This document shows, piece by piece, positions 1-64,000 of a DNA stretch of 64,000 nt. Source of the stretch: a virus (Duplodnaviria; Heunggongvirae; Uroviricota; Caudoviricetes); IMG/VR virus record IMGVR_UViG_3300029610_000240. The stretch is one strand, 5' to 3'. The position numbers and the translations under genes were made by a program. The notes under the pieces were generated by a model. That model did not search any database, was not told where the DNA came from, and worked only from the letters and a program-made list of their open reading frames with translations. How positions within the stretch are numbered: the stretch's first letter is position 1; each line of letters opens with the position of its first letter.

Positions 1-2
1 AA

Positions 3-3000
3 GCAACAAAAAAAGTTGCCGATACGATCACAACGAATACGGAAGGATATGCAGAATCCAAAGAACTGGATCCGGGAACATATTATGTTCATCAGATCGA
101 AGGAACTCCAAACTATAAATTTAGTGAGGATTCCGCAGATATCAAGATCGAGAATGGAGATACAGGAAAATACAATCACAATGTTGTATTAAAGAACTAT
201 GGTTCCACAAAACTTCGTATCATCAAGAAGATGAGTAAGAATAAACGAAGCAAGGCAGAAGTTGGAGCTTCCTTTACGGTTCTGGATGCATCTTATACCA
301 AAGATATTGAAAAACAGGATCTTGGAAATGCACAAAAAAGAATCGACTATATCAATTCCCTGGACAAAAAAGCAATCCTTGGAGAGATCGTAACGAACAA
401 AGAGGGAAAAGCTGCCCTGATGTTAGACAAATACAGTAAGAAGAATGGATTTGTCGTTATTCAGACCATGGGAGCTGACGGATATGATCTGATGGGAATC
501 TACTATTCCAAAGATCATAACCCAAAGACGGAAAAAGGACAGGATGTTTATGAGATCGAGGCATCTGATCCATACTCTGATTCCGGATGGGTAGAAATCT
601 ACAAGCAAAAGAGAGTCGCAGCGGATGAATATGTACCAGAAGTCGGAGCGAAGTTTGAGTTAAAAGAAGCGGATGGACATGTCGTAGAAACACTGACGAT
701 CGGAAAGGACGGAAAAGCAAAGACCAGCGAAAAAGTAGCACTGGGAGCTTATATCCTGCATCAGGTAGCCGGTGAAAATGGCTGCACAAAAGAACAGGAT
801 AAGCATGACTGGATCGAAGATCAGGATATCGTCTTAACAAAAGACAACAAAAATAAGACTGTCAGCTATTCTTACGATGATAATGAAAAACCGATCGAAG
901 TAGAACTTGTCAAACAATCCTCTGAAACAAAAAAACTGTTAAACGGAGCTGTCTACAAAGTCTATGACAGTGAAAAGAATCAGGTGGCAACATTAACAAC
1001 AGGAACGACCTCTGACGGGAAAGCATCCTGCAGACTGCCATATGGAACTTATACGATCAAAGAAACAACTGCACCGGATGGTTACAATCTTGATACAGAA
1101 CAAAGAACCTTTACCTTAAGTGAAAAGTCTGACAGTATCAAGATCAAATATGACAATGCCGGAAACGGAAAAGCAACCTTAAACGAGACAGATACACCGG
1201 TCATGGGTTCGATCTCCTTACAGAAGAAAGGAGAGTATCTGACAGGGCATGATGGAGATGTAGGATTCACATATGAAGATGATAACATCAATGGAGCTGT
1301 TTACGGCTTGTTTGCCAAAGAAGATATCACAAAAGATGATGGAACCGTTGTATGGAAAGCGGGAACAAAGATCGATGAAAAGACAACAAGCAAAGACGGA
1401 CCAGTGATTTTCACAAGAACAGGCAGCGATGGAAAACAGACGACTAATTTCTATCAGGGCCACTATTATGTCAAAGAACTTTCCGGTCCAAACGGATATA
1501 CCATTGATAAAGAAGAGCATGAAGTCAATATCACATGGGATACGAAACCAGATGCTATGAACAATCTGAATAAAAACAATACAACGCCGGATGTGGAAGA
1601 TCCAATGGGAAGTGAAGATGCGAAACCATCAACAGGGATCTATGTTCTGGAAGAAGGCGAAACTTTAAACAAAGAATTTGCCAATGCAGAGACGATCACG
1701 TTTACATGGGAAAAGGCAGCAGACGGAGTCCAGACAAAAGACGTTTCCCAGAACAAGGACGGAAGTGTTGTTTTATGGAAAGATGGAAACAACTATTATG
1801 TATCCACACAGAGAGCCGGACAGGTCATCTACATGAACGCTGTATCAAGTAAGATGTTCTTAAACTGTACAGCACTGACAACGATCAAATTTAAAAACAT
1901 TGATACTTCACAGACCGTGGATATGTCTGAGATGTTTGCCGGATGCGGAGCATTAAAAGAACTCGACTTATCAAGTTTCAACACATCTAATGTGGAAGAT
2001 GTATCCAAAATGTTTTACGGATGTTCTGAACTAAAGACAACCTATACACAGGATCAGAAGTTACAGATCACGGATGATTACGTGGCAGCAAAAGGATTAC
2101 AGATCACAGCTTCTCCAAAAACAGACTTTATGTTAGGAGATAAATACAAAGCCAGTGATTTTGACTTCTCTATGCTCTATGATGATAATGGAGAGGAAAC
2201 ACTGGAAGATGTGACGGACGCAGATGTCAGCTTCAATCCAACCTATGCAGATATGTCTGGAAAACAGAAAGTTCAGATCAGCTTTAAGTCATCCAGTAAA
2301 TATGCAAAATACCAGACGATTGAAACAACAGTCAAAGTCATCGATCCTGATGATACGAGTGATGTATCCTTAGATACGGCAAAACATGTAAACATCGACC
2401 TGAACCTGACTGATAAGCTTCAGAAATACAGCATTCAGTTTATCAAAACAGACAACAAAGGAAATATGTTACCGGGTGCGAAGTTTGCATTAAAAGCAGC
2501 CTGTGAGATCGTGGACCGCAATGGAAAGACGATCTTTAAGAAAGGTGATACGATCGCAACAACTGTTTCCGGAGATGATCAGTTTGGTTATCTGGAATTC
2601 TTCGGACTGCCAACTGGTATTTATGCAAAAGACGGTGTTGGCAAAGAAATGTATACGGTGGAAGAGATCGAAGCACCACTTGGATATAATAAGTCCGATG
2701 AAAAGCTGACATTTGGCGGAGAAGTATTAAACAATACGGCTGCGGACTTTATCCATGACGTGGCATCCCAGGGAAATACCAATACCGATGAAACAACTTA
2801 CAAACATGATTCCAAGACAATTGTCAACACTCCATCAGATTATGTGCAGGTGAAGAAGTACTGGATTGATGATAACAACTCCATGAACACAAGACCTGTA
2901 TCAGTGACCATCAAAGCCGAAAATAAGAATACACATGAAGTGAAGACTTATGTTCTGAACAAAGATAACAACTGGGCAATGCAGACAGATATCAAGCGTG

Positions 3001-4673
3001 GTGAGGAAAAGAACTATACGTTTAGTGAAGTTTGTAATGCAGCAGGTTACACAAGAGTTAGTGAAGCAAGTGGCGATTGGGATGAAAAAACATATACTTT
3101 ATCTTATACAAACAAATATGATAAGAATGATAAAGTACGGATTGTTGTCAAGAAAAACTGGAATGACAGTAATAATAGTGATGGTATTCGCCCAGATTCT
3201 GTTGTTGTGAGAGTTTATCAAAATGGTACAGAAATAAATCATAAAACATTAGATGCGAGCAATAACTGGACTGCAGAATTTAATAACCTCAATAAGACTG
3301 ATCCTGTTGGAGAAGATTACGAATATGAAGTGAAAGAAGATTCATCCTCTGTTGTTAACGGAAATGCAAAAACAGGTTATGAAGTGGCATATGAAGTAAA
3401 GAAATCAACGGATAAATCTACAGGTATCACAACGATCTCAACAGATATCACAAACACACATAGTCCAGATTCAACGACCAAATCCATTCAGAAGAAATGG
3501 AGTGATAACAACGATTCCGATGGCATCCGCCCAGATTCTGTCAAGTTCAATCTTGTCGGAAACGGAAAAGTCGCAGATACCGTAACCTTGTCTGAAAAGA
3601 ATGGATGGAAAGCGACATCCAAGCTCGTTCCAAAGAAAGAAAATGGAAAAGCGATCACTTATACATGGCAGGAAGTACAAGAAGGTGTGGTCACAGGAGA
3701 GAGTCAGATCGGATATAAGGCAACTTATACAACCGATAAAGATGATCCTGATACAACGATCGCAACCAATACCCATACACCGGGAAGAGGAAAGGTAACG
3801 ATCACGAAAGAGATCGATCCATCTAACTTAAACATGGATATCGGAAGTGCGAAATTTACGTTTACACTGAAAGGAACCGATGCTTATGGAAAGAAACATA
3901 CGTACAAGGAAGAGGTTGAATTCAGCAAGGATGAAGTAGCAAAACAGTTAAAAGCTCATCCGGGAGAAAGGATCAAACTTTCTGCAACCTTCGATGATCT
4001 GATCTACGGTACTTATACATGCAGCGAGAGTGGTGGAGAGAAATACTTTAAGCTCCTGACACTTACATCTGACAGCACCAATGCAACGGTTGACCAGAGC
4101 AAAGGAACTGTAACATTTAAGATCGGACCAGAAGGAACTATGGGAAATGCGAAACTGACAGCAGATGCAACTTTCGTTAACCAGATGATCCGTGGATCCG
4201 TAAAATTAGTTAAGAAAGATTCCTCCGGAAAACGATTAAAAGGTGTGGAATTTACGATCGAAGATTCCGATGGAAACAAGATCGCCAGTGACACAACAAA
4301 CGAGAATGGAGAGATTAAGTTTGATGGATTACTGCCAGATAAGTATAAGATCACAGAGACAAAGACACAGAGCGGTAAGACACTGTTAAAAGAACCAATC
4401 GATGTAACGATCCCAATGACAGTGACACAAAGCGAAGTGAACGATCAAAATATCGATGTGAGCAATGCGATCAAGCAGGGAAATAACTATTATTTCTATC
4501 ACTTAACTTATGAGGTGAGCAATGATTCCACACTGAACCTGCCATCAACTGGTGGATTCAGTAATATCAAGACTTACCTTCCACTGATCGGTGGATTCGT
4601 ACTGATCTTAGCAGCAGGATTCTATTATCTGAAAAAGAAAAAGGGTATGAAAATCCTGAAGAAGAAAAAATAA
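3..4673 (+). CDS. LPXTG cell-wall-anchored adhesin, 5' partial (frame open to window start). Repeated Cna-B/SpaA-type modules (TGxYxxKExxAPxGY-like) and a BspA-like leucine-rich module. C-terminal LPSTGG sorting signal, hydrophobic span and K-rich tail.
   Basis: ORF 231..4673 stays open in frame back to nt 3. The C-terminal sorting signal 'LPSTGGFSNIKTYLPLIGGFVLILAAGFYYLKKKK' is a classic sortase substrate. 'KETTAPDGYNL' and 'YVKELSGPNGYTI' are Cna-B-like motifs. 'MFAGCGALKELDLSSFNTSNVEDVSKMFYGCSELK' matches a BspA-type leucine-rich repeat. Confidence 0.8.
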   Translation, partial: ATKKVADTITTNTEGYAESKELDPGTYYVHQIEGTPNYKFSEDSADIKIENGDTGKYNHNVVLKNYGSTKLRIIKKMSKNKRSKAEVGASFTVLDASYTKDIEKQDLGNAQKRIDYINSLDKKAILGEIVTNKEGKAALMLDKYSKKNGFVVIQTMGADGYDLMGIYYSKDHNPKTEKGQDVYEIEASDPYSDSGWVEIYKQKRVAADEYVPEVGAKFELKEADGHVVETLTIGKDGKAKTSEKVALGAYILHQVAGENGCTKEQDKHDWIEDQDIVLTKDNKNKTVSYSYDDNEKPIEVELVKQSSETKKLLNGAVYKVYDSEKNQVATLTTGTTSDGKASCRLPYGTYTIKETTAPDGYNLDTEQRTFTLSEKSDSIKIKYDNAGNGKATLNETDTPVMGSISLQKKGEYLTGHDGDVGFTYEDDNINGAVYGLFAKEDITKDDGTVVWKAGTKIDEKTTSKDGPVIFTRTGSDGKQTTNFYQGHYYVKELSGPNGYTIDKEEHEVNITWDTKPDAMNNLNKNNTTPDVEDPMGSEDAKPSTGIYVLEEGETLNKEFANAETITFTWEKAADGVQTKDVSQNKDGSVVLWKDGNNYYVSTQRAGQVIYMNAVSSKMFLNCTALTTIKFKNIDTSQTVDMSEMFAGCGALKELDLSSFNTSNVEDVSKMFYGCSELKTTYTQDQKLQITDDYVAAKGLQITASPKTDFMLGDKYKASDFDFSMLYDDNGEETLEDVTDADVSFNPTYADMSGKQKVQISFKSSSKYAKYQTIETTVKVIDPDDTSDVSLDTAKHVNIDLNLTDKLQKYSIQFIKTDNKGNMLPGAKFALKAACEIVDRNGKTIFKKGDTIATTVSGDDQFGYLEFFGLPTGIYAKDGVGKEMYTVEEIEAPLGYNKSDEKLTFGGEVLNNTAADFIHDVASQGNTNTDETTYKHDSKTIVNTPSDYVQVKKYWIDDNNSMNTRPVSVTIKAENKNTHEVKTYVLNKDNNWAMQTDIKRGEEKNYTFSEVCNAAGYTRVSEASGDWDEKTYTLSYTNKYDKNDKVRIVVKKNWNDSNNSDGIRPDSVVVRVYQNGTEINHKTLDASNNWTAEFNNLNKTDPVGEDYEYEVKEDSSSVVNGNAKTGYEVAYEVKKSTDKSTGITTISTDITNTHSPDSTTKSIQKKWSDNNDSDGIRPDSVKFNLVGNGKVADTVTLSEKNGWKATSKLVPKKENGKAITYTWQEVQEGVVTGESQIGYKATYTTDKDDPDTTIATNTHTPGRGKVTITKEIDPSNLNMDIGSAKFTFTLKGTDAYGKKHTYKEEVEFSKDEVAKQLKAHPGERIKLSATFDDLIYGTYTCSESGGEKYFKLLTLTSDSTNATVDQSKGTVTFKIGPEGTMGNAKLTADATFVNQMIRGSVKLVKKDSSGKRLKGVEFTIEDSDGNKIASDTTNENGEIKFDGLLPDKYKITETKTQSGKTLLKEPIDVTIPMTVTQSEVNDQNIDVSNAIKQGNNYYFYHLTYEVSNDSTLNLPSTGGFSNIKTYLPLIGGFVLILAAGFYYLKKKKGMKILKKKK

Positions 4674-4683
4674 CAACCAATAA

Positions 4684-4716
4684 TGATCTCACAGTCTTTG
4701 GGCTGTGGGATCGTTT
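4684..4716 (+). terminator. Hairpin terminator after the adhesin gene (stem cacag/ctgtg, weak U-tract)
   Basis: 'gatctcacagtctttgggctgtgggatcgtttctg' lies directly after the stop at 4673. It belongs to the same hairpin family seen at 11273 and 12155. Confidence 0.45.
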
Positions 4717-4740
4717 CTGTAAAAAAAGGAGAAGAACAAG

Positions 4741-5031
4741 ATGGAAAAATGTTTCGATGAAAAGAAAATAGCAAAACTTACAGGAACCGCAGTACAGGAT
4801 GATGAAACATTTAAAGCAGAAGGTGGATTTGTTCCTGAAAGAGATCAGTTTTATTTTGAGATGAAGCAGGGAGATTATGTTTTTATGGTTGGATTTAAAG
4901 AGCTGCTGATATGTCTGCGACTACTTGAAAAGATGGATGAAATCCCAGAGATCGGTGAAAAATGGTGGCAGCAGATGGCAACACTTTATGGGAATGATAT
5001 TTATATGCTAAAATATGATGAAGCAAAATAA
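4741..5031 (+). CDS. hypothetical protein (96 aa)
   Basis: ORF with upstream 'aaaggagaag' Shine-Dalgarno. No recognisable motifs. Confidence 0.4.
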   Translation: MEKCFDEKKIAKLTGTAVQDDETFKAEGGFVPERDQFYFEMKQGDYVFMVGFKELLICLRLLEKMDEIPEIGEKWWQQMATLYGNDIYMLKYDEAK

Positions 5032-5054
5032 AATCATATACAGGAGACGATGTC

Positions 5055-5174
5055 ATGAAAGAAATTAAGTTTGTCACAGGCGGATGGACTGATTATTTTC
5101 CACTTGCAGGAGGAATCATTCTGATTGTAGGAGGATTGTTTGTATATTACAGAAAGAAAAGGAGAAAGATGTGA
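5055..5174 (+). CDS. Small membrane peptide (39 aa): hydrophobic span followed by RKKRRK tail
   Basis: ATG at 5055 preceded by 'caggagacg'. Protein MKEIKFVTGGWTDYFPLAGGIILIVGGLFVYYRKKRRKM. Below the 60-aa ORF-track cutoff. Confidence 0.3.
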   Translation: MKEIKFVTGGWTDYFPLAGGIILIVGGLFVYYRKKRRKM

Positions 5175-5398
5175 AGAAAAACCAAGATGAAGAGATTAAT
5201 AAAGAAATTGTAAAATCAGTAATCAGTCGAGGAATCCCAGTTGAAAAGTTCTTTGAGCTTGGTGGAGAAATAATAAAGTTAGACCCAAGCCCTAACTCAA
5301 CACATGTTAATGTGTTTGAGATGGCAGGGATCGATCCAAAGAAAGTGGAAGAAAACACGAAACTGATTAATGACCTGATTAATTCTATGAAAGAATAA
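5171..5398 (+). CDS. hypothetical protein (75 aa)
   Basis: ORF track only. GTG start overlaps the preceding small ORF. Confidence 0.3.
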   Translation: MKKNQDEEINKEIVKSVISRGIPVEKFFELGGEIIKLDPSPNSTHVNVFEMAGIDPKKVEENTKLINDLINSMKE

Positions 5399-5509
5399 CG
5401 AAAAGAGTCCAGATACACGAAAGAGATAAATCGAAAGACGGTACGCATGTTGATTGGTGGATATACGAGGAATCAGATCCTCAAAATTATTTTAAGGAGG
5501 TAAAAGAAA

Positions 5510-5920
5510 ATGAGTAATTTATATTTCAATAATGTAGAAAAAGTTGGCCAATTATATTTAGAATATGTTTTTTTTGAATTTGAAAGCGAGCCAATACTAT
5601 TTATATGCCACGATCAATTAAATCAAACATATCTTTGTTTATGTTCCGATATTCGATATGGCCAAAAATGGATAATTACTAAGTGTGATACGAAAATATT
5701 AAGGGCTTTAATTACTGCAGAAATTGATATTGTGACTGCCTTTTTAAAACATCAAAAAGCAATAGTTATAGATATGGATATGGAAGGAACGGAAAAAAGT
5801 TATGAAATAAATACCGAGGAAATTGATCCTTTAGATTTACCTAAACCTGGAACTTTTATTAGATGTAATAAGGAAAAAGCTCAAAATTATTTATTACAAT
5901 TGGAAACAAACTCTGAGTAG
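5510..5920 (+). CDS. hypothetical protein (136 aa), paralog of 5944..6417
   Basis: RBS 'aaggaggtaaaagaaaatg'. Shares the pattern YL-h-h-E--PI-h-C-D----YL-LC--I--G with the next ORF. Very AT-rich. Confidence 0.45.
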   Translation: MSNLYFNNVEKVGQLYLEYVFFEFESEPILFICHDQLNQTYLCLCSDIRYGQKWIITKCDTKILRALITAEIDIVTAFLKHQKAIVIDMDMEGTEKSYEINTEEIDPLDLPKPGTFIRCNKEKAQNYLLQLETNSE

Positions 5921-5943
5921 CTTTAGAATTATGGAGAATAAAA

Positions 5944-6417
5944 ATGAATAAAGAATTGTGTTTTATTTTGGAAAATAAAAATGTATATTTAGATCATATA
6001 TTAGTTGATTATGAATATGTTCCAATTTTTTTATTATGTAAAGACGATGAGTGTCAATATTATTTGGCATTATGTACGAATATAGAAAATGGAGAATATA
6101 TTGTTGTAAAGATATCTTTATTAAGTGTTTATAACTTATTACATGGAAATATTGCAATGAGGGATGTAATCTTAAATCAGAAAATGTTTTGGAAAGTTGT
6201 TTCTGGTGACGAAATAAAAAATGATATTATAAATCAATATCCAATTAATCATATAAATGATCAAGATTTACCAGAGAAGGATGTAAAGTTTAAAATCCTT
6301 CAGAAACATATAAAAGAGTATGTGCAAAAATTTGATAAAGAGTTTTTTGCATTGGAACAATATAATAAAGAAGAGTGGTGGAGAGAAATACTTCAAACTC
6401 TTAGCACTGACATCTGA
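5944..6417 (+). CDS. hypothetical protein (157 aa), paralog of 5510..5920. Its 3' end runs into the adhesin-gene fragment.
   Basis: Paralogy is seen by eye. The C-terminal residues '...EWWREILQTLSTDI' are encoded by the relic adhesin sequence. Confidence 0.4.
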   Translation: MNKELCFILENKNVYLDHILVDYEYVPIFLLCKDDECQYYLALCTNIENGEYIVVKISLLSVYNLLHGNIAMRDVILNQKMFWKVVSGDEIKNDIINQYPINHINDQDLPEKDVKFKILQKHIKEYVQKFDKEFFALEQYNKEEWWREILQTLSTDI

Positions 6418-6545
6418 CAGCACCAATGCAACCGTTGATCAGAGCAAAGGAATTGTGACGTTCAAGATTGGACCGGAAGAAACCAAGATTGCAAAAGATA
6501 CAACTAATGAAAACGGAGAAGTTAAGTTATGTAAGAGAAAATAAA
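6375..6545 (+). pseudogene. Relic fragment of an adhesin paralog, matching the Cna-B region of the 3..4673 gene with an internal ~130-nt deletion
   Basis: 6375-6545 is about 80% identical to 4027-4160 plus 4290-4318 ('ggtggagagaaatac...gacagcaccaatgcaac...gaccagagcaaagga'). Translated: SGGEKYFKLLALTSDSTNATVDQSKGIVTFKIGPEE...TTNENGEVK. Confidence 0.65.
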
Positions 6546-6641
6546 ACAAATAGAATTAAAAAACAATACATTGACAATGATTAATATAACCATAAATGCT
6601 GATTATGATCATATACATACATATGGCAAGGAGGATTTAAC

Positions 6642-6950
6642 ATGATAATACAATTAAAATCATTTACAAATGATGCAGCATCAAGAACAAAAGGATTACA
6701 GTTGAAAACAAAGTTGGAACATGCTATAAAAGAAGAAAGGAATATATCTGTTGATTTTGATGGTATTGACAAATTTGCTTCTCCATTTTTTAACAATAGC
6801 TTTTCTGCACTTGGAATTCAATATGGTTTTGAAATAATAGAAAAAATTGAATTATTAAATATTTCCGATAATGGCAAATTAGTATTTGATTCTTCAATAG
6901 AAAATGCAAAATTTTTAACAGACCATAATGATCAAAAAACTGATAAATAG
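6642..6950 (+). CDS. hypothetical small protein (102 aa); a STAS-like/DUF4325-like fold is possible but tentative
   Basis: RBS 'aaggaggatttaacatg', followed by a clean terminator. The family assignment is from memory only. Confidence 0.4.
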   Translation: MIIQLKSFTNDAASRTKGLQLKTKLEHAIKEERNISVDFDGIDKFASPFFNNSFSALGIQYGFEIIEKIELLNISDNGKLVFDSSIENAKFLTDHNDQKTDK

Positions 6951-6989
6951 TTCTGTGGAAAGATAAACAAAATACCAGAAATTTAATTA

Positions 6990-7026
6990 TCCTCCAGTCC
7001 AATTTCGGATTGGATGATTTTTTTTG
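6990..7026 (+). terminator. Rho-independent terminator (tccaat/attgga stem plus T8)
   Basis: 'cctccagtccaatttcggattggatgatttttttt'. Confidence 0.7.
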
Positions 7027-7039
7027 AACATTTTGATAT

Positions 7040-7495
7040 ATTGTAGCTGTATAACTTGCAAACAGCTACATACTTGTGCTATAATAAAAGTATGAAAAGA
7101 GAATATAAAGTTACAAAAACAACAACATCACTGATCAAGTATCATTTCGTTTTTTGCCCAAAGTATCGAAGAAAGATATTTCTGATCCATGGGGTAGAAG
7201 AACGAATGAAAGAATTGACAAAGGAACAGTGTGAAAAGGATCAGATCGAGATTCTTGAGATGAAATGTGATGTGGATCATGTATATTTATATGTAAGAGC
7301 ATATCCACAGACAACAATAACAAGGATCATGGGGAGCATCAGAGAGTACACATCAAAAATATTAAGAAAGGAATTTAAAGAACTATCAAAAATGAGTTCT
7401 CTTTGGACTAGATCTTATTTTGTTAGCACAGAAGATTTTATTAGTCTGGATACGATCAAATGGTATGTTGAGCAGCAAAAAACTAGAGGGTAAGT
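7040..7495 (+). mobile_element. IS200-like remnant: left-end hairpin plus tnpA, with no room for a right end
   Basis: Imperfect palindrome 'tagctgtataacttgcaaacagcta' at 7043-7069. tnpA stops 20 nt before the RBS of the next gene, so there is no downstream subterminal hairpin. Confidence 0.5.
7092..7493 (+). CDS. tnpA: IS200/IS605-family Y1 (HuH) transposase TnpA, probably degenerate (HuH motif reads H-V-Y)
   Basis: 'YHFVFCPKYRRKIF' is the TnpA N-terminal signature. 'DVDHVYLYV' replaces the canonical HxH. 'YFVST...IKWYVEQQ' is the catalytic-Tyr region. ATG 7092 is preferred over the TTG at 7056. A 'tgctataat' -10-like element lies just upstream. Confidence 0.7.
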   Translation: MKREYKVTKTTTSLIKYHFVFCPKYRRKIFLIHGVEERMKELTKEQCEKDQIEILEMKCDVDHVYLYVRAYPQTTITRIMGSIREYTSKILRKEFKELSKMSSLWTRSYFVSTEDFISLDTIKWYVEQQKTRG

Positions 7496-7512
7496 AAAAT
7501 TGGAGGTAGATT

Positions 7513-10500
7513 ATGAGTAAGGTAAAAAAAGGAAAACGAGTGGCAGCAGCTGCGATGGCTGTTGCGTTATCTATGGCTACGGTAACGACTGGTGTGTTAC
7601 CGAACACAACGGTTCATGTACATGCAGAAGAAGATGGAAGTGTATATAAAAAGATTGCTGATTCAAGCGTAGATGGATTCTATTACGAGCAAAATGTATG
7701 GGGATATGTACAATGTACAACAGACAAAACATTGGAATATTCTTCTTATGATGAAATGATAAAAAAACTTTCAGCAATTACAAAAAAAATCGTTCAGGAA
7801 AATGCTTATGATCGGTATAGTTTTAGTTTTCCTATAAAGATCAGTTCTGCTGCAAAGGATGAAAGATTTGAAAATGGTCAAGTTAATAAAGATTTAAAAA
7901 ATGAAATATATAAAGAAACAGGAGATCCAAAGGGTGGACATACAATGATTGCTATGGGCGGTGGATCGACACAAATTTATGATATAAGTTATTCTGAGTC
8001 TGAAAAAGCATATGTAGGTGAAGTATCTGGAAGTGGTGGATATGGAGAAAAACGAAATAGATATCAAGAAGCTACAAAGAAATTAGATGAAGTTATCAGA
8101 TCATTGAATCTTGATGGAAAATCTGATTATGATAAATTTAAAGCAGTCACGAATTGGATTGTTTCAAATGTGCGATATGACGATGATAATGAAACAAAAT
8201 ATCAGCACGACCTAACAGGAGCTGTCTTAGATGGATTGGCCGTTTGCGATGGATACGCAGGAACTTTTTATTATATGGCAAATGCAGTTGGATTAAATGC
8301 TTTGTTTGAGGATGGTATAGATAATGATAATAGAATTCGACATGCATGGAATCTGGTACAGATTGATGGAATTTACTATTATGCAGATCCTACAAATGCA
8401 TATTTTAAAGAGGATGGAGAACCAGGAAGTGAAGTATTATATGGACAGAAACACTTTTTTTCTCTGGACACACCAGACAGTACTACGATAGAAGATACCT
8501 ACAAAAATATATCACAGGATGACTACTTGAAAGAGCATTCTGTATGTAAAGGAAATCACAATCTTCGAGAAAATGGAGGAAAATCTGCTCAATGTACAAC
8601 ACCTGCTACAATACATTATGAATGTACAAACCCTGGCTGCCTATATGAATACGATGTAGAATCATCCCCAGCTTTAGGACATGCATGGGATGAAGGCAAA
8701 ATCACACAGGAACAATCCTGTGATAATCCAGAAATTACAACATATACATGTACCAGAAGTAATTGTAAAAAGAAGAAACAGGTAGAAACCAAACCCGCAC
8801 TTGGTCATACATGGGATGAAGGAAAGATCACAAAAGAAGCTACCTGTTCCGAAACAGGAGTTAAGACTTATACATGTAGTCGCTGCGGTGGAACAAAGAC
8901 TGAAGAGATCCCAAAAACAAAACATGACTATAAAGAGCATGTAGTAAAAGCTCCTACTTGCACAGAAAAAGGTGTTAGCTACTATGTATGTAAAAACTGT
9001 GGACTTACAACATCAAGACATCAGACACCTGCGACTGGGCATATCCATACAGAAGTACGGAATCAAAAGGATGCAACATATAAGGAAAATGGGTACACCG
9101 GAGATACTTACTGCAAAGATTGTGGTAAGAAACTGGAAACAGGAACCGTGATCCCAAAATTGGTAGAGAAAGAACATGATTACGGCGAATGGGTTCTTGA
9201 TCAGGCTCCAACGTGCAAAAAATACGGGGCAAGGCACAGAATCTGCAAGAACTGCGGAGATCGAGAGGTCGATGTGCTTGACAAGGTCGATCATTCATGG
9301 GAACTTGTCTCAACGACACCTGCTACATGCACCATTGGAGAAATCCAACATTATAAGTGCAGCGTTTGTGGAGAGACAAAAGATGTGACATTAAGTAATC
9401 CATTAGGAGAACATTCCTGGGATAACGGAAAGGTAACCAAAAAAGCTACCTGTACGGAAGATGGAGAAAAGACTTATACCTGTACTGTCTGCAATACGAC
9501 AAAAACGGAAGTCATTTCTGCTACCGGACATCAGCACAAAGAAGTGAGAAACGCAAAGAAAGCTACCTGTACCGAAGATGGTTATACAGGAGATACTTAC
9601 TGCAAGGACTGTGGAGAAAAGCTAGAAACAGGTTCTGTGATCAAAAAGCTTGGTCACACATGGGATAACGGAGTGATTACAAAAGAAGCAACAGAAACCG
9701 AGGAAGGTGTTAAGACTTATACTTGTAAAACATGTGGAGAAACAAAGACAGAGAGTATTCCAGTCACATCTCACCACTGGGATCAGGGAACGATCACAAA
9801 GAAAGCTACTTGTACAGAAAACGGAGAAAAGACGTACCGTTGTACGGATGCAGACTGTGATAAAACATATGTAGAGACAATTCCTGCCACTGGACATCAG
9901 CATACAGAAGTCCGTGATAAAAAGGATGCCACATGCGAGAAAGATGGTTACAGCGGAGATACCTACTGTAAAGATTGTGGTCAGCTGATCAGTAAAGGAG
10001 CAATAGTGAAAGCCACTGGACATTCTTGGGATGATGGAAAAGTGACCGAAGCAGCGACCTGCAAGAAAGAGGGAATAAAAACCTACACCTGCAAGAACTG
10101 TGGAGAGACAAAGACAGAATCCATTCCAAAAACAGAACATCAGTGGGATAACGGTAAGGTTACAAAAGAAGCTACCTGCAAAGAAGAAGGAAGCAAAACC
10201 TATACCTGCAGCATTTGTGGTGACACGAAAACAGAAGTAATTCCAAAGAAAGACCACACATGGGATGAAGGAAAGGTAACCAAAAAAGCAACCTGTACCG
10301 AAGATGGCTTAAAAGTCTACACTTGTAAGTCTTGTGGAGAAACCAAAGAAGAGGCACTAAAAGCAACAGGGCATCAGTATACAGAACTCCGCAATGAAAA
10401 GAAAGCGACCTGTACGGAAGAAGGTTACACAGGAGATACTTACTGTACCGACTGCGGCGAGCTGATCAAAAAAGGTTCTGCGACAGAAAAAGCCAATCAT

Positions 10501-11232
10501 AACTGGGAAGTAACCAGTGAAGAGAAAGCTACTTGTGAAAAAGATGGTTCTAAGACATACACTTGTGCAGACTGCAAAGAAACAAAGACAGAAACGATTC
10601 CTGCCACTGGACACAAGTTTAGTGATTGGCAGACCGTAACAACACAAAGTGTCTTTACTGGCGGGGTACAGAAACGAATTTGTAGTATCTGTGGAAAAGA
10701 AGAAACCAGAAATGTGGGCAATCAGCTGAAAGCTACGATCAAAACCAATGCATCATCCTTAAAGCTGAAACGCAAACAGGCAACAAAGAAATTTGTGGTA
10801 AGTGGACTTGCAGCGGGAGATTCTGTAAAATCTTGGACAAGCAGCAATCAGAAGATTGTAAAAGTTTTCGGAAGTAGAAACGGAGCGTGTACGATCAAAG
10901 CAGGAAATAAGACTGGAAAAGCTAAGATCACGATTACACTGGTATCAGGACTGAAAAAGACGATCAATGTAACCGTTCAGAAAAATGCGGTTGCTTGTAC
11001 ATCCATTAAAAATGTACCGAAAAAAATAACATTAAATGCGAAAAAATCTTATCAGTTGAAACCAGTGATCAATCCGATCACATGCACTTACAAAGCGATA
11101 TATAAGACTTCTAACAAAAAGATCGTAAAAGTGACATCAAGAGGAAAAATCACAGCTGTAAAGAAAGGGAAAGCAAAGATCACAGTTATGGTAGGTAAAA
11201 AGAAGTTTGTATGCACTGTAACAATCAAATAA
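7513..11232 (+). CDS. Secreted multidomain surface protein: signal peptide, transglutaminase-like cysteine-protease core, about 17 alternating Cys-rich zinc-ribbon-like repeats, and two C-terminal Big_2 Ig-like domains
   Basis: Signal peptide 'MSKVKKGKRVAAAAMAVALSMATVTTG'. TGase-like Cys-His-Asp context 'GLAVCDGYAGTFYYMANAVG ... HAWNLVQIDGIYYYADPTNAY'. Repeats 'GHxWDxGKVTKxATCTEDGxKTYTCxxCGxTKTExIPATGH' alternate with 'HxEVRNxKxATCTExGYTGDTYCKDCGxxLxxG'. Big_2-like 'VVSGLAAGDSVKSWTSSNQKIVKVFGSRNGACTIKAGNKTGKAKITI'. Confidence 0.7.
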   Translation: MSKVKKGKRVAAAAMAVALSMATVTTGVLPNTTVHVHAEEDGSVYKKIADSSVDGFYYEQNVWGYVQCTTDKTLEYSSYDEMIKKLSAITKKIVQENAYDRYSFSFPIKISSAAKDERFENGQVNKDLKNEIYKETGDPKGGHTMIAMGGGSTQIYDISYSESEKAYVGEVSGSGGYGEKRNRYQEATKKLDEVIRSLNLDGKSDYDKFKAVTNWIVSNVRYDDDNETKYQHDLTGAVLDGLAVCDGYAGTFYYMANAVGLNALFEDGIDNDNRIRHAWNLVQIDGIYYYADPTNAYFKEDGEPGSEVLYGQKHFFSLDTPDSTTIEDTYKNISQDDYLKEHSVCKGNHNLRENGGKSAQCTTPATIHYECTNPGCLYEYDVESSPALGHAWDEGKITQEQSCDNPEITTYTCTRSNCKKKKQVETKPALGHTWDEGKITKEATCSETGVKTYTCSRCGGTKTEEIPKTKHDYKEHVVKAPTCTEKGVSYYVCKNCGLTTSRHQTPATGHIHTEVRNQKDATYKENGYTGDTYCKDCGKKLETGTVIPKLVEKEHDYGEWVLDQAPTCKKYGARHRICKNCGDREVDVLDKVDHSWELVSTTPATCTIGEIQHYKCSVCGETKDVTLSNPLGEHSWDNGKVTKKATCTEDGEKTYTCTVCNTTKTEVISATGHQHKEVRNAKKATCTEDGYTGDTYCKDCGEKLETGSVIKKLGHTWDNGVITKEATETEEGVKTYTCKTCGETKTESIPVTSHHWDQGTITKKATCTENGEKTYRCTDADCDKTYVETIPATGHQHTEVRDKKDATCEKDGYSGDTYCKDCGQLISKGAIVKATGHSWDDGKVTEAATCKKEGIKTYTCKNCGETKTESIPKTEHQWDNGKVTKEATCKEEGSKTYTCSICGDTKTEVIPKKDHTWDEGKVTKKATCTEDGLKVYTCKSCGETKEEALKATGHQYTELRNEKKATCTEEGYTGDTYCTDCGELIKKGSATEKANHNWEVTSEEKATCEKDGSKTYTCADCKETKTETIPATGHKFSDWQTVTTQSVFTGGVQKRICSICGKEETRNVGNQLKATIKTNASSLKLKRKQATKKFVVSGLAAGDSVKSWTSSNQKIVKVFGSRNGACTIKAGNKTGKAKITITLVSGLKKTINVTVQKNAVACTSIKNVPKKITLNAKKSYQLKPVINPITCTYKAIYKTSNKKIVKVTSRGKITAVKKGKAKITVMVGKKKFVCTVTIK
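8640..10700 (+). repeat. Intragenic tandem repeat array encoding two alternating ~45-aa Cys-rich module types, a likely recombination hotspot
   Basis: Recurring nucleotide blocks such as 'ggttatacaggagatacttactgcaaggactgtgg' and 'aaagctacctgtaccgaagatgg' appear at intervals of roughly 135-270 nt. Confidence 0.75.
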
Positions 11233-11272
11233 GGACTATTTGCCGAGTAGTTCACGAAAATAGAGCACCAGA

Positions 11273-11303
11273 GATATCCACAGTCAATTTGACTGTGGAT
11301 ATC
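11273..11303. repeat. Perfect 13-bp inverted repeat hairpin (gatatccacagtc...gactgtggatatc) between two genes; no U-tract
   Basis: 'gatatccacagtcaatttgactgtggatatc'. The stem core ccacagtc/gactgtgg recurs at 4690 and 12156. Confidence 0.6.
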
Positions 11304-11324
11304 TAACAAAGGAGAATAATTTTT

Positions 11325-12146
11325 ATGAAAATAATAAAGTACCTCACAGTATTTTGCATGATGATATGTATGATCATGCAATTAAATATAAATGTTTCAG
11401 CAAATGAAAATAATATATGTTATGTCGCTCACAGAGGATATACGAAATATGCACCAGAGAATTCAATTCCTGCATTCGAAGCCGCAGGAAAAGAAGGTTT
11501 TCAAGCAGTTGAGTGTGACATTCATGAAACTGCCAAGGATAAAAAGGGAAAACGTAGATTTGTGATCATGCACGATCAAACATTAAATCGTATGTGTGGA
11601 TTATCTGGAAAAAATATATATCAAAAGAAATTAACATATCAAAAGATTCGAAGCAAATATCATATCAAAACAGGAAACAATATTGAATCATATACAAAAA
11701 AACAATTAAGGATACCGTCTCTTGAGGAATATTTAAGTATTTGCAAAAGATATCATATGAAGCCTGTGATCGAGATCAAACAAAAGATGAAAAAAGATAC
11801 GATCAAACGACTGTATCAAAGTCTAAAAAAAGCAAAAATGCAAAATCAGGCAGTCGTTACTTGTAAATACAAACAACAGCTTACTTATATGAGAAAATAC
11901 GCACGTAAAATGCCATTAGAATATGTTAGGCATGATTTTACTCAGAACGATCTCTCATGGATGAAGAAGTATCATATTAATGTAAGTATTAACAAAAATA
12001 TCTTGTCGGATGATATGATTCAGTTATTTGAAGCAAATAATATAAAGATTAATATCTGGACGATCAATAATAAAGATCAATTATATAATTTTACCAACAA
12101 AGGAATAAAAATTGTAACAAGTGATGATGCTTTGTGGAAAGAGTAA
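11325..12146 (+). CDS. Secreted glycerophosphodiester phosphodiesterase (GDPD family)
   Basis: 'YVAHRGYTKYAPENSIPAFEAAGKEGFQAVECDIHETAKDKKGKRRFVIMHDQTLNRMCG' matches the GP-PDE catalytic signature (HRG...EN...E.D...HD). N-terminal signal/TM segment present. RBS 'aaaggag'. Confidence 0.8.
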   Translation: MKIIKYLTVFCMMICMIMQLNINVSANENNICYVAHRGYTKYAPENSIPAFEAAGKEGFQAVECDIHETAKDKKGKRRFVIMHDQTLNRMCGLSGKNIYQKKLTYQKIRSKYHIKTGNNIESYTKKQLRIPSLEEYLSICKRYHMKPVIEIKQKMKKDTIKRLYQSLKKAKMQNQAVVTCKYKQQLTYMRKYARKMPLEYVRHDFTQNDLSWMKKYHINVSINKNILSDDMIQLFEANNIKINIWTINNKDQLYNFTNKGIKIVTSDDALWKE

Positions 12147-12154
12147 GAAGGATG

Positions 12155-12186
12155 ATTCCACAGTCTTTTGGCTGTGGGATTTTTGT
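12155..12186 (+). terminator. Rho-independent terminator (ccacag/ctgtgg stem plus T-run)
   Basis: 'ttccacagtcttttggctgtgggatttttgtat'. Confidence 0.7.
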
Positions 12187-12332
12187 ATATCTTTAGAATT
12201 TTAGAATAATTTCATAAAATACGCATAAAATAAAAAATATGACACATATTGATAAAAAATATGATTTTTAGTATAATAAAGGAGTGTTATTTCGTGAATT
12301 ACGAATTTAAAATTTCAAGGGGGAAAGAGAAA

Positions 12333-13451
12333 ATGATAGTGATGGATGTTAAAATCAATAATTTTTATGCGTTTAAAGATTTTCATATGAACATGTCATA
12401 TCCAAAAAAAATAGTGAATTCATACATTCGAGATGAACATTTAAAAGAACGTCCGAATTTCAGATACAAAAAAGTAAATATCATAATGGGAGCAAATGCA
12501 ACAGGAAAGACATCGTTTGGTCAAATGTTGATGTCCGTATTTAACTTTATTCATAAAAAAGAGACTGCATATTTGATAAATCGTATTTGTGATGTGAAAA
12601 AAGAAGCAAATTTTTCGATAGATTTTGTCATGAATAGATTTACTTTATATTCTATGCAGATAATTATACATCCAGTGAACGACGATGATTATACGGAAAA
12701 CAATATAGAAGTAAAGATTGATAAGATAAAAATAAATAAAAATGATAGTTATGAAAGTTGCAAGAAGCGTATGGAAAGCAAAAATAACCTTTCAGAATAC
12801 ACAGCAAGTTATGTAGAGGAATTAGATAAGTTGAGCAGATTATCATGGCTGTTTGTTTCTCCAGAAAAAGAAGAAAAATTTAAATTTCCAAAAGGAGATT
12901 TTAAGAAAATTTATATTACAGTTTTAGAAAAGACATTAAAAGCATTAGATCCTTCCATAGAAAAAGTAGAAGAACTAAACGATATTGATGATTCTTATGT
13001 AATACGCATGAAATCAAAAAATGTGATTATTCAGGAAGGATCAATTGTAAATGAAAGTATTTTATCAAGTGGTACGAAAGCAGGACTTGAAATCGCTAGG
13101 ATCGTTGCTTCAATCCTGACAAATAGAAATCAGTTTTATTATTGTGACGAAAAATTTTCTTACGTGCATAGTGATATTGAAAAAGCTTTTCTATCAATCA
13201 TGATTGACAAGCTGGGGGAAAATGAACAGTTATTTTTCACAACGCATAACATGGATATTCTGGATTTAACATTGCCTAAACACTCATTCATATTTATGAA
13301 AAAAGATATTTATAATGAAAAGATGCCAATAAAATGTATCAGTGCAGACGAAATATTAAAAAGAAATACAGATTCTCTAAAATCAGCAGTTGAAAATGAT
13401 TTATTCTGTACCGCACCAAGTGTAGATTGCGTATATGATATCATTTCGTAA
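12333..13451 (+). CDS. ABC-type AAA_21/AAA_15 ATPase of RloA/AbiLi/AriA type (Walker A plus C-terminal TTHN H-loop); candidate defence ATPase
   Basis: N-terminal 'MDVKINNFYAFKDF' resembles the usual 'IxIxNFKSF' start. Walker A 'GANATGKTS'. C-terminal 'LFFTTHNMDILD'. ATG 12333 with RBS 'gggggaaagagaaaatg' is preferred over the track's 12249. Confidence 0.7.
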   Translation: MIVMDVKINNFYAFKDFHMNMSYPKKIVNSYIRDEHLKERPNFRYKKVNIIMGANATGKTSFGQMLMSVFNFIHKKETAYLINRICDVKKEANFSIDFVMNRFTLYSMQIIIHPVNDDDYTENNIEVKIDKIKINKNDSYESCKKRMESKNNLSEYTASYVEELDKLSRLSWLFVSPEKEEKFKFPKGDFKKIYITVLEKTLKALDPSIEKVEELNDIDDSYVIRMKSKNVIIQEGSIVNESILSSGTKAGLEIARIVASILTNRNQFYYCDEKFSYVHSDIEKAFLSIMIDKLGENEQLFFTTHNMDILDLTLPKHSFIFMKKDIYNEKMPIKCISADEILKRNTDSLKSAVENDLFCTAPSVDCVYDIIS

Positions 13452-13465
13452 AAGGGGATAAAACA

Positions 13466-13969
13466 ATGGCTACAAAATATTATTTATATTATGTTGAAGG
13501 AGAAGATGAAAAGAAGGTTGTTGATACATTAAAAAAAGATATGAAGTTAATCAGACCTGGAGTTTCGCAAGTATTTAATGTTGTAGAAAATGAATTGACA
13601 AATGCTAGACTTATGACAATTAAGGAAAATACAACCGTTGTGCTGATTTTTGATACAGATACAGGAAATACAGAAAAAGTCAGGAAAAATATCGAGCTTC
13701 TAAAAAAAGCTAGAAATGTGAAAGAGATTGTATGTATTACACAAGTAAAAAATTTGGAAGATGAATGGGTTCGAAGCTGCGATGTGAAGAAACCTCAAGA
13801 ATTAACTGGAAGTGATTCCTTAACTAATTATAAAAGAGCATTAAGAAAAATCACAAATCTTGATAAAAAATTAAAAGAACATCATTTTGATTTTCAAAAG
13901 TTTTGGAAAAAATCAGATCCTGTGTATGAAGATATAAAAAATGAATCAGATAAAATTCGATTAAAATAA
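13466..13969 (+). CDS. Small TOPRIM-like protein (RloB/AbiLii-like), partner of the upstream ATPase
   Basis: 'YYLYYVEGEDEKKVV' resembles the xEGExxE TOPRIM glutamate motif of RloB/OLD-type proteins. 'VVLIFDTDTG' is a DxD motif. It lies 14 nt after the ATPase stop. Family assignment is from memory. Confidence 0.5.
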   Translation: MATKYYLYYVEGEDEKKVVDTLKKDMKLIRPGVSQVFNVVENELTNARLMTIKENTTVVLIFDTDTGNTEKVRKNIELLKKARNVKEIVCITQVKNLEDEWVRSCDVKKPQELTGSDSLTNYKRALRKITNLDKKLKEHHFDFQKFWKKSDPVYEDIKNESDKIRLK

Positions 13970-13984
13970 AGGAGTTTATTGCTA

Positions 13985-15370
13985 ATGTTGCGTACAATCG
14001 AAATGTGCACAAATGAATACAAAGATACAACACAAAAGGAAATCCGAAAGAAAAAAGGACAGTTTTTTACACCGGCAGAGGTTTCGATGAGAATGGCTGC
14101 TGTAGAAAATAAATATCCGAAGAATCAATTAATAAGGGTGTTAGATCCAGGAGCAGGAAACGGTATTTTATCTTTTGCCATGATTGATAAATTACTAAGA
14201 AGTGGGTATAAACGGCTTGATATTACACTGATTGAAACGGATACAGAGATTTTACCAGTCTTAGAATATACAATCACTAAAATTAGACAAATCTGTGAAT
14301 CATATCATGCAGAATGTACTATCCATTATATTGATCAAAATTTCGTGTTATGGGAATCCTCCTGTTTATATGATATCGTCATATGTAATCCTCCATATAT
14401 GAAAGTAAGAAAAGATTCTATCGAAGCAACGGCAATGAAGGCATATGTATATGGACAGCCTAACCTATATGGATTGTTTATGGCAAAAGCAGTAGAATTA
14501 TTGCGTGATAATGGACAGTACATTTTTATTACTCCCCGTTCGTGGACTTCTGGAAAATATTTTACGAAAGTACGGAGCTTCTTACAAAAAGAATTGAACA
14601 TAAAAGAAATCGACCTTTTTTCAAGTCGTGATGAAGTTTTTCAGGGAGAGAAAGTTCTTCAGGAGACAATGATCTTATATGGAGAAAAAGGACAGATTCA
14701 AAATGAGAAAATTAAAATTAATATTCTTAAAGACGGAACTTTAGATACAGGAAACAGTTTTTGGGCAGCAGCAGATCAGATTAAGTTTAAAGGATCAGAA
14801 CAATATCTGCTTTTACCAGAAAATGAAAATGATCTTAAAATTATAGATATAATGTCTGATATGACAGATTCTTTTGAGTCCAGTGGATATCACTTCAAAA
14901 CGGGACCAGTTGTAGAATTTCGAAATTTAGATCATATTCATAAAATATATCAAACTGGAGATATCCCAATGTATCGTTCGATACATATACAAAATGGAAC
15001 TCTGCAGTTTCCTGCCGATACTCAAAAAGCACAATATGTTAGTGCGGATGAAGAATCCTTGTTGATCCCAAAGCAAAATACTATTTTAGTTCGTCGGTTG
15101 AGTATGAAAGAAGATTTAAAACGTATTCAGGCTTGCAAATATTTTGCAGATGAAAATACAGACTTAAATACAGAATTTATGACTGTTGAAAATCATGTAA
15201 ATTATCTAACACGTAAAGATGGTATGGAAATGACCAGAAATGAAATAGATCAGCTGTTTGATATTTTAATGTCAGATATGTATGAACGTTATATCCGATT
15301 GATCAACGGAAGTACACAGATAAATGCGGGAGAACTTAATAAATTACCATTACAGAGGATTGAACGATGA
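13985..15370 (+). CDS. N6-adenine DNA methyltransferase (gamma-class, type II)
   Basis: Motif I 'VLDPGAGNGIL' and motif IV 'ICNPPYMK'. The large C-terminal part is a presumed target-recognition domain. ATG 13985 with RBS 'aaaggag' is preferred over TTG 13979. Confidence 0.85.
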   Translation: MLRTIEMCTNEYKDTTQKEIRKKKGQFFTPAEVSMRMAAVENKYPKNQLIRVLDPGAGNGILSFAMIDKLLRSGYKRLDITLIETDTEILPVLEYTITKIRQICESYHAECTIHYIDQNFVLWESSCLYDIVICNPPYMKVRKDSIEATAMKAYVYGQPNLYGLFMAKAVELLRDNGQYIFITPRSWTSGKYFTKVRSFLQKELNIKEIDLFSSRDEVFQGEKVLQETMILYGEKGQIQNEKIKINILKDGTLDTGNSFWAAADQIKFKGSEQYLLLPENENDLKIIDIMSDMTDSFESSGYHFKTGPVVEFRNLDHIHKIYQTGDIPMYRSIHIQNGTLQFPADTQKAQYVSADEESLLIPKQNTILVRRLSMKEDLKRIQACKYFADENTDLNTEFMTVENHVNYLTRKDGMEMTRNEIDQLFDILMSDMYERYIRLINGSTQINAGELNKLPLQRIER

Positions 15371-16359
15371 AAAGAAATGTAGAAAAATATGATTATCAGG
15401 TATTGAATGATGCAAAAAATATTCTTATGGAAATTGATATGCCAAAAGAACTTTATAATCCAAGGTGTGTTATGATATTTTGTGCATGTGCCCAGATGAT
15501 AGATGGAAAATCATGGAGGCATATATCAGAAGAATATATGAGTGTCCATGATATTATCAAATATGTAAATGATGTATTTCCTAATAAAGCAGGTTTGGAT
15601 AAAAAAGGATATCAGGAAAATAGCAGGGAAACATTTCGGGATGAAACTCTAAAACGTTGGGTAAGTGCAGCAATCATTGAATCTAAAGCAGGACTGGCAG
15701 CCAATGATAGAAACAATGGATATCGTTTTACTTCCGCTTTTGCCGCATTGGTAAGAACTTATGGAAGTGATCAGTGGGAAGATTCCCTGTCAGCATTTAT
15801 GGAAACTTATGAAAGCTATAGTAAAAAATTAAAACAAGTAAAATCCCTGCCGAAAGGATATGATGTGACTTGCGGAAATATTACAGTTAAATTAGGATTA
15901 TCCGCACATAATAAATTACAAAAACAGATTTTAGAAGAGTTTGTTCCCAATTTTGCATCTGGAGCAGAATTATTATATATAGGCGATACATCCGATCGTA
16001 CATTACAAAGAGATGACAAACGATTATCAGAATTAGGAATTAAAATCCTAGAAGATACTTCAAAACTTCCAGATATTATTTTATATGATTCTGATAAAAA
16101 TCGAATCATATATGTGGAAGCGTACTCCAGTACCGGAGAATTTAATAAGGATCGAGTCGATTATATTAATACATATTGCTCATATAAAAATGATATTGAA
16201 GTGGCATTTGTAACAGCATTTGCAACAACAAAAAAGATGCTTCAGGTTTATCCAAAGATTGCATGGGACACAGAGATCTGGATTGCCGAAGAAGCAACAC
16301 ATCTGACTCATAAAAACGGAGATAGATTTATGGGAAGGAATCCCGAAGAGTTTTTATAG
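15367..16359 (+). CDS. Putative cognate type II restriction endonuclease (about 330 aa, BsuBI/PstI-like size and context)
   Basis: Its start overlaps the methyltransferase stop (ATGA). No detectable similarity to the other families seen here. The call rests mainly on context. Confidence 0.45.
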   Translation: MKRNVEKYDYQVLNDAKNILMEIDMPKELYNPRCVMIFCACAQMIDGKSWRHISEEYMSVHDIIKYVNDVFPNKAGLDKKGYQENSRETFRDETLKRWVSAAIIESKAGLAANDRNNGYRFTSAFAALVRTYGSDQWEDSLSAFMETYESYSKKLKQVKSLPKGYDVTCGNITVKLGLSAHNKLQKQILEEFVPNFASGAELLYIGDTSDRTLQRDDKRLSELGIKILEDTSKLPDIILYDSDKNRIIYVEAYSSTGEFNKDRVDYINTYCSYKNDIEVAFVTAFATTKKMLQVYPKIAWDTEIWIAEEATHLTHKNGDRFMGRNPEEFL

Positions 16360-16843
16360 AAATACTTTGATTGGTATAGAATTCTTTTTGTGGTTGTGAT
16401 AATATAATATGAAAGTTGTGTTTGCGAACGCAAGACACTGGCAACAAGGCAAAAAGTTGTAGTCCATACAGAGGACTTCCGAAATCTGTAACGTAATACA
16501 CATTTTTAGAATGTGTGATCCCGGTGACTGGGCGATAAGTCATAACCCATATGGAGGGTTTCCAAAATCCATAACTGAATAGCTCATCTACCATTTACTA
16601 GGAAGAAAGAGAAACCCTACCTGTGTTATTATATAGGTAGGGTTTGTTATAAATTTGTGGCGAAAACCCACACGCTTGCGTGTGGGATGAAAGCTACATT
16701 TCACTTGACATATACATAGATTAAATATATATATTAAAATACAGAAAGAAAACAGACCATGAGTAAGAGCAACTATGATATAAACACGCATACAACACAA
16801 AATAATGCTACACAATATCATTCAAGTCGTGGAGGAAAAAATA

Positions 16844-17023
16844 ATGGCACAAACTAAAAGTGACAATGTACAAATAAATATTTCTATTCCTACTGGATGG
16901 AAAACAGAACTTGAAAATCTTGCTCGTATCTATTCTGTTGAAGAAGGAAAAACCATCACTTTTCTTGACTTAATGCGTAGAGGTATTCAGGAAAAATATC
17001 AATTAGGAGAAAAAAGGCAGTGA
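16844..17023 (+). CDS. Small protein (59 aa) inside the IS, possibly a ribbon-helix-helix-like DNA binder
   Basis: RBS 'ggaggaaaaaataatg'. Protein 'MAQTKSDNVQINISIPTGWKTELENLARIYSVEEGKTITFLDLMRRGIQEKYQLGEKRQ'. Fold guess only. Confidence 0.4.
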   Translation: MAQTKSDNVQINISIPTGWKTELENLARIYSVEEGKTITFLDLMRRGIQEKYQLGEKRQ

Positions 17024-17433
17024 GTGAGGAACAATATCATAGTGCTTCACATTGTAAATATTTGATACAGTATCATATCATTTGGTGTCCCAAGTTCAGA
17101 TTTTCAGTATTACAAGGAAATGTCGATATCATTCTTAAACAGATATTACAGAAAATTTGTAATGATTATAAATACAAGATCAAAGCACTCGAAGTGATGC
17201 CAGATCATATACATATTTTCATAGATGTTCCGCAGACAGTTGCTCCTTGTGATGTTGTAAGAACTCTCAAAAGTATCAGTGCTATCGAATTATTTAAAGT
17301 ATTTCCAAAATTAAAACAGTTCTATGCGAAATGCGGAGTATTATGGCCAAGAGGATACTTTGTATCTACTGTCGGACATATAAGCGAAGCTACAGTAATT
17401 AAGTATATTGAGGAGCAGAAAAATGATAAGTGA
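17020..17433 (+). CDS. tnpA: IS200/IS605 Y1 HuH transposase TnpA (intact)
   Basis: 'YLIQYHIIWCPKFR', HuH 'MPDHIHIFI', and catalytic Tyr in 'GYFVSTVGHISEATVIKYIEEQ'. Confidence 0.85.
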   Translation: MSEEQYHSASHCKYLIQYHIIWCPKFRFSVLQGNVDIILKQILQKICNDYKYKIKALEVMPDHIHIFIDVPQTVAPCDVVRTLKSISAIELFKVFPKLKQFYAKCGVLWPRGYFVSTVGHISEATVIKYIEEQKNDK

Positions 17434-19036
17434 TAAAGAATATAAAAAACTTTTAAAACAATTTCATAAACTTTCTGACAGGCATATCTTGGTTGTAGAA
17501 ACCGATATGCCATCTTCTGATGTACAAAAGGTTGTGATTCTTTCTGATAAGATCAGAAAAGCAGGTAATGAGCTTGTTGGTCTTATGAGAAAGAATTATG
17601 ACCAACTTATGCGTACTAAAAAATATCGCAAGTTGCTAAAACTCTATGGTTCTACCAACGATAAAAAGAAACACAGAGATCTAGCAAATCAGCTCAATGA
17701 AATGCAAAAACAGTACAATGTCACATGGGATCATTGCAGAAACGCTATGATACATATAGGTAAGAAATATAGTATTGATGCCGTATTTGCCCTTACAAAA
17801 GCTGAAGATATATGGCGTGGTATTGAAAAATGTCTTTATAACAATGGTAAAACTATTCATTTTTCTAAATATGGTGAGTTGCCTTGTATCAGGGCAAAAC
17901 AGATAAATCGTGGCATTTCAATGTCTGTTAAAGATAATGAATTAAAATTCAAATTAAAGGGAAATGTATTTGGGATACAGGTTAAAGATAGATTTCAAAC
18001 AGATGAAGTTTGTGCGGTTTTAGAATATTTATCAAGATCAGAGATCATAAATGATAAAGCAATAAATAAATTTTTAGATAAAGCATACTGTATTGATACA
18101 TACAGACCTTGCTATGCTACTCTTGTACCTAAATTTATTCGTGGAAAATATAGGGTGTATTTGCATCTTACTATTGAAGGTAAGGCGAAACCTAAATATG
18201 ATAGGTTTGGTAATCCAAGACATAAGTTTGGCAAAGGTATTATAGGCGCAGATATTGGTACACAGACTGTTGCGTATACATCAAATACTGAGGTGGGCTT
18301 GAAAAATCTTTCAGAGCGTGGTAACAGTATTCAGACTTCTGAAAGAAGAGAACGTCTGCTTTACCGTGCGATGGACAGGTCAAGACGTGCAACTGATCCG
18401 CAAAACTATAATGATGATGGTACTGTTAAAAAAGGCCGCAAAACTTGGAAATATTCTAATCATTATAAAAAGCTAAAAGCTAAACACTCTGAACTATGTC
18501 GTATCAATGCTATAAACAGACAGCTTGCAATAAATGAAGACGCTAACCATTTAAGAAGTCTTGGAGATGTATTTATCACGGAACCTAAAAATGCAAGTAA
18601 ACTTATGAAACGAACTAAAGATACTACGGTCAATAGTAAAGGTAAGTTTCATAAGAAAAAGCGTTTTGGAAAATCCATAAAGAACAGATGTCCTTCTGGG
18701 TTTCAAACTACTGTAGAGCGGAAATTTAAGGTATCAGGTGGTATATATATTGAAGTACCTAATAATTACAGAGCAAGTCAATATGACCATACAGCAGATG
18801 ATTATATCAAGAAAAAGCTGTCTGATAGAATATATAAACTTACTGACGGAACATTGGTACAAAGAGATTGGTATTCATCATTCTTATTATACTGTTACGA
18901 TTACAGAACTAAAGATATAGATAAAAACAAATGTATTTCTGAATTTGATAAGTGTTACAACAAAGAAAAAGCTCTGATCGAATGGATCAAGGCTAACAAG
19001 ATCAAAATATTAAATAGCGGAATTAAGATATCGTAA
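17423..19036 (+). CDS. tnpB: TnpB-like RuvC-fold protein (IS605 OrfB family), unusually long, with the canonical CxxC...CxxC zinc finger replaced
   Basis: RuvC-I 'GADIGTQTVAYTS' and RuvC-II-like 'DVFITEPKN'. 'VPNNYRASQYDHTADDY' sits where TnpB has '...yTSQ.C..CG'. RuvC-III-like 'QRDWYSSFLL' (compare RDxNAAxNI). RBS 'gaggag' before ATG 17423. Confidence 0.6.
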   Translation: MISDKEYKKLLKQFHKLSDRHILVVETDMPSSDVQKVVILSDKIRKAGNELVGLMRKNYDQLMRTKKYRKLLKLYGSTNDKKKHRDLANQLNEMQKQYNVTWDHCRNAMIHIGKKYSIDAVFALTKAEDIWRGIEKCLYNNGKTIHFSKYGELPCIRAKQINRGISMSVKDNELKFKLKGNVFGIQVKDRFQTDEVCAVLEYLSRSEIINDKAINKFLDKAYCIDTYRPCYATLVPKFIRGKYRVYLHLTIEGKAKPKYDRFGNPRHKFGKGIIGADIGTQTVAYTSNTEVGLKNLSERGNSIQTSERRERLLYRAMDRSRRATDPQNYNDDGTVKKGRKTWKYSNHYKKLKAKHSELCRINAINRQLAINEDANHLRSLGDVFITEPKNASKLMKRTKDTTVNSKGKFHKKKRFGKSIKNRCPSGFQTTVERKFKVSGGIYIEVPNNYRASQYDHTADDYIKKKLSDRIYKLTDGTLVQRDWYSSFLLYCYDYRTKDIDKNKCISEFDKCYNKEKALIEWIKANKIKILNSGIKIS

Positions 19037-19391
19037 AACATATTTAGGAAGATTGACTATACTTCCTTACGAAAGTAGAAATTTACCGTCAATGTGGTCG
19101 TTGGACTGCTTGGTAATGAAAGCTCTGATTCAAATAGACTTACACTTGTAACTCCAAAGTCTGAAAATGATGTACGATTACAAGCTACACTTGATAATCA
19201 GAACCCCACGGGCTTGCCCGTGGGAGTAGTCAGATATAAAATTATATTTATTGTTTTGAATAAAAAATAAATTTTTTATCAAGATACACAAATGATATAA
19301 TTTGTGCTATAATTTATATCATGAGTTGTTGTATCAAAAGGCAACTTTTTATTAGAAAATTGGATATAAGGACAGTTTATGTCAAGGAAAT

Positions 19392-19424
19392 AGAGATATT
19401 CAGAGAAATATCTCTATTTTTTTA
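19392..19424 (+). terminator. Rho-independent terminator
   Basis: 'agagatattcagagaaatatctctattttttt'. Confidence 0.7.
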
Positions 19425-19460
19425 TCATTTTTTGCTTTAGTGGAGAAAGGAGACGTGCAA

Positions 19461-19772
19461 ATGAAACAGTATATCGGAATAAAGGTTGTTGCTGCGAGAC
19501 CAATGACAAGAGGTGACTATAATATCTTTCGAGGATGGCAGATTCCGGCAGACGAAGATCCTGCCGATGAAGGATATGTGATGAAATACGAGAATGGACA
19601 TGTGCAATGGTTGCCAAAGGATATGTTTGAGTCTGACTATAAAGAATATGACGAGAGTACCCTGCCGGCAACAGCTATTGGTATGGTAAGTTCAGATTAC
19701 AAAGAATGTTTTCAGGCAGAGTACAAGCAGCTCAGAATTCGTTATGAAAAATTGAAGAGAATGCGTCAATAA
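19461..19772 (+). CDS. hypothetical protein (about 103 aa)
   Basis: RBS 'gaaaggagac' before ATG 19461. No motif recognised. Its 3' end abuts the IscB element left end. Confidence 0.45.
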   Translation: MKQYIGIKVVAARPMTRGDYNIFRGWQIPADEDPADEGYVMKYENGHVQWLPKDMFESDYKEYDESTLPATAIGMVSSDYKECFQAEYKQLRIRYEKLKRMRQ

Positions 19773-19799
19773 CCCCGACCTACAGTAATAACTGTTGAG

Positions 19800-20044
19800 G
19801 TCGGAGCTTGTAAAAGCTCATATTGACTAGCCTAAGTTCTTCGAGAACTACGTTGTTTATGTTATCACACCTGCGAATGATACCATAGTTTGCAGCCTTG
19901 TGTAGGCTCTGTAAAAGTTCTGTGAGGTAGGAACGGTCAACCTAGTATGTTCGATCACGACAAGCATTTACAACATTGGCGAAGGGTAACAAACTTTCAA
20001 AAGAAAGGGACAGCACTTGAGAGTAGCTGTCAAAGGTAAAAACT
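19800..20044 (+). ncRNA. Putative IscB omega-RNA scaffold (structured, about 240 nt, immediately 5' of iscB)
   Basis: No ORF. Multiple local stems, for example 'gagcttgtaaaagctc' and 'ctgtaaaagttctgtgagg...'. The position matches the known IscB omega-RNA location overlapping the left end. Confidence 0.55.
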
Positions 20045-21319
20045 ATGAGAGTATTTGTATTCAATATGCGTGGCAGACCATTAATGCCATGCTCACAAAG
20101 AAAAGCCAGATTACTCCTAAGGGAAAATAAGGCTATGATTTATAAATATCATCCATTTACGATTCAGCTGACTTATACAACTGGAGAAACAAAGCAGGAC
20201 TGTCATATAGGTATAGACACAGGTTCTAAATATATAGGAGCTGCTGTCAGATCAGAGGATAAGGTTTTTTGGAAAGGCGAAATCGAGCTTCGACAGGATA
20301 TCAGGTCAAATCTTGATACGAAACGTATTTATCGCAGAAGCAGACGAAATCGTAAAACAAGATACCGAAAACCAAGGTTTTTAAATCGTAAGAGAAGAGA
20401 TGAATGGCTTCCACCTAGCTTGCAAAGCAGGATAAATCATACGTTTCATTGGATTGACACATTGAGTAGTTTGGTTCCAAACCCCATTCTTCACATAGAA
20501 GTCGGTAAGTTTGATGTAGCAAAGATGATAAATCCTGAAATCCATGGAGTTGACTATCAACATGGTCAGACATATGGTTTCTTCGATGAAAGGTATTTTG
20601 TTTTTGCAAGAGATAACTACACTTGTCAGTGCTGTGGAAAGTCAAAAAATAAGATTTTGAACACACATCATATCATCTACCGCAGTAATGGCGGAACAAA
20701 CAGAGTTGATAATCTTATTACAGTTTGCACAGATTGTCATACATCGCAGAATCACAGGAAAGGTGGAATATTCTATCAATGGCAGGAGCAGCATAAAAAG
20801 GTAAAACAATACAAAGAACCGCCGTTCATGAATACCTTACGTAAGAGGATATTTGTAGCGTATCCAGATGCTGAGATCACATATGGATCTGAAACAACAC
20901 CAAAACGTAAGGCGATGAAATTGGATAAGACGCACTATAATGATGCGATTGTCATTAGTGGTATCAATGAAATTAAAGAAAATCCTGAAGAATGGTTACT
21001 GATAAAACAATTCCGCAAAAAGAAACGCTCTTTACACGAGGCTACCGCCCGTAAGGGAAGAAAAAAGCCAAACAGAAATCAGACGCGTAACAGTAAGAAT
21101 ACGCCTTATTATAAAGGATTTTATCTTAACGATAAGGTTTCAGTTTTTGGAAAGAGTGGATATATTACAGGATTTACGAGCAATGCGGCATATATAAAAG
21201 ATGAGAACAATGACTATATTACTCTGCCAAACAAAACCTATAAACAGGTCAGCATCAATAAAATGAAGTTGGAATGTCATAACAACAATTGGCAGTACAT
21301 AATAAAAAATGCTGTGTAA
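20045..21319 (+). CDS. iscB: IscB, an RNA-guided nuclease ancestral to Cas9 (PLMP domain, split RuvC, HNH)
   Basis: PLMP motif 'RGRPLMPCS'. RuvC-I 'IGIDTGSKYIGAAV'. HNH 'CQCCGKSKNKILNTHHIIYRSNGGTNRVDNLITVCTDCH'. Length 424 aa. Confidence 0.85.
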   Translation: MRVFVFNMRGRPLMPCSQRKARLLLRENKAMIYKYHPFTIQLTYTTGETKQDCHIGIDTGSKYIGAAVRSEDKVFWKGEIELRQDIRSNLDTKRIYRRSRRNRKTRYRKPRFLNRKRRDEWLPPSLQSRINHTFHWIDTLSSLVPNPILHIEVGKFDVAKMINPEIHGVDYQHGQTYGFFDERYFVFARDNYTCQCCGKSKNKILNTHHIIYRSNGGTNRVDNLITVCTDCHTSQNHRKGGIFYQWQEQHKKVKQYKEPPFMNTLRKRIFVAYPDAEITYGSETTPKRKAMKLDKTHYNDAIVISGINEIKENPEEWLLIKQFRKKKRSLHEATARKGRKKPNRNQTRNSKNTPYYKGFYLNDKVSVFGKSGYITGFTSNAAYIKDENNDYITLPNKTYKQVSINKMKLECHNNNWQYIIKNAV

Positions 21320-21386
21320 TCCGCAATTCATCCCACCACCTATAGAGGTGGGGGACTTCTTGCTCACGGCGTGTTAAATAATTTCC

Positions 21387-21878
21387 ATGAAAGAGAGGTT
21401 TTTTATGCAAAAAAGATATCAATACTGTATGTCAGGTATGTTTGCTGCGACAGATCAAAATTATTACGAAATTAACATCCCATCTCCGCATACATATGAG
21501 ACGGAAGAAGAAGCTATGGCAGATGGAGCTTTTGGATATCGTTTTGTTTTATTGCCTGGTGGTAAAGGACCACAAGTAGTTATATTTGAAGGATCTGGCT
21601 TTCGTCTGGTTTGTGATGGAAAAGAAAATTATATAAAAGACTGGGTTGAAGGAGATATTGTCGGAATATATGATTTCGATGAATTTACAAAAGCTGGTGG
21701 CTATATCCGCTTACTAAATCCAGAACTGGGAGACGATGTTTGTATTATTGAAGATTCAGACTTTTTGGACACAGATAAAACGTTTGCGGATATTTTCCCT
21801 AATATGGAACATCTAAAGCTGTATTATATCGATAATCTTGCATATTCCATTGATGAAATAACAGAAGGAGATAAATAA
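21387..21878 (+). CDS. hypothetical protein (163 aa)
   Basis: ORF only. Confidence 0.4.
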   Translation: MKERFFMQKRYQYCMSGMFAATDQNYYEINIPSPHTYETEEEAMADGAFGYRFVLLPGGKGPQVVIFEGSGFRLVCDGKENYIKDWVEGDIVGIYDFDEFTKAGGYIRLLNPELGDDVCIIEDSDFLDTDKTFADIFPNMEHLKLYYIDNLAYSIDEITEGDK

Positions 21879-22399
21879 TGGCAAAAACAGAAGAAACATT
21901 GATCATTGAAGATGTCTTATATCAAAACCTGTTTGGATCCAACCCATGCCTTGCAAGAGAGTATGGAACAAAGGAAGTTACCGTAACTCTTCTCAAGGAG
22001 AAAAAAGTAAAGGAAATCGTTGATTTTCTAAGCTATAACGCAAAAAAAGATGAATTTCGATGCTATGAGATTAAAGTCAGCATGGCCGATTTTAAGAGTA
22101 AGGCTGCCAAAACATGGATTGGAAATTATAATTATTTGGTTATTCCAAGAGAGTTATATTTAAAGCAATCCTTGTATGAATGGAAAGAACAGATTCCATA
22201 TTACGTGGGTATTATCGTTGTAAACGTAGAGCGTAGATCGAAATGGGTTGCTAAAAGACCTTCACCAATGGAAGTATCTGCAGGAATGAAGTTTATGTTA
22301 AGACAGAGTCTAATCAGAACTTTATTTTATCAAAATGATAAATTAAAAAAGAATAGTGCTGCTAAAATAGAGCAGATCTGTCAAGAGACAGAAAAGTAA
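21878..22399 (+). CDS. hypothetical protein, possible PD-(D/E)xK nuclease fold
   Basis: 'VDFLSYNAKKDEFRCYEIKVSMADFK' contains a D...E-I-K arrangement. Weak evidence. Confidence 0.35.
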   Translation: MAKTEETLIIEDVLYQNLFGSNPCLAREYGTKEVTVTLLKEKKVKEIVDFLSYNAKKDEFRCYEIKVSMADFKSKAAKTWIGNYNYLVIPRELYLKQSLYEWKEQIPYYVGIIVVNVERRSKWVAKRPSPMEVSAGMKFMLRQSLIRTLFYQNDKLKKNSAAKIEQICQETEK

Positions 22400-22434
22400 C
22401 TGTTAAGTATCAAATAAAGAAAGGAATTTAAATT

Positions 22435-23001
22435 ATGGAAAAAATCTTGAATTTACAGAGAGGATGGAAATCCAGACTATGGTTTGGAGAAAAAGCATTT
22501 GCATTATGTTTTGTGATATTTACAGCATTTACTGGTTTAGTAAGTGTTAATGCAGGACCTGGAGCCTTGTATGAATCTCATACATTTCGTACAATTTTAA
22601 ATGTCATGTTGACTGCTGCTGCATATGTAATCGCAATTGATCTTGTGTATAACATGATGTTTAATTTTTCCCAACGTTTTTATCAGTCAATCGTCATAGA
22701 AGAAGCAATCGCTATCATTCCATTTATCGTTGGATTGATTATTTTATATGTATTTTCCTGCGGAAAAACAGTGGCAGATTTAATGTATTTTAAGACATAT
22801 GAGCATTTATGGGTGACATTTGTAATTGCTGCATGTATGATTCATGTGGTTTGCAGCTTTGTATTTCGTATGATCCGAAAGGATTACTATAAAAAACATC
22901 CAGAAGAAGAACCACATTATGGCACCATGTATGTATATGATCTTAATAAAAGTAAGAATGATGAAGGAGGAGATGTAGATGAAAAAAGGGAAAGTGATTA
23001 G
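22435..23001 (+). CDS. Integral membrane protein (4-5 TM helices)
   Basis: Hydrophobic segments throughout. RBS 'aaaggaatttaaattatg'. Confidence 0.5.
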   Translation: MEKILNLQRGWKSRLWFGEKAFALCFVIFTAFTGLVSVNAGPGALYESHTFRTILNVMLTAAAYVIAIDLVYNMMFNFSQRFYQSIVIEEAIAIIPFIVGLIILYVFSCGKTVADLMYFKTYEHLWVTFVIAACMIHVVCSFVFRMIRKDYYKKHPEEEPHYGTMYVYDLNKSKNDEGGDVDEKRESD

Positions 23002-23446
23002 AGTAGAAAATGATATTGTAACGATCGGGATGAACAATGGTTCCATTAAAGAAGTTCGAAGATGTGATCTTGGATTTGATCCTGTTCTTGGAGATTTGGT
23101 GGAAATTTTCGAGAATGAAGATCAGATCATTGTGACAAAGGCAAAAAAAGAGCCTGAGAATCACAACGATGCTGGAATCAATATTAACATGACAAACAGT
23201 ATTAACAATGCATCTGATGTGGCAGCAGGAAATGGAAAGAAAGTAGTGAATAAAGTAGCTTACTGCTTACTGGCACTTTTCCTTGGTGGTTTCGGTGCTC
23301 ATAAGTTTTACAGTGGAAAGACTGGGATGGGAATCCTCTATATTGTGTTTTGTTGGACAGCGATTCCAAGTTTTGTTGCATGGGTAGAATTGATCATTGC
23401 TGTATTTACCAAAAAAGCCGATGCAAACGGAAACATTGTTATGTGA
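22979..23446 (+). CDS. TM2-domain protein (soluble N-terminal domain plus C-terminal TM2 double-helix module)
   Basis: 'AYCLLALFLGGFGAHKFYSGKTGMGILYIVFCWTAIPSFVAWVEL' matches the TM2 'GxHRFYxG' signature. Confidence 0.7.
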   Translation: MKKGKVIRVENDIVTIGMNNGSIKEVRRCDLGFDPVLGDLVEIFENEDQIIVTKAKKEPENHNDAGININMTNSINNASDVAAGNGKKVVNKVAYCLLALFLGGFGAHKFYSGKTGMGILYIVFCWTAIPSFVAWVELIIAVFTKKADANGNIVM

Positions 23447-23449
23447 CAT

Positions 23450-23600
23450 CCTCTCCCATCTATAGAGGTGGGAGCTTCCCTAACCTCGGCAGGTTTGGTT
23501 CTCGTTCGATAGCACCAATGTGCTAAGCTTAAGCGAGCTAACCCCGTGTGTCCCACGGTTGTATTATGTGAAATTGTGGTTATGCAGTTACTATCCGCAT
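23450..23600 (-). ncRNA. Putative TnpB omega-RNA (reRNA) region overlapping the tnpB 3' end and the right-end hairpin
   Basis: Structured, ORF-free segment immediately 3' of tnpB on the minus strand. Local palindromes 'gcttaagc' and 'ccgtgtgtcccacgg'. Placement follows the known TnpB reRNA organisation. Confidence 0.45.
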
Positions 23601-24698
23601 TCCCTCATTTCTGATATTGATCGCTGCATTTACATCTCTGTCGTGATGGATTCCACACTGCGGACAATCCCACTGCCTGAGTGCAAGATCCTTTGTTTTC
23701 GCATTCTTGTAACCACAGGCAGAACACATCTGACTGCTTGCAAAAAATCTGTCCACTTTCACAAGTTTTTTCCCTTGTTCCTCAAGTTTATACTTTAGAA
23801 AGGCTGTGAACATTCCCCATCCATTATCCGAAACGGATTTTCCCAATTTCAACGACCGAGACATTGCTTTCATATCCAGATCCTCTATACATACACAATC
23901 ATAGGCATTGGTTATCTGTCTTGACTGCTTATGCAGAAAATCTTTTCGCTGATTGGAAACTTTTTCGTGAAGTTTGGCTACCTTGATTCTCTGTTTCCTG
24001 CGATTGTTCGAACCTTTCTGCATCTTGGAAAGTCTGCGTTGTTCTCTTGCTAATCTTTTCTCTGCGTTCCGGTAATATCCTGGATATGCCGGTTCATTGC
24101 CATTACTGTCACGATATAATCCGTGCATGGAAAAGTCCAGACCTAAAAAACTGTGCATCTCCTTTTCTGGTATCTGATCTTCATACTCAAAAAGGATACT
24201 TGCATAGTATCTTCCGCCTGGTGTCTGGCTGATCGTCACTGATTTCAACCTGTATCCCTTTGGAACAGATCTGTGCTGCTTTAATCGGACTTGTCCGATC
24301 TTTGGCAGTTTCAGATACCCATCCGATATGGTGATGTTGCCATTGATACATATGGTTGAATAGCTGTTTTTATGATTCTTTTTTGATTTGAACCTTGGAA
24401 ATCCTGTTTTCGGCCGTTTGAAAAAGTTCTGAAATGCTGTATCAAGGTGTCGGAGTGATTGCTGTAAGGATATACTATCGACTTCCCGCAAAAATGCGTA
24501 TTCTTCCGTTTTCTTCATTTCAGCCATTTCTTTCGCACAGACAGTATATGTTATATTTGTCTTGTTCTTCTTATACTGCCTGATCCTTCGATTAAGCCAA
24601 TGGTTGTACACCATTCTGACACAGCCGAAAGTCCTGGCAAACAGAATCATCTGCTCATTATTGGGATATATTCTGAATTTATATGCTCTGTTTGCCAT
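23580..24698 (-). CDS. tnpB: TnpB RNA-guided endonuclease (IS605 OrfB), with intact RuvC and zinc finger
   Basis: 'AYKFRIYPNNEQMILFARTFGCVRMVYNHWL' is the canonical TnpB N-terminus. RuvC-I 'LGLDFSMHGL'. Zinc finger plus RuvC-III 'CSACGYKNAKTKDLALRQWDCPQCGIHHDRDVNAAINI'. Confidence 0.9.
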   Translation of the reverse strand: MANRAYKFRIYPNNEQMILFARTFGCVRMVYNHWLNRRIRQYKKNKTNITYTVCAKEMAEMKKTEEYAFLREVDSISLQQSLRHLDTAFQNFFKRPKTGFPRFKSKKNHKNSYSTICINGNITISDGYLKLPKIGQVRLKQHRSVPKGYRLKSVTISQTPGGRYYASILFEYEDQIPEKEMHSFLGLDFSMHGLYRDSNGNEPAYPGYYRNAEKRLAREQRRLSKMQKGSNNRRKQRIKVAKLHEKVSNQRKDFLHKQSRQITNAYDCVCIEDLDMKAMSRSLKLGKSVSDNGWGMFTAFLKYKLEEQGKKLVKVDRFFASSQMCSACGYKNAKTKDLALRQWDCPQCGIHHDRDVNAAINIRNEGMRIVTA

Positions 24699-25220
24699 GG
24701 TATCACTCCCTTAGTTTTCTGCTTGTGTTTTTGATCATTTTAACAATTTATTATATTTTATCATTTCTTTATTATTCTTTTAAATATATTATACTATGAT
24801 CAGAATACAATATCAAGTGCTTAACAGACGCAATTCATCTCTCACCTTAGAGGTCGGAGTCTTCTTGCTGGAAGAAGATAAAGTATAAGAATAAAAGCCC
24901 CAAAATCTTAACGGATAACGGGGCTTATTTTTTTGTTTAGAAGTTGGAATAAATTATAAATAATAATTTAAAATATGTAATATTCCCATATAATTATAAT
25001 GTTATTCTTGAAATATGTTCAAATAAAGCTAAAAAATATGGGAGCGTTACATATTTTTGCTTGTAATTTGTCAAGGTTATTGTATAATTAAATTATAACG
25101 AACGTTCGTACTAATTAATTTTGAAATGGAACAAAATGTGATTAGAAAGGTAACATTTTTACATGAATTTGGAAAAACAAAAAGAAAATTTCAAGAATCA
25201 TAGGGCAATATTTAAAGATC

Positions 25221-25451
25221 TTGGAAATAAGGAAGGAGTTGATTTTAATGTTTGAAACTATATCTCACTTTGTTTTGGGTGTTGTTGCAATAGCTATTTT
25301 GCATATAGCTCTCACTTATGGTATGAGCGATAAAACAAACGACAATCCAAAGATAAGATTCTTAAAAACTGTGTGTTTTGTGGGTGCTTTTGTGGGTGCA
25401 AATATAATGATCATATTTTTCATTTATATTATTGTTAGGAGTCCATTATGA
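25221..25451 (+). CDS. Small membrane protein (76 aa, 2 TM)
   Basis: RBS 'aaggaaggagttgattttaatg' with hydrophobic content. Confidence 0.4.
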   Translation: MEIRKELILMFETISHFVLGVVAIAILHIALTYGMSDKTNDNPKIRFLKTVCFVGAFVGANIMIIFFIYIIVRSPL

Positions 25452-25992
25452 TATTGATTTTGCAAAAGGAGGAACAAGAATGAGAATGGAAACTTTTTAC
25501 AAAATAATACTTGGAATAAGAGAGTTTCCCGGCTGTGCAGACTTGTTGTTAACTTATGATGATCAAGAAATTTTGCATCAATTATATAATCAGAATCACA
25601 TTGGAATACACATTATAGGTAGAAATTATAGTTGCCGCCGGTAAAATAGAGAAAATTATGTGAAGGAGAACGTTTATGACAATAGCACAGCAGATTGCAC
25701 ATGACTTTTTAGCGAGTATAGAAAAAGTATGTGTCGAAAATAAAATAGATATTGGGTCATTAGAAACAAGTATTATTTATGACAAAGGAGCACAAGCAGG
25801 AATAGCAGTAAAAGATGCACAAGCAGGAATAATTATTGCATCTCTATTTTATGCCTTTTATTTTTCCCATATAAGAGAAATCCTTTTTATGATCTGCAAA
25901 AAGATGGAATAGATATGATGGAAAAGGATTTCGGAAGTTTTTTGGACAAGTAGATCATATAGGCAGATATAAACGAATTGATCACAAGTTAA

Positions 25993-26667
25993 ATGAAAGA
26001 GGTTTTGAAGAAAATGAAAATAAAATGTAGTAAAAAATTAAAGAAAACGCATTTGAGTGATGGTGCTTATAATTTGCTAATCGAAGCTATTGTACTATAC
26101 GGCTTATTAATCAATCTTATAACATGTGCATTTTTTGCGGATTATGTAGCTATGATTCCATTAAGAGCATTGGTGATTGGATACCTGCTCATTTCAATTA
26201 TTGGAATAGTAATGTTAACCAGATATAAGGCTGTCCTTGTAAAATTTGTTGGATATAACATGATTGTGATTCCATGTGGAATAACATTATCAACCATCAT
26301 CAGTGATTATGCTGGTAGATCTGATCTTGTATTGCAAGCATTGATCATTACAACTATGATCACTTTTTGTATGATTACTCTTAGTTGCATATTCCCAAAG
26401 TTTTTTGTAGGTATTGGGAAAATGCTTTTTGTAGCATTAGTAGGAGTTGTTATTGCATATGTCGTATGCTATTTTGTCGGATTAAATACAGGAATTATAG
26501 CATGGATTTCGGCAATTATTTTTTCCTTATATATTGGATACGATTTTGTTTCAGCACAGCAGGCTAAACATACAGTTGCAAACGCAATTATTTACGGGGC
26601 TGATATTTATTTGGATCTGGTCAATCTTTTTGTTGAGATTTTAAGAATTTTAAAAGATAACGATTAA
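25993..26667 (+). CDS. Multi-pass membrane protein, possibly of the Bax-inhibitor-1/YccA family
   Basis: About 7 predicted TM helices, about 220 aa, C-terminal 'IIYGADIYLDLVNLFVEILRIL'. Family assignment tentative. Confidence 0.45.
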   Translation: MKEVLKKMKIKCSKKLKKTHLSDGAYNLLIEAIVLYGLLINLITCAFFADYVAMIPLRALVIGYLLISIIGIVMLTRYKAVLVKFVGYNMIVIPCGITLSTIISDYAGRSDLVLQALIITTMITFCMITLSCIFPKFFVGIGKMLFVALVGVVIAYVVCYFVGLNTGIIAWISAIIFSLYIGYDFVSAQQAKHTVANAIIYGADIYLDLVNLFVEILRILKDND

Positions 26668-26703
26668 TCATTATATGTCAAAATAAGATAGGAGAGAAAG
26701 ATT

Positions 26704-26913
26704 ATGAGTCAAAATACGAATAAGCAGCATCGAGAAATAAAAGTAGTTGTGAGGGATTTTACGCAGCAGGGAGAAAGAGATAAAGTAAGGGATGAACTAA
26801 TTAAAAGTGGCTATAAAGTAGTTGTGAAAAATTTTACAAAGGAAGAGAGTCACGGAGAGTTTCGAATGCCTGAAAATGAAGATGTAGACATTGACTCAAA
26901 AAGATTTATCTGA
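26704..26913 (+). CDS. Small protein with an internal duplicated 'VVV(R/K)(D/N)FT' module
   Basis: RBS 'aggagagaaagattatg'. Contains 'KVVVRDFTQQGE...KVVVKNFTKEESHGEFRM'. Confidence 0.45.
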   Translation: MSQNTNKQHREIKVVVRDFTQQGERDKVRDELIKSGYKVVVKNFTKEESHGEFRMPENEDVDIDSKRFI

Positions 26914-26946
26914 TTACGAAAATGAAGTTCTTATAGGAGAAAATTT

Positions 26947-27978
26947 ATGAAAATGAGAAAGAAAGAAGTCGTTAAAATGTTAAAAGAAATGCAAAAAACT
27001 GTATATAATTCTGTTATGTTTGAAAAAGCCGGACCCCAGCAGAAATGGATTATTGAAAACCTGCTTGGAAGTGCAATCGCAGAGTTAGATGAGTATCCAT
27101 ATGCGATTGGACTCAAAAATAAGAATTTGATCGAGTCTAAAGTGGTTCATCCAGAAAGCGAATATGATTACGTTGATAGATTTGATGATGATGAAACGGA
27201 CTACTTAGATTATGATTGCAGGTATTCACTTTTTGAACCAAATACGAAAGAATCAAAGAATATTTCTGCAAAACAGGAATGCATGAAAGAAGGTATCGTA
27301 AAAAAGATTCCTTTTCTGCTCACAAAGGAAATAATCGCTGTATGTATCAATCACTCAAATACTACATACGCCAAATTCATCTATGAAAAAACGGATGATG
27401 GAAAGACCAAAGTAATTTTATATCCAGGCAATGTAAGCTTCGTGGTCGAAATAGAATCATTATCTATGTCATCTGATATTAGAAAAGCAAAAATTATATT
27501 TTCTTCTCTAAAAGCACAGTATAAAGACATGAATGAAGAATTATTTAATGAAATTCAGGAACGGATTATTGAACGATATATCAGGCTTATGGCATGGGAA
27601 GAAATCGAAAAAATAAGTACCTTAAATTTTCATGTAAGAATGCGAGAATGTGATCTGCTAAAATTATATCAATATTATATTTTTGATCGTAGCCGGCAGC
27701 GTCTAATAGTAAATGCGAAACCCTATGATAATGATCAATTATATGTCAATATCCTTGGAAATAGAATTAATTTGAATGATATATTAATCGGAGATCACTA
27801 TAAGTGGAATCCTGAAAAATTTCCAAAAATTTATGATGGATCATTTAAAGATTTTTTAGAATCATTTGATTTTGAAGCAAACGGAATTTGTCGTGTTCAT
27901 GATTCTATATATGCAAGTGATGAAAATGACATTCTTATTGGAAGAAAAATGAAATCTGTAATTGATAAATTATTCTAA
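26947..27978 (+). CDS. hypothetical protein (343 aa)
   Basis: ORF with RBS 'taggagaaaatttatg'. Confidence 0.5.
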   Translation: MKMRKKEVVKMLKEMQKTVYNSVMFEKAGPQQKWIIENLLGSAIAELDEYPYAIGLKNKNLIESKVVHPESEYDYVDRFDDDETDYLDYDCRYSLFEPNTKESKNISAKQECMKEGIVKKIPFLLTKEIIAVCINHSNTTYAKFIYEKTDDGKTKVILYPGNVSFVVEIESLSMSSDIRKAKIIFSSLKAQYKDMNEELFNEIQERIIERYIRLMAWEEIEKISTLNFHVRMRECDLLKLYQYYIFDRSRQRLIVNAKPYDNDQLYVNILGNRINLNDILIGDHYKWNPEKFPKIYDGSFKDFLESFDFEANGICRVHDSIYASDENDILIGRKMKSVIDKLF

Positions 27979-28027
27979 AAAGAGAAATCAAAGAAGAAGT
28001 TGTTTTCAAAAGAAACAGCTACAAAAT

Positions 28028-28090
28028 AGTTGTAAGAGATTTTACAAAGAAAGAGAATCACGGAAGGATTTGCGTGTTTGAAAAGGAGTG
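28028..28090 (+). repeat. Partial direct repeat of the 3' part of gene 26704..26913, giving a duplicated flank around gene 26947..27978
   Basis: 'atagttgtaagagattttacaaagaaagagaatcacggaaggatttgcgtgtttgaaaagga' resembles 26818-26880 'gtagttgtgaaaaattttacaaaggaagagagtcacggagagtttcgaatgcctgaaaatga'. Confidence 0.55.
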
Positions 28091-28648
28091 ATGATAGTGA
28101 ACAATGCACAATTAATGAGAGAATTGAAAGAATCTGAGGAAATTAAGCAAGTTATTAACCATTTAACTCAAGATATTATTGATCTGTATCATATCCAGAT
28201 ACCAATTCAGGATATTGATGAAGCAGTTAAGATGTTTGGCGGCCGCGTGGAAGAAGATCGAGAAAAATACTGTAAATATTGCGATTTTATCAGCAAAGAG
28301 AGAGATTCTTTTGCAATTTATATTTCCCCATATTATAAATCTGAACGGAGAAAAATGATTATTGCTCAACAGTTAGGTCATTTGTTCTTGCATATGGGGT
28401 ATCAAACGAATCATGATCTTTGGAATCATCAAAAAGAAGGGCGGTTCCAAGAGAAGAACGATCCTGAACAGGCACGGCAGGCAAATAGTTTTGCATTTGC
28501 ATTGCTTATGCCGGAAAAAGAGTATCGAAAAATGATTGATCTTAATTCCGAAGGATTGCTAGTACAAACGAAAAATATTGCAGAGTATTTTGGAGTATCC
28601 CTGGCTGCTGCCGCTCAAAGAGGTAGAGGACTTAATATTTTAACATAA
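28088..28648 (+). CDS. ImmA/IrrE-family (DUF955-like) protein with a degenerate HExxH: HELGH reads QQLGH, so it is probably non-catalytic
   Basis: 'RRKMIIAQQLGHLFLHMGY ... QANSFAFALLMPEKEYRKMI ... IAEYFGVSLAAAAQR' follows the ImmA/IrrE layout, but both the His and the Glu of the zinc motif are Gln. Confidence 0.55.
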   Translation: MMIVNNAQLMRELKESEEIKQVINHLTQDIIDLYHIQIPIQDIDEAVKMFGGRVEEDREKYCKYCDFISKERDSFAIYISPYYKSERRKMIIAQQLGHLFLHMGYQTNHDLWNHQKEGRFQEKNDPEQARQANSFAFALLMPEKEYRKMIDLNSEGLLVQTKNIAEYFGVSLAAAAQRGRGLNILT

Positions 28649-28698
28649 TACTAGCAGAAAAACTCCGTTTGTAAAACGTAAAAAGGAGAATCGTATTT

Positions 28699-28992
28699 AT
28701 GAGTGAATTCATTAAAACATTATTTGAAGAAAAAGAAAAGCTTGACGAAATATGCCATATTGAAGAGCAACAACGAAAGAAAATCCAGAAACATCTGGAT
28801 ACATTAACTGATGATCAGGTTAGGGAAATGTCATTTGAGGATAAAGTATTATTAAAAGAAAAATATGGATTTTTTATTGATACTAAATTAGTCAATCTTT
28901 TACATAGAGAAATCAAAAATGGATTAATTAAAGCAAAAGGACCTGCCATTCATTATCCTTTCTTGAAAGGACTTGTTTTTTTAACTGAATAA
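28699..28992 (+). CDS. hypothetical protein (97 aa)
   Basis: RBS 'aaaaggagaatcgtatttatg'. Confidence 0.45.
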   Translation: MSEFIKTLFEEKEKLDEICHIEEQQRKKIQKHLDTLTDDQVREMSFEDKVLLKEKYGFFIDTKLVNLLHREIKNGLIKAKGPAIHYPFLKGLVFLTE

Positions 28993-29215
28993 TCTGGTGC
29001 TAATTGATCCATCTGTCCGGTGTAAAGTGAGCCACTTCATTTACAATTGTTTTTTCTACAGCTAGGGTATGAGATTGAACACATCTTATAAAGCCTGCTA
29101 TCGCACCGCTGTGGCGGCAAGGGCTTGACAAGATATGTCCACTCTCATAAATAGCACCTAAGCAAAATCAAAGTGGATTAATGTTAGCCGGAATACCGGC
29201 TCACTCAACACCGGA

Positions 29216-29698
29216 ATGATGGCTCTCGCGAGGCAGAATCTCCATTTAACAAAAGAACAGATTTATGATTTAGATGAATTCGTTAATCAAATGAGAAACT
29301 TAAATGCTTTAACTCAAAGTCTGGCAAACAGAAAATTGAATGACACATTAAAAGAAACGGCAGAATATGAGAACATAGAATATAAAGAAATGACATTAAC
29401 AGATGAAAAATGGAAGCAGATTGTTGATTTACTTGTACAGCATAAGATTGGAAAATGTATGTTGCATATAGCTGTTAATGACTGTGGCGATACATGTTGG
29501 ATTGATCGCAAACAATATGAGAAAGTAAAATCTGGAAAAGCTTCCGAAGACGAAAAAGAAGAATTGTATGATCAAATTTGGGGTAATACCTGTGGATATT
29601 GTGAAATATCTACAAATTGTCAAGATTTAGAATATTGTAATTTTATGAAACAAATTAAGATTTGTGGTTTTTCCTTCATAAAAAATGATGTCAATTAG
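29216..29698 (+). CDS. hypothetical protein with a Cys-rich C-terminus; start uncertain
   Basis: ORF track. 'CGDTCWIDRKQYEKVKSGK...CGYCEISTNCQDLEYCNF'. No convincing RBS at the annotated start. Confidence 0.3.
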   Translation: MMALARQNLHLTKEQIYDLDEFVNQMRNLNALTQSLANRKLNDTLKETAEYENIEYKEMTLTDEKWKQIVDLLVQHKIGKCMLHIAVNDCGDTCWIDRKQYEKVKSGKASEDEKEELYDQIWGNTCGYCEISTNCQDLEYCNFMKQIKICGFSFIKNDVN

Positions 29699-29752
29699 CT
29701 CGTATTAAGCATGAATCATAGAGATTGAATTAGAAAGAAGGATTTCTTATTT

Positions 29753-30253
29753 ATGACGAACAAACAACAGTATGTGGAACGAAAGAAATATAAAAAAGAG
29801 CAGATTTATGATGCAATCGCAAAAAGAATTAGAGAAATTTGCGATCTTACTGATTCAGTAACTTCTGCAGAGTGTCTTAAAAATACACTGCTTAGAATGG
29901 GTTATGAAATAATCTGTACGAATGATATAAGCAGATACAATGATCGCTATGAATTAATACCAAAGTTTGATAAAACTTATCAAATTAAGGTTCCATTTGT
30001 ATCGAGAGAAAAAGAAAATATGCTGCTTGCACGAGCTTTGTGTGAAATACAAACAGGTATACATAATGATATGGAATGTAAGATTATAGCAAGAAGATTA
30101 TTGATGCCAAAACAAGAGTTTTTAGATCAAATCAAAAAAAATGAAGATGTTTCTGGACGAGTTAATCTTACCAATATTGCCAGACATTTTTGTGTAGATG
30201 AATCAGTTGTATCGTCATTGGGTGTGGACCTTAATCTTTTAAGTATTTTTTGA
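29753..30253 (+). CDS. Second degenerate ImmA/IrrE-like (DUF955-like) protein; the zinc motif is replaced by 'ARALCE'
   Basis: 'REKENMLLARALCEIQTGIHND...KIIARRLLMPKQEFLDQI...NIARHFCVDESVV' aligns by eye to the same layout as 28088..28648. Confidence 0.4.
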   Translation: MTNKQQYVERKKYKKEQIYDAIAKRIREICDLTDSVTSAECLKNTLLRMGYEIICTNDISRYNDRYELIPKFDKTYQIKVPFVSREKENMLLARALCEIQTGIHNDMECKIIARRLLMPKQEFLDQIKKNEDVSGRVNLTNIARHFCVDESVVSSLGVDLNLLSIF

Positions 30254-30297
30254 TCAATAACAAAAGGACTTCAACCAAATAGTCAAAGTCCCTTTGC

Positions 30298-30498
30298 TTA
30301 ATCCGGAATGATCTCTATAACATCCTCTATTTTACAATTGAGATAGAGACAGATTTTGTCAATTGTCTCTAAAGAAATGTATTCTCCCTTAGACATTTTT
30401 GCGAGTGCATTTGTCCCAAATCCAATGTTTTTTCTAAGTTCGGTTTTTGTCATTCCTTTTTTAGTTAACGTTGTAAATAATGGTGTATAACTTACCAT
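30298..30498 (-). CDS. XRE-family helix-turn-helix transcriptional regulator (66 aa)
   Basis: 'LTKKGMTKTELRKNIGFGTNALAKMSKGEYISLETIDKICLYLNCKIEDVIEII' is a canonical HTH_26/XRE pattern. Confidence 0.8.
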   Translation of the reverse strand: MVSYTPLFTTLTKKGMTKTELRKNIGFGTNALAKMSKGEYISLETIDKICLYLNCKIEDVIEIIPD

Positions 30499-30674
30499 AA
30501 TGCAACCTCCTATGTTTGTATTATAGCATATTTTATTTCAAAATCAAAATAAAATATCTCGAAAAGCAAATATTTCTATTGACTTAATATCTCGAAAGTG
30601 ATACATTATATTTAGAAAAGCAAATAATTTATCTCGAAACAGAGATATATATTTATGAGTAAGGAGAATGTAAA

Positions 30675-31259
30675 ATGAGCGAAATTGAAGTAAAAATTAG
30701 AGACGATAAAGCAATGTTATATACACCATATAATCCAGAGTTTGTTAAAAGGATTAAAAAATTTTCAGATGCGAGATGGAATTCGGGCGAAAAATGTTGG
30801 ACGATTGATGAATCAAATCTGGATGCTGCCAGAGTGATTATGAAAGAAATCTACGGATATGCAGATAATGAAATTAATGAAAAGGTCACACTCAAAATTC
30901 ATGTAAAGGAATCTGTAAGTAAAAAACATGGTGACGTAATCCTCTTTGGAAAAATCTTAAGTCATGCAACAGGTCGAGACAGTGGAGCACATCCCGGCAG
31001 TGACGTAGCCTATATTCATGGATCAGCTTACAGCGGTGGAAGTGCTAAGAACTGGGAGAGTGTAGTTAGTGAAGATAGTGAGATCTTATTACATAATGTC
31101 AATAAAAATCTTTATGAGGAATATCTTGAGAATCCGCAGGAAGAGTATGAGATAGAAGTTGTAACAGACAGTATTGACTCTGCTGCCTTGAAGCAAGAAA
31201 AGGAACGTTTATTAAAAAGAATCAAAGAAATTGATCATGTATTGAATTGTGAGGGATAA
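30675..31259 (+). CDS. hypothetical protein (194 aa)
   Basis: RBS 'aaggagaatgtaaaatg'. Confidence 0.5.
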   Translation: MSEIEVKIRDDKAMLYTPYNPEFVKRIKKFSDARWNSGEKCWTIDESNLDAARVIMKEIYGYADNEINEKVTLKIHVKESVSKKHGDVILFGKILSHATGRDSGAHPGSDVAYIHGSAYSGGSAKNWESVVSEDSEILLHNVNKNLYEEYLENPQEEYEIEVVTDSIDSAALKQEKERLLKRIKEIDHVLNCEG

Positions 31260-31261
31260 AA

Positions 31262-31765
31262 ATGAGAAAGACATTTGTAGTATTTATAGCATTTATAATG
31301 CTGTACGTTGTAGTAGATCAATATGATACTTGGATGAGCTATAACGAAATAAAACAATATTATACGGATAATTATACTTTTATCTATAAGCAGAAAACTC
31401 TTTCAAAAAGTCTTACAAAGCAGTTTTTGCAACAATTAAAAGGACAGTCACATATCCATGGATCTAAAGATAAAGATATGGTTTTGCATCAATTTAATGA
31501 TTCTGAATCCGATGATTTTGGACAAATTATAATTCAAATTGATAAAAAAACGAAAACCATTTATGCATTTAGAGTGAAATCAGGATCTAAAGAATATATA
31601 GGTACACAGATTGCTTATCAGCGTGGATATAAGATATTTCATAACGATAAAGAACTTTCTTCAAAGAAAGACGTAAATAAAGTTTTAGATAAAATGGAAG
31701 ATGCTGATAACTATATGATTGAAGCGAATGACAAAAATAAAACACTAAATATCATAGATCCATAG
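31262..31765 (+). CDS. hypothetical membrane-anchored protein (N-terminal TM)
   Basis: 'MRKTFVVFIAFIMLYVVV' N-terminal anchor. Confidence 0.45.
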   Translation: MRKTFVVFIAFIMLYVVVDQYDTWMSYNEIKQYYTDNYTFIYKQKTLSKSLTKQFLQQLKGQSHIHGSKDKDMVLHQFNDSESDDFGQIIIQIDKKTKTIYAFRVKSGSKEYIGTQIAYQRGYKIFHNDKELSSKKDVNKVLDKMEDADNYMIEANDKNKTLNIIDP

Positions 31766-31825
31766 AGAAATCATGGAAAGTAGTATTTGGTGTATGACAT
31801 TTATGGTAGAAATGGAGAAAAGATT

Positions 31826-32218
31826 ATGTTGTTAGATGAATTAAAGATTGAGCAGGATGATTTAAAAGTTGGAGATGTTGTATATACATCACATCATCCT
31901 AATATTGGAGTATGGGTAAGTTTCCGGTATTCAAAAATGCGAAAAGAAGTGATTCAACGGATCACTCCGAAACGAACAAAAATTGTAACGGACTATGGAG
32001 AATATACGAATCGTGATCATTTTTATAAAATGACTGATGAATTGAAGAAACAGTCGGAAATTGCAGAGGCAGCAGAAAACATCTGTGATGATCTTGCTAA
32101 AATTGATCAATTTATTAAGAAACACAGTTATAAAGGGATTCGTGATGAAGATATGCTAAATATCAAAGATCATATGAATGCTGTTCGTAAAATATTAGAC
32201 TCATATGAGCAAGAATAA
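31826..32218 (+). CDS. hypothetical protein
   Basis: Internal ATG with RBS 'ggagaaaag' is preferred over the GTG at 31787. Confidence 0.4.
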   Translation: MLLDELKIEQDDLKVGDVVYTSHHPNIGVWVSFRYSKMRKEVIQRITPKRTKIVTDYGEYTNRDHFYKMTDELKKQSEIAEAAENICDDLAKIDQFIKKHSYKGIRDEDMLNIKDHMNAVRKILDSYEQE

Positions 32219-32224
32219 CAGAAG

Positions 32225-32467
32225 ATGAAGCATATGATTATAAACACATTGATCATTATATTTTGGTTACTTGTAATTATTTACATACTTATAGAAAGTT
32301 ATATCTACGGCCCATTAACAGTACTATGTGGATGTGTTTTGGCAAGCATAATAGTAATTGCCGGCATAAAAATAGTAACGGGAATAGCCCCTAAAGGATG
32401 GATTAAAACATATACAACCGTAGCGACTGTATCAAAAAAATATACAAAAGATGATAAATATGGATAA
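32225..32467 (+). CDS. Small two-TM membrane protein
   Basis: Hydrophobic 80-aa ORF. Confidence 0.4.
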   Translation: MKHMIINTLIIIFWLLVIIYILIESYIYGPLTVLCGCVLASIIVIAGIKIVTGIAPKGWIKTYTTVATVSKKYTKDDKYG

Positions 32468-32904
32468 GGTACCACAATAAGAGGGAAATATGAAATAACA
32501 GGTGTTCTACTATGTAGAAAATATTATATTGTTTTAAATGAGAATGGGAAAGATCATACATTTGAGATTCCTAAAAGCCAATACAATTCAATAAAGCTGA
32601 ACAGTCGTGTATTGTGTAAGATAAATTATAAAGAAAATAAAATTACAAAAATTAAAATGATCGATAAATCAAGAATTTTATATAATCCTTTCGTTCAAAA
32701 ACTTAGATAACGTAACTATAAAGAGATTCATGATGATGACTTAATTGATGATTTAAGACAAAGTTTTAAAAATATGTAACAGATATATGTAAAAACAAAT
32801 GGCAGTTACATAATGCGTAAGAATAAGAATGTATCGAATAAGTCTATATAAGTAGAATCTACCAGGTGGTAGAAAATATTAAAACTAACAGGAGATAATA
32901 TTTC

Positions 32905-33267
32905 ATGGACACAGAAGATTTAATTGAAAAAAAGGTAAATATCATGATTTTACTATGTATCATGATGATAATGTTGGCTATGCTTCCCCGTATGGTTAAC
33001 CAGGTAATAAAAATTTGTAACTATAAACAAACAGCTTCTCTAAATGTGGATGATAAATATTACCAAAATTCTCGCTGGGGAAACAGCTATAAAATTGTTA
33101 TTAATTGTCATGATGAAGAAAAAGAAATTGCAGTTTCAGAAAAAGAATTTCACGCAATTAAAATCGGAGATAAAGTATTGTGTAATGTATATCGTTCAGC
33201 AAATCAAGTTGTAACTGTAGAATTAAATGAACATTGGAAAGACGCAGGTGACAAGTATGATAACTAA
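32905..33267 (+). CDS. hypothetical membrane-anchored protein
   Basis: RBS 'aggagataatatttcatg' and an N-terminal TM helix. Confidence 0.45.
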   Translation: MDTEDLIEKKVNIMILLCIMMIMLAMLPRMVNQVIKICNYKQTASLNVDDKYYQNSRWGNSYKIVINCHDEEKEIAVSEKEFHAIKIGDKVLCNVYRSANQVVTVELNEHWKDAGDKYDN

Positions 33268-33730
33268 TTCAAAAAAATGGAACGATCCTGATTATTATGA
33301 AGAAAATTTCGTAAATATCATTTACGACAAACTTACAGAAGGAATGGGTTTGTCAAAAGATGAAAGAAAAAGCCTTTTGGATTTGCTTCTTAATCAAAGA
33401 CACGATCCGATGTATTATGACATTATTTGCCAAGAGTTTAAAAATCATTTATTTAAAGAGGAAGTAAGAACTATTTTTAGACTGAATGGTAAGTATTTTG
33501 AGATTCGTTGGATTCGCAAAAATGAATCTTTTGATGAACCAGATGAATTCCCTAATGATCCAATAGAGGTAGTAAAAACAACAAGGGTTGTAAAGGAATG
33601 GGTTGCAAAATCTGATCAGTATAATTTTGATCCCGTTCTTTTAAAGGAGCAAAAAGCAAAATTGCAAAAATATCTAAAAAAAATTGATTGTATTTTGGAT
33701 ATATTAGAAATGGAAAAAATGGATTACTAA
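33227..33730 (+). CDS. hypothetical protein, paralog of 33806..34147
   Basis: Shared 'DYY(E/D)E(N/H)F...I(I/M)YDK(L/I)TEGM.L...KYFEIRW...(E/S)EFPNDP(I/V)EV' blocks. Confidence 0.5.
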   Translation: MNIGKTQVTSMITNSKKWNDPDYYEENFVNIIYDKLTEGMGLSKDERKSLLDLLLNQRHDPMYYDIICQEFKNHLFKEEVRTIFRLNGKYFEIRWIRKNESFDEPDEFPNDPIEVVKTTRVVKEWVAKSDQYNFDPVLLKEQKAKLQKYLKKIDCILDILEMEKMDY

Positions 33731-33805
33731 AGCAGACTGAAAAAAATTAGTCATTTATTAGTTTGTAATAATACAAAATAAGATAATTGAAAGGAGAAGC
33801 AGCTA

Positions 33806-34147
33806 ATGATAACAGATCAGGGAAGATGGGACGATAGAGATTACTATGATGAACATTTCTATGACATCATGTATGACAAGATTACGGAAGGAATGAAATT
33901 AACAGTAGATGAAATGGACAACCTTGTAAGTGCAGGATTATTTGATAAGGAAATTGTTCCGCATGAAGAATACTTAGAGGTTAATGATAATAATCAGAAG
34001 ATGAGAACCATTGTTAAGCTTCATGACAAATACTTTGAGATCCGTTGGACTCAATGGACACACAAAGATTCGGAATTTCCAAATGATCCAGTGGAAGTAA
34101 GAAAGAAACCTAAAATTATAGATGACTGGATTCCAGTAGAAAAATAA
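33806..34147 (+). CDS. hypothetical protein, paralog of 33227..33730
   Basis: RBS 'aaaggagaagcagctaatg'. See the previous entry. Confidence 0.5.
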   Translation: MITDQGRWDDRDYYDEHFYDIMYDKITEGMKLTVDEMDNLVSAGLFDKEIVPHEEYLEVNDNNQKMRTIVKLHDKYFEIRWTQWTHKDSEFPNDPVEVRKKPKIIDDWIPVEK

Positions 34148-34328
34148 GAGGGGGTTATTTATGAATGAATTAACATTGCTTTCTATTGCAGTGACATTAT
34201 TTGTTATTATTTTGGTGATTGCAGGAGTTTTTACTTTTTTAAAATCAATCGTGCATAGATTAGATGGCGATATATATACAACAGCTGGTATCGTTGCTTT
34301 ATCCATTATGATGGAGAGGAGTGAATAA

Positions 34329-35135
34329 ATGAGTTTAGGAATCTACGATGCATTTATTTTTGATAGATCTTACACTATGGAAGAATTGACAAAAAAGATT
34401 GATATTCTAAGAAAAGATGTAAAAAAAACTATTGATATTCAATTACACAAATATGTACTGGAAAAGTTTTTATATTGCTATTTTTTGAGAGAAAATCTCA
34501 GCACCGATGAAATTTTAGAAATAGCGAAGAAAGAAACAGATTATGATAGGAAAATGTGGTTACAAGATACTGCTCAAGGGCAATGGAAATCATTATATCG
34601 AAACATTGTTCTGTATATTCGTGGTAAAGTCAGAAATCAAACAAGGGATAATTTGTTAGAAAGCTTGGATTATAATTATCGAGCTGTCTTGTTTTTGTTT
34701 GCTGTAGAAGGAAAAATACTTTGCGTTTACAGTGGAAATTCGAGTATTATTCCAATTTTGGAACAGCAAAAGTATCTAAGTGATTTTCAATATTGGAACA
34801 ATACAGATCGACCGAAAGAAATTTCAGAAAAAGACTGGGAAAAAAGATATTATCTTTGGGAAAAGGCAATTGGACCAGAGTATTTTCTACCAGATCATGG
34901 TTTCATGGTGAATCTTTATGATACTTCTATGGAATTATTTCGGTCAAATTTTCCATTTTATAAAGAATCTGTTCCAGATTATGATGATATTTTATACCGC
35001 TTAATGAACACGCTATATCCAGATATTGAAGGTGATCAATGGGAAGATAAATGGAATAAGCTAAAAAGGAATTGCCCAAAGATGGATATGGATGGGATTG
35101 GTCAGATTTTTGATCTTACTGAAAGGAGAAGCTAA
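34329..35135 (+). CDS. hypothetical protein (268 aa)
   Basis: ORF with RBS 'gagaggagtgaataaatg'. Confidence 0.5.
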   Translation: MSLGIYDAFIFDRSYTMEELTKKIDILRKDVKKTIDIQLHKYVLEKFLYCYFLRENLSTDEILEIAKKETDYDRKMWLQDTAQGQWKSLYRNIVLYIRGKVRNQTRDNLLESLDYNYRAVLFLFAVEGKILCVYSGNSSIIPILEQQKYLSDFQYWNNTDRPKEISEKDWEKRYYLWEKAIGPEYFLPDHGFMVNLYDTSMELFRSNFPFYKESVPDYDDILYRLMNTLYPDIEGDQWEDKWNKLKRNCPKMDMDGIGQIFDLTERRS

Positions 35136-35137
35136 CC

Positions 35138-36085
35138 ATGAGTATTAAAGATGCGATATACAAAAAAATTATTTTTCATATTATCAATGATAATAGTTTT
35201 TTGTATAAACAAGCCATAAAAGAGTATGTATCACATAAGACTTTATCATTGGTTCAGAAAAGTATTCAGGACAAAAACATGAGTTCTATTATCTTAGATT
35301 ATGATTGGCAGATTTATAATGTTGTGGAAAATAAACAGATCCTTGATCAAACAAATATTCAGATTTTAAATTTTACACAACAATTAAATCCGAAAGCCGA
35401 AAATGAGGAATTTATTGGATATAATCCCTTTGATTATATTCATAGTAATTTAGAAATCAAAGAAGCCATTGATAATATAATTATCCGTAAAGATTCTGTG
35501 AACGATGTATGTGAAAAAATTTTGCTAGAAAAAATATTCCAAAACATGATGCAAGAACCTGTTCCAAAACGTAACTTTACTTTTGTTTTAGATGTTCTAA
35601 ATAATTGGGAAAAACATGGAATGCCTCATTTTGATTGGGGCTTTGGTCGGGAAAAACATGATGTATTTGAGGTACTTGATTTTACTACAGTAAATAATTT
35701 GATCGAAGATATTAAAATATTTTGTGATGATAAAATCGAATTTGTTGACAAGGAAAAACTTGAGATTGGTATGTTAAGAAAAGAAAAAACTACATTATTT
35801 ATAGAAATTCCGTCAGAGAATAATACGTATGATGCAATTATACGCATATTAATTCAACAATTATGGCAGGAATTAGCTTTAAATCAATACGATAATTATG
35901 GAAACGATGAATTCCCACATTTTGTAAGAATGATAACTCCATTATTTGAGGAAACGACAGTTAATATAAGAGATGGGTTGCTGCCAACATATGAACAATT
36001 ATTTCGATGGGCTCATTTCACGAGACGGCCGGAAGATTATAATTTAAATATTTCGGTAGTCTCAATGTATGATAATGCATTTTAG
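35138..36085 (+). CDS. hypothetical protein (315 aa)
   Basis: ORF with RBS 'aaaggagaagctaaccatg'. Confidence 0.5.
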   Translation: MSIKDAIYKKIIFHIINDNSFLYKQAIKEYVSHKTLSLVQKSIQDKNMSSIILDYDWQIYNVVENKQILDQTNIQILNFTQQLNPKAENEEFIGYNPFDYIHSNLEIKEAIDNIIIRKDSVNDVCEKILLEKIFQNMMQEPVPKRNFTFVLDVLNNWEKHGMPHFDWGFGREKHDVFEVLDFTTVNNLIEDIKIFCDDKIEFVDKEKLEIGMLRKEKTTLFIEIPSENNTYDAIIRILIQQLWQELALNQYDNYGNDEFPHFVRMITPLFEETTVNIRDGLLPTYEQLFRWAHFTRRPEDYNLNISVVSMYDNAF

Positions 36086-36133
36086 TAAACTTGTCTTTAA
36101 AAAGGAAATAATCATAATAGAAATGAACCAACT

Positions 36134-36279
36134 GTTTTGTAATCGTGTAAAAGCACTTAAATATGCTGTAGAAGATGTTTTGTTACTGTGCAACGGAAAT
36201 ATGTCTAAATGATTTAATTTATTACTACTTTTTATTCCTTTGTTTTGTAACCGTGTAACGGAGACATGTCTAAATGGTC
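36134..36279 (+). CRISPR. Mini CRISPR array U0: three 38-nt 'GTTTTGTAACCGTGTAACGGAGACATGTCTAAATGGTC'-type repeats (the first two degenerate) with one clear 27-nt spacer
   Basis: Repeats at 36134-36171, 36177-36214 and 36242-36279. Spacer 'taatttattactactttttattccttt' at 36215-36241. Confidence 0.6.
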
Positions 36280-36356
36280 AAATTATTTTGCACGGTGCGT
36301 AAAAATAAGAAATTATCGAATAGGCTCGTTAAAACGAGAGCTGCCGTGTGGCAGTA
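36280..36356 (+). ncRNA. tracrRNA-like module cognate to U0 (anti-repeat, 'AAAAATAAG' nexus, two hairpins)
   Basis: 'aaattattttgCACGGtgcgtaaaaataagaaattatcgaataggctcgttaaaacgagagctgccgtgtggcag'. CACGG pairs with the repeat's CCGTG. The nexus and hairpins are SpCas9-tracr-like. Confidence 0.6.
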
Positions 36357-36499
36357 AATCTAAGCTACATCAATTTCAAGATTATAATTTGGGAGGAGAA
36401 AATGTTTGGGAAAATTAATGTTTTTTATTTATTGTTGGCTATATATTTGTATTATTTGTTATATTCTTGCAGCCAAGAACAAGAAAGAAGGTGTAGTGT

Positions 36500-37183
36500 A
36501 TGATTAATTTTTCAGTAGTTCATAATTCTTTATTCATTTTGCTTAGTATCATCTTTATATTATCTACAATAAATCCGCTCAAACATCGCTACGAACCAAT
36601 CATAGATATTGAGCCGCAGATCATAAAAATTAAAGATGGAAAATATGTAAAAATTGATTATATCATATACTCTCAGATTATAGATTCAAAATTGTATCGT
36701 AAGAAAAAGAATGAAAATATAATGAAATTAATGAGGATGAAATCATTATATATATTAGAACGTATTATTCGAAATATGCCATACAAAACAATTGTTGATC
36801 AAAGAGAATATATCGAAAATAATCTACAGACACAATTAAATGATAGTTTAAGAAAATATGGAATTGGAGTAGAACGTGTTGCTTTAAAAAATATTTTGGA
36901 AGATTCAGTTCTTGTATCTTGTGTAGATAAAAGCTCGAATGAAACTCATAAATGTACTTCCGAAGAAGTAGGAGATATTCCAAGTTATGTTGATGATCAT
37001 GTACGGACAGATTATATATCTATTTTTCAATATAATGATCAGATAATCAAATCAAGAAATAAAGATATTTATGATCAAGTAGAAGTTGGGAAAAAATACA
37101 ATGCTAGAATTAAGATTCTAATACATAATGATCAAACAGAAAATTATGATGTGGCAGAAATTATATCCGGAATTAAAAAATGA
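36500..37183 (+). CDS. hypothetical membrane-anchored protein (227 aa)
   Basis: N-terminal TM 'FSVVHNSLFILLSIIFILSTI'. Confidence 0.45.
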   Translation: MINFSVVHNSLFILLSIIFILSTINPLKHRYEPIIDIEPQIIKIKDGKYVKIDYIIYSQIIDSKLYRKKKNENIMKLMRMKSLYILERIIRNMPYKTIVDQREYIENNLQTQLNDSLRKYGIGVERVALKNILEDSVLVSCVDKSSNETHKCTSEEVGDIPSYVDDHVRTDYISIFQYNDQIIKSRNKDIYDQVEVGKKYNARIKILIHNDQTENYDVAEIISGIKK

Positions 37184-37201
37184 GGAAGGGAGCAAAAGAA
37201 A

Positions 37202-38038
37202 ATGTCAAACAAAAAACTTATACTTTGTAAGTTTATATTTTTTATAGGAATGTGCATTTTATATTCATGTTCCTGGCAAGGACTTGAACTATATTTTTAT
37301 GGAAAAATTACTACAGAGGATTTTGATACAATACGGTGCATTACCATGTTGCCGGTATTCTGGAAGTTGACAAATTATTTTGCTACTTCGTTTATACAAA
37401 AGATTCACATTATACCACTTCCTGGGCAGGAAAGAGAATTTTCTCACAAACGATTAGAAGTTTTTGCTACAAGATGTGCTACATATTTAGGTATTTGGGC
37501 TTTGTTAGAGGTAATGTTTTTCAAGAGTTATAAACATCAGATTGTAGAATTAATAATGCTTTTCGTTTTTGGCGGTTTAGTTTGGATTGTATCAAAATAT
37601 AGCCTTCTATCAGCAATCATGGGAAGTGCTAATACAGGTAAATCAAATCTTGTGAATAGATTTAATAAATTGAATCTAAGAGATATTTATATGATTTATA
37701 AAGATCATAACGAATATTCAATGTATATATATGATCCGAAAGATAAAGATGACGAATTTATTGGATTCCAGATTGCTTATTTCCGTTTTGAGTTTTTAAA
37801 TCTTACTAAAACGCAAAGGAATATCATTCAAGAAGTGCTTGATCGAGCATACAGTGATCATTCATTTGAGCTAGTTGAAATTATCATGGCTCTACGTAGT
37901 ATTCATATTGCTTATTATCTGACTTTTGCCCCAACATCGGATATGTCAGGAGAAGTAGCTGTGTATACTTATGCTTCATCATTTCTTCCATTTTATAAAC
38001 GATGCATTGAAGCAAAATTATATAAACCGATAAGATGA
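37202..38038 (+). CDS. hypothetical integral membrane protein (278 aa)
   Basis: Several TM segments. RBS 'gaggaagggagcaaaagaaaatg'. Confidence 0.45.
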   Translation: MSNKKLILCKFIFFIGMCILYSCSWQGLELYFYGKITTEDFDTIRCITMLPVFWKLTNYFATSFIQKIHIIPLPGQEREFSHKRLEVFATRCATYLGIWALLEVMFFKSYKHQIVELIMLFVFGGLVWIVSKYSLLSAIMGSANTGKSNLVNRFNKLNLRDIYMIYKDHNEYSMYIYDPKDKDDEFIGFQIAYFRFEFLNLTKTQRNIIQEVLDRAYSDHSFELVEIIMALRSIHIAYYLTFAPTSDMSGEVAVYTYASSFLPFYKRCIEAKLYKPIR

Positions 38039-38611
38039 TAATATAAAGAGGTGTAAAGATGTTTATGTTAGGAACTGGATTTTTCTTTTTTGTTTTCTGA
38101 TTGCAATTGGATATTTTTTGTACAAGTATTTTTCTCATTTTGGAGTTAACATACTTTCTGTAACGTTTCTAATTGTTATGTCCATTTTTTATTATTTCTT
38201 CATTTGTTTTGCCAAAACTTTGGAATGCCGGAGTTAATTCACCAGAACAATTTGTATTGGAATGCCAGAATGAAAAATAAATATCAGAAGAAATAACCTT
38301 TATATTTTTTTGAAATATGATATAATATAGTTGTATTTTTTATTAGATTTTAGAATTCCTATTAGAAGGATTCTGGACTTTATTAGACTTTGGAAATTCC
38401 ATTAGGGAAGTGCTGAACTTTTTAAAGAAAAACTTAAATAGAAACTTAATAACCAATTTAGGATGTAAATTTAGCAATTACTTTAGTATTGCGTATTTTT
38501 ACATCCTTTTTTATTTTACAAAGGAGGAAAATAAATGTAAAACATAATGGATAAACGTGTAATGTTGCGTATTTTTTAACAGTATGCTACTCTAAAAGAA
38601 AGGAAATAACG

Positions 38612-39127
38612 ATGGACATAATAAATAAATTAAACAAGAAAGGCAATGTTACTATGGAAGATATTTTATATCATGGAAGTAAAATGATTGTTTCTGAGCC
38701 AGAAATAAGAAAATCACGATTTACAAAAGATTTTTCGTGGGGATTTTATTGTACTAATCGAAGGAAACAAGCTGAAATTTGGTCAGTTCGTCATTGCGAA
38801 ACAGGATACGTCAGTGTTTATAAATTTCATAAGAGAAATGATTTAAAAATCAAAGTCTTTTCTACGACAGATGCAGAATGGTTAGATTTTGTTGCAAAAT
38901 GCAGAAATGGAGATATTCATGAATATGACATTGTAGAAGGCCCTATGGCGGATGATACTATTTACAATTATGTAGAGGATTATCTTGATGGGAAAATTTC
39001 GAAAGATGATTTTTTACAGTTGGCAAAATTCAAACATCCAACACATCAAATATCTTTTCATACCATTAAAGCATTGTCTTGTCTTGAATTTTTAAATGCA
39101 GAGGAGGTGCATGATGAAGGTCAATGA
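38612..39127 (+). CDS. hypothetical protein (171 aa). A 'LYHGS...GFYCT' motif resembles small DUF3990-type/ART-like proteins, but this is tentative.
   Basis: 'EDILYHGSKMIVSEPEIRKSRFTKDFSWGFYCTNRRKQAEIW'. Family recall only. Confidence 0.35.
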   Translation: MDIINKLNKKGNVTMEDILYHGSKMIVSEPEIRKSRFTKDFSWGFYCTNRRKQAEIWSVRHCETGYVSVYKFHKRNDLKIKVFSTTDAEWLDFVAKCRNGDIHEYDIVEGPMADDTIYNYVEDYLDGKISKDDFLQLAKFKHPTHQISFHTIKALSCLEFLNAEEVHDEGQ

Positions 39128-39539
39128 AAATGATTTATTTTATATTTGTTCTTTGATTGAGTCTGTATCGAGAAAATCCGGAAATAGTAAGGCTGATATT
39201 GTTGATACACTTGGAGAAAAAAAGCTTCGACGTTTGTATCGATTTGCCAATATCAATCACTGTTTGCCAATAGAACAGGTTACACAAGAAGTAATTGAGG
39301 ATAATCAGATTGTATGTCAAGAAAAGATTTCTCAGAGTCGCAAGCAATCCGTATGGGATTCTGGTCATATATATCAAAGATTGATTGTAGATACGATGAA
39401 TGGGAATGATTGGCTATCAAAAATGAAAGAGATATATCATTCCTGGATCTGCAAATATTTAGACAACGATAAGAAGCCTATCTACTGGCAACCTCGCAGC
39501 TATATACGAGAATGCTATTTACAGCAGAAAATTTTGTAA
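39111..39539 (+). CDS. hypothetical protein, overlapping partner of 38612..39127
   Basis: ATG 39111 with RBS 'gaggagg'. It overlaps the upstream gene by 17 nt. Confidence 0.4.
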   Translation: MMKVNENDLFYICSLIESVSRKSGNSKADIVDTLGEKKLRRLYRFANINHCLPIEQVTQEVIEDNQIVCQEKISQSRKQSVWDSGHIYQRLIVDTMNGNDWLSKMKEIYHSWICKYLDNDKKPIYWQPRSYIRECYLQQKIL

Positions 39540-39804
39540 TAATAGTGGAACTTAAGAATCATTGATGATTCAGTGTATTCGGGTAAAATGGAGTCCATGT
39601 TAGGATATCCCAAGGAACCCCTCTGTACGGCAATACGGAGGGGTTTATTTTTGTATTATAATAAAATGATATGCAAATGTTATAATTTATGTTATAATAT
39701 ATATAGTGAGTTCGTGCATATATTAATATGTACGAACTTTTTGTATATGGGCATTCTGTATAAACAGAGTGCCTTTTTTCATGTCTAAAATTAGGAGGAT
39801 AACA

Positions 39805-40899
39805 ATGAGAAAAAGAAGAATTGCAGTAGAGTTGTTTGCAATGATGATCGCGGTTACCGGTGTATTTCATGGAAGTATGAATGTTAATGCAGCGACAAAA
39901 AAGATTACCGTAGATCAAACATATGAAAATGCAACGAAAATCAAGGGAAAAACCAAAAAGGGATGTGTTGTTAAGGTAAAAATCGGGAAAAAGACATATC
40001 AATCCAAAGTAAACAAGAAAGGAAACTATAGTGTTAAGGTTTCTAAATTAAAACTTGGAAAGAAATATACTATGACTGCATATCAGAAGAAAAAGGTATA
40101 TGCGAAAAAGAGTTTTTATGCAGAAACAAAGAATATCAAAGTAAATGCATTTACAGAAAATGATCATATTTTTTCTGGATATGCTCCATCCAAAGCATAC
40201 ATTGTATTAAAATGCAGCGGAAAATCATATACGACAACAGCCAGCGTATCAGGATATTGGAAAATTGATACGAAAAAGCCGCTTGGAAGAAATCGTATTG
40301 AAATGAAAGTTTATAAAAAAGGAAAAGTTATTGCGAAGTATTGGAAAGAATATCAGAAAGAATCATCCGTAACGGATAAAAATGATGATCAAAACAATGC
40401 AGCATCCGCTGTACATAAGCATTTATATAATATTCCTGTATATAAAACCGTTCATTTTGATGAAGCAGGTCATTATGAGACAATCATAAGCTCAGGATCT
40501 TATTATGAAAAAGAAGTTTCTCACGACATCTGTGATACATGTGTGAAAGATCTTACGCAGGAATATATCAATGGGATAAAAGATGGGACTTATAAAAAAG
40601 TTGAGATTCCAAAGAATGATGAGAATACAAGTAGCTCTAAAAGTCGAGACATTCTTGACGATTATAAAGAAATTCGATGGAGTAATGATATGCCACTATA
40701 TGAAGATTTTATCGCATATGGTGGATGGAATCATACATGTTCCGATCATAAACTAACAGAGCAAACAGAAACAATTATGGCGTATTTTCCTGGGGCTATT
40801 CGTAAGGATTGGATTGTGGATCAGAAAGCTCATGATGAGCAAGTTGTAATCGGATACCAATGTAGTTGTGGAGACATCCATAAAGTAGAAAATAATTAG
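39805..40899 (+). CDS. Secreted protein with signal peptide and beta-rich Ig-like repeats
   Basis: RBS 'ttaggaggataacaatg'. Signal 'MRKRRIAVELFAMMIAVTGVFHGSMNVNA'. Confidence 0.55.
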   Translation: MRKRRIAVELFAMMIAVTGVFHGSMNVNAATKKITVDQTYENATKIKGKTKKGCVVKVKIGKKTYQSKVNKKGNYSVKVSKLKLGKKYTMTAYQKKKVYAKKSFYAETKNIKVNAFTENDHIFSGYAPSKAYIVLKCSGKSYTTTASVSGYWKIDTKKPLGRNRIEMKVYKKGKVIAKYWKEYQKESSVTDKNDDQNNAASAVHKHLYNIPVYKTVHFDEAGHYETIISSGSYYEKEVSHDICDTCVKDLTQEYINGIKDGTYKKVEIPKNDENTSSSKSRDILDDYKEIRWSNDMPLYEDFIAYGGWNHTCSDHKLTEQTETIMAYFPGAIRKDWIVDQKAHDEQVVIGYQCSCGDIHKVENN

Positions 40900-41067
40900 A
40901 ATATTAACATATTAAAAAAGGCATTCCGCTTATTGAACGGAGTGTCTTTTTTTGTGCGTAGACTTATTTAGAAGGACTCAATAATAATGATAAAAATGGG
41001 ATTTAATAAGGGATTTGTTAACGATAAATGTAAAAAGGAGCATAACAAGAAATTTAAGTGTTTGTTT

Positions 41068-43065
41068 ATGGGAATGAAAAAAATTGCTGTAGTAAATCTG
41101 GCTGCTGCCGGAGCAATGATCACAATTCCTGGACTATTTTCAGATTGCAATGTTATGGCCAATCAAAAAGTAAAATTATCCATAGGGAAAAATAAATTGG
41201 TCAATAAATCTAAATACGGTTATCTTCAAGTAGCCACACAGAAAAATTCAAACAGTCAAGGTTATCGTTCAGTAAATAGCAGAAAAATGACAACAGCTTA
41301 TCATTTACCTTCATCTTATGGTTCTACATCAAAAGCTGTAAAAAATCAGCTGCCTTGGGGAACATGTTGGATATTTTCAGCTATCGGCACAATGGAATAT
41401 ACTGCAGATAAGAAGGAATCATCAGATCATATCTTTTCAGAAGAAGAAATGCTTCGTTCATTTACAAAGAAATCAAATGTCGGATGGCAATTAACGAATA
41501 AAAATGATGGTGGTAACGAAGAGATGTCCGCGGGATATCTTGTATCGCACGGAGCTGTTAGCAGTGATATTCCATATGATACGAAAAATGTATTGATGGA
41601 ATTGACATATATAAGTCATGAGCAAAGCCAATCTGCGTATCGAGCTACAGATATAAAGTTTTTTCAAAAGAATTATAATCAGGATCAAACATTAACTGAT
41701 AATTATATCAATGAGGTAAAGCAGGCAGTTTATAACAACGGCAGTGTTTTAACTCTTGCAAATTGGAATTATCTTTATATCAAAGGTAATTCTATGAACA
41801 GTATTAATAGCAATGCTAGGGATAACCTTAATCATGCCGTTGTAATCGTTGGATGGGATGATAATTATGATAAATCGAACTTCTTGCAGAAGCCTAAAAA
41901 TAATGGTGCCTTCCTCGTTCGAAACAGCTGGGGAACTAATGATCATGGATATTACTGGGTATCTTATGAGGATAAATCAATTGTACCAACATATACAATT
42001 CAAGATTATGAAAAAACAGCATCAAATGAGAGAATTTATAATTTAGAAGAAGGTGCTTTATGTTCTACAGTAGCGATCAATAAAAAAACGGCCGGATTTG
42101 TAAATATATTTTCATTAAAGGGAAAAGAACAACTTGATAAAATAAGTTTTTATACGTCTAATGTTGGAGCAGAGTATCAGATATATTATGTTCCTTTAGA
42201 TCAGGATGGAAATTTGGATCTGAATGGTATGAAAGCAATTTCTGAATCTGGAACAGTGAATTATGAGGGATATTATACGAAACAAATCAAATCACCGATT
42301 ATTAAGCAGGGAAAAGTTGCGATTATGGTTGTAATTAAATCTTCTGGAAAAAATACATCAATGGGTGCTGAGGGAACGTATGATGCTGCATCCGCAAAAT
42401 ATTATGTTCCATCTATTTCTAAAGGAGAATCCTATTTAGTTACCGATTATGGTTCTCAGGATTCATATAAAGAAAATTATGGGAATTGGACGATTAAGCT
42501 AACAACACGAAATGCAAATGATAAATCAGTAACACAAGATAACAAAATACAGAATATAAAGAAAGAGATTACGGAGAAAGATTTAGGACTTCATTCAACC
42601 TCTGATTTAGAGCTTGATGCTGGTAATGTTGTGTATAACGGAAAAAGTAAAAAGCCCAATACGATTGTAACAACAGATAATGATGAATTATTAGATTTAA
42701 ACGATGATTATTATGCGGTATATAAAAATAATAAAAATATAGGATTGGCTACAGTTACAATTAAAGGCAAAAGTTTTTTTGTTGGTTCTAAGACAAAAAA
42801 GTTCTGGATTCATCCAGATAAGGTTAAATCCTTAAAAGTAAAACAAAAAAGAAACATAACCACAATTCGATTCAGAAAGAATAAAGGCGGAGTTACTGGT
42901 TATAGAATTAAGTATTCTACAAGAAGAGATATGAAACATTGCAAATATATTATGACGAAGAAGAATGTCTGTAAGATTAAGAATCGTCACAAATTATATG
43001 TTAGAGTTAAAGCTTATAAACAGGTTGGAACGAAAAAGGTATATTCTGTTAAATGGGCAAAATGA
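41068..43065 (+). CDS. Secreted papain-family (C1) cysteine peptidase with C-terminal Ig-like/FN3-like domains; start uncertain
   Basis: Catalytic Cys context 'QLPWGTCWIFSAIGTMEY'. His 'NHAVVIVGWDDNY'. Asn/Trp 'VRNSWGTNDHGYYWVSYED'. Signal 'MKKIAVVNLAAAGAMITIPG'. Confidence 0.8.
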   Translation: MGMKKIAVVNLAAAGAMITIPGLFSDCNVMANQKVKLSIGKNKLVNKSKYGYLQVATQKNSNSQGYRSVNSRKMTTAYHLPSSYGSTSKAVKNQLPWGTCWIFSAIGTMEYTADKKESSDHIFSEEEMLRSFTKKSNVGWQLTNKNDGGNEEMSAGYLVSHGAVSSDIPYDTKNVLMELTYISHEQSQSAYRATDIKFFQKNYNQDQTLTDNYINEVKQAVYNNGSVLTLANWNYLYIKGNSMNSINSNARDNLNHAVVIVGWDDNYDKSNFLQKPKNNGAFLVRNSWGTNDHGYYWVSYEDKSIVPTYTIQDYEKTASNERIYNLEEGALCSTVAINKKTAGFVNIFSLKGKEQLDKISFYTSNVGAEYQIYYVPLDQDGNLDLNGMKAISESGTVNYEGYYTKQIKSPIIKQGKVAIMVVIKSSGKNTSMGAEGTYDAASAKYYVPSISKGESYLVTDYGSQDSYKENYGNWTIKLTTRNANDKSVTQDNKIQNIKKEITEKDLGLHSTSDLELDAGNVVYNGKSKKPNTIVTTDNDELLDLNDDYYAVYKNNKNIGLATVTIKGKSFFVGSKTKKFWIHPDKVKSLKVKQKRNITTIRFRKNKGGVTGYRIKYSTRRDMKHCKYIMTKKNVCKIKNRHKLYVRVKAYKQVGTKKVYSVKWAK

Positions 43066-43252
43066 TTGTTATTATAACAGATAAAATATAACATTATATC
43101 ATAATTCAAATAAAAAAATTCGGTTTATAAAACCCATTTTTTTCGATAAAAATCATAAACAATAAATAAAGGTCCGGTATCACAGACGGAATTCTCATGG
43201 ATGAGAAATGTAACCATCAATATGCAGATTAGAAATAAGAAAGGACAGAAGT

Positions 43253-43600
43253 ATGTCAGGAATTAACATGGAGACAATCAAAACATTAGAAATGATCAAT
43301 ATGCTTGTACAAAAAGCAAAAAATGGAGTAAAGCCATTTTCAGAAGCCACATTAGAAAATATGGATAACTATATTTTTTATGATGAAAAAGCCGAAACTG
43401 AAAATGGATTCCCGATTGTACATGGCATGATGGTGGATGAAGATCATCATGATGTACTGTCAACATTAGACCAGTATATCAACAGTGACGATGAATATAC
43501 TGTCAGAGTAAGATTCGATGAAGACGATTACATGTACATCGAATTTCAGTTAGATGATGGCATCATTGAGATCGATGAAAATGGATGGTATGTTGCCTAA
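43253..43600 (+). CDS. Small, highly acidic protein (115 aa)
   Basis: RBS 'agaaaggacagaagtatg'. D/E-rich, for example 'MMVDEDHHDVLSTLDQYINSDDEYTVRVRFDEDDYMYIEFQLDDGIIEIDENGWYVA'. Confidence 0.5.
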   Translation: MSGINMETIKTLEMINMLVQKAKNGVKPFSEATLENMDNYIFYDEKAETENGFPIVHGMMVDEDHHDVLSTLDQYINSDDEYTVRVRFDEDDYMYIEFQLDDGIIEIDENGWYVA

Positions 43601-43802
43601 ATCTAAAAAAAGATAGTGTTTAATATTTTTAGACAGATTCATTGGATGTATAAGAAATGTAAATAATCATCCGTTATTATCCATATCATATACAAAATGT
43701 GTATTTTGTGTAAAATGTGTTAAAAACATAATTGCCACAAATGATGATATGTGATACAATTTCATGGTAACATATGAATTGCACTCTGATGCAACGTAGT
43801 AT

Positions 43803-43880
43803 GTGATAAAGTTATGCTCGCATGAGACGAGATCTGCCGGGTGGCAGAGGTAAAAAGGCCAGAGAATATCTGGTCTTTTT
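43803..43880 (+). ncRNA. Orphan tracrRNA-like module with no adjacent repeats, plus a terminator
   Basis: 'gtgataaagttatGCTCGcatgagaCGAGatCTGCCgggtGGCAG' has the same double-hairpin tail as the other tracr modules. The terminator 'aaaaaggccagagaatatctggtcttttt' follows. Confidence 0.45.
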
Positions 43881-44159
43881 ACTTAAAAATAGAGTATTAT
43901 TTATTAGCATTTTCTGATATAATATAAGCAGTGTTAGAGAGATATATGTAACACCATCGTTTATTAGAAAAGAATATACAGGGAAATTGCATCATTTTAT
44001 ACAATTTCTAAAGCGAGAGGTATTCATATATCTCTCGTTTTTTTTATGTGAAGAGTATTCGATTGAATGCTCTTTTTTCTTTGTAATAATCTAAACGATT
44101 TGTTACAGATCATCTCCTGGCATGAGTAACAAAAAGCTAATATGAAAGGAAGATGCTCT

Positions 44160-45038
44160 ATGATGAAAGAAAAAGGACAATTCAAGAAAAAGTTTGTACA
44201 GAAGATTGCTACAATTATGATGGCAGCAGCTATGGTTGTGAGTGGTGGATTTGGAGTTGCACCAGCAGCGGATCATTCAGTATCCGTATATGCAACAGAT
44301 AATGCATATCGTGGTTATCATGTAACTTCTACGAAGACGGAAAAGAAACCTGCGACCTCATCTACAAAGAAAAGCAAGTTGTCAAAAAATCATGCAAACA
44401 AAACAACAAAAACAGTAACAACTACGACAACTAGCACAGGTTACAAGCATGTTGTTGCAAAAGACACGAAAACTGTAACAAAGACTGTCGTAACTACAAC
44501 AAAGGTATATTACAAAAAGACCTTAACAACAACTGTAAAAAAACAGGTAACTGTAACGACAACAACGATCAATTATCTGAGAAGCGGTAATCCAGATTAT
44601 ATGAAATTAATGGGAACAGTAAATACTCAGATTCCTACAAAGGTGGGGAATGCAATGAAAGCAGATGGATTAAAAGTAGTCCTGAATCCTAATTTATCTT
44701 ATGATGGAGTATATTCTGCTTCCAGAAATTCCATTGAAATGAAAAATAATGTAGATTATGGTTTTATGCATGAAATTGGACACTATGTGGATCGTAAGAC
44801 AGGATATGTTTCAGGCAGTACAGAATTTAAAAATATCTTTAATTCTGAAAAATCCAAATACAAAGGATTTTATTCTGACTGGAATTTAGATAGTGGAAAT
44901 TATGCAAGAACAAGCACTTCTGATTATTTTGCAGAATGTTTTAGAGATTACTACTTTAGTGCAAACTCCAGAAGCAAGTTAAAAGCAAATTGTCCTAAAT
45001 CTTATAGTTTTATTCAGAAAACAATCAATAAGTTCTAA
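44160..45038 (+). CDS. Secreted HExxH zinc metallopeptidase-like protein, paralog of 45132..45959
   Basis: Signal/TM 'IATIMMAAAMVVSGGFGVAPAA'. 'FMHEIGHYVDRKTG...STEF'. Conserved C-terminus 'NCPKSYSFIQK'. Confidence 0.5.
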   Translation: MMKEKGQFKKKFVQKIATIMMAAAMVVSGGFGVAPAADHSVSVYATDNAYRGYHVTSTKTEKKPATSSTKKSKLSKNHANKTTKTVTTTTTSTGYKHVVAKDTKTVTKTVVTTTKVYYKKTLTTTVKKQVTVTTTTINYLRSGNPDYMKLMGTVNTQIPTKVGNAMKADGLKVVLNPNLSYDGVYSASRNSIEMKNNVDYGFMHEIGHYVDRKTGYVSGSTEFKNIFNSEKSKYKGFYSDWNLDSGNYARTSTSDYFAECFRDYYFSANSRSKLKANCPKSYSFIQKTINKF

Positions 45039-45131
45039 ACAATCAATATTAATTTATCTCAGGAGTCAGTAAGCAGATGCTTACTGGCTCTTTTAGTATA
45101 CAGAAAAAAATGAGGAGAAGAACACGAAACA

Positions 45132-45959
45132 ATGGAAAACAAAAATAACATAAGCAAGTTAACAAAAATCTTATTTGTTGCACTAGCAATGGGAATGATC
45201 TTGATTTCCCCATATCAATTATGCAATGTGGCAGCAGCTGATAAATACTATGGATACCAGAAGAAAACAAAGAGTGTAAAAACAAAGATAACAGCATCTA
45301 AAAAGAAAGTACGTATAAAAAAGAAATATAGAGGAACAAGAACCACAAAAAATGTTGAAAGCAAATGGTCTGATTCTTATAAATATACATATGGAGATGC
45401 AAAAAAGATACATATAAAGACAGTTATAACCACTCAAAAAACATATCACGGATATTTTATTACGACAAAGCGAAATATTAAAACGACAACTACAGAAAAT
45501 AAAATCAATTTTGTTCGCAATCAGAAGAAAGTTAGTTTTAATGGCCGAATTCCAAGTAATGTACAGAAACAATTGAATAGTGAAAAAATACAGATCGTCA
45601 TAAATCCAAAATTGAAACATAATGGAATCTTTTCTCTGAAAGATAAGAAAATATCCATAAAATATAACTCCGACTATGTTTTATTACATGAAATAGGACA
45701 TTTTGTAAATTACAAAAATGGTGATGCTGCACATAGTTCAGAATTTTATAATATCTACTTAAAAGAAAGAAGTAAATATCGTGGATTCTATAACGATTAT
45801 TATGAAAAGTTAGACCTTGGAAAATATGAAAGAACTACTCCTGCGGAATATTTTGCCGGAGCATATCGGGATTATTATTTTAGCAAAGATTCTCGGAATC
45901 GATTAAAAAAATATTGTCCAAATACTTATAATTTTATTACTAAATACCATTTTATTTAA
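45132..45959 (+). CDS. Secreted HExxH zinc metallopeptidase-like protein, paralog of 44160..45038
   Basis: 'LLHEIGHFVNYKNGDAAHSSEF'. C-terminus 'YCPNTYNFITK'. RBS 'tgaggagaagaacacgaaacaatg'. Confidence 0.5.
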   Translation: MENKNNISKLTKILFVALAMGMILISPYQLCNVAAADKYYGYQKKTKSVKTKITASKKKVRIKKKYRGTRTTKNVESKWSDSYKYTYGDAKKIHIKTVITTQKTYHGYFITTKRNIKTTTTENKINFVRNQKKVSFNGRIPSNVQKQLNSEKIQIVINPKLKHNGIFSLKDKKISIKYNSDYVLLHEIGHFVNYKNGDAAHSSEFYNIYLKERSKYRGFYNDYYEKLDLGKYERTTPAEYFAGAYRDYYFSKDSRNRLKKYCPNTYNFITKYHFI

Positions 45960-46126
45960 AATATTGTAATTTTGTAATAAATATATATTAATGTGGGGGC
46001 ATTACATAAATAATGAAATAAAAAGGCGTATTATATTGAAAAAAGTATCAAAAAGTGTTAGCATATTACATATAGACAAGAGAATTCAGAAAAACAAAAT
46101 GTGTATTTTATAAGGAGGATACTTAC

Positions 46127-49100
46127 GTGCAGAATGGATTTTTAGGAATAACTGTTAGTAGTGAACAGGTTGGTTGGGCAGTTACAAATCCCAAATATGA
46201 GTTAGAACGTGCATCTCGAAAAGATTTATGGGGTGTAAGGCTTTTTGATAAAGCAGAAACAGCGGAAGATCGAAGAATGTTCCGTACAAACAGACGATTA
46301 AATCAGAGAAAAAAGAACAGAATACATTATCTTAGAGATATTTTCCATGAGGAAGTAAATCAAAAAGATCCTAACTTTTTTCAGCAATTAGATGAAAGCA
46401 ATTTCTGTGAAGATGATCGTACTGTAGAGTTTAATTTTGATACTAATCTTTATAAGAATCAGTTTCCAACAGTGTATCATTTAAGAAAATATCTAATGGA
46501 AACAAAAGATAAACCAGATATTCGTCTGGTATACTTAGCTTTTTCAAAATTTATGAAAAATCGAGGACATTTCTTATACAAAGGAAATCTTGGAGAGGTT
46601 ATGGACTTTGAAAATTCCATGAAAGGCTTTTGTGAAAGTTTAGAGAAATTTAATATTGACTTCCCTACATTATCAGATGAACAGGTAAAAGAAGTCCGAG
46701 ATATCTTATGTGATCATAAAATTGCTAAAACTGTGAAAAAGAAAAACATCATTACTATTACAAAAGTAAAAAGTAAGACAGCAAAAGCATGGATTGGACT
46801 GTTTTGTGGTTGCAGCGTTCCTGTTAAAGTATTATTTCAGGATATCGATGAAGAAATTGTAACGGATCCAGAAAAAATCTCATTTGAAGATGCTTCTTAT
46901 GATGATTGTATTGCAAATATTGAAAAGGGTGTCGGTATTTATTATGAAGCTATTGTTTCTGCAAAGATGCTTTTTGACTGGTCTATCCTGAATGAAATTT
47001 TAGGTGACCATCAGTTATTAAGTGATGCAATGATCGCAGAATACAATAAGCATCATGATGATTTAAAGCGTTTACAGAAGATCATTAAAGGAACTGGCAG
47101 TAGAGAATTATATCAGGATATCTTTATTAATGATGTTTCTGGAAATTATGTATGCTACGTTGGTCATGCAAAAACAATGAGTAGTGCAGATCAGAAACAG
47201 TTTTATACATTTTTAAAAAATCGATTAAAAAATGTGAATGGTATTTCATCAGAAGATGCAGAATGGATTGATACAGAGATTAAAAACGGTACTTTACTAC
47301 CAAAACAGACAAAACGTGATAACAGTGTTATTCCGCATCAATTACAGTTAAGGGAATTTGAATTAATTCTTGATAACATGCAGGAAATGTATCCATTCTT
47401 AAAAGAAAACAGAGAAAAATTATTAAAAATCTTCAATTTCGTTATTCCTTATTATGTAGGTCCGCTAAAGGGCGTTGTAAGAAAAGGAGAGAGTACAAAC
47501 TGGATGGTGCCTAAAAAAGATGGTGTGATTCATCCATGGAATTTCGATGAAATGGTAGACAAAGAAGCGTCTGCGGAATGTTTTATTTCCCGAATGACAG
47601 GAAATTGTAGTTATTTATTTAATGAAAAAGTTCTTCCAAAGAATTCTCTTCTTTATGAGACATTTGAGGTATTAAATGAGCTAAATCCATTAAAGATCAA
47701 TGGAGAACCTATCAGCGTGGAATTAAAACAGAGAATTTATGAACAGCTTTTCTTGACAGGGAAAAAAGTTACAAAAAAATCTCTGACAAAATATCTTATC
47801 AAGAATGGCTATGACAAAGATATTGAATTATCAGGTATTGATAATGAATTTCACAGCAATCTAAAATCTCATATTGATTTTGAGGATTACGATAATCTAT
47901 CTGATGAAGAAGTTGAACAGATTATTCTTAGAATTACAGTATTTGAAGATAAGCAGCTGTTAAAAGATTATTTAAATCGCGAGTTTGTAAAGCTCTCTGA
48001 GGATGAGAGAAAACAGATTTGCTCATTATCTTATAAAGGATGGGGAAACTTATCAGAAATGCTATTAAACGGTATTACTGTAACAGATTCCAATGGTGTA
48101 GAAGTTTCTGTAATGGATATGCTGTGGAATACAAACTTAAATCTGATGCAGATCTTAAGTAAGAAATATGGATATAAAGCAGAAATCGAACATTACAATA
48201 AAGAACATGAAAAAACCATTTATAATCGTGAAGATTTGATGGATTATTTAAATATTCCACCGGCTCAGCGTAGGAAGGTAAATCAGCTGATTACGATAGT
48301 AAAATCTCTCAAAAAGACATATGGAGTTCCAAATAAGATTTTCTTCAAAATAAGCAGAGAACATCAGGATGATCCAAAGAGAACTTCATCCAGAAAAGAA
48401 CAGCTAAAATATTTATACAAATCCTTAAAATCAGAAGATGAAAAACATCTTATGAAAGAGCTTGATGAATTGAACGATCATGAATTATCCAATGATAAAG
48501 TTTATCTTTATTTTCTACAGAAAGGACGCTGCATTTATTCTGGCAAGAAATTAAATCTTTCAAGATTAAGAAAATCTAATTATCAGAATGATATTGACTA
48601 CATTTATCCATTATCTGCAGTAAATGATCGTTCTATGAATAATAAGGTATTAACGGGAATCCAGGAGAATCGAGCAGACAAGTATACCTATTTTCCAGTT
48701 GATTCAGAAATTCAGAAAAAAATGAAGGGATTTTGGATGGAACTGGTTCTGCAGGGATTTATGACAAAGGAGAAATACTTCCGATTATCCAGAGAAAATG
48801 ATTTTTCAAAGAGCGAACTTGTTAGCTTTATTGAACGTGAAATTTCAGATAATCAGCAAAGTGGAAGAATGATTGCTTCTGTATTACAGTATTATTTCCC
48901 TGAATCAAAGATTGTATTTGTAAAAGAAAAGCTGATTTCTTCCTTTAAGAGGGATTTCCATTTAATTAGTAGTTATGGTCACAATCATTTACAAGCTGCA
49001 AAAGATGCTTATATTACGATTGTAGTTGGAAATGTATATCATACAAAATTTACAATGGACCCAGCAATCTATTTTAAGAATCATAAGAGAAAAGATTATG

Positions 49101-50065
49101 ATCTGAACCGATTATTCTTAGAAAATATCAGCAGAGATGGACAGATTGCATGGGAAAGTGGTCCATATGGGTCAATTCAGACGGTTCGAAAAGAATATGC
49201 TCAAAACCATATTGCTGTTACAAAAAGAGTCGTGGAAGTAAAAGGCGGCTTATTTAAGCAGATGCCATTAAAAAAAGGACATGGCGAATATCCATTAAAA
49301 ACCAATGATCCTAGATTTGGCAATATCGCACAGTATGGAGGGTATACGAATGTCACAGGTTCCTATTTTGTATTAGTAGAATCAATGGAGAAAGGGAAAA
49401 AACGTATTTCTTTAGAATATGTTCCAGTATATCTTCATGAGCGTTTAGAGGATGATCCTGGACATAAACTGTTAAAAGAATATCTGGTTGATCACAGAAA
49501 ACTTAATCATCCAAAGATTTTACTTGCAAAAGTAAGAAAAAACTCATTACTTAAGATTGACGGTTTTTATTATCGTTTAAATGGTCGAAGTGGAAATGCT
49601 CTTATCCTTACAAATGCAGTGGAATTGATCATGGATGACTGGCAGACAAAAACAGCAAACAAGATTTCTGGATACATGAAACGCAGAGCTATTGATAAGA
49701 AAGCAAGGGTTTATCAAAATGAATTCCATATTCAGGAATTAGAACAGCTTTATGATTTTTATTTAGATAAATTAGAGAATGGTGTTTATAAAAATCGTAA
49801 GAATAATCAGGCTGAATTAATTCACAACGAAAAAGAACAGTTTATGGAACTCAAGACAGAAGATCAGTGTGTATTATTGACTGAGATTAAAAAGCTTTTT
49901 GTATGTTCTCCAATGCAGGCAGACCTTACATTGATTGGTGGCAGCAAACACACAGGAATGATTGCTATGTCAAGCAATGTTACAAAAGCAGATTTTGCAG
50001 TCATTGCGGAAGATCCTTTAGGACTTAGAAACAAAGTAATTTATTCTCATAAAGGTGAGAAGTAA
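46127..50065 (+). CDS. cas9: Type II Cas9 homolog (1312 aa) with substituted catalytic residues in RuvC-I (Asp to Thr), RuvC-II (Glu to Lys) and HNH (His to Tyr); predicted nuclease-dead
   Basis: N-terminal 'FLGITVSSEQVGWAV' (compare 'IGLDIGTNSVGWAV'), 'TVYHLRKYL', 'DIRLVYLAFSKFMKNRGHFL'. RuvC-II 'KIFFKISREHQ' (compare 'NIVIEMARENQ'). HNH 'NDIDYIYPLSAVNDRSMNNKVL' (compare '[21 protein letters not shown]'). RuvC-III region 'SYGHNHLQAAKDAYI'. RBS 'aaggagg' before GTG 46127. Confidence 0.9.
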   Translation: MQNGFLGITVSSEQVGWAVTNPKYELERASRKDLWGVRLFDKAETAEDRRMFRTNRRLNQRKKNRIHYLRDIFHEEVNQKDPNFFQQLDESNFCEDDRTVEFNFDTNLYKNQFPTVYHLRKYLMETKDKPDIRLVYLAFSKFMKNRGHFLYKGNLGEVMDFENSMKGFCESLEKFNIDFPTLSDEQVKEVRDILCDHKIAKTVKKKNIITITKVKSKTAKAWIGLFCGCSVPVKVLFQDIDEEIVTDPEKISFEDASYDDCIANIEKGVGIYYEAIVSAKMLFDWSILNEILGDHQLLSDAMIAEYNKHHDDLKRLQKIIKGTGSRELYQDIFINDVSGNYVCYVGHAKTMSSADQKQFYTFLKNRLKNVNGISSEDAEWIDTEIKNGTLLPKQTKRDNSVIPHQLQLREFELILDNMQEMYPFLKENREKLLKIFNFVIPYYVGPLKGVVRKGESTNWMVPKKDGVIHPWNFDEMVDKEASAECFISRMTGNCSYLFNEKVLPKNSLLYETFEVLNELNPLKINGEPISVELKQRIYEQLFLTGKKVTKKSLTKYLIKNGYDKDIELSGIDNEFHSNLKSHIDFEDYDNLSDEEVEQIILRITVFEDKQLLKDYLNREFVKLSEDERKQICSLSYKGWGNLSEMLLNGITVTDSNGVEVSVMDMLWNTNLNLMQILSKKYGYKAEIEHYNKEHEKTIYNREDLMDYLNIPPAQRRKVNQLITIVKSLKKTYGVPNKIFFKISREHQDDPKRTSSRKEQLKYLYKSLKSEDEKHLMKELDELNDHELSNDKVYLYFLQKGRCIYSGKKLNLSRLRKSNYQNDIDYIYPLSAVNDRSMNNKVLTGIQENRADKYTYFPVDSEIQKKMKGFWMELVLQGFMTKEKYFRLSRENDFSKSELVSFIEREISDNQQSGRMIASVLQYYFPESKIVFVKEKLISSFKRDFHLISSYGHNHLQAAKDAYITIVVGNVYHTKFTMDPAIYFKNHKRKDYDLNRLFLENISRDGQIAWESGPYGSIQTVRKEYAQNHIAVTKRVVEVKGGLFKQMPLKKGHGEYPLKTNDPRFGNIAQYGGYTNVTGSYFVLVESMEKGKKRISLEYVPVYLHERLEDDPGHKLLKEYLVDHRKLNHPKILLAKVRKNSLLKIDGFYYRLNGRSGNALILTNAVELIMDDWQTKTANKISGYMKRRAIDKKARVYQNEFHIQELEQLYDFYLDKLENGVYKNRKNNQAELIHNEKEQFMELKTEDQCVLLTEIKKLFVCSPMQADLTLIGGSKHTGMIAMSSNVTKADFAVIAEDPLGLRNKVIYSHKGEK

Positions 50066-50106
50066 GTTTTCATATTTGTTCGGAAAATTCATAATCATAT
50101 CGAACG

Positions 50107-50259
50107 GCTTTGGAACTGCGTAGAACATGATATGTCTTATGGCTAAAAGAATTACAGGTGCATATTTTGAACTGTGTAAAACATGGCATATGGGAGAATT
50201 GGCAACGACTGGAACAGAACACAGTTTTGAAACTGTATAAAACATGACATGTCTTATGG
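50107..50259 (+). CRISPR. Mini CRISPR array U1: 3 repeats (consensus GTTTTGAAACTGTATAAAACATGACATGTCTTATGG) and 2 spacers (22 and 29 nt), immediately 3' of cas9
   Basis: Repeats at 50107-50142, 50165-50194 (degenerate) and 50224-50259. Spacers 'ctaaaagaattacaggtgcata' and 'agaattggcaacgactggaacagaacaca'. Confidence 0.7.
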
Positions 50260-50385
50260 TTCAAATTATTTATACAGTACGTGAAAATAAGAAATTATCG
50301 AATAAACTCGTTTAGACGAGAACTGCTAGAGGCAGTAATTGCAGAAAATGTCATGAACCCCAAGCGACTTCGTCGGCCGGGGGTT
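50260..50385 (+). ncRNA. tracrRNA-like module cognate to U1, plus a terminator
   Basis: 'ttcaaattatTTATACAGTacgtgaaaataagaaattatcgaataaactcgtttagacgagaactgctagaggcag'. TATACAGT is an exact complement of the repeat's ACTGTATA. Terminator 'ccccaagcgacttcgtcggccgggggttt'. Confidence 0.7.
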
Positions 50386-50448
50386 TACGCACCAATTTGA
50401 TAATATTTCTAATCATATATTACCTTATATGATTAATGGAGAAAATAG

Positions 50449-50598
50449 ATGTTTCAAGTAAAAAATAAAGAAACTGGGCAAGAATATACCGTATATGCTG
50501 TCGGGGATGAATATCTGACAAAATTTCTGATTTATGAAGATGGACATTGGAAATGGCAGACTATAGATGATTTTGTTCCAGTGATTGTAGATTAAGAA
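50449..50598 (+). CDS. Small protein (49 aa)
   Basis: RBS 'aatggagaaaatagatg'. Protein 'MFQVKNKETGQEYTVYAVGDEYLTKFLIYEDGHWKWQTIDDFVPVIVD'. Confidence 0.35.
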
Positions 50599-50612
50599 AG
50601 CGAGAAATTCAC

Positions 50613-50957
50613 ATGAAGATTACAAGAACGATTAAATTTAAAGAATATATCCTCGGATATTTAGAAAAATTAGAGGTTCATGAAGTTCGACGCATTGAAA
50701 AAGCCGGACGATTAAGCCGTGACATTATCAAAGAGGAATCTGAAAAATGCGGACACAAATTAATGATTCTTGATACGATTGAAAAAGAAAGACGTTATGA
50801 ATGTTCATTAGAAGATTTCTTATCCGTTGCAAGAGAGATTCCACTAAAAAATCAGGAGACTGTTAATACAGAAGAAAAAAATGTTCAGGAAGATAATTCA
50901 GAGGATTCTAAGTCTAAGTTAGGCGATTCTGACTGTGCCCCTTGGATTGAAGATTAA
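50613..50957 (+). CDS. hypothetical protein (114 aa) lying between guide modules U1 and U2
   Basis: ORF with RBS 'aagaaagcgagaaattcacatg'. Confidence 0.45.
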   Translation: MKITRTIKFKEYILGYLEKLEVHEVRRIEKAGRLSRDIIKEESEKCGHKLMILDTIEKERRYECSLEDFLSVAREIPLKNQETVNTEEKNVQEDNSEDSKSKLGDSDCAPWIED

Positions 50958-50958
50958 T

Positions 50959-51117
50959 GTTATTTTGAGAAATGATTGCAAATGTGATCGTAGCGTACCT
51001 TACTTCACAGCTTAGTTTTGGAACTATGTAAAATCAAATGATTGCAAATGGGCAGAGAGAAAATTTGAAAAATTGTCTGTGTTTTGGAACTATGTAAAAT
51101 CAAATGATTGCAAATGG
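50959..51117 (+). CRISPR. Mini CRISPR array U2: degenerate repeat plus 2 perfect 37-nt repeats 'GTTTTGGAACTATGTAAAATCAAATGATTGCAAATGG', with 2 spacers (28 and 29 nt)
   Basis: Repeats at 50959-50986 (3' half only), 51015-51051 and 51081-51117. Spacers 'atcgtagcgtaccttacttcacagctta' and 'gcagagagaaaatttgaaaaattgtctgt'. Confidence 0.75.
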
Positions 51118-51191
51118 TCAAAGTAATTGCATGGCGTGTAAAAATAAGAATTTATCGAAATAATTTGCTCCGGCGAAATCTGCAAGATGCA
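51118..51191 (+). ncRNA. tracrRNA-like module cognate to U2
   Basis: 'tcaaagtaattgCATGGcgtgtaaaaataagaatttatcgaaataatttgctccggcgaaatCTGCAagaTGCAG'. Confidence 0.65.
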
Positions 51192-51285
51192 GAAATCAAG
51201 CTGATCGATGCTTTACATATTTATCTATTTCAATATTTCTTCAACCATATACATTGATCAGCTTTAATAAAAAGAATTAAAATTA

Positions 51286-51446
51286 CGAAAATAAAATTGA
51301 ATGATTCCAATGGATAGTCGAAAAAGAATTGGATAGTCGACGGGTTTTAGAATAGTGTAAAATTGAATGATTCTAAGGGTTAGATACTCCACTAGATAGC
51401 AAAGTACTTGTTTTAGAATAGTGTAAAATTAAATGATTCTAAGGGG
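51286..51446 (+). CRISPR. Mini CRISPR array U3: degenerate repeat plus 2 repeats 'GTTTTAGAATAGTGTAAAATTGAATGATTCTAAGGG(G)', with 2 spacers (30-31 nt)
   Basis: Repeats at 51286-51313 (3' half), 51344-51379 and 51410-51446. Spacers 'atagtcgaaaaagaattggatagtcgacgg' and 'ttagatactccactagatagcaaagtactt'. Confidence 0.75.
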
Positions 51447-51527
51447 TCAAATAGATTCTATACAATGCGTGAAAATAAGAAACTTATCGAACAAACCTGT
51501 GTAGGAAACAGGAACTGCCGAGGGCAG
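51447..51527 (+). ncRNA. tracrRNA-like module cognate to U3
   Basis: 'tcaaatagATTCTAtacaatgcgtgaaaataagaaacttatcgaacaaaCCTGTgtaggaaACAGGaaCTGCCgagGGCAG'. ATTCTA pairs with the repeat's TAGAAT. Confidence 0.65.
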
Positions 51528-51575
51528 TAAAAATAAAAAGCATATTTTTATTATGTTTTATTTTATGATGAAGAG

Positions 51576-51794
51576 GTGGATGATGGTTCTATCTCTGTTT
51601 TTGAGAAAATGGATGCATTGCAAAATGCAACAATCTTAGAAGTACAAATACATATTGATGACTTAAAAGATAAATTGGAAGAAGTAAAATTTACTCTTAA
51701 AATATCAGGTTTGTATTTGAAGAAGATAATTTTATGGATTCTTATTATAAATCTTATACGTTACCGATTGTATATCACAAAAACTATTTATTAA
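51576..51794 (+). CDS. Small hypothetical protein (72 aa)
   Basis: ORF track only; weak. Confidence 0.25.
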   Translation: MDDGSISVFEKMDALQNATILEVQIHIDDLKDKLEEVKFTLKISGLYLKKIILWILIINLIRYRLYITKTIY

Positions 51795-51823
51795 GTATTA
51801 ACAATGATAAGGAATAACAATAA

Positions 51824-53755
51824 ATGGAAATAGATTACAGAAAAGAATTAAATAAGAGTCAATATGAAGCTGTTACAACGACAGAAGGACCAGTCCTAAT
51901 CCTTGCCGGTGCCGGAACTGGCAAAACTCGTTGTATGGTATATCGTGTGGCATATCTGATTGAAAAAGGCGTGTCACCCAATAATATCTTATTATTGACC
52001 TTTACAAATAAAGCAGCAAATGAAATGAAGCAAAGGGCAGCAGATATGCTTGATGAACGATGTAGTCAAATTACTGCATGTACATATCATTCATTCTGTG
52101 CAAAGATGCTTCGCAAATATTCACAACTGATTGGAATTCAATCAGATTATACAATTATTGATCCGGGAGATTGTGCAGATATCATATCGATCATCGAAAC
52201 AGAACACGGTATGGATAAAGTAAAAGATTTTCCAAGATCATCTCAACTGGTATCAGCACATAGCAAAGCCTTAAATACGAATCAGTCATTAGAGGATACT
52301 TTGTTTGATATGCTCGGTAAATGGAAGTATATGGAAATCGAAAGATTCATTCCAGATATAAAGAAAATCTTAGCGGATTATCAATCATACAAAAAACAAA
52401 ACAACATGATGGATTATGATGATTTGCTAATCAATTTTATATCTGTATTGAAAAGAAACCCTTCTATAAAGAATAAATTAGCTGATATTTATCAGTATAT
52501 TATGATCGACGAATATCAGGATTCTAATTATTTACAGGAAAAGATTATTTTTATGTTACGTGAAAAGAATCGTAACTTAGCAGTGGTAGGTGATGATTAC
52601 CAATGCATCTATGGATTTAGAGGAAGTATGGTAGAAAATATCATTAATTTTCCACAAAAGATGTCCGGATGTAAAGTTGTTTACTTAACACAGAATTATC
52701 GCAGCAATCAAGAGATCATGGATTTATCCAATATTGTTATGAAAAAACATTCACTGGAAGGTTTTTTTAAAAAGCTTGTCGCAACTCATGTGGCCAATAT
52801 TCAGCCATTGCTAGTTCGATCAGAGGACGAGGGCGAAGAAGCTTCTTATATTTTAAATAAGATTATGGCATTACATGATGAAGAAGAGATTCCGTATCAT
52901 GAAATTTGTGTTCTTGAAAGAAGTTCTTATCATTCTGTAAGACTAGAAGCACTTTTAAATAAAATGAAAATCCCATATGACAAATATGGTGGAATGAAGT
53001 TTTTTGATTATGATCATATCAAAAACTTCTTATGCTTTTTGCGATGTCAGATAAATCCACATGATGAAATTGCGTGGTTTCGACTATTAAAGTTATTTGA
53101 TGGTATTGGAAATGTTTATGCCAGAAATATCGCAGCAACATGTAAAACTCTTGGATTAGAGGGACTTGTTCAACACAAATACATAAAAAGAAAATTTCAG
53201 CCGGATCTTGAAAATTTAAAGAGTTTTATTGAAAAGCTTAATGATCAAGATTTTCAGATCGAATTGCAAAGCATTAAATCATTTTATTCACGTTTAATGG
53301 ACATTACATTAATGCTGATGAAAACATCGGAGAAGAAACGTAGGGAGCTTGCTAGAGCAAATAAACAAGCGGTCCGCGATTTTGATACACTGATTGAAAT
53401 GGCAGATGGATATGATTCTCCAGTGACATTTCTGGAAGAAATAATGCTTGAAGCCAGTCCTCAGAAAGAGGAAGAGGAAGATCGAATGGTTATATCTACA
53501 ATTCATTCCGCAAAAGGCTTAGAGTTTCACTCTGTTTTTGTTATGAACTGCGTAGATACAATGTTTCCATCTACAGATAAAGATCAGATTGGAACAGTAG
53601 AAGATAACGAAGAGTTGAGATGCTTCTATGTGGCAATAACACGGGCAAAAGAACGATTATTTTTAATGGCACCGAAATATATAGCCAAATTTGGATGTGT
53701 TGAAGAGGGAATTATCTCCCATTTTATTAGTGATGTTTTTCAAGTAAAGGAGTAA
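51824..53755 (+). CDS. UvrD/PcrA/Rep-family superfamily-1 DNA helicase
   Basis: Walker A 'ILAGAGTGKT'. Motif IV 'QNYRSNQEI'. Motif VI 'VISTIHSAKGLEFHSVFVM'. 'VGDDYQCIYGFRG' is motif III-like. Confidence 0.85.
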   Translation: MEIDYRKELNKSQYEAVTTTEGPVLILAGAGTGKTRCMVYRVAYLIEKGVSPNNILLLTFTNKAANEMKQRAADMLDERCSQITACTYHSFCAKMLRKYSQLIGIQSDYTIIDPGDCADIISIIETEHGMDKVKDFPRSSQLVSAHSKALNTNQSLEDTLFDMLGKWKYMEIERFIPDIKKILADYQSYKKQNNMMDYDDLLINFISVLKRNPSIKNKLADIYQYIMIDEYQDSNYLQEKIIFMLREKNRNLAVVGDDYQCIYGFRGSMVENIINFPQKMSGCKVVYLTQNYRSNQEIMDLSNIVMKKHSLEGFFKKLVATHVANIQPLLVRSEDEGEEASYILNKIMALHDEEEIPYHEICVLERSSYHSVRLEALLNKMKIPYDKYGGMKFFDYDHIKNFLCFLRCQINPHDEIAWFRLLKLFDGIGNVYARNIAATCKTLGLEGLVQHKYIKRKFQPDLENLKSFIEKLNDQDFQIELQSIKSFYSRLMDITLMLMKTSEKKRRELARANKQAVRDFDTLIEMADGYDSPVTFLEEIMLEASPQKEEEEDRMVISTIHSAKGLEFHSVFVMNCVDTMFPSTDKDQIGTVEDNEELRCFYVAITRAKERLFLMAPKYIAKFGCVEEGIISHFISDVFQVKE

Positions 53756-53789
53756 TTTATAGTGAAATGCTTAAATTATGTTGTCAATG

Positions 53790-53965
53790 TGGATTTGAAT
53801 CCATGTAAAAATGTAAAGCAAATGATTCCAAATGGCAATCTTCTCGAATTGTCGTGTAGGCAAAGTTTTGAAACCATGTAAAAAAATGATTCCAAATGGG
53901 TATGCATTGGTGTTTGAAGCGTTTGTGTGTTTTGGAACCATGTAAAAGCAAATGATTCCAAATGG
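53790..53965 (+). CRISPR. Mini CRISPR array U4: 3 repeats (consensus GTTTTGGAACCATGTAAAAGCAAATGATTCCAAATGG; first degenerate) and 2 spacers of 29 nt
   Basis: Repeats at about 53790-53835, 53865-53899 and 53929-53965. Spacers 'caatcttctcgaattgtcgtgtaggcaaa' and 'gtatgcattggtgtttgaagcgtttgtgt'. Confidence 0.75.
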
Positions 53966-54043
53966 TTAAAAGCAGATTACATGGTGTGTCAAAATAAGAA
54001 CTTATCGAATAGATCTATATAAATGGAATCTGCCAGGTGGCAG
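53966..54043 (+). ncRNA. tracrRNA-like module cognate to U4
   Basis: 'ttaaaagcagattaCATGGtgtgtcaaaataagaacttatcgaatagatctatataaatggaatCTGCCaggtGGCAG'. CATGG pairs with the repeat's CCATG. Confidence 0.65.
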
Positions 54044-54051
54044 AAAAAAAC

Positions 54052-54128
54052 TGAAAAAGCTGATCAATAATAACTGTTGTTACCATAATATTAATTTATG
54101 TTTTTGTATTTTGTCTATTGATCAGCTT
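54052..54128 (+). terminator. Long-stem terminator after module U4 (16-bp inverted repeat 'aaaaagctgatcaata ... tattgatcagcttttt')
   Basis: Inverted repeat at 54052-54067 and 54113-54128, followed by a T-run, directly upstream of the next gene. Confidence 0.5.
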
Positions 54129-54133
54129 TTTGC

Positions 54134-55411
54134 ATGAAAATGAAAGTTATAAATATGGCAATGAAGAAAGTCGGTGATGATAAATTGAGAAGAAAAGTAG
54201 TCAGTTTTTTACTTGTTACACTTATGATGGCAACGATCACTCCTGTACATGCAGATGAGGTGTCAGAACCAACAACTGCTGCGACAGAAGTTACAACAAC
54301 AGAAACGAAGCCGACTACGACAGAAAAAAAAGAAACAACTCATCATAAGGAAAAAACAGTAAAAAAAGATAAGAAAACAAAAAAGAAAAATACTAAAAAA
54401 GATGGGAAAAAGAAAAGTAAACAAAAAGAAAAATCTAAAAAAAAGGAAAACAAAAAATCAACAATTCCGATGCCTAAACGGGCTGTAAAGAAAAAAGGTT
54501 GTGATACTGTACAAAAGAAGATTGTAAAAATGCAATCAAAGATTAAAAAGTTGCAGAAAGAACAAAAAAATATCCGAAAAGAGATCAAAAAAGAAAATAA
54601 TAAAAAAGAAGCACTGCAGCGATTTTATCAGCAATATCCTACAGAGCGTGAAGCAACTATGAAACTGCGAGGACAAAAGATTACACCTCTTACTAAGATT
54701 TCAGAGGAAGACGATGCATTAAGAAATAGATTATTCAGTTTAGCTAATACATTTCATGACGATCAACTACGTAAAATTGCCTCTGAGTACGTCTTTGGCG
54801 TAAGAGATCTTAATTTTGAAGACCTGTTAAACGAGGATGATACCATTGACCTTAATACATATTTAAAAGGCAAATATATTGCTCCAACGCAGAATATGCA
54901 GATAGGAATTAAAAATAAGGATCAAGAAATTCAAAAATTAAAGAAACAGATCAAAGAGGAAAAGAAAACCAGATTTTTTGATCCGAAAAACGTAAATTCT
55001 ATTAGCAATATTACAGTTGATGATGCTAAAAAGATGTTGTCTGGAACGCAATTATATCCAGAAGCAGAAGCTTTTGTTAAAGCAGAAAGAATTCATCATG
55101 TAAATGCAGTCTTTTTAATGGGAATTGCTGCACATGAAAGTGCCTGGGGAACAAGCCGGCGTGCCAGAGAAGATAATAATTTAACTGGATATGGAGTTTA
55201 CTCAGATAGTGCAAAGGGCATCAATAAGACAAGCAAAGAAGAAGGATTATTAGCCACCGCTGAGACATTGCACGAACGATACTTAACCCCTGGAGGCAGC
55301 TATTACGAAGGAACTTCCGTTGCTGATGTAAATAAACATTATTGTGTCGGAAATGAATGGGCCGGAGCGGTAGTTGGTTATGCTTATCAATTAATGAATA
55401 AACTAAATTAG
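54134..55411 (+). CDS. Secreted GH73 N-acetylglucosaminidase-like cell-wall hydrolase with an N-terminal K-rich, low-complexity region
   Basis: Signal 'VVSFLLVTLMMATITPVHA'. The glucosaminidase signature 'GIAAHESAWGTSRRAREDNNLTGYG' matches the FlgJ/AcmA 'ESGWG...NNxFG' motif. Confidence 0.7.
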   Translation: MKMKVINMAMKKVGDDKLRRKVVSFLLVTLMMATITPVHADEVSEPTTAATEVTTTETKPTTTEKKETTHHKEKTVKKDKKTKKKNTKKDGKKKSKQKEKSKKKENKKSTIPMPKRAVKKKGCDTVQKKIVKMQSKIKKLQKEQKNIRKEIKKENNKKEALQRFYQQYPTEREATMKLRGQKITPLTKISEEDDALRNRLFSLANTFHDDQLRKIASEYVFGVRDLNFEDLLNEDDTIDLNTYLKGKYIAPTQNMQIGIKNKDQEIQKLKKQIKEEKKTRFFDPKNVNSISNITVDDAKKMLSGTQLYPEAEAFVKAERIHHVNAVFLMGIAAHESAWGTSRRAREDNNLTGYGVYSDSAKGINKTSKEEGLLATAETLHERYLTPGGSYYEGTSVADVNKHYCVGNEWAGAVVGYAYQLMNKLN

Positions 55412-55537
55412 ATATCATCAAAGAGGTTTTGGTTAACTAAAGGTTGATTATCGGTATATCATTGTTCGGTGTCTGTAGACAGCATTTTTTCAAATCTATA
55501 GTTGTTATAAAATAAGAGACACTTTCATGTATAGTGG

Positions 55538-55594
55538 AGTTTAGTTTCAGAAGTTTATAAAAACAGATAACTATTAATGATTATCTGTTTCATG
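55538..55594 (+). repeat. Single extended CRISPR-like repeat of module U5 (related to the U6 repeat, carrying an internal palindrome AACAGATAA/TTATCTGTT)
   Basis: 'gtttagtttcagaagtttataaaaacagataactattaatgattatctgtttcatgg' against the U6 repeat 'gctttagaagtctataaaacagaatcattgtcaatgg'. Confidence 0.45.
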
Positions 55595-55658
55595 GATTGT
55601 GTAAAAATAAGCAAATTAGCGAATATGCTCGTTGAAACGAGAGCTGTTAGATAACAGC
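55595..55658 (+). ncRNA. tracrRNA-like module U5; the second hairpin is a variant (GCTGTTAGATAACAGC)
   Basis: 'attgtgtaaaaataagcaaattagcgaatatGCTCGttgaaaCGAGaGCTGTtagatAACAGC'. Confidence 0.5.
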
Positions 55659-55710
55659 TAAAAATGTAACTATATAAATTAATTTGTAAATTATAGGGAG
55701 GACTATTTTA

Positions 55711-55869
55711 GTGAAACACGGTAAAGTTCCAACAAGAAATCAAAAAGAACTTATGTTAAAAAATAATCTTAATCCGAAAGAATGGCTGGTTGTAAAGAAA
55801 ATGGCGGATGGATTTGAGATTGTTAATAGAGAAAATGAAGCAGATCGTAAATTTCTGTATTGTTAAGGT
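55711..55869 (+). CDS. Small protein (52 aa, GTG start)
   Basis: RBS 'tagggaggactattttagtg'. Protein 'VKHGKVPTRNQKELMLKNNLNPKEWLVVKKMADGFEIVNRENEADRKFLYC'. Confidence 0.35.
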
Positions 55870-55875
55870 GAAATA

Positions 55876-56091
55876 ATGATGGATATTTACACAAGATTAT
55901 TGATGATGGATATTATGATATCGGCAGTAGCTATTATGGTAAATATCTTAGAAAATTGTCCGATTAACGGTAAAATACACAATATTTCAAGAATTTTAAT
56001 CATATCTAGTATTGCTGCAGACATTATCTTACTTTTAGGAATTGTCAATACGTTCATCTCATACAGTATCCTGTATTCTTATTTTAAATAA
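55876..56091 (+). CDS. Small membrane protein (71 aa, 2 TM)
   Basis: Hydrophobic ORF. Confidence 0.35.
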   Translation: MMDIYTRLLMMDIMISAVAIMVNILENCPINGKIHNISRILIISSIAADIILLLGIVNTFISYSILYSYFK

Positions 56092-56250
56092 GATACAGAA
56101 GAATCATTGTCGATGTTAAACATATTATGTGAAACATTATTGTCAGGCTTTAGAAGTCTATAAAACAGAATCATTGTCAATGAGATCAAATTCTTTATGA
56201 CAACGCAATACAGCTTTAGAAGTCTATAAAACAGAATCATTGTCAATGGT
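56091..56250 (+). CRISPR. Mini CRISPR array U6: degenerate repeat plus 2 repeats 'GCTTTAGAAGTCTATAAAACAGAATCATTGTCAATGG', with 2 spacers of 30 nt
   Basis: Repeats at 56091-56116 (3' half), 56147-56183 and 56214-56250. Spacers 'ttaaacatattatgtgaaacattattgtca' and 'agatcaaattctttatgacaacgcaataca'. Confidence 0.75.
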
Positions 56251-56325
56251 CAAATAAGCAGACTGCGTAAAAATAAGAATTTTATCGATATTGCTCGTGT
56301 AGTCGAGAACTGCCAAGTGGCAGCA
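56251..56325 (+). ncRNA. tracrRNA-like module cognate to U6
   Basis: 'tcaaataagcAGACTgcgtaaaaataagaattttatcgatattGCTCGtgtagtCGAGaaCTGCCaagtGGCAG'. AGACT pairs with the repeat's AGTCT. Confidence 0.65.
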
Positions 56326-56352
56326 ACATTTATAATAAAAAGGAGGAATTAT

Positions 56353-57006
56353 ATGCGAAAACAAGTTTTTGCAACGATTGGTTGTGCTATCTTTTTACTG
56401 ATCGTAGTAGGTTTCCTGATGATGGCATATTCTTCTTATACAAAACATCAAGAGGAAATTGCTGAACAAAAATTAATAAAGCAGGAAAGAAAAGAATCAC
56501 GAAAAACACTTCAATCATCAGAAGAAAGGGAATGGAATCTGGACTGCCTGTGGGAGCATGTTATCGAAATTGATGGTACAGAAATTGAAGTACCAATTAA
56601 ATACAATGATCTGATCAAGACACTTGGAAACAAAGTGAAAGAAGCTAAAGATAAAAAAATCATGCTACAAAATGGACAGGTTTTATGGCTGAATTGTACA
56701 AAAGATGAAAAAGACTCTATGAATAATGGAAAAGATAAAGCAATGGTTTATGGTATATCTACACAACAGGACGCTAAAGATTCTTGTGTTACAATTCAGA
56801 AAATCAAAACTGGAATGTCTTATGATAAATTAAAGGAATATTATGAGACTCCAGTTACGAAAGATGATTCCCAAAGTATTTCTGTACTGCAATATGCTGA
56901 TCCGAAATCTGATTTAGATATCACACAGCAGAATGTGACTGTTTATCTGGATAACAATACAGTGGTTGGATTAGGTATATATTATGACGGAAGTAAGGAG
57001 GAATAG
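56353..57006 (+). CDS. Membrane-anchored extracytoplasmic protein (N-terminal TM)
   Basis: RBS 'aaaaggaggaattatatg'. Anchor 'ATIGCAIFLLIVVGFLMMAY'. Confidence 0.5.
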   Translation: MRKQVFATIGCAIFLLIVVGFLMMAYSSYTKHQEEIAEQKLIKQERKESRKTLQSSEEREWNLDCLWEHVIEIDGTEIEVPIKYNDLIKTLGNKVKEAKDKKIMLQNGQVLWLNCTKDEKDSMNNGKDKAMVYGISTQQDAKDSCVTIQKIKTGMSYDKLKEYYETPVTKDDSQSISVLQYADPKSDLDITQQNVTVYLDNNTVVGLGIYYDGSKEE

Positions 57007-57007
57007 G

Positions 57008-57238
57008 ATGGAAAATAAAAATAAACCAAACCAAGAATTATTAACTATTAAAGAAACGGCAAAATTATTAAAAGTAAATCCACATAGAGTATATGACTTA
57101 GTGAGAATGGGAATTTTGCCAGCACTAAAATTAGGAAGCCTGAAAATACGAAGACAGGCATTAAATGAATTCCTTGAAGAATATGAAGGGATGGATCTGA
57201 CAGATTTAAATGAGATCAAAAAATTAGAAGTTAAATAA
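57008..57238 (+). CDS. xis: Excisionase/HTH_17-like DNA-binding protein
   Basis: RBS 'aaggaggaataggatg'. 'LLTIKETAKLLKVNPHRVYDLVRMGILPALKLG' is the Xis/MerR-type HTH. Confidence 0.65.
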   Translation: MENKNKPNQELLTIKETAKLLKVNPHRVYDLVRMGILPALKLGSLKIRRQALNEFLEEYEGMDLTDLNEIKKLEVK

Positions 57239-57660
57239 AAAGGAGCTGTTATGTCGGGATAATCTGATATAATAGCTCTTTTTTTGTAGCAAATTCTAAA
57301 TACTAATTAACAAATTAACTATATTATAAAGGATAATTTGATGATGGTAAATAATGAAGTCCCACGTCAGGCCCACGGAGAGTGCGGCACGAATAAGCAC
57401 GTATATGCATAATATACATAAAAATAGCATGCGTGATACGTTCTGGTTGTGAAAAATATACGAAAAAAGCACAAAATAACACGATATAACATAGGTAGTC
57501 ATTCGCAGTTGGGTTGGGTAACAACCCAATGGTAGGAGCTACAGTAGCTGTAGCTGTATCTATTGAGGAAGCTGCTAAAGCAGGTAAATTCTAGGAAACC
57601 ACGTATTTAAGCGGTTTTTTGAGGGTGTTAGAAGTGGTAAAAAGTAGTGAAATGTAGACA

Positions 57661-57706
57661 ATCTCTATATTATCTCTACACTATCTCTATACCACATCTC
57701 TACACT
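57661..57706 (+). repeat. Four direct copies of ATCTCTA(C/T)A between xis and the int 3' end; candidate arm-type recombinase binding sites
   Basis: 'atctctatattatctctacactatctctataccacatctctacac'. Confidence 0.5.
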
Positions 57707-57769
57707 CAAAAATGTGAATAAGAAGAGAGAGCCAATTAATTTTGACTCTCTTTTTTTCTTCGTTTTATT

Positions 57770-59011
57770 TTATTTTATTTTCATGATCTCGGCCATTAGC
57801 CACTCTGGTTTTCGTTTTGTGTAAGTAGCTTCTGTGATATCGTTGATCTTGTGACCCATCATATATTTTAATGCATATTCATCTACTTTATCTCTTTTTG
57901 CCATCGTGGAAAACTGAATCCTTGGATCATGAGCTCTGTGATCTGGATTGAGCTCTAATTTCTTAACAATCTTTTCGAATCGATGTCTATATTTATCATA
58001 CGTCATTTTTAAGCTACTTCGGTGTGTTTTTGTATCAGTGCAGTTGATTAAATAATCACTTCCAAGATTTATTGCTTCCTGGTATCGATGCTTGACTAGA
58101 TCACGAATCCGTGGATGGATTGGAACCAAGCGATCTTTACCTGCGTCAGTCTTCATACCGCCGATAAAAAACCAATTTTCCAGATCTACATTTTTTAATT
58201 CAATTAGACCCAATTCTTGTGGTCGCCATCCAGAGTAGCATTGGATCAGAATCACATCCACATAATCAGTATCATACAAATGATCCCATAATTTTTTTAT
58301 TTCTTCATCCGTAAAATCAATATGGTCCTTCTTCGCTTCTTTAACATCTTTAATAACATCATCAGACAAATTAAAGGTCCTTGCATAATTCTTGTCTACT
58401 AATTCATACTCTAGCGCATAATCCAACATTAAGTTGAATAGAGATTTTATCTTTGTCTTTGTAGTAGGAGATGCGTGTTTTTCTTTACCATCGACTACAT
58501 ACGTTCCATCTTCCATACAACCTTTAATATGTCGGGCACGTAAATCTTTTGCACGCATATCATAAACAGCAGAGCAGTAGTTCCAGGCAGATTTAATTGT
58601 ACGTTCACTTGAAGGACTTGACAGGGATTCAAAATATTTATCAGTCCACTTTTCGTATAATTGCTCGACTGTCAGATCAGAGTCAAGATCATACGGATTT
58701 TTATGATATTCAAGTAATGCAGCGTAAGCATCATTATAGGTTTTGAAATATGTTTCTGGTTTCAATGATTTATAAATAGGTTTTCCATAAAAATTTTTTC
58801 CAACACAGACTAATGCACGAAAAGGCTTTCTAAGATTTTGATTTTTTAATTCGGATATAGTGCCAAATCCATTTGGAAGACGTTTTCGTTTATTAGTTTT
58901 TCTTTGTTGTTGTTTAATAACTTTTGTATCTAGAGGATAACCGCAGTGAGGACAAGTTATTGCCTTATCACTTACCTGCAATTGACATTCTGGACATTTG
59001 ATCAGTGCCAT
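57770..59011 (-). CDS. int: Tyrosine recombinase/integrase with an N-terminal zinc-ribbon
   Basis: C-terminal catalytic region 'RAHDPRIQFSTMAKRDKVDEYALKYMMGHKINDITEATYTKR' (R...HxxR...Y). N-terminal 'CPECQLQVSDKAITCPHCG'. Confidence 0.85.
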   Translation of the reverse strand: MALIKCPECQLQVSDKAITCPHCGYPLDTKVIKQQQRKTNKRKRLPNGFGTISELKNQNLRKPFRALVCVGKNFYGKPIYKSLKPETYFKTYNDAYAALLEYHKNPYDLDSDLTVEQLYEKWTDKYFESLSSPSSERTIKSAWNYCSAVYDMRAKDLRARHIKGCMEDGTYVVDGKEKHASPTTKTKIKSLFNLMLDYALEYELVDKNYARTFNLSDDVIKDVKEAKKDHIDFTDEEIKKLWDHLYDTDYVDVILIQCYSGWRPQELGLIELKNVDLENWFFIGGMKTDAGKDRLVPIHPRIRDLVKHRYQEAINLGSDYLINCTDTKTHRSSLKMTYDKYRHRFEKIVKKLELNPDHRAHDPRIQFSTMAKRDKVDEYALKYMMGHKINDITEATYTKRKPEWLMAEIMKIK

Positions 59012-59177
59012 ATATCATCATTCCTTTCTAAAAAAGGGTACAAAAAATACACCCTTATCAATTTGTAATTTTGCAGGATGTATGATATAATTCTGGTGTT
59101 CAGGCAGAGATTACATCAATCACCCATGATTGATAATTTCTGAAATTCCGTCCAGTTGGTAGCTGGGCGGTTTTCTT

Positions 59178-59864
59178 TTATTGTAAATTACTTACATTAT
59201 CAAATAATTTCCAGATATAGTTAGAATATTTTTGATACGGAAAATAATAATTACTTTTTGGAGTAGGAGTTCCGTTTTTGTCAAGGATATTCTTCAGTCG
59301 AACAGTTTCAGCGTCAAGCTTTTCCCAAGTCTTTTTGAATTTAGAATAATGTTTACCTTGTACAGAATAAACAAATTTATTCCAAGAATTTCTTTTTTTA
59401 TAATTTTTATTTAAGTCGGAAATGGTTTTATCAATATTTAATTTGTTTCCGCAAGAGTCGGTTCCATCTTCTATATAGTGATATATATCACAGTATCCAT
59501 TGTTCCAAATATCTTCACACTGCCAGTCATAAGCATCCCATAATTTATTAGTTATTGATTTATGACTACGAACAGATACTTCACATTTTAATGTTTGACC
59601 ATTAACTTTTGCAGTAATATAAGCAGTTCCAGATTTTTTAGCAATAACCTTTCCAGACTTTGTAACTGCTACAACTTTCTTTTTACTAGAACTCCATTTA
59701 ACTTTCTTTTTCGTTCCTTTAATTTTTAGCGTATAGCTATTTTTCTTTGGTAAAGTTATGAATGTTTTATTTATTGTTGTATTCTGTTTTGCGTGTATCG
59801 GTACAGCAGGTAATAGCATCATTGCAGACAATGCAACGCATAAAAACTTTTTTTTCATACGCAT
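59178..59864 (-). CDS. Secreted protein with signal peptide and a Big_2 Ig-like domain
   Basis: 'MRMKKKFLCVALSAMMLLPAVPIHA' plus 'KKKVKWSSSKKKVVAVTKSGKVIAKKSGTAYITAKV'. Confidence 0.6.
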   Translation of the reverse strand: MRMKKKFLCVALSAMMLLPAVPIHAKQNTTINKTFITLPKKNSYTLKIKGTKKKVKWSSSKKKVVAVTKSGKVIAKKSGTAYITAKVNGQTLKCEVSVRSHKSITNKLWDAYDWQCEDIWNNGYCDIYHYIEDGTDSCGNKLNIDKTISDLNKNYKKRNSWNKFVYSVQGKHYSKFKKTWEKLDAETVRLKNILDKNGTPTPKSNYYFPYQKYSNYIWKLFDNVSNLQ

Positions 59865-59932
59865 TTCTCCTTCTTTATTTTAATAATAAAAACGACAATT
59901 CGAGATTATATCCCATTAAGTCATTTAGATAA

Positions 59933-60550
59933 TTATTTCACAGTAGTTTTTGAAACATTTAGATAATCAATAATGTAACCATCTGATGCCCAGATACTAA
60001 AAACACCTGCGAAAGAAGTACATTCAGGATTTTTAATTTTAGCTTTTAAAATAAAATTTCTAGTGTCTTTTGAAGCAATATACGGAGAAGTGGTCATTTC
60101 ATCTGGTTCGTAATCCGTATCGTTCAATTTAAAATATTCACAGTCAAACTTAAATAAGGAATCTGTTTTATTATATACTGAAAACGCAATTTCAGAAGAA
60201 GTTGTATATGCCAACTTTATCTGAAGTTTATCGTTATCCAAAATAATTCTATTATATGTATAATTTTTAACAGTAGGAGCTGAAGGGGTTTTAACAACTT
60301 TCTTTTTGATAGTCATTTTGCTCCGATAAGTCTTTTTACCGATCTTAGCTTTTATATAAGCTGATCCAACTTTCAGCCCTTTGATAGTTGCATATTTGTT
60401 ATTTTTGTTCACTATTCTTATTTTATTATTAGATACTGTCCATTTTACTTTAGTTTTATTGTTCTGTAAATTAATTTTACAAGTCTGGTTAATATAAATA
60501 GTCTTTTTTAATGGTGTAATACTTACTTTAGATTTTATCCATGATTGAAG
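59933..60550 (-). pseudogene. Big_2-domain paralog of 59178..59864 lacking the signal-peptide N-terminus; probably 5'-truncated
   Basis: Homologous from 'ITPLKKTIYINQTCKINLQNNKTKVKWTVSNNKIRIVNK...'. Upstream ORF sequence has no signal peptide and overlaps plus-strand gene fragments. Confidence 0.35.
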
Positions 60551-60682
60551 TATTTGAAAATGTGATCCCGATGTCTGTAAAAGCTGCTGAGACCAGTGCA
60601 GAGGGAAAAAGCATCTACATGCATTGTCCGAAAGGAAAGGTTGCAGAGGCCTATATGAACTTAACACAGGAGGTTTTGAAGA

Positions 60683-60823
60683 ATGAAAAATAGAAGTGGC
60701 GAAAAGATTAAACTGGCAAGCATTGATGAACTGCTTGGTGTGGTAAATGAAGAATCTGCAATGGAGATAGAAATTAGTAAGATCCATCCGTTTAAAATTG
60801 TGCGCCCAGATAAGGGCGAGTAG
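60683..60823 (+). pseudogene. ParB/Spo0J N-terminal fragment (46 aa), a relic
   Basis: 'MKNRSGEKIKLASIDELLGVVNEESAMEIEISKIHPFKIVRPDKGE*' matches the ParB N-terminal box and then stops. Confidence 0.5.
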
Positions 60824-60988
60824 TCTAGCAGGTGGAATGCCTGTCTGGTAAGGTCTAACCAACCGCCAGTAGCGAGTCTTGGGTCTTCCATAGTCTGCGC
60901 CATACCAGCGTTTATGAAGAAAAAATCAAAGGCTCTTGACTTGGAGTTAACTTCAAGTAGTATACTAATCGAAACAGGAGGTAAAAAG

Positions 60989-61486
60989 ATGAAGAAATTA
61001 CTGATTATATATTATTCATGGTCAAATGGAAACACGGAAAGAATTGCAAAAATGCTGCAGAGTGAGACTGATAGCGATATTCTAAAAATAGATACCGTAG
61101 TTCCATATTCTGGCAGTTATGATGATGTGGTAAATCAGGGACAGAATGAAGTGCAGCGCGGATACGAACCTGAAATTAAACCGCTGGATATCAATATTGC
61201 AGATTATGATGTCATCGCAGTTGGGACACCTACATGGTGGTACACAATGGCTCCGGCTGTAAAAACATTTCTGCACCAACAGGATTTTACCGGAAAGACA
61301 GTAGTACCTTTTATGACAAATGGTGGCTGGCCAGGGCATGTAATAAAGGATATGAAAGTAGCCTGCAAAGGCGCAAATGTGGTTTGCGATATGCAGATAC
61401 AGTTTGATTCTACAGGTGGAAGTAATATGGAGACACCTCAGGAACAAATTAATGAATGGATACAGAGTGTGAAAAATCTTCTTTAA
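60989..61486 (+). CDS. Flavodoxin-like protein
   Basis: 'MKKLLIIYYSWSNGNTERIAK' and 'DVIAVGTPTWW'. RBS 'aggaggtaaaaagatg'. Confidence 0.75.
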   Translation: MKKLLIIYYSWSNGNTERIAKMLQSETDSDILKIDTVVPYSGSYDDVVNQGQNEVQRGYEPEIKPLDINIADYDVIAVGTPTWWYTMAPAVKTFLHQQDFTGKTVVPFMTNGGWPGHVIKDMKVACKGANVVCDMQIQFDSTGGSNMETPQEQINEWIQSVKNLL

Positions 61487-61502
61487 ATTGTGGAGGAAGA
61501 AT

Positions 61503-61886
61503 ATGACAATAAAAGAAGTGTCAGAAAAATATGGTATTTCACAGGATACCCTTCGTTATTATGAGAGGGTTAATGTGATTCCTAAAGTTACAAGAACATC
61601 CGGAGGAATTCGGGATTACCAGGAAGAAGATCTTAGATGGGTTGAGCTTGCAGTATGCATGAGAAATGCAGGACTTCCCATAGAAAGTCTGATTGAATAT
61701 CAAAGGCTATTTAGGGCGGGAGATTCTACAATACCTGCGAGACTTGAGTTGTTGAATGAGCAGATGGATATTCTTCAGAAGCAAAAAGAGCAGATAGAGG
61801 AAACTATGGACAGGCTTTCTTATAAGATATCACGGTATGAAGAAGCAGTGAAAACAGGAAAACTGGTATGGACAAAGGAGGAATAG
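61503..61886 (+). CDS. MerR-family transcriptional regulator
   Basis: 'MTIKEVSEKYGISQDTLRYYERVNVIPKVTRTSGGIRDY'. Confidence 0.85.
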   Translation: MTIKEVSEKYGISQDTLRYYERVNVIPKVTRTSGGIRDYQEEDLRWVELAVCMRNAGLPIESLIEYQRLFRAGDSTIPARLELLNEQMDILQKQKEQIEETMDRLSYKISRYEEAVKTGKLVWTKEE

Positions 61887-61891
61887 TACAA

Positions 61892-62398
61892 ATGGCAAAG
61901 CTGGTAGCATTTTATTCAAGAGCAGATGAAAATTATTTTGGCGGTTCCATGAAATATATTCAGATTGGCAATACTGAGAAAGCTGCAAAAATGATAGCTG
62001 ATATGACAGGAGCAGACCTTTTCAAAATCGAGCAAAAGATTCCCTATGCCGCTGATTATAATACCTGCATTGCACAGGCAAAAGAGGATAAACAGACAGG
62101 AAAACGACCAGAGATACTAAATCTGCCACAGGACATAGATCAATATGACGAGATTTATCTTGGATACCCGAATTACTGGGGAACCATGCCAATGGCTGTA
62201 TATACTTTTCTGGAAAGTTATGATTTTACAGGAAAGAAAATTCATCCATTCTGTACGCATGAAGGAAGCGGATTGTCAAATACGGAGAGTGATATTAAAA
62301 AAAGTGCAAAAGGTGCAGTGATTGAGAAAGGCATTGCGATACATGGAAGCGGCGTAGATCAAGCGAAAGATGTACTTGAAAGATGGATACAGAAATAG
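61892..62398 (+). CDS. Flavodoxin-like protein (second copy)
   Basis: 'MAKLVAFYSRADENYFGGSMKY...GYPNYWGTMP'. RBS 'aaaggaggaatagtacaaatg'. Confidence 0.7.
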   Translation: MAKLVAFYSRADENYFGGSMKYIQIGNTEKAAKMIADMTGADLFKIEQKIPYAADYNTCIAQAKEDKQTGKRPEILNLPQDIDQYDEIYLGYPNYWGTMPMAVYTFLESYDFTGKKIHPFCTHEGSGLSNTESDIKKSAKGAVIEKGIAIHGSGVDQAKDVLERWIQK

Positions 62399-62409
62399 AG
62401 GTTAGAAAA

Positions 62410-62964
62410 ATGGAATGCAAGGAAATACGTGTTGATGTAAGAACTGCGTCAATAAAAGAAAGTACAGAAGGGCAACGCCAGACAAAAATATTATTTCAGA
62501 TTAATCATACAATGCCTTTTACTGATGAATATAATCATTTATTAAAGGAATTGTTTGGAAATAACCTAGGAGATGGGAGTATGATATCACCACCGCTTAA
62601 TGGAGCATGTGTTGGAAGCGTAAAGATTGGCAGGAATGTATTTATCAATTCTAATCTTCTTGCAATGGCAAGAGGTGGAATAACGATTGAAGACAATGCT
62701 ATGATTGCTGCAAATGTACAGCTTATTTCCAATAATCATGATCCATATGATTTGTGTACTCTGACTTGTAAGCCTGTTCTGATAAGAGAATATGCCTGGG
62801 TAGGAGCTGGAGCTACGATACTTCCGGGAGTATGTATCGGAAGACACGCAATTGTGGGAGCTGGATCTGTAGTGACAAAGGATGTACCGGATTATGCAGT
62901 AGCAGTTGGAAATCCGGCAAAAGTAATAAAAATGCTTGATAAAGAAAAATTTCAGGAGGACTAA
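62410..62964 (+). CDS. Hexapeptide-repeat (left-handed beta-helix) O-acetyltransferase of the maltose/galactoside acetyltransferase type
   Basis: 'IGRNVFINSNLLAMARGGITIEDNAMIAANVQLI...VGAGATILPGVCIGRHAIVGAGSVV'. Confidence 0.75.
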   Translation: MECKEIRVDVRTASIKESTEGQRQTKILFQINHTMPFTDEYNHLLKELFGNNLGDGSMISPPLNGACVGSVKIGRNVFINSNLLAMARGGITIEDNAMIAANVQLISNNHDPYDLCTLTCKPVLIREYAWVGAGATILPGVCIGRHAIVGAGSVVTKDVPDYAVAVGNPAKVIKMLDKEKFQED

Positions 62965-62968
62965 AAAG

Positions 62969-63808
62969 ATGGAAAATATGAAGTTGAATAACAATTTGGA
63001 ATGTCCAATGCTTGGACTAGGAACTTTTATGTTATCACCAGAGGATGCCTACACAAGTACATTAGAGGCATTAAAAATGGGATATTCCCTAATTGATACA
63101 GCAAATGCTTATGTAAATGAGCGTGCAGTTGGAAGAGCAATCAAGGATAGTGGAATTGACAGAAAAAATATATTTCTATCAACAAAAATATGGGCTAGTG
63201 AATATGAAAATGAGAATACTGTAGAAGAAACTCTAGAAAGACTTGGTGTTGATTATGTGGATTTACTTTATATACACCAGCCTGCAGGCAACTGGCTTGC
63301 CGGATACAGAATGCTTGAAAAAGCGTATAGAGAGGGCAAAGCAAAATCCATTGGTATCTCGAATTTTGAAGGAAAATATATGGAAGAGTTGGAAACAAAG
63401 TGGGAAATTGTACCTCAGTTTATTCAGGTGGAAGCACATCCATATTTCACACAGAAAGAAATGCGTGTAACTTTAGACAAATATGGAATTAAGCTTATGA
63501 GCTGGTATCCGCTGGGACATGGAGATACAGCATTAATGAATGAGTTGGTATTTGCAGGACTTGGCAAAAAATATGGAAAAACACCTGCACAGGTTATTCT
63601 CCGTTGGCATACTCAGATGGGATTTGTTGTAATTCCTGGAAGTAAAAATGCAGAACACATTAAGGACAATATGGATATCTTTGATTTTGCATTAACAGAT
63701 GAAGAAATGGAACAGATTGCAAAGCTGGACAAGAATGAAAGATATTATCACCGCACGGATGAACAGCTTGTACAGTTTGCAAACTGGAAACCAGAGTTTG
63801 AAAAATAA
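62969..63808 (+). CDS. Aldo/keto reductase (DkgA/YvgN-like)
   Basis: 'LGLGTF...GYSLIDTANAYVNE...IHQPAG...' AKR signature. RBS 'aggagga'. Confidence 0.85.
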   Translation: MENMKLNNNLECPMLGLGTFMLSPEDAYTSTLEALKMGYSLIDTANAYVNERAVGRAIKDSGIDRKNIFLSTKIWASEYENENTVEETLERLGVDYVDLLYIHQPAGNWLAGYRMLEKAYREGKAKSIGISNFEGKYMEELETKWEIVPQFIQVEAHPYFTQKEMRVTLDKYGIKLMSWYPLGHGDTALMNELVFAGLGKKYGKTPAQVILRWHTQMGFVVIPGSKNAEHIKDNMDIFDFALTDEEMEQIAKLDKNERYYHRTDEQLVQFANWKPEFEK

Positions 63809-64000
63809 TATGGAGAAAATAGTATGAGCAAAAATGATGTATGGCTTAATCAGTAAAATGGGGAAGTACGGAGCAACTGCTTCCATCTTTTTATCTAGAA
63901 GTAGCAGTAAGTAAATCCGAGTAAAATATGGTCAAAAAATCATCGACATCCGACCTACAGCACGTTATAATATAGTTAATCTAATAAGAAAACCAAGTGA

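Follow-up and report, generated by a model that had tools for sequence, protein, structure and literature searches.

The question raised by this locus is whether a full-length cas9 gene whose product lacks catalytic residues still encodes a working protein, and to what end. The window (the whole stretch analysed, 64,000 nucleotides of the IMG/VR record IMGVR_UViG_3300029610_000240) carries such a gene, here called dCas9, and its features are collected in Table 1. The preliminary description had read the product as a full-length type II-A-like Cas9, and this was borne out. The open reading frame is real, and the domains follow in the order RuvC-I, bridge helix, REC, RuvC-II, HNH, RuvC-III and PI. 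Pfam matches were obtained with Cas9_REC (1.5e-138), Cas9_PI (2e-57), the bridge helix and HNH_4, and Cas9_RuvC matched only below the cut-off. With phmmer, residues 5-1300 were collinear with 9jwk_A, a solved Cas9 of 1372 aa (7e-216), and dCas9 was likewise collinear with SpCas9. The almost identical RefSeq protein WP_044924278.1 of Anaerostipes hadrus, labelled plainly as Cas9, shares with dCas9 a 90%-identity cluster of 2780 member sequences, and its sequence was found on at least 1000 contigs. No description of a nuclease-dead Cas9 of this kind was found in the searchable literature.

Table 1. Features of the dCas9 locus, in window coordinates
Feature	Position	Strand	Remarks
Cassette H	32732..32875	+	13.3 kb upstream of dCas9; single repeat, anti-repeat, tracr tail 32817-32875; single-guide form
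Cassette G	36135..36357	+	9.8 kb upstream of dCas9; three repeats (first degenerate), anti-repeat, tracr tail 36299-36357
Shine-Dalgarno AAGGAGG	46112..46118	+	8 nt 5' of GTG; read from sequence
dCas9 gene	46127..50065	+	1312 aa, GTG start; type II-A-like
Thr9 (ACT)	46151..46153	+	at RuvC-I Asp, SpCas9 D10; pairwise and MAFFT alignments; T in 45/45 family members
Lys741 (AAA)	48347..48349	+	at RuvC-II Glu, SpCas9 E762; pairwise and MAFFT alignments; family-wide
HNH segment deleted in L005	48352..48819	+	468 nt, clean in-frame deletion, near-identical allele
Tyr825 (TAC)	48599..48601	+	at HNH general-base His, SpCas9 H840; pairwise and MAFFT alignments
Gln956-Ala957	48992..48997	+	at RuvC-III His-His, SpCas9 H982/H983; alignments
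Asp960	49004-49006	+	SpCas9 D986, retained; alignments
Cassette A	50107..50338	+	three partly degenerate repeats, two short spacers, cis anti-repeat, tracr tail; RAGATH-30 at 50281-50338
Cassette B	50970..51195	+	partial repeat, wB1, repeat, wB2, repeat, anti-repeat, tracr tail 51138-51195
Spacer wB1	50985..51014	+	30/30 protospacer in IMG/VR contig; 3' flank AGAAG
Cassette C	51288..51530	+	partial repeat, two 30-nt spacers, two repeats, anti-repeat, tracr tail 51469-51530
UvrD/PcrA-type helicase gene	51824..53755	+	between cassettes C and D
Cassette D	53800..54046	+	degenerate repeat, wD1, repeat, wD2, repeat, anti-repeat, tracr tail 53988-54046
Spacer wD2	53900..53928	+	29/29 protospacer in two human-gut metagenome contigs; 3' flank TAAAA
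Cassette E	55515..55660	+	one repeat-loop-anti-repeat hairpin, tracr tail 55601-55660; natural single-guide form
Cassette F	56080..56326	+	three repeats, two spacers, anti-repeat, tracr tail 56267-56326

Residues were placed by pairwise phmmer alignments and by a MAFFT alignment of 157 sequences. Both put the Thr, Lys and Tyr codons, whose coordinates had been given exactly in the preliminary description, at D10, E762 and H840 of SpCas9, and no Asp, Glu or His was found there. That description spoke of three substituted catalytic centres; the three named residues are indeed replaced, but the nuclease active sites number two, not three. It had also taken the spacing of RuvC-III to be disrupted, which proved incorrect: 'SYGHNHLQAAKDAY' of dCas9 aligns to 'SRDLNNYHHAVDAY' of 9jwk with no gap or indel, so that Q956, A957 and D960 correspond to H982, H983 and D986. 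Of the eight positions checked over the two active sites, five carry another residue (D10, E762, H840, H982 and H983) and three are kept (D839, N863, which is Asn848 in dCas9, and D986); in RuvC, three of the four metal-binding/catalytic residues are lost. Each of the 45 family members examined, at 71-100% identity, shows the pattern T/K/.../Q-[A/S/Y], and Tyr occupies the H840 position in every one except P0020, which has His. The nearest canonical Cas9s carry D/E/H/HH (99/99), and the complete canonical set was found in 132 of 149 representatives of 50%-identity clusters. The catalytic substitutions are a trait of the lineage, not a product of chance. Judged from its sequence, the protein is very probably dead as a nuclease yet still functional as an RNA-guided binder. 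The His840 of P0020, which could allow DNA nicking, counts against this reading.

Pairwise dN/dS over the whole gene was 0.06-0.11 in all pairs, at dS of up to ~2 (0.087 at dS 0.67 against an 89%-identical ortholog), a sign of purifying selection. By domain, the values were 0.05-0.10 for REC, 0.05-0.13 for PI and 0.04-0.08 for HNH, and lineages as distant as 71% identity still have an intact reading frame. Besides the deletion of HNH in L005, seven further in-frame junctions lie a few codons from the same boundaries. At least eight distinct deletions, every one in frame, take out just HNH from alleles that are 96-99% identical over the aligned regions and that sit on natural contigs of 50-111 kb. 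That at least eight independent deletions keep the remainder of the protein supports the dispensability of HNH. Simple dispensability fails to explain that purifying selection on this domain is as strong as elsewhere. The earlier proposal that the gene is kept by selection and is not decaying agrees with every computational test run (lineage-fixed substitutions, dN/dS, in-frame deletions and guides), and we infer a binding-only protein.

Eight guide cassettes lie over 24 kb, all on the strand of the dCas9 gene and each directly 3' of a gene. Each consists of a CRISPR mini-array of one to three repeats fused in cis to its own tracrRNA, with repeats of 36 nt, spacers of 29-31 nt and a RAGATH-30 match 3' of them; degenerate repeats occur in A and G and as the first repeats of B, C, D and F. 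Since the tracrRNA directly follows the array, the last repeat folds back on the anti-repeat to give a natural single-guide RNA. The predicted fold of every cassette has a lower stem, a bulge, an upper stem and two hairpins. Over 19 distinct cassettes, 90.7% of cells were paired, compared with ~42% in slid controls, and compensatory changes were observed in 15 of 27 pairs; none of 500 shuffles reached the observed values. The architecture is identical in L007 and L009, which represent lineages of 71-74% identity. Each of the eight tracr tails matches the 59-nt RAGATH-30 model (RF03055) over its full length, at 64.7-78.6 bits, above the gathering score of 59.5. This model spans the lower-stem strand, the nexus and two hairpins, and omits the anti-repeat and the repeat. 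Rfam holds it as an sRNA without a CRISPR type, an orphan motif (Weinberg et al. 2017), and no mention of it was found in the literature searched.

The carrier is a large integrative mobile element of A. hadrus, a common human gut bacterium, with an LPXTG adhesin as cargo and, in relatives, a Tn916-type Xis/Int end. The element may be either an ICE or a prophage; IMG/VR lists a 200-kb contig as viral. Three spacers, wB1, wD2 and L5D1 (the last from an HNH-deleted allele; 31/31, 3' flank TAAAC), have exact protospacers that lie outside CRISPR arrays, on other mobile elements from gut Lachnospiraceae, and NRAA follows directly 3' of each. For wB1, 29/30 matches were found in five additional contigs, Lachnospiraceae genomes among them, and all its matches fall within a gene for a PemK/MazF toxin, with a phage-like replication module downstream. 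The wD2 target lies in the gene that opens an operon running on to Rep and FtsK, on a small Tn916-Int element. One small element is matched by two spacers from different alleles, at sites 600 bp apart. The majority of spacers had no match in the collections searched. Spacer content differs among near-identical elements, which denotes turnover; the 29-nt guide region of E is kept in every close relative, and both spacers of F are likewise conserved among them (the window, L001, L002, L005, L024 and L027). The window contains no cas1, cas2 or csn2 gene, and none was found up to 10 kb away in five further contexts.

Given a dead full-length Cas9 under strong selection and guide cassettes that match rival elements, dCas9 and its eight cassettes look like a natural dCas9/CRISPRi system. 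Such a Cas9 would no longer cut and would still bind DNA under RNA guidance. The element would supply its own guides: the structure of the cassettes suggests that they are expressed and that guides are processed out of read-through transcripts, with the upstream repeats pairing with the tracrRNA in trans. New spacers, judging by the variation between elements, enter mainly at the tracr-proximal end, probably through host adaptation machinery acting in trans, because the locus has no adaptation genes. The guides would then lead the protein to NRAA-flanked sites in rival elements, upstream of replication and transfer genes, where stable binding without cleavage may silence or block these elements. 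The full statement, a dead RNA-guided binder with an anti-mobile-element silencing role on an integrative element, we hold to be rather probable; if true, natural CRISPRi would be put to use when mobile elements compete, or to defend the host, in the way that type IV-A and V-M systems act. Against it count the mostly unmatched spacers and the absence of U-run terminators from the tracr tails. The three protospacers lie on the sense strand (n = 3), so that RNA polymerase would meet the complex from the PAM-distal side; with SpdCas9 this is the weak orientation for blocking elongation, which counts against a roadblock.

It is unlikely that dCas9 is instead a targeting module whose R-loop recruits a separate helicase or nuclease (the UvrD-type helicase or a host factor) to do the damage, as Cascade does with Cas3 or type IV-A with DinG. 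The cassette region of the window, L003 and L005 includes the UvrD/PcrA-like gene, the sense-strand bias departs from the prediction of a simple roadblock, and the sole nuclease-impaired Cas9 already known from the literature is linked to an SNF2 helicase (PMC10910872). Yet the helicase is missing beside the 71-74%-identical orthologs of L007 and L009, where the cassettes are kept, and no nuclease gene is conserved in the dCas9 neighbourhood. ICEs, moreover, often carry helicases for their own replication. The helicase is a possible, non-obligatory partner of dCas9. A regulator of host genes or of the element's own genes, in which E, F and H guide the protein to fixed promoters in the manner of tracr-L, scaRNA and TldR and the variable spacers are incidental, is quite unlikely. 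The conserved guide regions of E and F, and the single-guide forms of E and H with no upstream repeat, would suit it. However, no terminal guide has a seed match of at least 10 nt flanked by NRAA in the 64-kb window, no match to the fetched loci was obtained, in searches that covered 64 kb of the element and little of the host genome, and the remaining cassettes turn over and match foreign elements.

Still more doubtful is an anti-CRISPR decoy, in which dead Cas9 and tracrRNA variants soak up host crRNAs or compete with host Cas9. A mobile carrier is something that a host CRISPR system would attack, eight divergent anti-repeats are found on the element, and a RuvC-dead type II-C Cas9 from phages offers a precedent (PMC10910872, PMC12669027). 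But that precedent has no arrays, whereas here real spacers match third-party elements with a PAM-like flank, and the anti-repeats covary with the repeats of their own arrays, which argues for tracrRNAs tuned to the element's own repeats. Cutting or nicking by an unconventional nuclease, through HNH with Tyr for His or the remaining RuvC Asp, would draw on the retained D839, N863 and D986, the strong purifying selection on HNH and the His of P0020; it is nevertheless very improbable, given the loss of most RuvC ligands and of the whole HNH from otherwise complete alleles. In SpCas9, a single substitution at D10 or H840 abolishes the respective activity. Finally, the decay of a type II-A locus after its capture by a mobile element would account for the lack of cas1/cas2/csn2 and for the degenerate repeats, but is scarcely credible; it is contradicted by the low dN/dS at dS of up to ~2, the intact reading frames, the in-frame HNH deletions, the covarying RNA structure, and spacers that turn over and have exact targets.

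How, then, does the proposed natural CRISPRi system compare with known ones? The canonical type II-A comparators were L030 (cas9-cas1-cas2-csn2), SpCas9 and the solved chain 9jwk_A, of Lachnospiraceae/Streptococcus. Like dCas9 and its locus, they have collinear domains (39-43% identity), 36-nt repeats beginning GTTTT, ~30-nt spacers and a 3' PAM-like flank, and the dCas9 tracrRNA resembles the one upstream of L030 cas9 in its lower stem/bulge/upper stem and 'AAUAAG..UUAUCGAA' nexus. In contrast to them, the dCas9 system has both nuclease sites inactivated, no adaptation module, spacer gain that is tracr-proximal and a location on a mobile element, and where they have a single long array and a single terminated tracrRNA, it has eight dispersed mini-arrays, each with a covarying cis tracrRNA that lacks a U-run terminator. 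Phages encode a type II-C Cas9, 'II-C2', whose RuvC is dead and whose HNH is still active (Altae-Tran et al. 2023, PMC10910872; Makarova et al. 2025, PMC12669027); it has no CRISPR array and is proposed to hijack host crRNAs. It is likewise a nuclease-impaired Cas9 on a mobile element with a helicase gene and a tracrRNA nearby, whereas dCas9 is II-A-like, has lost both sites (in some alleles the whole HNH) and has its own arrays against third parties.

Type IV-A (on plasmids/ICEs, with DinG) and type V-M Cas12m also bind or silence and do not cut (PMC11656645, PMC11013384), and IV-A3 is documented to take up spacers in trans. Type IV systems are borne on mobile elements as the dCas9 system is, and IV-A and V-M usually lack an adaptation module and hold short arrays against other mobile elements; unlike dCas9, they use unrelated effectors (Cascade-like or Cas12), with no tracrRNA and no cis-fused guide cassettes. 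The tracr-L of S. pyogenes and viral sgRNAs are natural single guides (Feussner et al. 2026 preprint, 10.64898/2026.06.01.729453) that, like cassettes E and H, join a crRNA-like segment and a tracrRNA on one transcript in an sgRNA-like hairpin with a loop. Their guides are fixed, 13-14 nt long and directed to the cas9 promoter of a host whose Cas9 is active, and the viral sgRNAs come without a cas9 gene, whereas the dCas9 cassettes hold mostly exchangeable 30-nt spacers that would serve a co-encoded dead Cas9. TldR (derived from TnpB), Cas12k/Cascade in CASTs and Francisella Cas9 with scaRNA are exapted RNA-guided binders (PMC10705468). As with dCas9, the scaffold of an RNA-guided nuclease has been turned to tasks that need binding only, and it often sits on a mobile element; they differ in being other proteins, catalytically intact in the case of Francisella Cas9, with guides fixed for regulation or transposition and without the turnover seen among the dCas9 spacers.

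The open reading frame of the Cas9 gene starts with GTG, is preceded by AAGGAGG and codes for 1312 aa. Pfam recognized the Cas9 REC (1.5e-138), PI (2e-57), BH (1e-10) and HNH_4 (4e-10) domains in the product, and its Cas9_RuvC match stayed below threshold (20.6 bits for a cut-off of 27). With phmmer, residues 5-1300 were collinear with 9jwk_A, a solved canonical Cas9 chain of 1372 aa (7e-216), and residues 6-1004 were aligned to SpCas9; RuvC-I, bridge helix, REC, RuvC-II, HNH, RuvC-III and PI follow one another as in the Cas9 family. In these alignments FLGITVSS stands opposite YIGLDMGT of 9jwk_A and IGLDIGT of SpCas9 (RuvC-I), KIFFKISRE opposite KIFMEMARG and IVIEMARE (RuvC-II), and DIDYIYPLS opposite DVDHIVPQS (HNH). 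In RuvC-III, SYGHNHLQAAKDAY of the window protein aligned with SRDLNNYHHAVDAY free of gaps, so that both His residues are substituted (Q956 at H982 and A957 at H983, SpCas9 numbering) and D986 is retained as D960. This Asp is the sole survivor of the RuvC tetrad D10-E762-H983-D986, where T9, K741 and A957 occupy the other positions; in the HNH triad D839-H840-N863, Y825 stands at H840, and D824 and N848 are retained. The preliminary description had reported Thr, Lys and Tyr at D10, E762 and H840; its codons are exact on the sequence and its residue equivalences agree with the alignments to both 9jwk_A and SpCas9. The disrupted RuvC-III spacing that it also reported was not borne out, the spacing being unaltered. 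From the active-site substitutions, RNA-guided cleavage of dsDNA is predicted to be absent in the window protein.

The homolog search returned an identical protein that represents a cluster of 2780 sequences (P0001), full-length proteins of 89% (P0002) and 71-74% identity (P0019, P0020 and P0021), and proteins of 1151-1159 aa that are 96-99% identical over the aligned regions and give no HNH hit (P0003-P0018). The next matches were ordinary Cas9s of 39-43% identity, and among 1.84 billion representatives of 50%-identity clusters the family formed one cluster without intermediates down to 42% identity. T, K and Q-[A,S,Y] were found at D10, E762 and H982-H983 in 45/45 family members inspected, and Y at H840 in all of these except P0020, which has His; the nearest canonical relatives have D/E/H/HH (99/99). 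When dN/dS was calculated by the Nei-Gojobori method from codon alignments of five orthologs, the whole-gene values were 0.06-0.11, which indicates purifying selection. The least saturated pair, the window gene and P0002, gave a ratio of 0.087 (dN 0.058, dS 0.667), and the regional values were 0.05-0.10 for REC, 0.05-0.13 for PI and 0.04-0.08 for HNH.

In the short proteins HNH has been removed in frame, through at least eight distinct junctions (KIFFK/KSELV, HQD/VEREI, KIFFKI/VSFIE, KIFFK/VSFIE, SREH/HSDNQ, KIFFK/IEREI, KIFF/IEREI and KIFFKIS/IEREI). The deletion in L005, one of the contigs with a short allele, is 468 nt long, and its junction has no more than 1 nt of microhomology. The contigs with HNH-deleted alleles are natural metagenome sequences of 50-111 kb, and the gene neighbourhood is the same there. 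These results suggest that loss of HNH is tolerated and that loss of the frame or of the remaining protein is not, as would be expected of a binder rather than a cutter. The earlier proposal of a natural nuclease-dead Cas9 under selection is supported by the family-wide substitutions, the low dN/dS and the in-frame deletions. The independent HNH deletions, at least eight, and the low HNH dN/dS of the full-length lineages pull in opposite directions: dispensability of the domain leaves its strong constraint in those lineages unexplained.

The locus is considerably richer than was stated in the preliminary description. Eight matches to the orphan Rfam motif RAGATH-30 (RF03055) were found in the window, all on the + strand and covering model positions 1-59 of 59, with scores of 64.7-78.6 bits against a gathering threshold of 59.5; a further 14 matches were found in L001 and L002, two contigs with related loci. 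Each of the eight lies ∼20 nt 3′ of a tiny CRISPR array, counted from its last repeat, and the eight resulting cassettes are named A to H. The arrays, very short and dispersed in the window, consist of 36-nt repeats beginning GTTTT or GCTTT and spacers of 29-31 nt, with 1-3 repeats in the window and up to 5 in relatives. Two or three repeats are present in 6/8 window cassettes (the spacers of cassette A are shorter) and four or five in relatives, as in CRISPR arrays proper. The RAGATH-30 consensus comprises a 26-nt 'GUAAAAAUAAGAAuUUAUCGAA...' segment and two hairpins; its counterparts in a tracrRNA are the lower-stem strand, the nexus and the terminal hairpins, and the tracrRNA upstream of the canonical cas9 of L030 has a similar nexus. 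The Rfam tracrRNA model RF02348 reached only 22.8 bits on the cassettes (gathering threshold 70). In 8/8 cassettes the 5′ part of the last repeat was predicted to pair in cis with an anti-repeat just before the RAGATH-30 match, and the predicted duplex has the lower stem, bulge and upper stem of a Cas9 guide, with a closing loop of 25-30 nt. Judged from DNA arrangement and predicted folds, cassettes E and H, with one repeat each, are plain natural single-guide forms. The same cassette architecture accompanies the 71-74%-identical orthologs.

For the covariation analysis, 19 distinct cassettes of five elements were aligned. Paired cells amounted to 90.7%, compared with 39-45% when the partners were slid by 1-3 columns, and changes on both sides were seen in 15/27 pairs, including 6/11 of the repeat:anti-repeat (upper) stem. 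None of 500 column shuffles reached the observed values, and G-U pairs favoured the + strand. It follows that co-evolution has linked each tracrRNA to the repeat of the array it accompanies. Since the tracr tails in the window are followed by no U-runs, and every cassette lies directly 3′ of a + strand gene, the guides would be processed from read-through transcripts; a promoter and terminator scan was uninformative in this AT-rich DNA (61 promoter-like sites, 57.8 expected). An unpaired and nearly invariant (G)TCAAA(T/G) motif (columns 37-43 of alignment A1) follows the last repeat and precedes the anti-repeat, on the side at which new spacers turn up; we take it to resemble the reverse complement of the leader-anchoring ATTTGAG of S. 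pyogenes. Two orphan tracr tails, in the related contigs L003 and L009, have no recognisable repeat or anti-repeat upstream and may be degenerate cassettes.

No Pfam hit to cas1, cas2 or csn2 was obtained among the window ORFs near the dCas9 gene or within 10 kb of it in five related contexts; the window has ten ORFs of 260-350 aa, and Pfam was run on nine of these, PHROGs alone on the tenth. The canonical relative L030 (42% identical) has cas9-cas1-cas2-csn2 complete. The spacers of cassettes A-D differ between elements whose Cas9 is 97-100% identical, and those of E and F are shared. Most of the pairs compared differ at the tracr-proximal end, as in cassette A (L002 and L001), cassette D (L023 and the window) and cassette B (the window and L005, and L001 and L002).

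Protospacers were found for three spacers: wB1 and wD2, from window cassettes B and D, and L5D1, from cassette D of the HNH-deleted allele L005. The target of wB1 is a PemK/MazF toxin gene, followed by genes for a DUF2800 nuclease, an Enc34-type SSB and a family-A DNA polymerase. Spacer wD2 matches the first gene of an operon, ahead of Viral_Rep and FtsK/SpoIIIE, on a small element with a Tn916-type integrase, and L5D1 matches the next gene of that element, 600 bp from the wD2 site. All three protospacers lie outside arrays and on the sense strand; downstream of each, its operon continues with genes for replication or transfer. Their 3′ flanks (AGAAG, TAAAA and TAAAC, respectively) agree on NRAA, three being too few for a firm PAM. 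None of the spacers searched matched GenBank phages or PLSDB plasmids. In an exact spacer scan, wD1, wD2 and L23B2 (from L023) had no match in IMG/VR, and wF2 and L2A2 (from L002) matched their own arrays only. A 24/30 match of wC2 with a non-NRAA flank was judged to be due to chance. Across the window and 11 related loci, self-targets of the window spacers were limited to short, chance-level matches; one of spacer G2 (24 nt, 2 mismatches) was dismissed, since the PAM-proximal seed is missing. The window contained no NRAA-flanked autoregulatory seed of 10-14 nt.

One member of the 90%-identity cluster of the protein is RefSeq WP_044924278.1, 'type II CRISPR RNA-guided endonuclease Cas9 [Anaerostipes hadrus]', a sequence that occurs on at least 1000 contigs. 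The order of genes across lineages is Peptidase_C1/lectin, ATLF, dCas9, (UvrD), glucosaminidase, DUF6906, a 217-aa gene, Tn916-type Xis and Int; in L003, L005 and L009, Xis and Integrase_DNA/Phage_integrase genes lie 6-7 kb downstream of the dCas9 gene. The left part of the window carries an LPXTG adhesin, a restriction-modification-like pair, TnpB-like genes, and IscB with a HEARO RNA. Two IMG/VR contigs have the gene (98-100% identical), one of them, of 200 kb, labelled viral; no copy turned up when the proteins of GTDB species representatives were searched, and the window locus had no match among GenBank phages. No conjugation genes were seen in the examined part of the element. On the basis of gene order, cargo and the IMG/VR and GTDB occurrence, we regard the carrier as an integrative mobile element of large size, which is probably an ICE. 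At the site of the + strand Tn916-type Xis-Int of relatives, the window carries a − strand tyrosine integrase of the zinc-ribbon kind, and the IMG/VR contig L001 stops close by; therefore the right end of the element varies between copies.

Other cargo was also observed. A HEARO/omega RNA (RF02033, 112 bits) directly upstream of a 424-aa RRXRR+HNH ORF constitutes an IscB OMEGA unit within the mobile element of the dCas9. Two TnpB/IS605-OrfB-like ORFs both match phrog_506, the − strand copy with 1e-126; Pfam was blank for the + strand copy. Further defence-type cargo consists of an AAA_21 (AbiEii-like) ATPase ORF, followed by a DNA methyltransferase and restriction-endonuclease-like pair.

Positions of the features of the dCas9 locus, its carrier element and related contigs (window coordinates unless a contig is named)
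Feature	Position	Strand	Remark
AAGGAGG upstream of dCas9 gene	46112-46118		
dCas9 gene	46127-50065	+	
Codon T9	46151-46153		
Codon K741	48347-48349		
Codon Y825	48599-48601		
Window segment equivalent to the L005 HNH deletion	48352-48819		
RAGATH-30 match starts	32817, 36299, 50281, 51138, 51469, 53988, 55601, 56267	+	
(G)TCAAA(T/G) motif, examples	51117-51123, 51446-51452, 56249-56255		
Orphan tracr tails	L003 8659-8712; L009 8040-8092		
Spacer wB1	50985-51014		30/30 in one IMG/VR contig; 29/30 in three further IMG/VR contigs, an uncultured Eubacterium MAG and Clostridium sp. OF09-36
Spacer wD2	53900-53928		29/29 in two human-gut contigs
Spacer L5D1			31/31 in L025, 28/31 in L028
Protospacers	L015 5653-5682; L028 8400-8428 and 7803-7833		
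Dismissed match of spacer G2	26019-26042		
AAA_21 ATPase and methyltransferase/endonuclease-like pair	12249-16359		
ORF scanned with PHROGs only	15367-16359		
TnpB/IS605-OrfB-like ORF	17408-19036	+	
IscB OMEGA unit	19765-21319		
RRXRR+HNH ORF	20045-21319		
TnpB/IS605-OrfB-like ORF	23580-24698	−	
End of contig L001	∼57283		
Zinc-ribbon tyrosine integrase	57770-59011	−	
Ordinary metabolic genes	from ∼59.2 kb onward		
Cas9 gene P0250	L032 507-4535		

Engineered dCas9 is the basis of CRISPRi/a, base editing and imaging. Read jointly, the observations could describe an unrecognised, self-contained derived type II system that works as a natural CRISPRi, a reading to which we give somewhat less than an even chance. 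A dead Cas9 on the mobile element of a dominant gut commensal would be served by dispersed array-tracrRNA fusion cassettes, with the orphan motif RAGATH-30 as the tracrRNA of the system. Most likely, the protein binds the cassette RNAs and NRAA-flanked DNA but is unable to cut. The cassettes would still gain spacers at the tracr-proximal end, probably installed in trans by host Cas1-Cas2-Csn2, so that the newest, terminal spacer would be expressed directly as a natural single guide. Binding alone would most likely silence or block the operons for replication or transfer in rival mobile elements; both host and carrier element would profit. Repeated in-frame loss of HNH would reflect pressure on a catalytically unneeded domain, for instance from HNH-binding anti-CRISPRs.

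The orientation of the targets bears on how such binding might act. Sense-strand targeting is the weak orientation for an elongation block by SpdCas9, the opposite orientation giving strong CRISPRi, and the sense orientation of 3/3 targets, a small sample, counts against a simple elongation roadblock. A helicase-assisted mechanism through UvrD is possible, but this helicase is not conserved in all lineages. If the natural CRISPRi reading is confirmed, type II would join types I, IV and V among the systems that mobile elements have turned into cut-free targeting devices, and a function would be assigned to RAGATH-30. Tool development could draw on naturally optimised single-guide architectures and on an HNH-less, naturally minimised Cas9 scaffold of ∼1150 aa, and gut microbiome ecology would gain a system, in a butyrate producer abundant in the human gut, in which warfare between mobile elements is tractable. 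The mechanistic questions raised are spacer acquisition without cas1/cas2 and its apparent polarity toward the tracrRNA.

A search of the literature on natural dCas9, RAGATH-30 and A. hadrus Cas9, with subscription-only literature outside its reach, found no description of such a system or of a Cas9 that evolved to be fully nuclease-dead in nature and brings its own guides, and no mention of RAGATH-30 or of a comparable A. hadrus Cas9. Surveys of 2023-2025 list a single Cas9 with impaired nuclease function, a type II-C protein of phage whose RuvC is dead and whose HNH is active (PMC10910872, PMC12669027, PMC11656645); it is array-less and has been proposed to be an anti-CRISPR (PMC10910872, PMC12669027). 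In an alignment of the 149 nearest cluster representatives, 13 other II-A-like Cas9 clusters carry RuvC catalytic substitutions and retain the HNH D/E-H-N (P0165, P0199, P0207, P0225, P0229, P0236, P0246, P0249, P0258, P0267, P0273, P0277 and P0296); RuvC-dead Cas9s may therefore be much commoner than that single phage II-C case. P0250, in contig L032, appears from its sequence to be a second, unrelated fully dead Cas9, with N/T/A/S/A/D/Y/T at the eight catalytic positions. It has no HNH Pfam hit, stands alone beside Wzy_C, glycosyltransferase and Bac_transf genes with no cas1/cas2, and has a tracr-like 'CATAAGTAAAACAAAGG...' stretch upstream.

The window system does not belong to type II-C2, which is defined by an array-less II-C Cas9 with a dead RuvC, an active HNH and an SNF2 helicase neighbour: the best relatives of the window protein are from II-A loci with csn2, its HNH general base is lost, arrays are present, and the neighbouring helicase is of the UvrD type. 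The cassettes are similar to tracr-L and viral sgRNAs in that guide, repeat-like strand, loop, anti-repeat and tail stand in series, as judged from DNA arrangement and predicted folds; the short guide against the cas9 promoter that defines those RNAs was looked for in the window and not found. In function the system resembles the type IV-A and V-M systems. We conclude that: i) the window protein is a Cas9 of II-A ancestry that departs from type II-A in its catalytic residues and adaptation module, and ii) the window locus is best rated as a type II derivative that is nuclease-dead and has guide cassettes fused in cis.

Follow-up and report, generated by a model that had tools for sequence, protein, structure and literature searches.

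A 64,000-nucleotide stretch of DNA (64 kb; hereafter the window) carries a CRISPR system that we consider, with a probability of about 65%, to be an adaptation-less, binding-only derivative of type II-A, borne by a conjugative element and programmed by natural single-guide-like RNAs. The system is cargo of an integrative conjugative element that belongs to Anaerostipes hadrus, a bacterium of the human gut, and the searchable literature yielded no description of it. Five points absent from the initial annotation change the meaning of the locus. The main one is that Cas9 is without its catalytic residues; the others are the lack of an adaptation module, the conjugative element, the match of the unit tails to a catalogued orphan Rfam motif and the partial orthogonality of the units.

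The window contains eight guide units, all on the + strand (Table 1). The initial annotation had placed six of them correctly, strand included, but had not counted UA and U0, which lie upstream of cas9. Its statement that no single array lies next to cas9 is mistaken, because the U1 mini-array starts 42 nt past the cas9 stop codon. Each unit comprises type II-A-like repeats separated by spacers of 21–31 nt, a short linker, an anti-repeat and a 59-nt tail. The annotated repeat length of about 36 nt is borne out (35–37 nt), as is the range of one to three repeats per unit. U5 and UA have solitary repeats; lacking a second repeat and the full 3' repeat half, these two are bare repeat-loop-anti-repeat hairpins. 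Palindromic repeat ends are kept in U2, U3 and U4. MFE folds of the units gave a single-guide-like shape, laid out as lower stem, bulge, upper stem, nexus and two hairpins.

Table 1. Guide units and neighbouring features in the window.
Feature	Coordinates	Strand	Parts, basis or remark	RAGATH-30 (bits)
UA	32763..32873	+	solitary repeat 32763-32802; anti-repeat 32803-32824; tail 32825-32873; 13 kb upstream of cas9	71.4
U0	36134..36355	+	degenerate repeats 36134-36165, 36177-36212; spacer 36213-36241; terminal repeat 36242-36277; linker 36278-36287; anti-repeat 36288-36306; tail 36307-36355	78.6
Degenerate tail-like small RNA gene	43764..43880	+	partial nhmmer match at 43813-43848	
cas9, type II-A-like, 1312 aa, predicted nuclease-dead	46127..50065	+	Pfam and alignment	
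U1	50107..50336	+	repeats 50107-50142, 50164-50194 (degenerate), 50224-50259 (terminal); spacers 50143-50163, 50195-50223; linker 50260-50268; anti-repeat 50269-50288; tail 50289-50336	75.7
U2	50967..51193	+	repeats 50967-50984 (partial), 51015-51051, 51081-51117; spacers 50985-51014, 51052-51080; linker 51118-51126; anti-repeat 51127-51145; tail 51146-51193	71.9
U3	51292..51528	+	repeats 51292-51313 (partial), 51344-51379, 51410-51445; spacers 51314-51343, 51380-51409; linker 51446-51455; anti-repeat 51456-51476; tail 51477-51528	64.9
UvrD/PcrA-type helicase gene, among guide units	51824..53755	+	Pfam UvrD-helicase and UvrD_C	
U4	53792..54044	+	repeats 53792-53835 (degenerate), 53865-53899, 53929-53965; spacers 53836-53864, 53900-53928; linker 53966-53976; anti-repeat 53977-53995; tail 53996-54044	76.4
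U5	55544..55658	+	solitary repeat 5' part 55544-55570; 10-nt loop 55571-55580; anti-repeat 55581-55608; tail 55609-55658; literal single-guide-like hairpin	64.7
U6	56095..56324	+	repeats 56095-56115 (partial), 56147-56182, 56213-56248; spacers 56116-56146, 56183-56212; linker 56249-56256; anti-repeat 56257-56274; tail 56275-56324	67.4
Probable right-end recombination module	56984..59011		Pfam	
HTH_17 excisionase-like ORF	56984-57238	+	Pfam	
Tyrosine integrase	57770-59011	-	Pfam	

The tails of all eight units matched the Rfam model RF03055 (RAGATH-30) over its full length (64.7–78.6 bits, E values of 1e-10 to 1e-13), and because these scores exceed the gathering threshold of 59.5 bits, chance is ruled out; units of related loci matched as well. 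RAGATH-30 is reportedly an orphan motif from Weinberg et al. in 2017. Its model spans the 59-nt tail only and carries no function. In two Lachnospiraceae/Clostridia loci (L197 and L199) with a canonical cas9-cas1-cas2-csn2 arrangement, the tracrRNA upstream of cas9 reads ...UUUUACAUCAUAAGUUCAAAUAAGAAUUUAUCGAAA followed by two hairpins, and RAGATH-30 matches this canonical-relative tracrRNA end to end with 29.3 bits. This match marks the tail as a homologue of the tracrRNA in canonical II-A relatives, in agreement with the earlier proposal of a tracrRNA in cis after each array. The tail is thus the 3' scaffold of a tracrRNA, with the anti-repeat on its 5' side and the repeats further upstream both outside the Rfam model. 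The present system shares with canonical II-A systems (L197, L199 and S. pyogenes) the Cas9 domain architecture, with about 42% identity to the L197/L199-type Cas9, 36-nt repeats starting GTTTT, spacers of about 30 nt, the tracrRNA core AAAUAAGAAUUUAUCGAA with two hairpins and the lower-stem/bulge/upper-stem duplex. It differs from them in lacking cas1, cas2, csn2 and the nuclease residues, and in an anti-repeat shortened to about 20 nt that pairs with no more than the repeat's 5' half. Whereas the canonical tracrRNA is a separate gene upstream of cas9 with its own promoter and terminator, here it is fused to the array in the same orientation, 8–11 nt past the final repeat, and each element holds eight copies whose repeat/anti-repeat pairs have diverged.

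The repeats and anti-repeats co-vary, as had been claimed. Among 29 unit types, the proposed pairs were formed in 90.4% of cells, compared with 36–48% when the partners were slid. Compensatory, double-sided changes were found at 17 of 31 pairs overall and at 6 of 11 in the upper stem, and none of 500 shuffles reached the observed covariation score. The G1.U68 pair is present in 29 of 29 sequences, which therefore fixes the strand. An orthologous U1 variant has CTATGT in place of CTGTAT in the repeat, mirrored by ACATAG in place of ATACAG in the anti-repeat, and U5 has a compensatory A:U to C:G change at a nexus pair. For U3, the previously given pairing TAGAAT:ATTCTA is shifted in register, and the correctly aligned helix is AAUAGUGUA:UAUACAAU. 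A preference of each repeat for its own anti-repeat was upheld in part: the cognate anti-repeat gave the longest in-register helix in seven of eight columns, but U0, U2 and U4 are cross-compatible, as are U5 and U6, so orthogonality is only partial. The weak cognate helices of U3 and U6 count against our preferred explanation.

Read from the + strand, a cassette would yield spacer, repeat(s), linker, anti-repeat, nexus and two hairpins in one transcript, which is probably processed. In vivo, the terminal repeat would fold back in cis and pair with the anti-repeat that follows it. The product would be a natural RNA of single-guide-like form, in which a bulge separates a G.U/U-A lower stem from an upper stem of 7–11 bp, and it would load the adjacent Cas9. 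Repeats further upstream, whether in that unit or in a compatible one, would depend on another tracr copy supplied in trans. Against this reading, no convincing promoter was seen ahead of the units, with 39 promoter-like sites where 32 were expected, and the tails are not followed by a U-tract terminator.

The cas9 product has Pfam matches to Cas9_REC, Cas9_PI, the bridge helix and HNH_4. In our alignment, D10 is replaced by T, E762 by K, H983 by A and H840 by Y, whereas all four residues are retained in the canonical relatives (n=4, about 42% identity). D10T, E762K and H983A occur in every member of a clade of 71–100% identity that was found on at least 1000 contigs, and H840Y in most of them. 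Because Cas9 has lost these DNA-cutting residues of RuvC and, in the window, of HNH, the system most likely binds its targets rather than cutting them: with its bridge helix, REC lobe and PAM-interacting domain, Cas9 would occupy spacer-matching DNA and so block transcription, replication or transfer of the target. In P0008, residues ~742–897 (the HNH domain) are deleted in frame, and P0003-P0018 are similarly shortened and have no HNH match in Pfam; such natural deletions are tolerated in near-identical elements that retain their arrays. Ordinary nuclease-active type II immunity with an unusual array layout, the view implicit in the initial annotation, would fit the full-length Cas9 with its HNH domain, the turnover of spacers and NCBI's annotation as Cas9 endonuclease of a cluster member at least 90% identical, named Cas9 of Anaerostipes hadrus, but the clade-wide substitutions and the tolerated deletions make it very improbable. 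Since P0020 retains H840 and the HNH region is, like the whole gene, under purifying selection, HNH may act as a nickase or in another role in some clade members.

Selection on cas9 is strong, with dN/dS of 0.05–0.10 (1312 codons, dS reaching ~2). A decaying relic, in which non-functional Cas9 and cassettes drift on a successful conjugative element, would account for the missing catalytic residues, the degenerate 5' repeats, the tails without repeats, the one degenerate tail and the failure to find targets. We give it hardly any credence in view of this selection, the compensatory changes that maintain the helices, the fresh spacers that continue to appear and the conservation of the clade.

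At about 70 gut-metagenome loci, near-identical elements hold numerous distinct spacers of about 30 nt in the same units, U2–U4, which bears out the description as CRISPR mini-arrays; these arrays therefore turn over. Among copies from other samples, there were 21 different arrays in 32 copies of U4 and 17 in 22 of U2, and the tracr-proximal spacers of U3 differ between samples. Also in support of turnover, variants of one spacer family differ solely at synonymous third-codon positions. As to the polarity of spacer gain, the units contradict one another, a point against our preferred explanation. No Cas1, Cas2 or Csn2 was found by tblastn in the window or in about 75 unit-bearing loci, and U2–U4 presumably gain and lose spacers through host Cas1-Cas2-Csn2 acting in trans. 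The spacer search suggested in the initial annotation gave no protospacer in PLSDB, INPHARED, IMG/VR, the window or the related loci compared, which also counts against this explanation. The biological role may lie in conflict with other mobile elements.

The guides of the other five units (U1, U5, U6, U0 and UA) are conserved across samples. U1 spacers are fixed, as is spacer 1 of U6, whose spacer 2 is present or absent; the repeat-to-anti-repeat part of U5 is identical in 18 of 18 copies found, and as a whole this unit has three versions, which differ from one another by single bases in the tail. Such fixed guides might steer dead Cas9 to element or host promoters and control excision, transfer or cargo expression, which would be gene regulation and not defence. 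In Streptococcus pyogenes, the long tracrRNA form (tracr-L) acts on the cas9 promoter with one fixed 11-nt guide, and engineered CRISPR interference uses dead Cas9 with a single guide; in both, as here, repeat-like and anti-repeat segments in one RNA fold into a guide scaffold. Besides the conserved guides, the predicted binding-only effector favours regulation, as does the setting of the units, which lie within co-directional, terminator-less operons; the end of U6, for instance, is 11 nt from the ribosome-binding site that follows. We nevertheless regard regulation as unlikely: 3'-anchored guide matches of at least 11 nt were absent from the related loci compared and from the rest of the 64-kb window apart from one AT-rich 13-mer, and the quick spacer change in U2–U4 would be left unexplained. 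Unlike tracr-L, which targets its own cas9 promoter, the present cassettes close arrays that acquire spacers. Regulation could coexist with binding-only interference.

Type IV-A, V-M and V-C systems resemble the present one in that their mini-arrays serve an effector that is nuclease-deficient (here by prediction), a mobile element carries them and adaptation genes are missing; type IV-A also has a helicase partner. The three are binding-only plasmid effectors, namely IV-A with CasDinG, V-M Cas12m and V-C Cas12c (PMC12669027). Their effector families and guide-RNA architecture are unrelated to those of the present system, whose mechanism we infer. CampyICE1 of Campylobacter is likewise an integrative conjugative element with Cas9 and no cas1/cas2; short arrays, several in number, are spread over it, spacer-variant families occur, and repeat changes are mirrored in the tracrRNA (PMC8743540). 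That Cas9 is type II-C, with nuclease motifs examined by the authors; a single tracrRNA lies in opposite orientation within one array only, and most spacers match known plasmids (PMC8743540). The present system differs in its II-A-derived, predicted dead Cas9, its tracrRNA in cis for each array and the lack of targets found.

Phage-encoded II-C Cas9 (variant II-C2) has an inactive RuvC, an apparently active HNH, a nearby tracrRNA that matches host repeats and a neighbouring SNF2 helicase gene, and has no arrays (PMC10910872, PMC12669027). By this precedent, dead Cas9 with diversified tracrRNAs could intercept crRNAs from the type II system of the host or of a recipient, either sequestering them or holding a non-cutting complex at protospacers of the element itself; the element would be protected, and the local arrays would be secondary. 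The window likewise has a predicted dead nuclease, a neighbouring helicase and several anti-repeat versions in one element. We consider this anti-CRISPR mimicry improbable, since each anti-repeat fits and co-varies with the repeat a few nucleotides upstream in its own cassette, the cassettes hold their own fast-changing spacers, arrays are missing from the precedent, and the anti-repeats fit the single available canonical relative repeat imperfectly (by sequence inspection, not computed). The present Cas9, moreover, is II-A-like with a mutated or deleted HNH, and the helicase beside it is of the UvrD type. In the binding-only reading that we prefer, this UvrD helicase may contribute to interference; its position is kept in L001 and L003, but its absence from the more distant relatives L005 and L008 counts against that reading.

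In related elements, a Tn916-type Xis and Int end the element directly past the U6/p217 block. Upstream of cas9, the degenerate small RNA gene shows no complementarity to any repeat above chance and has no anti-repeat. It has a TTGCCA-17-TACAAT promoter just upstream, two tail-type hairpins and an intrinsic terminator, and may survive from the place that the tracrRNA held ancestrally, upstream of cas9.

The cas9 gene of the window encodes a protein whose best PDB matches are Cas9 structures and in which Pfam detected Cas9_REC (1.5e-138), Cas9_PI (2e-57), Cas9-BH and HNH_4. We aligned it with S. pyogenes Cas9, a reference sequence whose motifs agree with the database relatives, and with four ~42% relatives from canonical loci, and we examined the same sites across a clade consisting of the window protein, P0002 (89% identical) and P0019-21 (71-74%). 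In the window Cas9, the RuvC residues D10, E762, H983 and D986 are replaced by or retained as T, K, A and D, and the HNH residues D839, H840 and N863 read D, Y and N, whereas the canonical relatives keep every one of these residues (see table). Sixteen further near-identical proteins of 1151-1159 aa (P0003-P0018) are ~155 aa shorter and have no HNH Pfam match. One of them, P0008, has lost residues ~742-897 cleanly and in frame, a stretch that comprises the RuvC-II motif, the HNH domain and both linkers; the element that encodes it has kept all six units downstream of cas9, with U4 spacers that differ from those of the window. A conventional CRISPR system that cuts its targets is contradicted by these catalytic residues, and we regard it as improbable. 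The dN/dS of cas9 against three relatives was 0.05-0.10, HNH segment included, at dS values of 0.7 to ~2, which argues that the gene is not decaying.

Features of the window and catalytic sites of its Cas9 (nucleotide positions refer to the window unless another locus is named)
Feature	Position	Strand	Description
PstI/BsuBI-type restriction endonuclease and Eco57I-type methylase, adjoining AAA_21 (AbiEii-like) ATPase	13979-16359 and 12249-13451		
IscB and HEARO (omega RNA)	19765-21319		HEARO 112 bits, directly upstream of 424-aa RRXRR+HNH protein
TnpB	23580-24698	-	OrfB_IS605 and Cas12f-like TNB domain
UA tail match	32817-32875	+	RAGATH-30, Rfam scan; upstream copy
U0 tail match	36299-36357	+	RAGATH-30, Rfam scan; upstream copy
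Small RNA gene	43764-43880		Promoter TTGCCA-17-TACAAT (near-consensus), two tracr-tail-like hairpins, strong terminator
cas9	46127-50065	+	1312 aa; bridge helix, REC lobe, HNH in RuvC, PAM-interacting domain
Cas9 clade sites	46127-50065; proteins P0003-P0018; related locus L001 10001-13471		
Cas9 D10			Canonical GLDxG; clade GITVS (Thr)
Cas9 E762			Canonical IFVEMARE; clade IFFKISRE (Lys)
Cas9 H983			Canonical LHHAKDAY; clade LQAAKDAY (Ala, Ser or Tyr)
Cas9 H840			Canonical DIDHIYPQ; clade DIDYIYPL (Tyr); P0020 keeps His

The initial annotation had described six short arrays downstream of cas9, each fused to its own tracrRNA. All six were present where it placed them, but six is not the total: scanning the whole window with Rfam gave eight matches to RAGATH-30 (RF03055), one in the tail of each unit and all on the + strand, which covered the full model (1-59) at 64.7-78.6 bits (E 1e-10 to 1e-13) and exceeded the gathering threshold of 59.5 bits. 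RAGATH-30 is an orphan motif from the survey of Weinberg 2017. The Rfam tracrRNA model RF02348, which was built from other Cas9 lineages, scored at best 22.8 bits (E=3), over U1, below its 70-bit gathering threshold. Each unit contains one to three repeats of 35-37 nt that begin with GTTTT or GCTTT, with spacers of 21-31 nt. The repeats are followed by a linker of 8-11 nt (usually with TCAAA), an anti-repeat of ~20 nt, the string (G/U)(C/U)GU(A/G/C)AAAAUAAGAAnUUAUCGAA and two hairpins. The 5'-most repeat is truncated or degenerate in every multi-repeat unit, and U5 and UA each have one repeat, which lacks its 3' half.

When the sequence from the last repeat through the tail was folded, the minimum-energy structures were laid out like a Cas9 single guide. 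The predicted lower stem consists of a G.U and four U-A pairs, followed by a bulge and an upper stem of 7-11 bp, and the 3' part is predicted to form a nexus-like two-pair stem (G71:C80, A72:U79) and then two hairpins. The AAAAUAAG junction of the tail also resembles the S. pyogenes guide. Two loci with canonical Cas9 relatives, L197 and L199, both arranged as cas9-cas1-cas2-csn2, have an RNA with its own promoter and terminator upstream of cas9 and on the same strand. In this RNA, ...UUUUACAUCAUAAGUUCAAAUAAGAAUUUAUCGAAA precedes two hairpins, and the full length of the repeat in the L197 array is complementary to the 5' portion of the RNA. The RAGATH-30 model aligned to it from end to end (29.3 bits, E 0.056). 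Together, the single-guide-like fold and this alignment identify the tail as a genuine type II-A tracrRNA scaffold in a form specific to this lineage.

To assess covariation, we collected 66 loci by pattern scans of IMG/VR and metagenome contigs and nine more via Cas9 relatives. A tail HMM found 184 units in 73 sources, which reduced to 53 distinct unit sequences, and 29 distinct types were aligned; a loose 18-base tail pattern gave 120 chance matches in the genome collection, none of which was confirmed by the tail HMM. With the structure written in register over the 29 types, 90.4% of cells were standard pairs, as opposed to 36-48% when the 3' partners were slid by 1-3 columns, in agreement with the covariation between repeat and anti-repeat that had been proposed from the window alone. 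Two-sided changes were found in 17 of the 31 pairs, and no shuffle of 500 reached any of the observed covariation measures. Changes were compensatory in six of the 11 pairs of the repeat:anti-repeat upper stem (repeat nt 9-19), in all five pairs of hairpin 1 and in five of the six pairs of hairpin 2, and the nexus pair in U5 has gone from A:U to C:G. An orthologous U1 variant (L131, L132 and L162) has the repeat AACUAUGUAAA and the anti-repeat UUUACAUAGU, where U1 of the window has AACUGUAUAAA and UUUAUACAGU. Many of the pairs are U.G, and G1.U68 is found in 29 of the 29 sequences; G.U pairs would be mismatches on the opposite strand, which identifies the + strand as the RNA strand. We likewise rejected the tails as minus-strand terminators, as the G.U pairs become A.C mismatches there. 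Pairing proved less specific to each unit than the initial annotation held. The cognate in-register helix was the longest in seven of eight columns, but U0, U2 and U4 cross-pair, U5 and U6 do so too, and U3 is weak. Mean unconstrained duplex energies were -9.3 kcal/mol for cognate and -6.0 kcal/mol for non-cognate combinations; such RNAduplex energies are a noisy test of orthogonality and in-register pair counts were used in their place. Orthogonality is thus partial.

The genes around the units all run in one direction. A promoter scan of the units was uninformative (39 promoter-like sites, 32 expected), and a terminator scan found no + strand terminator after any tail. The ATGG/TCAAAT junction was considered as an extended -10 element of a free tracrRNA and dropped, as the critical A at hexamer position 2 is absent. 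No terminator separates the end of the U6 tail from the ribosome-binding site of the following gene, 11 nt away (56324-56353), so that this unit, if no other, must be co-transcribed with a coding gene or released by processing. Within about a dozen nt of the last hairpin of U2 and of U4 begins an inverted repeat, AAGCTGATC(G/A)AT...ATTGATCAGCTT, whose two copies (51198-51264 and 54057-54128) have arms of 13-16 bp and loops of 41-48 nt, with none expected by chance; it could be a large-loop terminator or a recombination site. The small RNA gene at 43.8 kb, which is conserved in L001, sits upstream of cas9, the position of the tracrRNA in canonical relatives; it has no anti-repeat and its nexus is degenerate. 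We rejected it as a trans tracrRNA for all arrays, since its complementarity to the repeats was within ~1.5 SD of that of shuffled sequences. In two related loci we found tail-only copies with a nexus and hairpins and neither anti-repeat nor repeat (L005 8040-8092 and L003 8659-8712), and cassettes evidently also decay.

Elements with 97-100% identical Cas9 proteins share their units and unit positions but differ in the spacers. U4 had 21 different arrays of 1-4 spacers among 32 copies and U2 had 17 among 22, and the tracr-proximal spacers of U3 differed widely. The guides of U1 and U6 were constant everywhere, save for point changes or one unit that was present in some copies and missing from others, and in U5, which has no upstream spacer, the part from repeat to anti-repeat was the same in 18 of 18 copies. 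In distant relatives (Cas9 71-74% identical), arrays reach seven repeats, and each array ends in its own tracr tail. Four versions of the spacer family S011 (CAATAGGTGCTAATCCTTTACTGGTTGACGT) were found in U4 arrays of L142, L154, L170, L001, L160 and others. Read in one frame (TSTSKGLAPI), they differ at synonymous third-codon positions and by a single Ala/Val substitution, the pattern expected if the same site had been sampled independently from diverged copies of a protein-coding gene. S011 turns up at varied places in the arrays, in one case as a tandem duplicate, and one U4 spacer of L181 is a chimera of two adjacent spacers. The reading in which Cas9 and the cassettes are simply decaying is contradicted by selection on cas9, by covariation and by this turnover, and we find it scarcely credible.

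How spacers are gained was approached through the repeats and the neighbouring genes. By inspection, inverted repeat ends are kept in the units with changing spacers (UUUGGAA...UUCCAAA in U4 and UUAGAAU...AUUCUAA in U3) and lost in the fixed-guide units, a retention that would be compatible with recognition of the repeat ends by an integrase. The polarity of gain is contradictory, with U2 and U3 suggesting the tracrRNA-adjacent end and part of U4 the far end, and recombination between arrays is likely. The first U3 spacer (51314-51343) contains an internal direct repeat, GGATAGTCGA twice; since nearly all U3 copies have it, altered at most by point changes, it behaves as a leader sequence rather than a spacer. 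The cas1-cas2-csn2 set that lies beside cas9 in type II-A was not detected: tblastn with Cas1, Cas2 and Csn2 of L197 gave no match, either in the window or in any of ~75 loci with units, and Pfam assigned the neighbouring ORFs to families other than adaptation genes. Spacers may be gained through Cas1-Cas2-Csn2 of the host.

We then searched for targets. The 102 spacer families had no match in PLSDB, in which plasmids and ICEs of gut Clostridia are sparse, and exact-match scans of IMG/VR retrieved nothing beyond the arrays themselves. The phage collection gave one marginal match, of spacer S079 (from L008) at 28 of 30 nt to L196 2804-2832 (MT837920.1); the site is inside a peptide-chain-release-factor-like gene, on a scaffold listed as an unverified 'Bacteriophage sp.' that looks bacterial. 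Near-identity searches of phage and plasmid collections with cassette-region DNA found no match, nor did a single-protein Cas9 query of the genome collection. The spacers had no match in the collected related loci, and 3'-anchored matches of the guides of at least 11 nt were absent from the window, near cas9 and elsewhere, with the exception of one AT-rich 13-mer. The window system thereby differs from autoregulators of the tracr-L type, in which a guide matches the promoter region of its own cas9. It is possible that the fixed guides regulate genes of the host or the element, but with no matching site in the window beyond that 13-mer or in the collected loci, we consider this unlikely.

The interpretation best supported by these sequence comparisons is a type II-A derivative that would have lost adaptation and cleavage and kept RNA-guided DNA binding. 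Guides would come from the cassettes, in which a shortened tracrRNA lies in cis behind the last repeat; the cassette RNAs would be expressed and processed, the repeat and anti-repeat would fold in cis in vivo, and tracrRNA would also be supplied to non-terminal repeats. The role of the system may be to silence competing mobile elements. We give a probability of roughly one half to the reading that a very common gut conjugative element carries a natural nuclease-dead Cas9, with HNH-deleted versions too, natural single-guide RNAs and self-contained cassettes that acquire spacers via borrowed host machinery.

Neither a dead Cas9 nor natural single-guide-like cassettes would be expected in a type II system, and a literature search on RAGATH-30, Anaerostipes Cas9 and tracrRNA, and natural dead Cas9, in a corpus short of all journals, found no report. 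The nearest described system is CampyICE1, an ICE-borne Cas9 with no cas1/cas2 and three short dispersed arrays (PMC8743540). The window system is similar in having Cas9 on an ICE, no cas1/cas2 and dispersed short arrays, here in eight units. CampyICE1 has a II-C Cas9 and a single opposite-oriented tracrRNA inside one array, whereas here the Cas9 is II-A-like and each array has a co-oriented tracrRNA. The spacers of CampyICE1 mostly correspond to known plasmids. In the 2025 classification, the sole type II entry with a dead RuvC is a II-C variant from phages, in which HNH is active and arrays are lacking (PMC12669027, PMC10910872). RuvC is inactive in both this phage II-C2 Cas9 and ours, but in our clade H840 is Y or HNH is deleted, and arrays are present. 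An anti-CRISPR mimic, as in the phage case, where the tracrRNA corresponds to CRISPR repeats of the host, would fit the dead nuclease and the UvrD helicase gene sited among the units; it fits poorly with cognate repeats and with changing spacers of the element's own, and we hold it to be doubtful.

If RNA-guided binding is indeed what has been retained, the system would correspond, within type II, to the binding-only type IV and V-M systems that take part in mobile-element conflicts, would extend to type II the growing list of CRISPR systems without nuclease activity that plasmids and conjugative elements carry, and would give a function to the orphan RNA family RAGATH-30. It would also show that nature reached both inventions of CRISPR interference, the catalytically dead Cas9 and the single guide with fused repeat and anti-repeat; the natural HNH-deleted Cas9 closely resembles the deletion made in the laboratory. 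Within one cell, the diverged repeat/anti-repeat pairs would offer a single Cas9 a natural set of partly orthogonal guide scaffolds, of use for multiplexing. The window Cas9, named in NCBI as Cas9 of Anaerostipes hadrus (WP_044924278.1), is found on at least 1000 public contigs and its host is an abundant butyrate producer, which makes the system testable and relevant to gut gene flow.

The setting is an integrative conjugative element. In related loci, the U6 block is immediately followed by Tn916-type Xis and Int, beyond which chromosomal genes begin, and the window has an HTH_17 protein and a tyrosine integrase of its own, followed by ordinary metabolic genes. It also encodes LPXTG adhesins, ATLF-like and papain-like proteases and a cell-wall hydrolase. 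Several further defence genes accompany Cas9 on the element (see table). IscB and its omega RNA are on the same element as Cas9, and TnpB is a third RNA-guided protein family in the 64-kb cargo region.

What the first reader, a model, noticed from the sequence alone, without database searches (positions are those of the whole stretch)
50959..51191. Repeats are internally self-complementary and each final spacer-repeat is fused to the tracr in cis, giving a natural single-guide-like layout
Within every repeat the 5' half is partly complementary to its own 3' half. In U4, TTTGGAACCATG faces ATGATTCCAAATGG. In U3, TTTTAGAAT faces ATTCTAAGG. The tracr anti-repeat looks like a diverged copy of the repeat 3' half: 'aaatgattgcaaatgg' in the repeat against 'aagtaattgcatggcg' in the tracr. 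The last spacer plus last repeat plus tracr would be made as one transcript of sgRNA-like topology (spacer, repeat, loop, anti-repeat, nexus, hairpins). That would need neither RNase III nor a trans-encoded tracr. This also hints at how the modules may have arisen, by repeat duplication.
Basis: inference. Interest (0 to 1): 0.7.

Follow-up and report, generated by a model that had tools for sequence, protein, structure and literature searches.

The report
CRISPR mini-arrays fused to their tracrRNA
A mobile element that carries a nuclease-dead Cas9 also carries at least eight small guide-RNA genes, and in each one the last CRISPR spacer and repeat run straight into their own matching tracrRNA scaffold, so the layout resembles the engineered single-guide RNA.

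Summary
The core observation holds. Window 50970-51195 is a two-spacer CRISPR mini-array. Its last repeat is followed after 9 nt by a short anti-repeat, a nexus and two hairpins. That scaffold is the orphan Rfam motif RAGATH-30.

Eight such modules lie on the + strand around a Cas9 gene. The same layout recurs in every related element examined. Repeat and anti-repeat covary module by module: 86% of cells are paired and no shuffle out of 500 reached this. The sgRNA-like fold in cis is the minimum-energy structure in 17 of 20 modules.

The anti-repeat covers only about 16-18 nt. The trans duplex is worth -4 to -17 kcal/mol, against -31 in the nearest bacterial II-A system, which has a separate tracr gene. 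This favours action in cis.

The claim of repeat self-complementarity is weak. It holds for U3 and U4 only, not for U2, and shows no covariation. The idea that the anti-repeat is a copy of the repeat's 3' half does not generalise (p = 0.13).

The Cas9 is catalytically dead in both nuclease domains, and this is conserved under purifying selection. Arrays grow at the tracr-proximal end. One spacer matches other viral contigs 30/30.

Transcript ends were not tested.

The parts
46127..50065 (+). Cas9 gene, 1312 aa, with II-A-like architecture and both nuclease active sites mutated (a natural dCas9).
   Evidence: Pfam matches Cas9_REC (1.5e-138), Cas9_PI (2e-57), the bridge helix and HNH_4. Alignment to SpCas9 and to relatives gives D10->T, E762->K, H983->A and HNH H840->Y. 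dN/dS is 0.16 and about 0.09.
50970..50984 (+). U2: truncated first repeat (3' half only). It starts 13 nt after the stop codon of ORF 50613-50957.
   Evidence: Repeat family D4. The same '3' half only' first repeat occurs in U3, M56267, L047, L052 and L185.
50985..51014 (+). U2 spacer 1 (the older one).
   Evidence: It has a 30/30 protospacer in IMGVR_UViG_3300029819_000255 and 29/30 matches in three other viral contigs, inside a PemK/MazF-like gene. The 3' flank is AGAAGTT. It is the only spacer of the orthologous module in L181.
51015..51051 (+). U2 internal repeat, 37 nt.
51052..51080 (+). U2 spacer 2. It is tracr-proximal and the newest, and would be the guide of the cis single-guide fold.
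   Evidence: It is absent from the L181, L001 and L002 orthologues. The same spacer sits in the tracr-proximal position of an array with a different repeat in L185.
51081..51117 (+). U2 last repeat. Nucleotides 1-17 pair with the anti-repeat.
51118..51126 (+). Linker TCAAAGTAA. TCAAA(T/G) is conserved after the last repeat of most modules. Its reverse complement resembles ATTTGAG, the leader end of the bacterial relative.
   Evidence: Alignment A2. L054 leader-repeat junction.
51127..51145 (+). Truncated anti-repeat: upper-stem strand 51127-51134, bulge 51135-51138, lower-stem strand 51139-51145.
   Evidence: Minimum-energy and centroid fold. Covariation.
51146..51195 (+). tracr scaffold: nexus (AAGAATTTATCGAAATA), hairpin 1 (51164-51177) and hairpin 2 (51179-51193). 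No U-tract follows.
   Evidence: Rfam RAGATH-30, 71.9 bits. Nine of 11 hairpin pairs show compensatory changes.
50107..50341 (+). Module U1: two degenerate repeats, the last repeat (50224-50259) and the fused tracr.
51292..51533 (+). Module U3: half repeat, two spacers, two repeats and the fused tracr.
53793..54049 (+). Module U4: degenerate repeats, the last repeat (53929-53965) and the fused tracr.
   Evidence: z = -3.1.
32763..32878 (+). Single-repeat module M32817 (guide, repeat, tracr).
36124..36360 (+). Module M36299: degenerate repeats, the last repeat (36242-36277) and the fused tracr.
55518..55663 (+). Compact single-guide gene M55601. It has one repeat whose upper stem closes on a loop of about 9 nt. 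An extended -10 box (TGTTATAAA, 55503-55511) lies about 26 nt upstream of the repeat.
   Evidence: z = -2.4. Identical sequence in L001 and L002. A matching R1 hit of the same score (79.8 bits) occurs in L181 at 18939-19006.
56095..56329 (+). Module M56267: half repeat, two spacers, two repeats and the fused tracr.

Best explanation
The region is one of at least eight guide-RNA modules that serve a nuclease-dead, II-A-derived Cas9 on an integrated mobile element.

Layout. Each module is a very short CRISPR array of 0-5 spacers, read on the + strand. Its last repeat is joined by a 5-11 nt linker to a cognate, truncated anti-repeat (about 16-18 nt). The Cas9 scaffold follows: a nexus and two hairpins, which together are Rfam RAGATH-30.

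Proposed mechanism. If array and scaffold are transcribed together, the newest spacer, the first 17 nt of the last repeat and the scaffold fold on themselves into a single-guide-like RNA. The rest of the repeat plus the linker forms a loop of about 30 nt.
- This RNA would load dCas9 with no intermolecular tracr pairing and no RNase III cut in a long repeat:anti-repeat duplex.
- dCas9 would then bind DNA of competing mobile elements without cutting it.
- New spacers enter at the tracr-proximal repeat, so the newest spacer always gets the scaffold in cis.
- The number of guides grows by multiplying modules, not by lengthening arrays.

Shown here: the layout, its conservation, the pairing and its covariation, weak pairing in trans, the dead active sites, the polarity of spacer turnover, and one protospacer.

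Inferred: co-transcription, processing, loading into dCas9, and interference by binding alone.
For: Layout and fold:
- Eight RAGATH-30 hits lie on the + strand, each directly after a repeat.
- The sgRNA-like fold is the minimum-energy structure in 17 of 20 modules. It is also the centroid for U2, U3 and U4.
- Repeat and anti-repeat covary: 86.3% of cells paired, and 0 of 500 shuffles reach the observed values.
- The same fusion occurs in all relatives examined, including those with a dCas9 only 73% identical and a different repeat family.

Cis rather than trans:
- The nearest bacterial relatives have a separate tracr gene upstream of cas9. It has its own promoter, a 34-nt anti-repeat and a U-tract terminator.
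- The trans duplex is worth -31.3 kcal/mol there, against -4.4 to -16.9 kcal/mol here.
- Single-repeat modules exist, and M55601 has a promoter-like box about 26 nt upstream of its repeat.
- No other tracr candidate pairs with the repeats.

The protein:
- The dCas9 substitutions are conserved across a clade 71-100% identical. One sub-clade has lost the HNH domain.
- dN/dS is 0.09-0.16.

The arrays are live:
- Tracr-proximal spacers differ between near-identical elements, while 5' spacers are shared.
- One spacer has a 30/30 protospacer in other viral contigs.
Against: - There are no transcript data, so the ends and any processing are unknown.
- Hairpin 2 is followed by A-runs, not a U-tract. 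Several modules abut the next gene's ribosome-binding site, so transcripts may be polycistronic and need cutting.
- Arrays with 3-5 spacers exist. Their upstream spacers cannot use the cis scaffold unless tracr also acts in trans.
- In L052_6191 the penultimate repeat pairs better than the last one.
- Three of 20 modules do not give the sgRNA fold as the minimum-energy structure.
- The fold z-score for U2 itself is only -1.4.
- The adjacency could be kept for spacer integration (a leader-like linker) and not for folding.
- Only one of the six spacers scanned against the public collections has a clear protospacer. In that case the guide equals the coding strand, which is the weaker orientation for blocking elongation (and knowledge of CRISPRi).
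Confidence: 0.6

Rival explanations
1. Canonical dual-RNA mode. The tracr part is released, or made from its own promoter, and pairs in trans with any repeat. It sits next to the array only because the genome is compact, or because it lies in the leader where spacers are integrated.
For: - Multi-spacer arrays exist.
- In L052_6191 the penultimate repeat pairs better than the last one.
- The linker TCAAAT is the reverse complement of a leader end like that of the bacterial relative (ATTTGAG). This gives a reason for the adjacency that lies in the DNA, not in the RNA.
- Some repeats contain a TAAAAT box that could act as a -10 element.
Against: - The trans duplex is worth only -4.4 to -16.9 kcal/mol, about the same as non-cognate or shuffled partners for U2, U3 and M56267. 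The bacterial relative reaches -31.3.
- The TAAAAT box is not conserved: other repeats have TAAAAG, TAAAAC or TAACGG.
- There is no room for a conserved promoter, because the -35 position would fall in the variable spacer.
- Having many modules with 1-2 spacers each fits a rule of one guide per scaffold.
Confidence: 0.27
2. Decoys or hijackers. The modules are viral sgRNA or Racr-like RNAs aimed at the host's active Cas9, either to sequester it or to re-direct it, and are not guides for the element's own dCas9.
For: - Phage-encoded sgRNA mimics that inhibit Cas9 were reported in 2026 (bioRxiv 10.64898/2026.06.01.729453 and 10.64898/2026.06.03.729762).
- The scaffold resembles that of the bacterial II-A relatives.
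- No cas1, cas2 or csn2 is present in the window, so a host II-A system is probably involved anyway.
Against: - The modules cluster downstream of the element's own Cas9 in all relatives, and that protein is under purifying selection.
- Full-length 29-30 nt spacers turn over, and one matches other mobile elements. The published vsgRNAs instead carry a short guide against the cas9 promoter.
- No seed match of 10 nt or more to the region upstream of cas9 was found.
Confidence: 0.08
3. Antisense reading. The arrays are transcribed from the tracr side on the minus strand. The tracr 5' region, which resembles the repeat's 3' half, then pairs with the antisense repeat.
For: - The 5' region of the U2-U4 tracr resembles the repeat's 3' half.
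- The acquisition end is on the tracr side.
Against: - The similarity is not general (p = 0.13).
- This geometry would leave about 10 unpaired nt between the duplex and the nexus. The + strand model instead reproduces the canonical GUUUU:AAAAU-AAG junction and shows covariation.
- All flanking genes and the scaffold itself are on the + strand.
Confidence: 0.03
4. Decaying relics with no function.
For: The upstream repeats are degenerate or truncated.
Against: There is covariation, conservation across elements, recent spacer gain and purifying selection on dCas9.
Confidence: 0.02

Closest known systems
Canonical type II-A CRISPR-Cas9 (nearest relatives: Clostridium sp. and Lachnospiraceae MAG loci L054 and L055; S. 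pyogenes type)
   Same: The Cas9 has REC, bridge-helix and PI domains. Repeats are 36-37 nt of the GTTT type, and spacers are 29-30 nt. The scaffold has a lower stem, bulge, upper stem, nexus and hairpins. Spacers match mobile elements.
   Different: - The Cas9 is about 42% identical and nuclease-dead.
- No cas1, cas2 or csn2 is present in the window.
- The tracr is not a separate gene upstream of cas9. It is fused after each of many mini-arrays.
- The anti-repeat is 16-18 nt instead of about 34 nt.
- There is no U-tract terminator.
- The degenerate repeat and the old spacers lie at the 5' end, and growth is at the 3' (tracr) end.
tracr-L, the natural single guide of S. pyogenes (bioRxiv 10.1101/2020.05.21.102756; described)
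   Same: It is one natural RNA in which a guide and a repeat-like segment fold back on the tracr anti-repeat through a large loop.
   Different: - tracr-L is a long form of a stand-alone tracr.
- It carries a fixed 11-13 nt guide that represses the cas9 promoter, and it works with an active Cas9.
- Here the guide is a full, exchangeable CRISPR spacer at the end of an array.
- No match to the region upstream of cas9 was found.
Viral sgRNAs and rAcrIIA1 (bioRxiv 10.64898/2026.06.01.729453 and 10.64898/2026.06.03.729762)
   Same: They are compact RNAs with crRNA-tracrRNA chimera architecture, encoded on mobile elements. M55601 in the window looks much like one.
   Different: - Those RNAs are decoys or repressors of the host Cas9.
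- They sit next to acr genes, in phages that lack a Cas9.
- Here there are arrays with spacer turnover, next to the element's own dCas9.
Phage II-C Cas9 with a dead RuvC domain plus a phage tracrRNA (Altae-Tran et al. 2023, PMC10910872)
   Same: A Cas9 encoded on a mobile element, with inactivated nuclease chemistry, its own tracr and a neighbouring helicase.
   Different: That system is II-C, has an active HNH domain, an SNF2 helicase and no arrays, and is proposed to sequester host crRNAs. Here the Cas9 is II-A-like, the HNH histidine is tyrosine or the whole domain is deleted, a UvrD-type helicase is the neighbour, and there are many arrays.
Rfam RAGATH-30 (RF03055)
   Same: All eight scaffolds match above the gathering score.
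   Different: Rfam types it 'Gene; sRNA'. No paper in the searchable library mentions it. The model covers only the lower-strand, nexus and hairpins part, not the anti-repeat or the repeat.
Neisseria and Campylobacter type II-C arrays (from memory, not tested here)
   Same: As I recall, crRNAs there mature without RNase III, and the arrays are read towards the end where spacers are acquired.
   Different: As I recall, each of those repeats carries its own promoter and the tracr is a separate gene. No conserved promoter is seen in the repeats here.
Naturally nuclease-dead RNA-guided DNA binders (TldR, bioRxiv 10.1101/2023.11.30.569447; Cas12c, bioRxiv 10.1101/2021.12.06.471469)
   Same: RNA-guided binding without cleavage, used for repression or defence, sometimes encoded on mobile elements.
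   Different: They belong to other protein families (TnpB and Cas12). No Cas9-based example with arrays was found in the library.

Membership tests
Type II (II-A-like) CRISPR-Cas | A Cas9 effector with REC lobe, bridge helix and PAM-interacting domain. | tested here: met
   Pfam gives Cas9_REC at 1.5e-138, Cas9_PI at 2e-57 and Cas9-BH at 1e-10. The best PDB match is a Cas9 at 7e-216.
Type II (II-A-like) CRISPR-Cas | Catalytic RuvC residues (D10, E762, H983, D986) and HNH residue (H840). | tested here: not met
   D10->T, E762->K, H983->A and H840->Y; only D986 and N863 are kept. The substitutions are conserved in the clade, and some members have lost the HNH domain.
Type II (II-A-like) CRISPR-Cas | An adaptation module (cas1, cas2, csn2) next to cas9. 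| tested here: not met
   tblastn with Cas1, Cas2 and Csn2 of the nearest bacterial relative finds nothing in the window or in the 53 related loci. The flanking ORFs are peptidases and a UvrD helicase. The rest of the roughly 200-kb contig was not fully checked.
Type II (II-A-like) CRISPR-Cas | A CRISPR array of about 36-nt repeats and about 30-nt spacers, with spacers derived from mobile elements. | tested here: met
   The period is 66 nt. Spacers differ between near-identical elements. One spacer has a 30/30 protospacer.
Type II (II-A-like) CRISPR-Cas | A tracrRNA whose anti-repeat pairs with the repeat, followed by a nexus and hairpins. | tested here: met
   Covariation of repeat with anti-repeat and in the hairpins. 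The scaffold is homologous to the bacterial relative's tracr.
Rfam RAGATH-30 (RF03055) | A covariance-model score above the gathering threshold of 59.5 bits. | tested here: met
   Eight hits of 64.7-78.6 bits.
Natural single-guide RNA (tracr-L / vsgRNA kind) | Guide, repeat segment, loop, anti-repeat and scaffold are contiguous on one strand. | tested here: met
   This holds for all 8 window modules and for more than 15 in relatives.
Natural single-guide RNA (tracr-L / vsgRNA kind) | It is made and used as one RNA molecule. | not testable with these tools
   This needs RACE, RNA-seq or RIP. The only indirect support is weak pairing in trans and a promoter-like box before M55601.
Natural single-guide RNA (tracr-L / vsgRNA kind) | A short guide (11-14 nt) that matches the cas9 promoter. 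| tested here: not met
   No seed match of 10 nt or more from any module guide occurs elsewhere in the window, apart from one AT-rich 13-mer inside ORF 11325-12146.
vsgRNA / Racr anti-CRISPR | Encoded on an element without its own effector, next to acr genes. | tested here: not met
   The element's own Cas9 lies directly upstream. No acr family was searched for specifically.
Phage II-C RuvC-dead Cas9 (Altae-Tran 2023) | II-C Cas9, active HNH domain, SNF2 helicase, no array. | tested here: not met
   The Cas9 has II-A-type REC and PI domains, its HNH histidine is tyrosine, the neighbouring helicase is UvrD-type, and arrays are present.

The most novel reading that the evidence does not exclude
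A lineage of mobile elements has turned type II-A CRISPR into a cleavage-free, self-updating targeting system built from three features.
- A conserved natural dCas9, which in some members has lost the HNH domain altogether.
- Many dispersed 'single-guide genes', in which the tracr sits in the leader position, so each newly acquired spacer is automatically expressed as a natural sgRNA.
- Arrays that are read from the trailer end towards the leader end and begin with a half repeat. That half repeat cannot produce a self-targeting guide from the upstream gene.

On this reading the system silences or blocks competing phages and mobile elements by binding alone. The orphan Rfam motif RAGATH-30 would be its tracr scaffold.
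Probability: 0.4. Interest if true: 0.9.

Novelty: new variant of a known kind. Interest (0 to 1): 0.8.

Why it matters
If this holds, the single-guide RNA topology was not only engineered in 2012. It was also not only evolved as a regulatory or anti-CRISPR decoy (tracr-L, vsgRNA). It would exist in nature as the standard output of an adaptive CRISPR array.

The finding would also do the following:
- Give a function to an orphan Rfam family, RAGATH-30.
- Reveal a widespread natural dCas9. The cluster of the window's protein has 2780 member sequences.
- Provide a compact natural scaffold, with a 16-18 nt anti-repeat, for guide design.
- Make several questions testable: how spacers are prioritised, how the direction of integration is set by the leader-repeat junction, and how interference by binding alone works between mobile elements.

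Tried and rejected
- Megablast of 46127-54100 against GenBank phages found no match.
- About 45 concatenated spacers searched against GenBank phages found no match.
The R1 covariance model gave only three weak hits (26.8-30.9 bits; E 0.0009-0.007) and no clear tracr module, so host taxonomy stays unresolved.
- Literature searches for RAGATH-30, for a natural or phage dCas9 and for an array-fused tracr found nothing that describes this layout.
- The anti-repeat as a copy of the repeat's 3' half is rejected as a general rule.
- The repeat hairpin as a conserved RNA structure shows no covariation.
- The apical mini-hairpin between the repeat's TGATTC and the linker's GGTCA is 75% paired, but the support is weak.
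- Self-targets of the guides within the window are unconvincing. M36299's spacer matches 26019-26042 at 22 of 24 positions but lacks the PAM-proximal seed. The only seed match is one AT-rich 13-mer.
- The stand-alone sRNA at 43757-43885 was tested as a hidden tracr acting in trans. Its complementarity to the repeats is no better than shuffled sequence.
- The sigma-70 and terminator consensus scan was uninformative: 18 promoter-like sites against 20.8 expected.
- Three other spacers searched in IMG/VR matched only their own arrays, and a fourth matched nothing at all.
Full report
**What is at the coordinates**

Window 50959-51191 covers one small CRISPR module, which I call U2.
- It begins 13 nt after the stop codon of ORF 50613-50957 with a truncated repeat. 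Only the 3' half is present (AAATGATTGCAAATG, 50970-50984).
- A 30-nt spacer follows (50985-51014), then a 37-nt repeat (51015-51051), a 29-nt spacer (51052-51080) and the last repeat (51081-51117).
- After the last repeat come a 9-nt linker, the sequence TTGCATGG-CGTG-TAAAAAT, an AAGAATTTATCGAA nexus and two hairpins that end near 51195.

An Rfam search at gathering thresholds assigns 51138-51195 to RAGATH-30 (RF03055). It finds seven more copies, all on the + strand: 32817, 36299, 50281, 51469, 53988, 55601 and 56267. A covariance model built from them finds no further strong copy in the window.

ORF 46127-50065, directly upstream of four of the modules, is a Cas9 with SpCas9-type REC, bridge-helix, HNH and PAM-interacting domains.

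**Is the tracr really fused in cis, beyond chance?**

Every RAGATH-30 copy is preceded by a GTTTT-type repeat. Folding 'last repeat + scaffold' gives the same architecture each time.
- A lower stem, GUUUU:AAAAU, abuts the AAG of the nexus. This is the canonical Cas9 geometry.
- A bulge follows, then an upper stem of 5-9 bp.
- The loop of about 30 nt is made of the rest of the repeat plus the linker.
- This fold is the minimum-energy structure in 17 of 20 non-redundant modules from the window and from related contigs. It is both the minimum-energy and the centroid fold for U2, U3 and U4. Against shuffled sequence the z-scores are -1.4, -2.7 and -3.1.

The upper stem differs between modules and changes on both strands together. 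Examples are CCGUG/CACGG, CUGUAUA/UAUACAG and ACCAUGUAA/UUACAUGGU.

On an alignment of 19 modules, the repeat:anti-repeat structure gives these counts:
- 86.3% of cells are paired.
- 20 cells are changed on both sides, against 7.0 +/- 2.2 in shuffles (0 of 500 shuffles reach the observed value).
- Registers slid by 1-3 columns give 34-46%.

The two 3' hairpins also covary: 9 of 11 pairs show compensatory changes.

The layout recurs in all relatives examined:
- six further IMG/VR contigs;
- an element whose Cas9 has lost the HNH domain (L181);
- an element whose Cas9 is only 73% identical (L182), where the upper stem reaches 14 bp;
- a metagenome contig with a different repeat family (L185).

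The linker is always short, at 5-11 nt.

**Comparison with the nearest canonical systems**

The closest Cas9s with intact active sites are about 42% identical. They come from Clostridium, Lachnospiraceae and Muribaculaceae MAGs and sit in ordinary cas9-cas1-cas2-csn2-array loci.

In L054 the arrangement is as follows:
- The tracr is a separate gene upstream of cas9.
- It has a TTGCAT-17-TATAAT promoter, an anti-repeat of about 34 nt and a U-tract terminator.
- The array has its leader (...ATTTGAG) at the 5' end and its degenerate repeat at the 3' end.

The computed repeat:tracr duplex is -31.3 kcal/mol there. The eight window modules reach only -4.4 to -16.9 kcal/mol as bimolecular duplexes. 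For U2, U3 and M56267 this is no better than non-cognate or shuffled partners. An anti-repeat this short should work mainly when it is tethered to the repeat. This is the strongest indirect argument for the single-guide reading.

The general organisation points the same way. There are many modules with one or two spacers each, instead of one long array with one tracr.

Two window modules have a single repeat (M32817 and M55601). M55601 closes the repeat:anti-repeat stem on a loop of about 9 nt. It has an extended -10 box (TGTTATAAA) placed so that transcription would start about 26 nt before the repeat. This is in effect an sgRNA gene.

**What is not confirmed**

The claim that every repeat is self-complementary does not hold.
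- Only the U3 and U4 repeats fold end to end, and only marginally: -4.6 and -7.8 kcal/mol, z about -1.7.
- The U2 repeat, inside the given coordinates, does not. Neither do the repeats of U1, M36299 and M56267.
- Across modules the proposed hairpin is 73.7% paired but does not exceed column shuffles (345 of 500).
- The bacterial relative's repeat has stronger inverted termini (-8.2 kcal/mol, z = -3.9).
- From memory, inverted repeat ends are a known feature of II-A repeats and are used by the Cas1-Cas2 integrase at the DNA level. I read the self-complementarity here as a weakened remnant of that, not as an RNA structure.

The idea that the anti-repeat is a diverged copy of the repeat's 3' half rests on U2, U3 and U4.
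- Their Smith-Waterman scores are 15.5-20.5, against 9.8 +/- 2.4 for shuffled sequence.
- These three modules are neighbours and related to each other.
- Over 19 modules, cognate pairs are no more similar than non-cognate pairs (p = 0.13).

(a) The Cas9 is catalytically dead.
- D10->T, E762->K, H983->A and HNH H840->Y.
- The same substitutions occur throughout a clade 71-100% identical. A sub-clade of 1151-1159 aa has deleted the HNH domain. Relatives at 42% identity keep all the catalytic residues.
- dN/dS is 0.16 and about 0.09, so the protein is maintained by selection.

(b) The arrays are live, and they grow at the tracr end.
- Elements whose Cas9 is 98-100% identical carry different tracr-proximal spacers but share the 5' ones.
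- The L181 orthologue of U2 has only spacer 1 fused to the tracr. The window has one extra unit inserted on the tracr side.
- The degenerate or half repeats lie at the 5' end.
- The conserved linker TCAAAT is the reverse complement of ATTTGA, and so resembles the bacterial leader end.
- I infer that the tracr occupies the leader position, and that the newest spacer is always the one joined to the scaffold.
- No Cas1, Cas2 or Csn2 homologue is present in the window or in the related loci. A host II-A adaptation module probably does the integration. This is inference.

(c) Targets.
- U2 spacer 1 matches four other viral contigs at 30/30 or 29/30. The match lies inside a PemK/MazF-like gene next to a DUF2800 nuclease gene, and the 3' flank is AGAAGTT.
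- The newest U2 spacer also occurs in a different repeat family, again next to the tracr, in L185. It has a 3'-anchored 24/29 match (22 nt of it contiguous), flanked by TGAAAAC, in L184.
- An NGAA PAM is possible, but it rests on only two cases.

**Context**

- Only IMG/VR labels the element as viral. The window's Cas9 is 100% identical to that of IMGVR_UViG_3300029328_000184.
- Near its right end the window has an Xis-like HTH gene, followed by chromosomal-looking genes. L181 ends with a Tn916-type Xis and Int.
- No phage structural gene was seen among the ORFs I annotated.
- I therefore call it an integrated mobile element.

**Mechanism, rivals and novelty**

The best-supported reading is a natural single-guide output for the newest spacer, loaded into a DNA-binding-only Cas9 that acts against competing mobile elements.

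Co-transcription, processing and loading remain inferred.
- Hairpin 2 lacks a U-tract.
- Several modules run into the next gene's ribosome-binding site, so a nuclease is still likely to be needed to free the RNA.
- Upstream spacers would need pairing in trans.

The main rival is an ordinary dual-RNA mode in which the adjacency is kept for integration. The decoy, antisense and relic readings fit the data worse.

Natural single guides are known: tracr-L, and the 2026 vsgRNA and rAcrIIA1 preprints. A phage Cas9 with a dead RuvC domain is also known. I found no description of array-terminal tracr fusions, of a doubly dead II-A-type Cas9 lineage, or of RAGATH-30 as a tracr. I therefore rate this as a new variant of a known kind.

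Noticed in passing
window 46127-50065; P0001-P0021: The Cas9 is nuclease-dead in both domains: D10T, E762K, H983A and H840Y. This is conserved across a clade 71-100% identical, and dN/dS is 0.09-0.16. The cluster of the window's protein has 2780 member sequences.
   Followed up: yes
P0003-P0018; L181 10001-13471: A sub-clade of this dCas9 (1151-1159 aa, 96-99% identical elsewhere) has deleted the whole HNH domain. It still has the same set of fused modules downstream.
   Followed up: partly
window 50970-51117 vs L181 ~14380-14470, L001 and L002; L046 vs L047: Arrays grow at the tracr-proximal end. The 5' spacers are shared and the tracr-side spacers are unique. The linker after the last repeat (TCAAAT) is the reverse complement of a leader end like that of the bacterial relative (ATTTGAG).
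   Followed up: partly
window 50970-50984, 51292-51313, 56095-56117; L047 ~150-165; L185: Arrays start, often right after the stop codon of the upstream ORF, with only the 3' half of a repeat. Such a repeat cannot pair with the tracr. It may therefore prevent a self-targeting guide from being made out of the upstream gene's end.
   Followed up: no
window 51052-51080 and L185 (OIZW01005003.1) ~622-650: The identical 29-nt spacer sits in the tracr-proximal position of arrays with two different repeat families, in two elements. Either both acquired it independently from the same invader, or the spacer was exchanged.
   Followed up: partly
window 55503-55663: M55601 is a compact sgRNA-like gene. 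It has an extended -10 box about 26 nt before a single repeat, and the repeat:anti-repeat stem is closed by a loop of about 9 nt. The guide is identical in L001 and L002, and L181 has a matching R1 hit of the same score at 18939-19006. No target was found.
   Followed up: partly
window 43757-43885 (also L181 ~7672, L182 ~3218): A stand-alone small RNA gene lies 2.3 kb upstream of cas9. It has its own extended -10 promoter and a strong terminator, and shares the two 3' hairpins of the tracr scaffold (R1, 24.9 bits). It has no anti-repeat and only a shortened nexus.
   Followed up: partly
window 51824-53755: A UvrD/PcrA-type helicase gene is embedded between modules U3 and U4. It is kept in L181 but absent from the L182 relative.
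   Followed up: partly
window 51198-51264 and 54056-54132: Downstream of U2 and U4 there is a long inverted repeat, (AAA)AAGCTGATC...GATCAGCTT(TTT), with a loop of about 50 nt and a T-run. It could be the real terminator of these modules.
   Followed up: no
window 19765-21319 and 23580-24698: The same element carries an IscB gene (RRXRR + HNH) with its HEARO/omega RNA (Rfam, 112 bits) and a TnpB (OrfB_IS605) gene. Three kinds of RNA-guided protein therefore lie within 30 kb.
   Followed up: no
window 56984-63808; L181 20290-23471: The right end of the element looks integrative: an Xis-like HTH gene, with a Tn916-type Int in L181, followed by chromosomal-type genes. The IMG/VR 'viral' label may be wrong, and this could be an integrative conjugative element or a prophage.
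   Followed up: partly
L182 8640-8700; L047 ~8150-8190: In the first module after cas9 in some relatives, the place of the spacer is taken by tandem units of about 15 nt that resemble the 5' half of a repeat (GGTTTTTTATCCATG). The meaning is unknown.
   Followed up: no
window 13979-16359: The element carries a restriction-modification pair: an Eco57I-like methylase and a BsuBI/PstI-type endonuclease.
   Followed up: no
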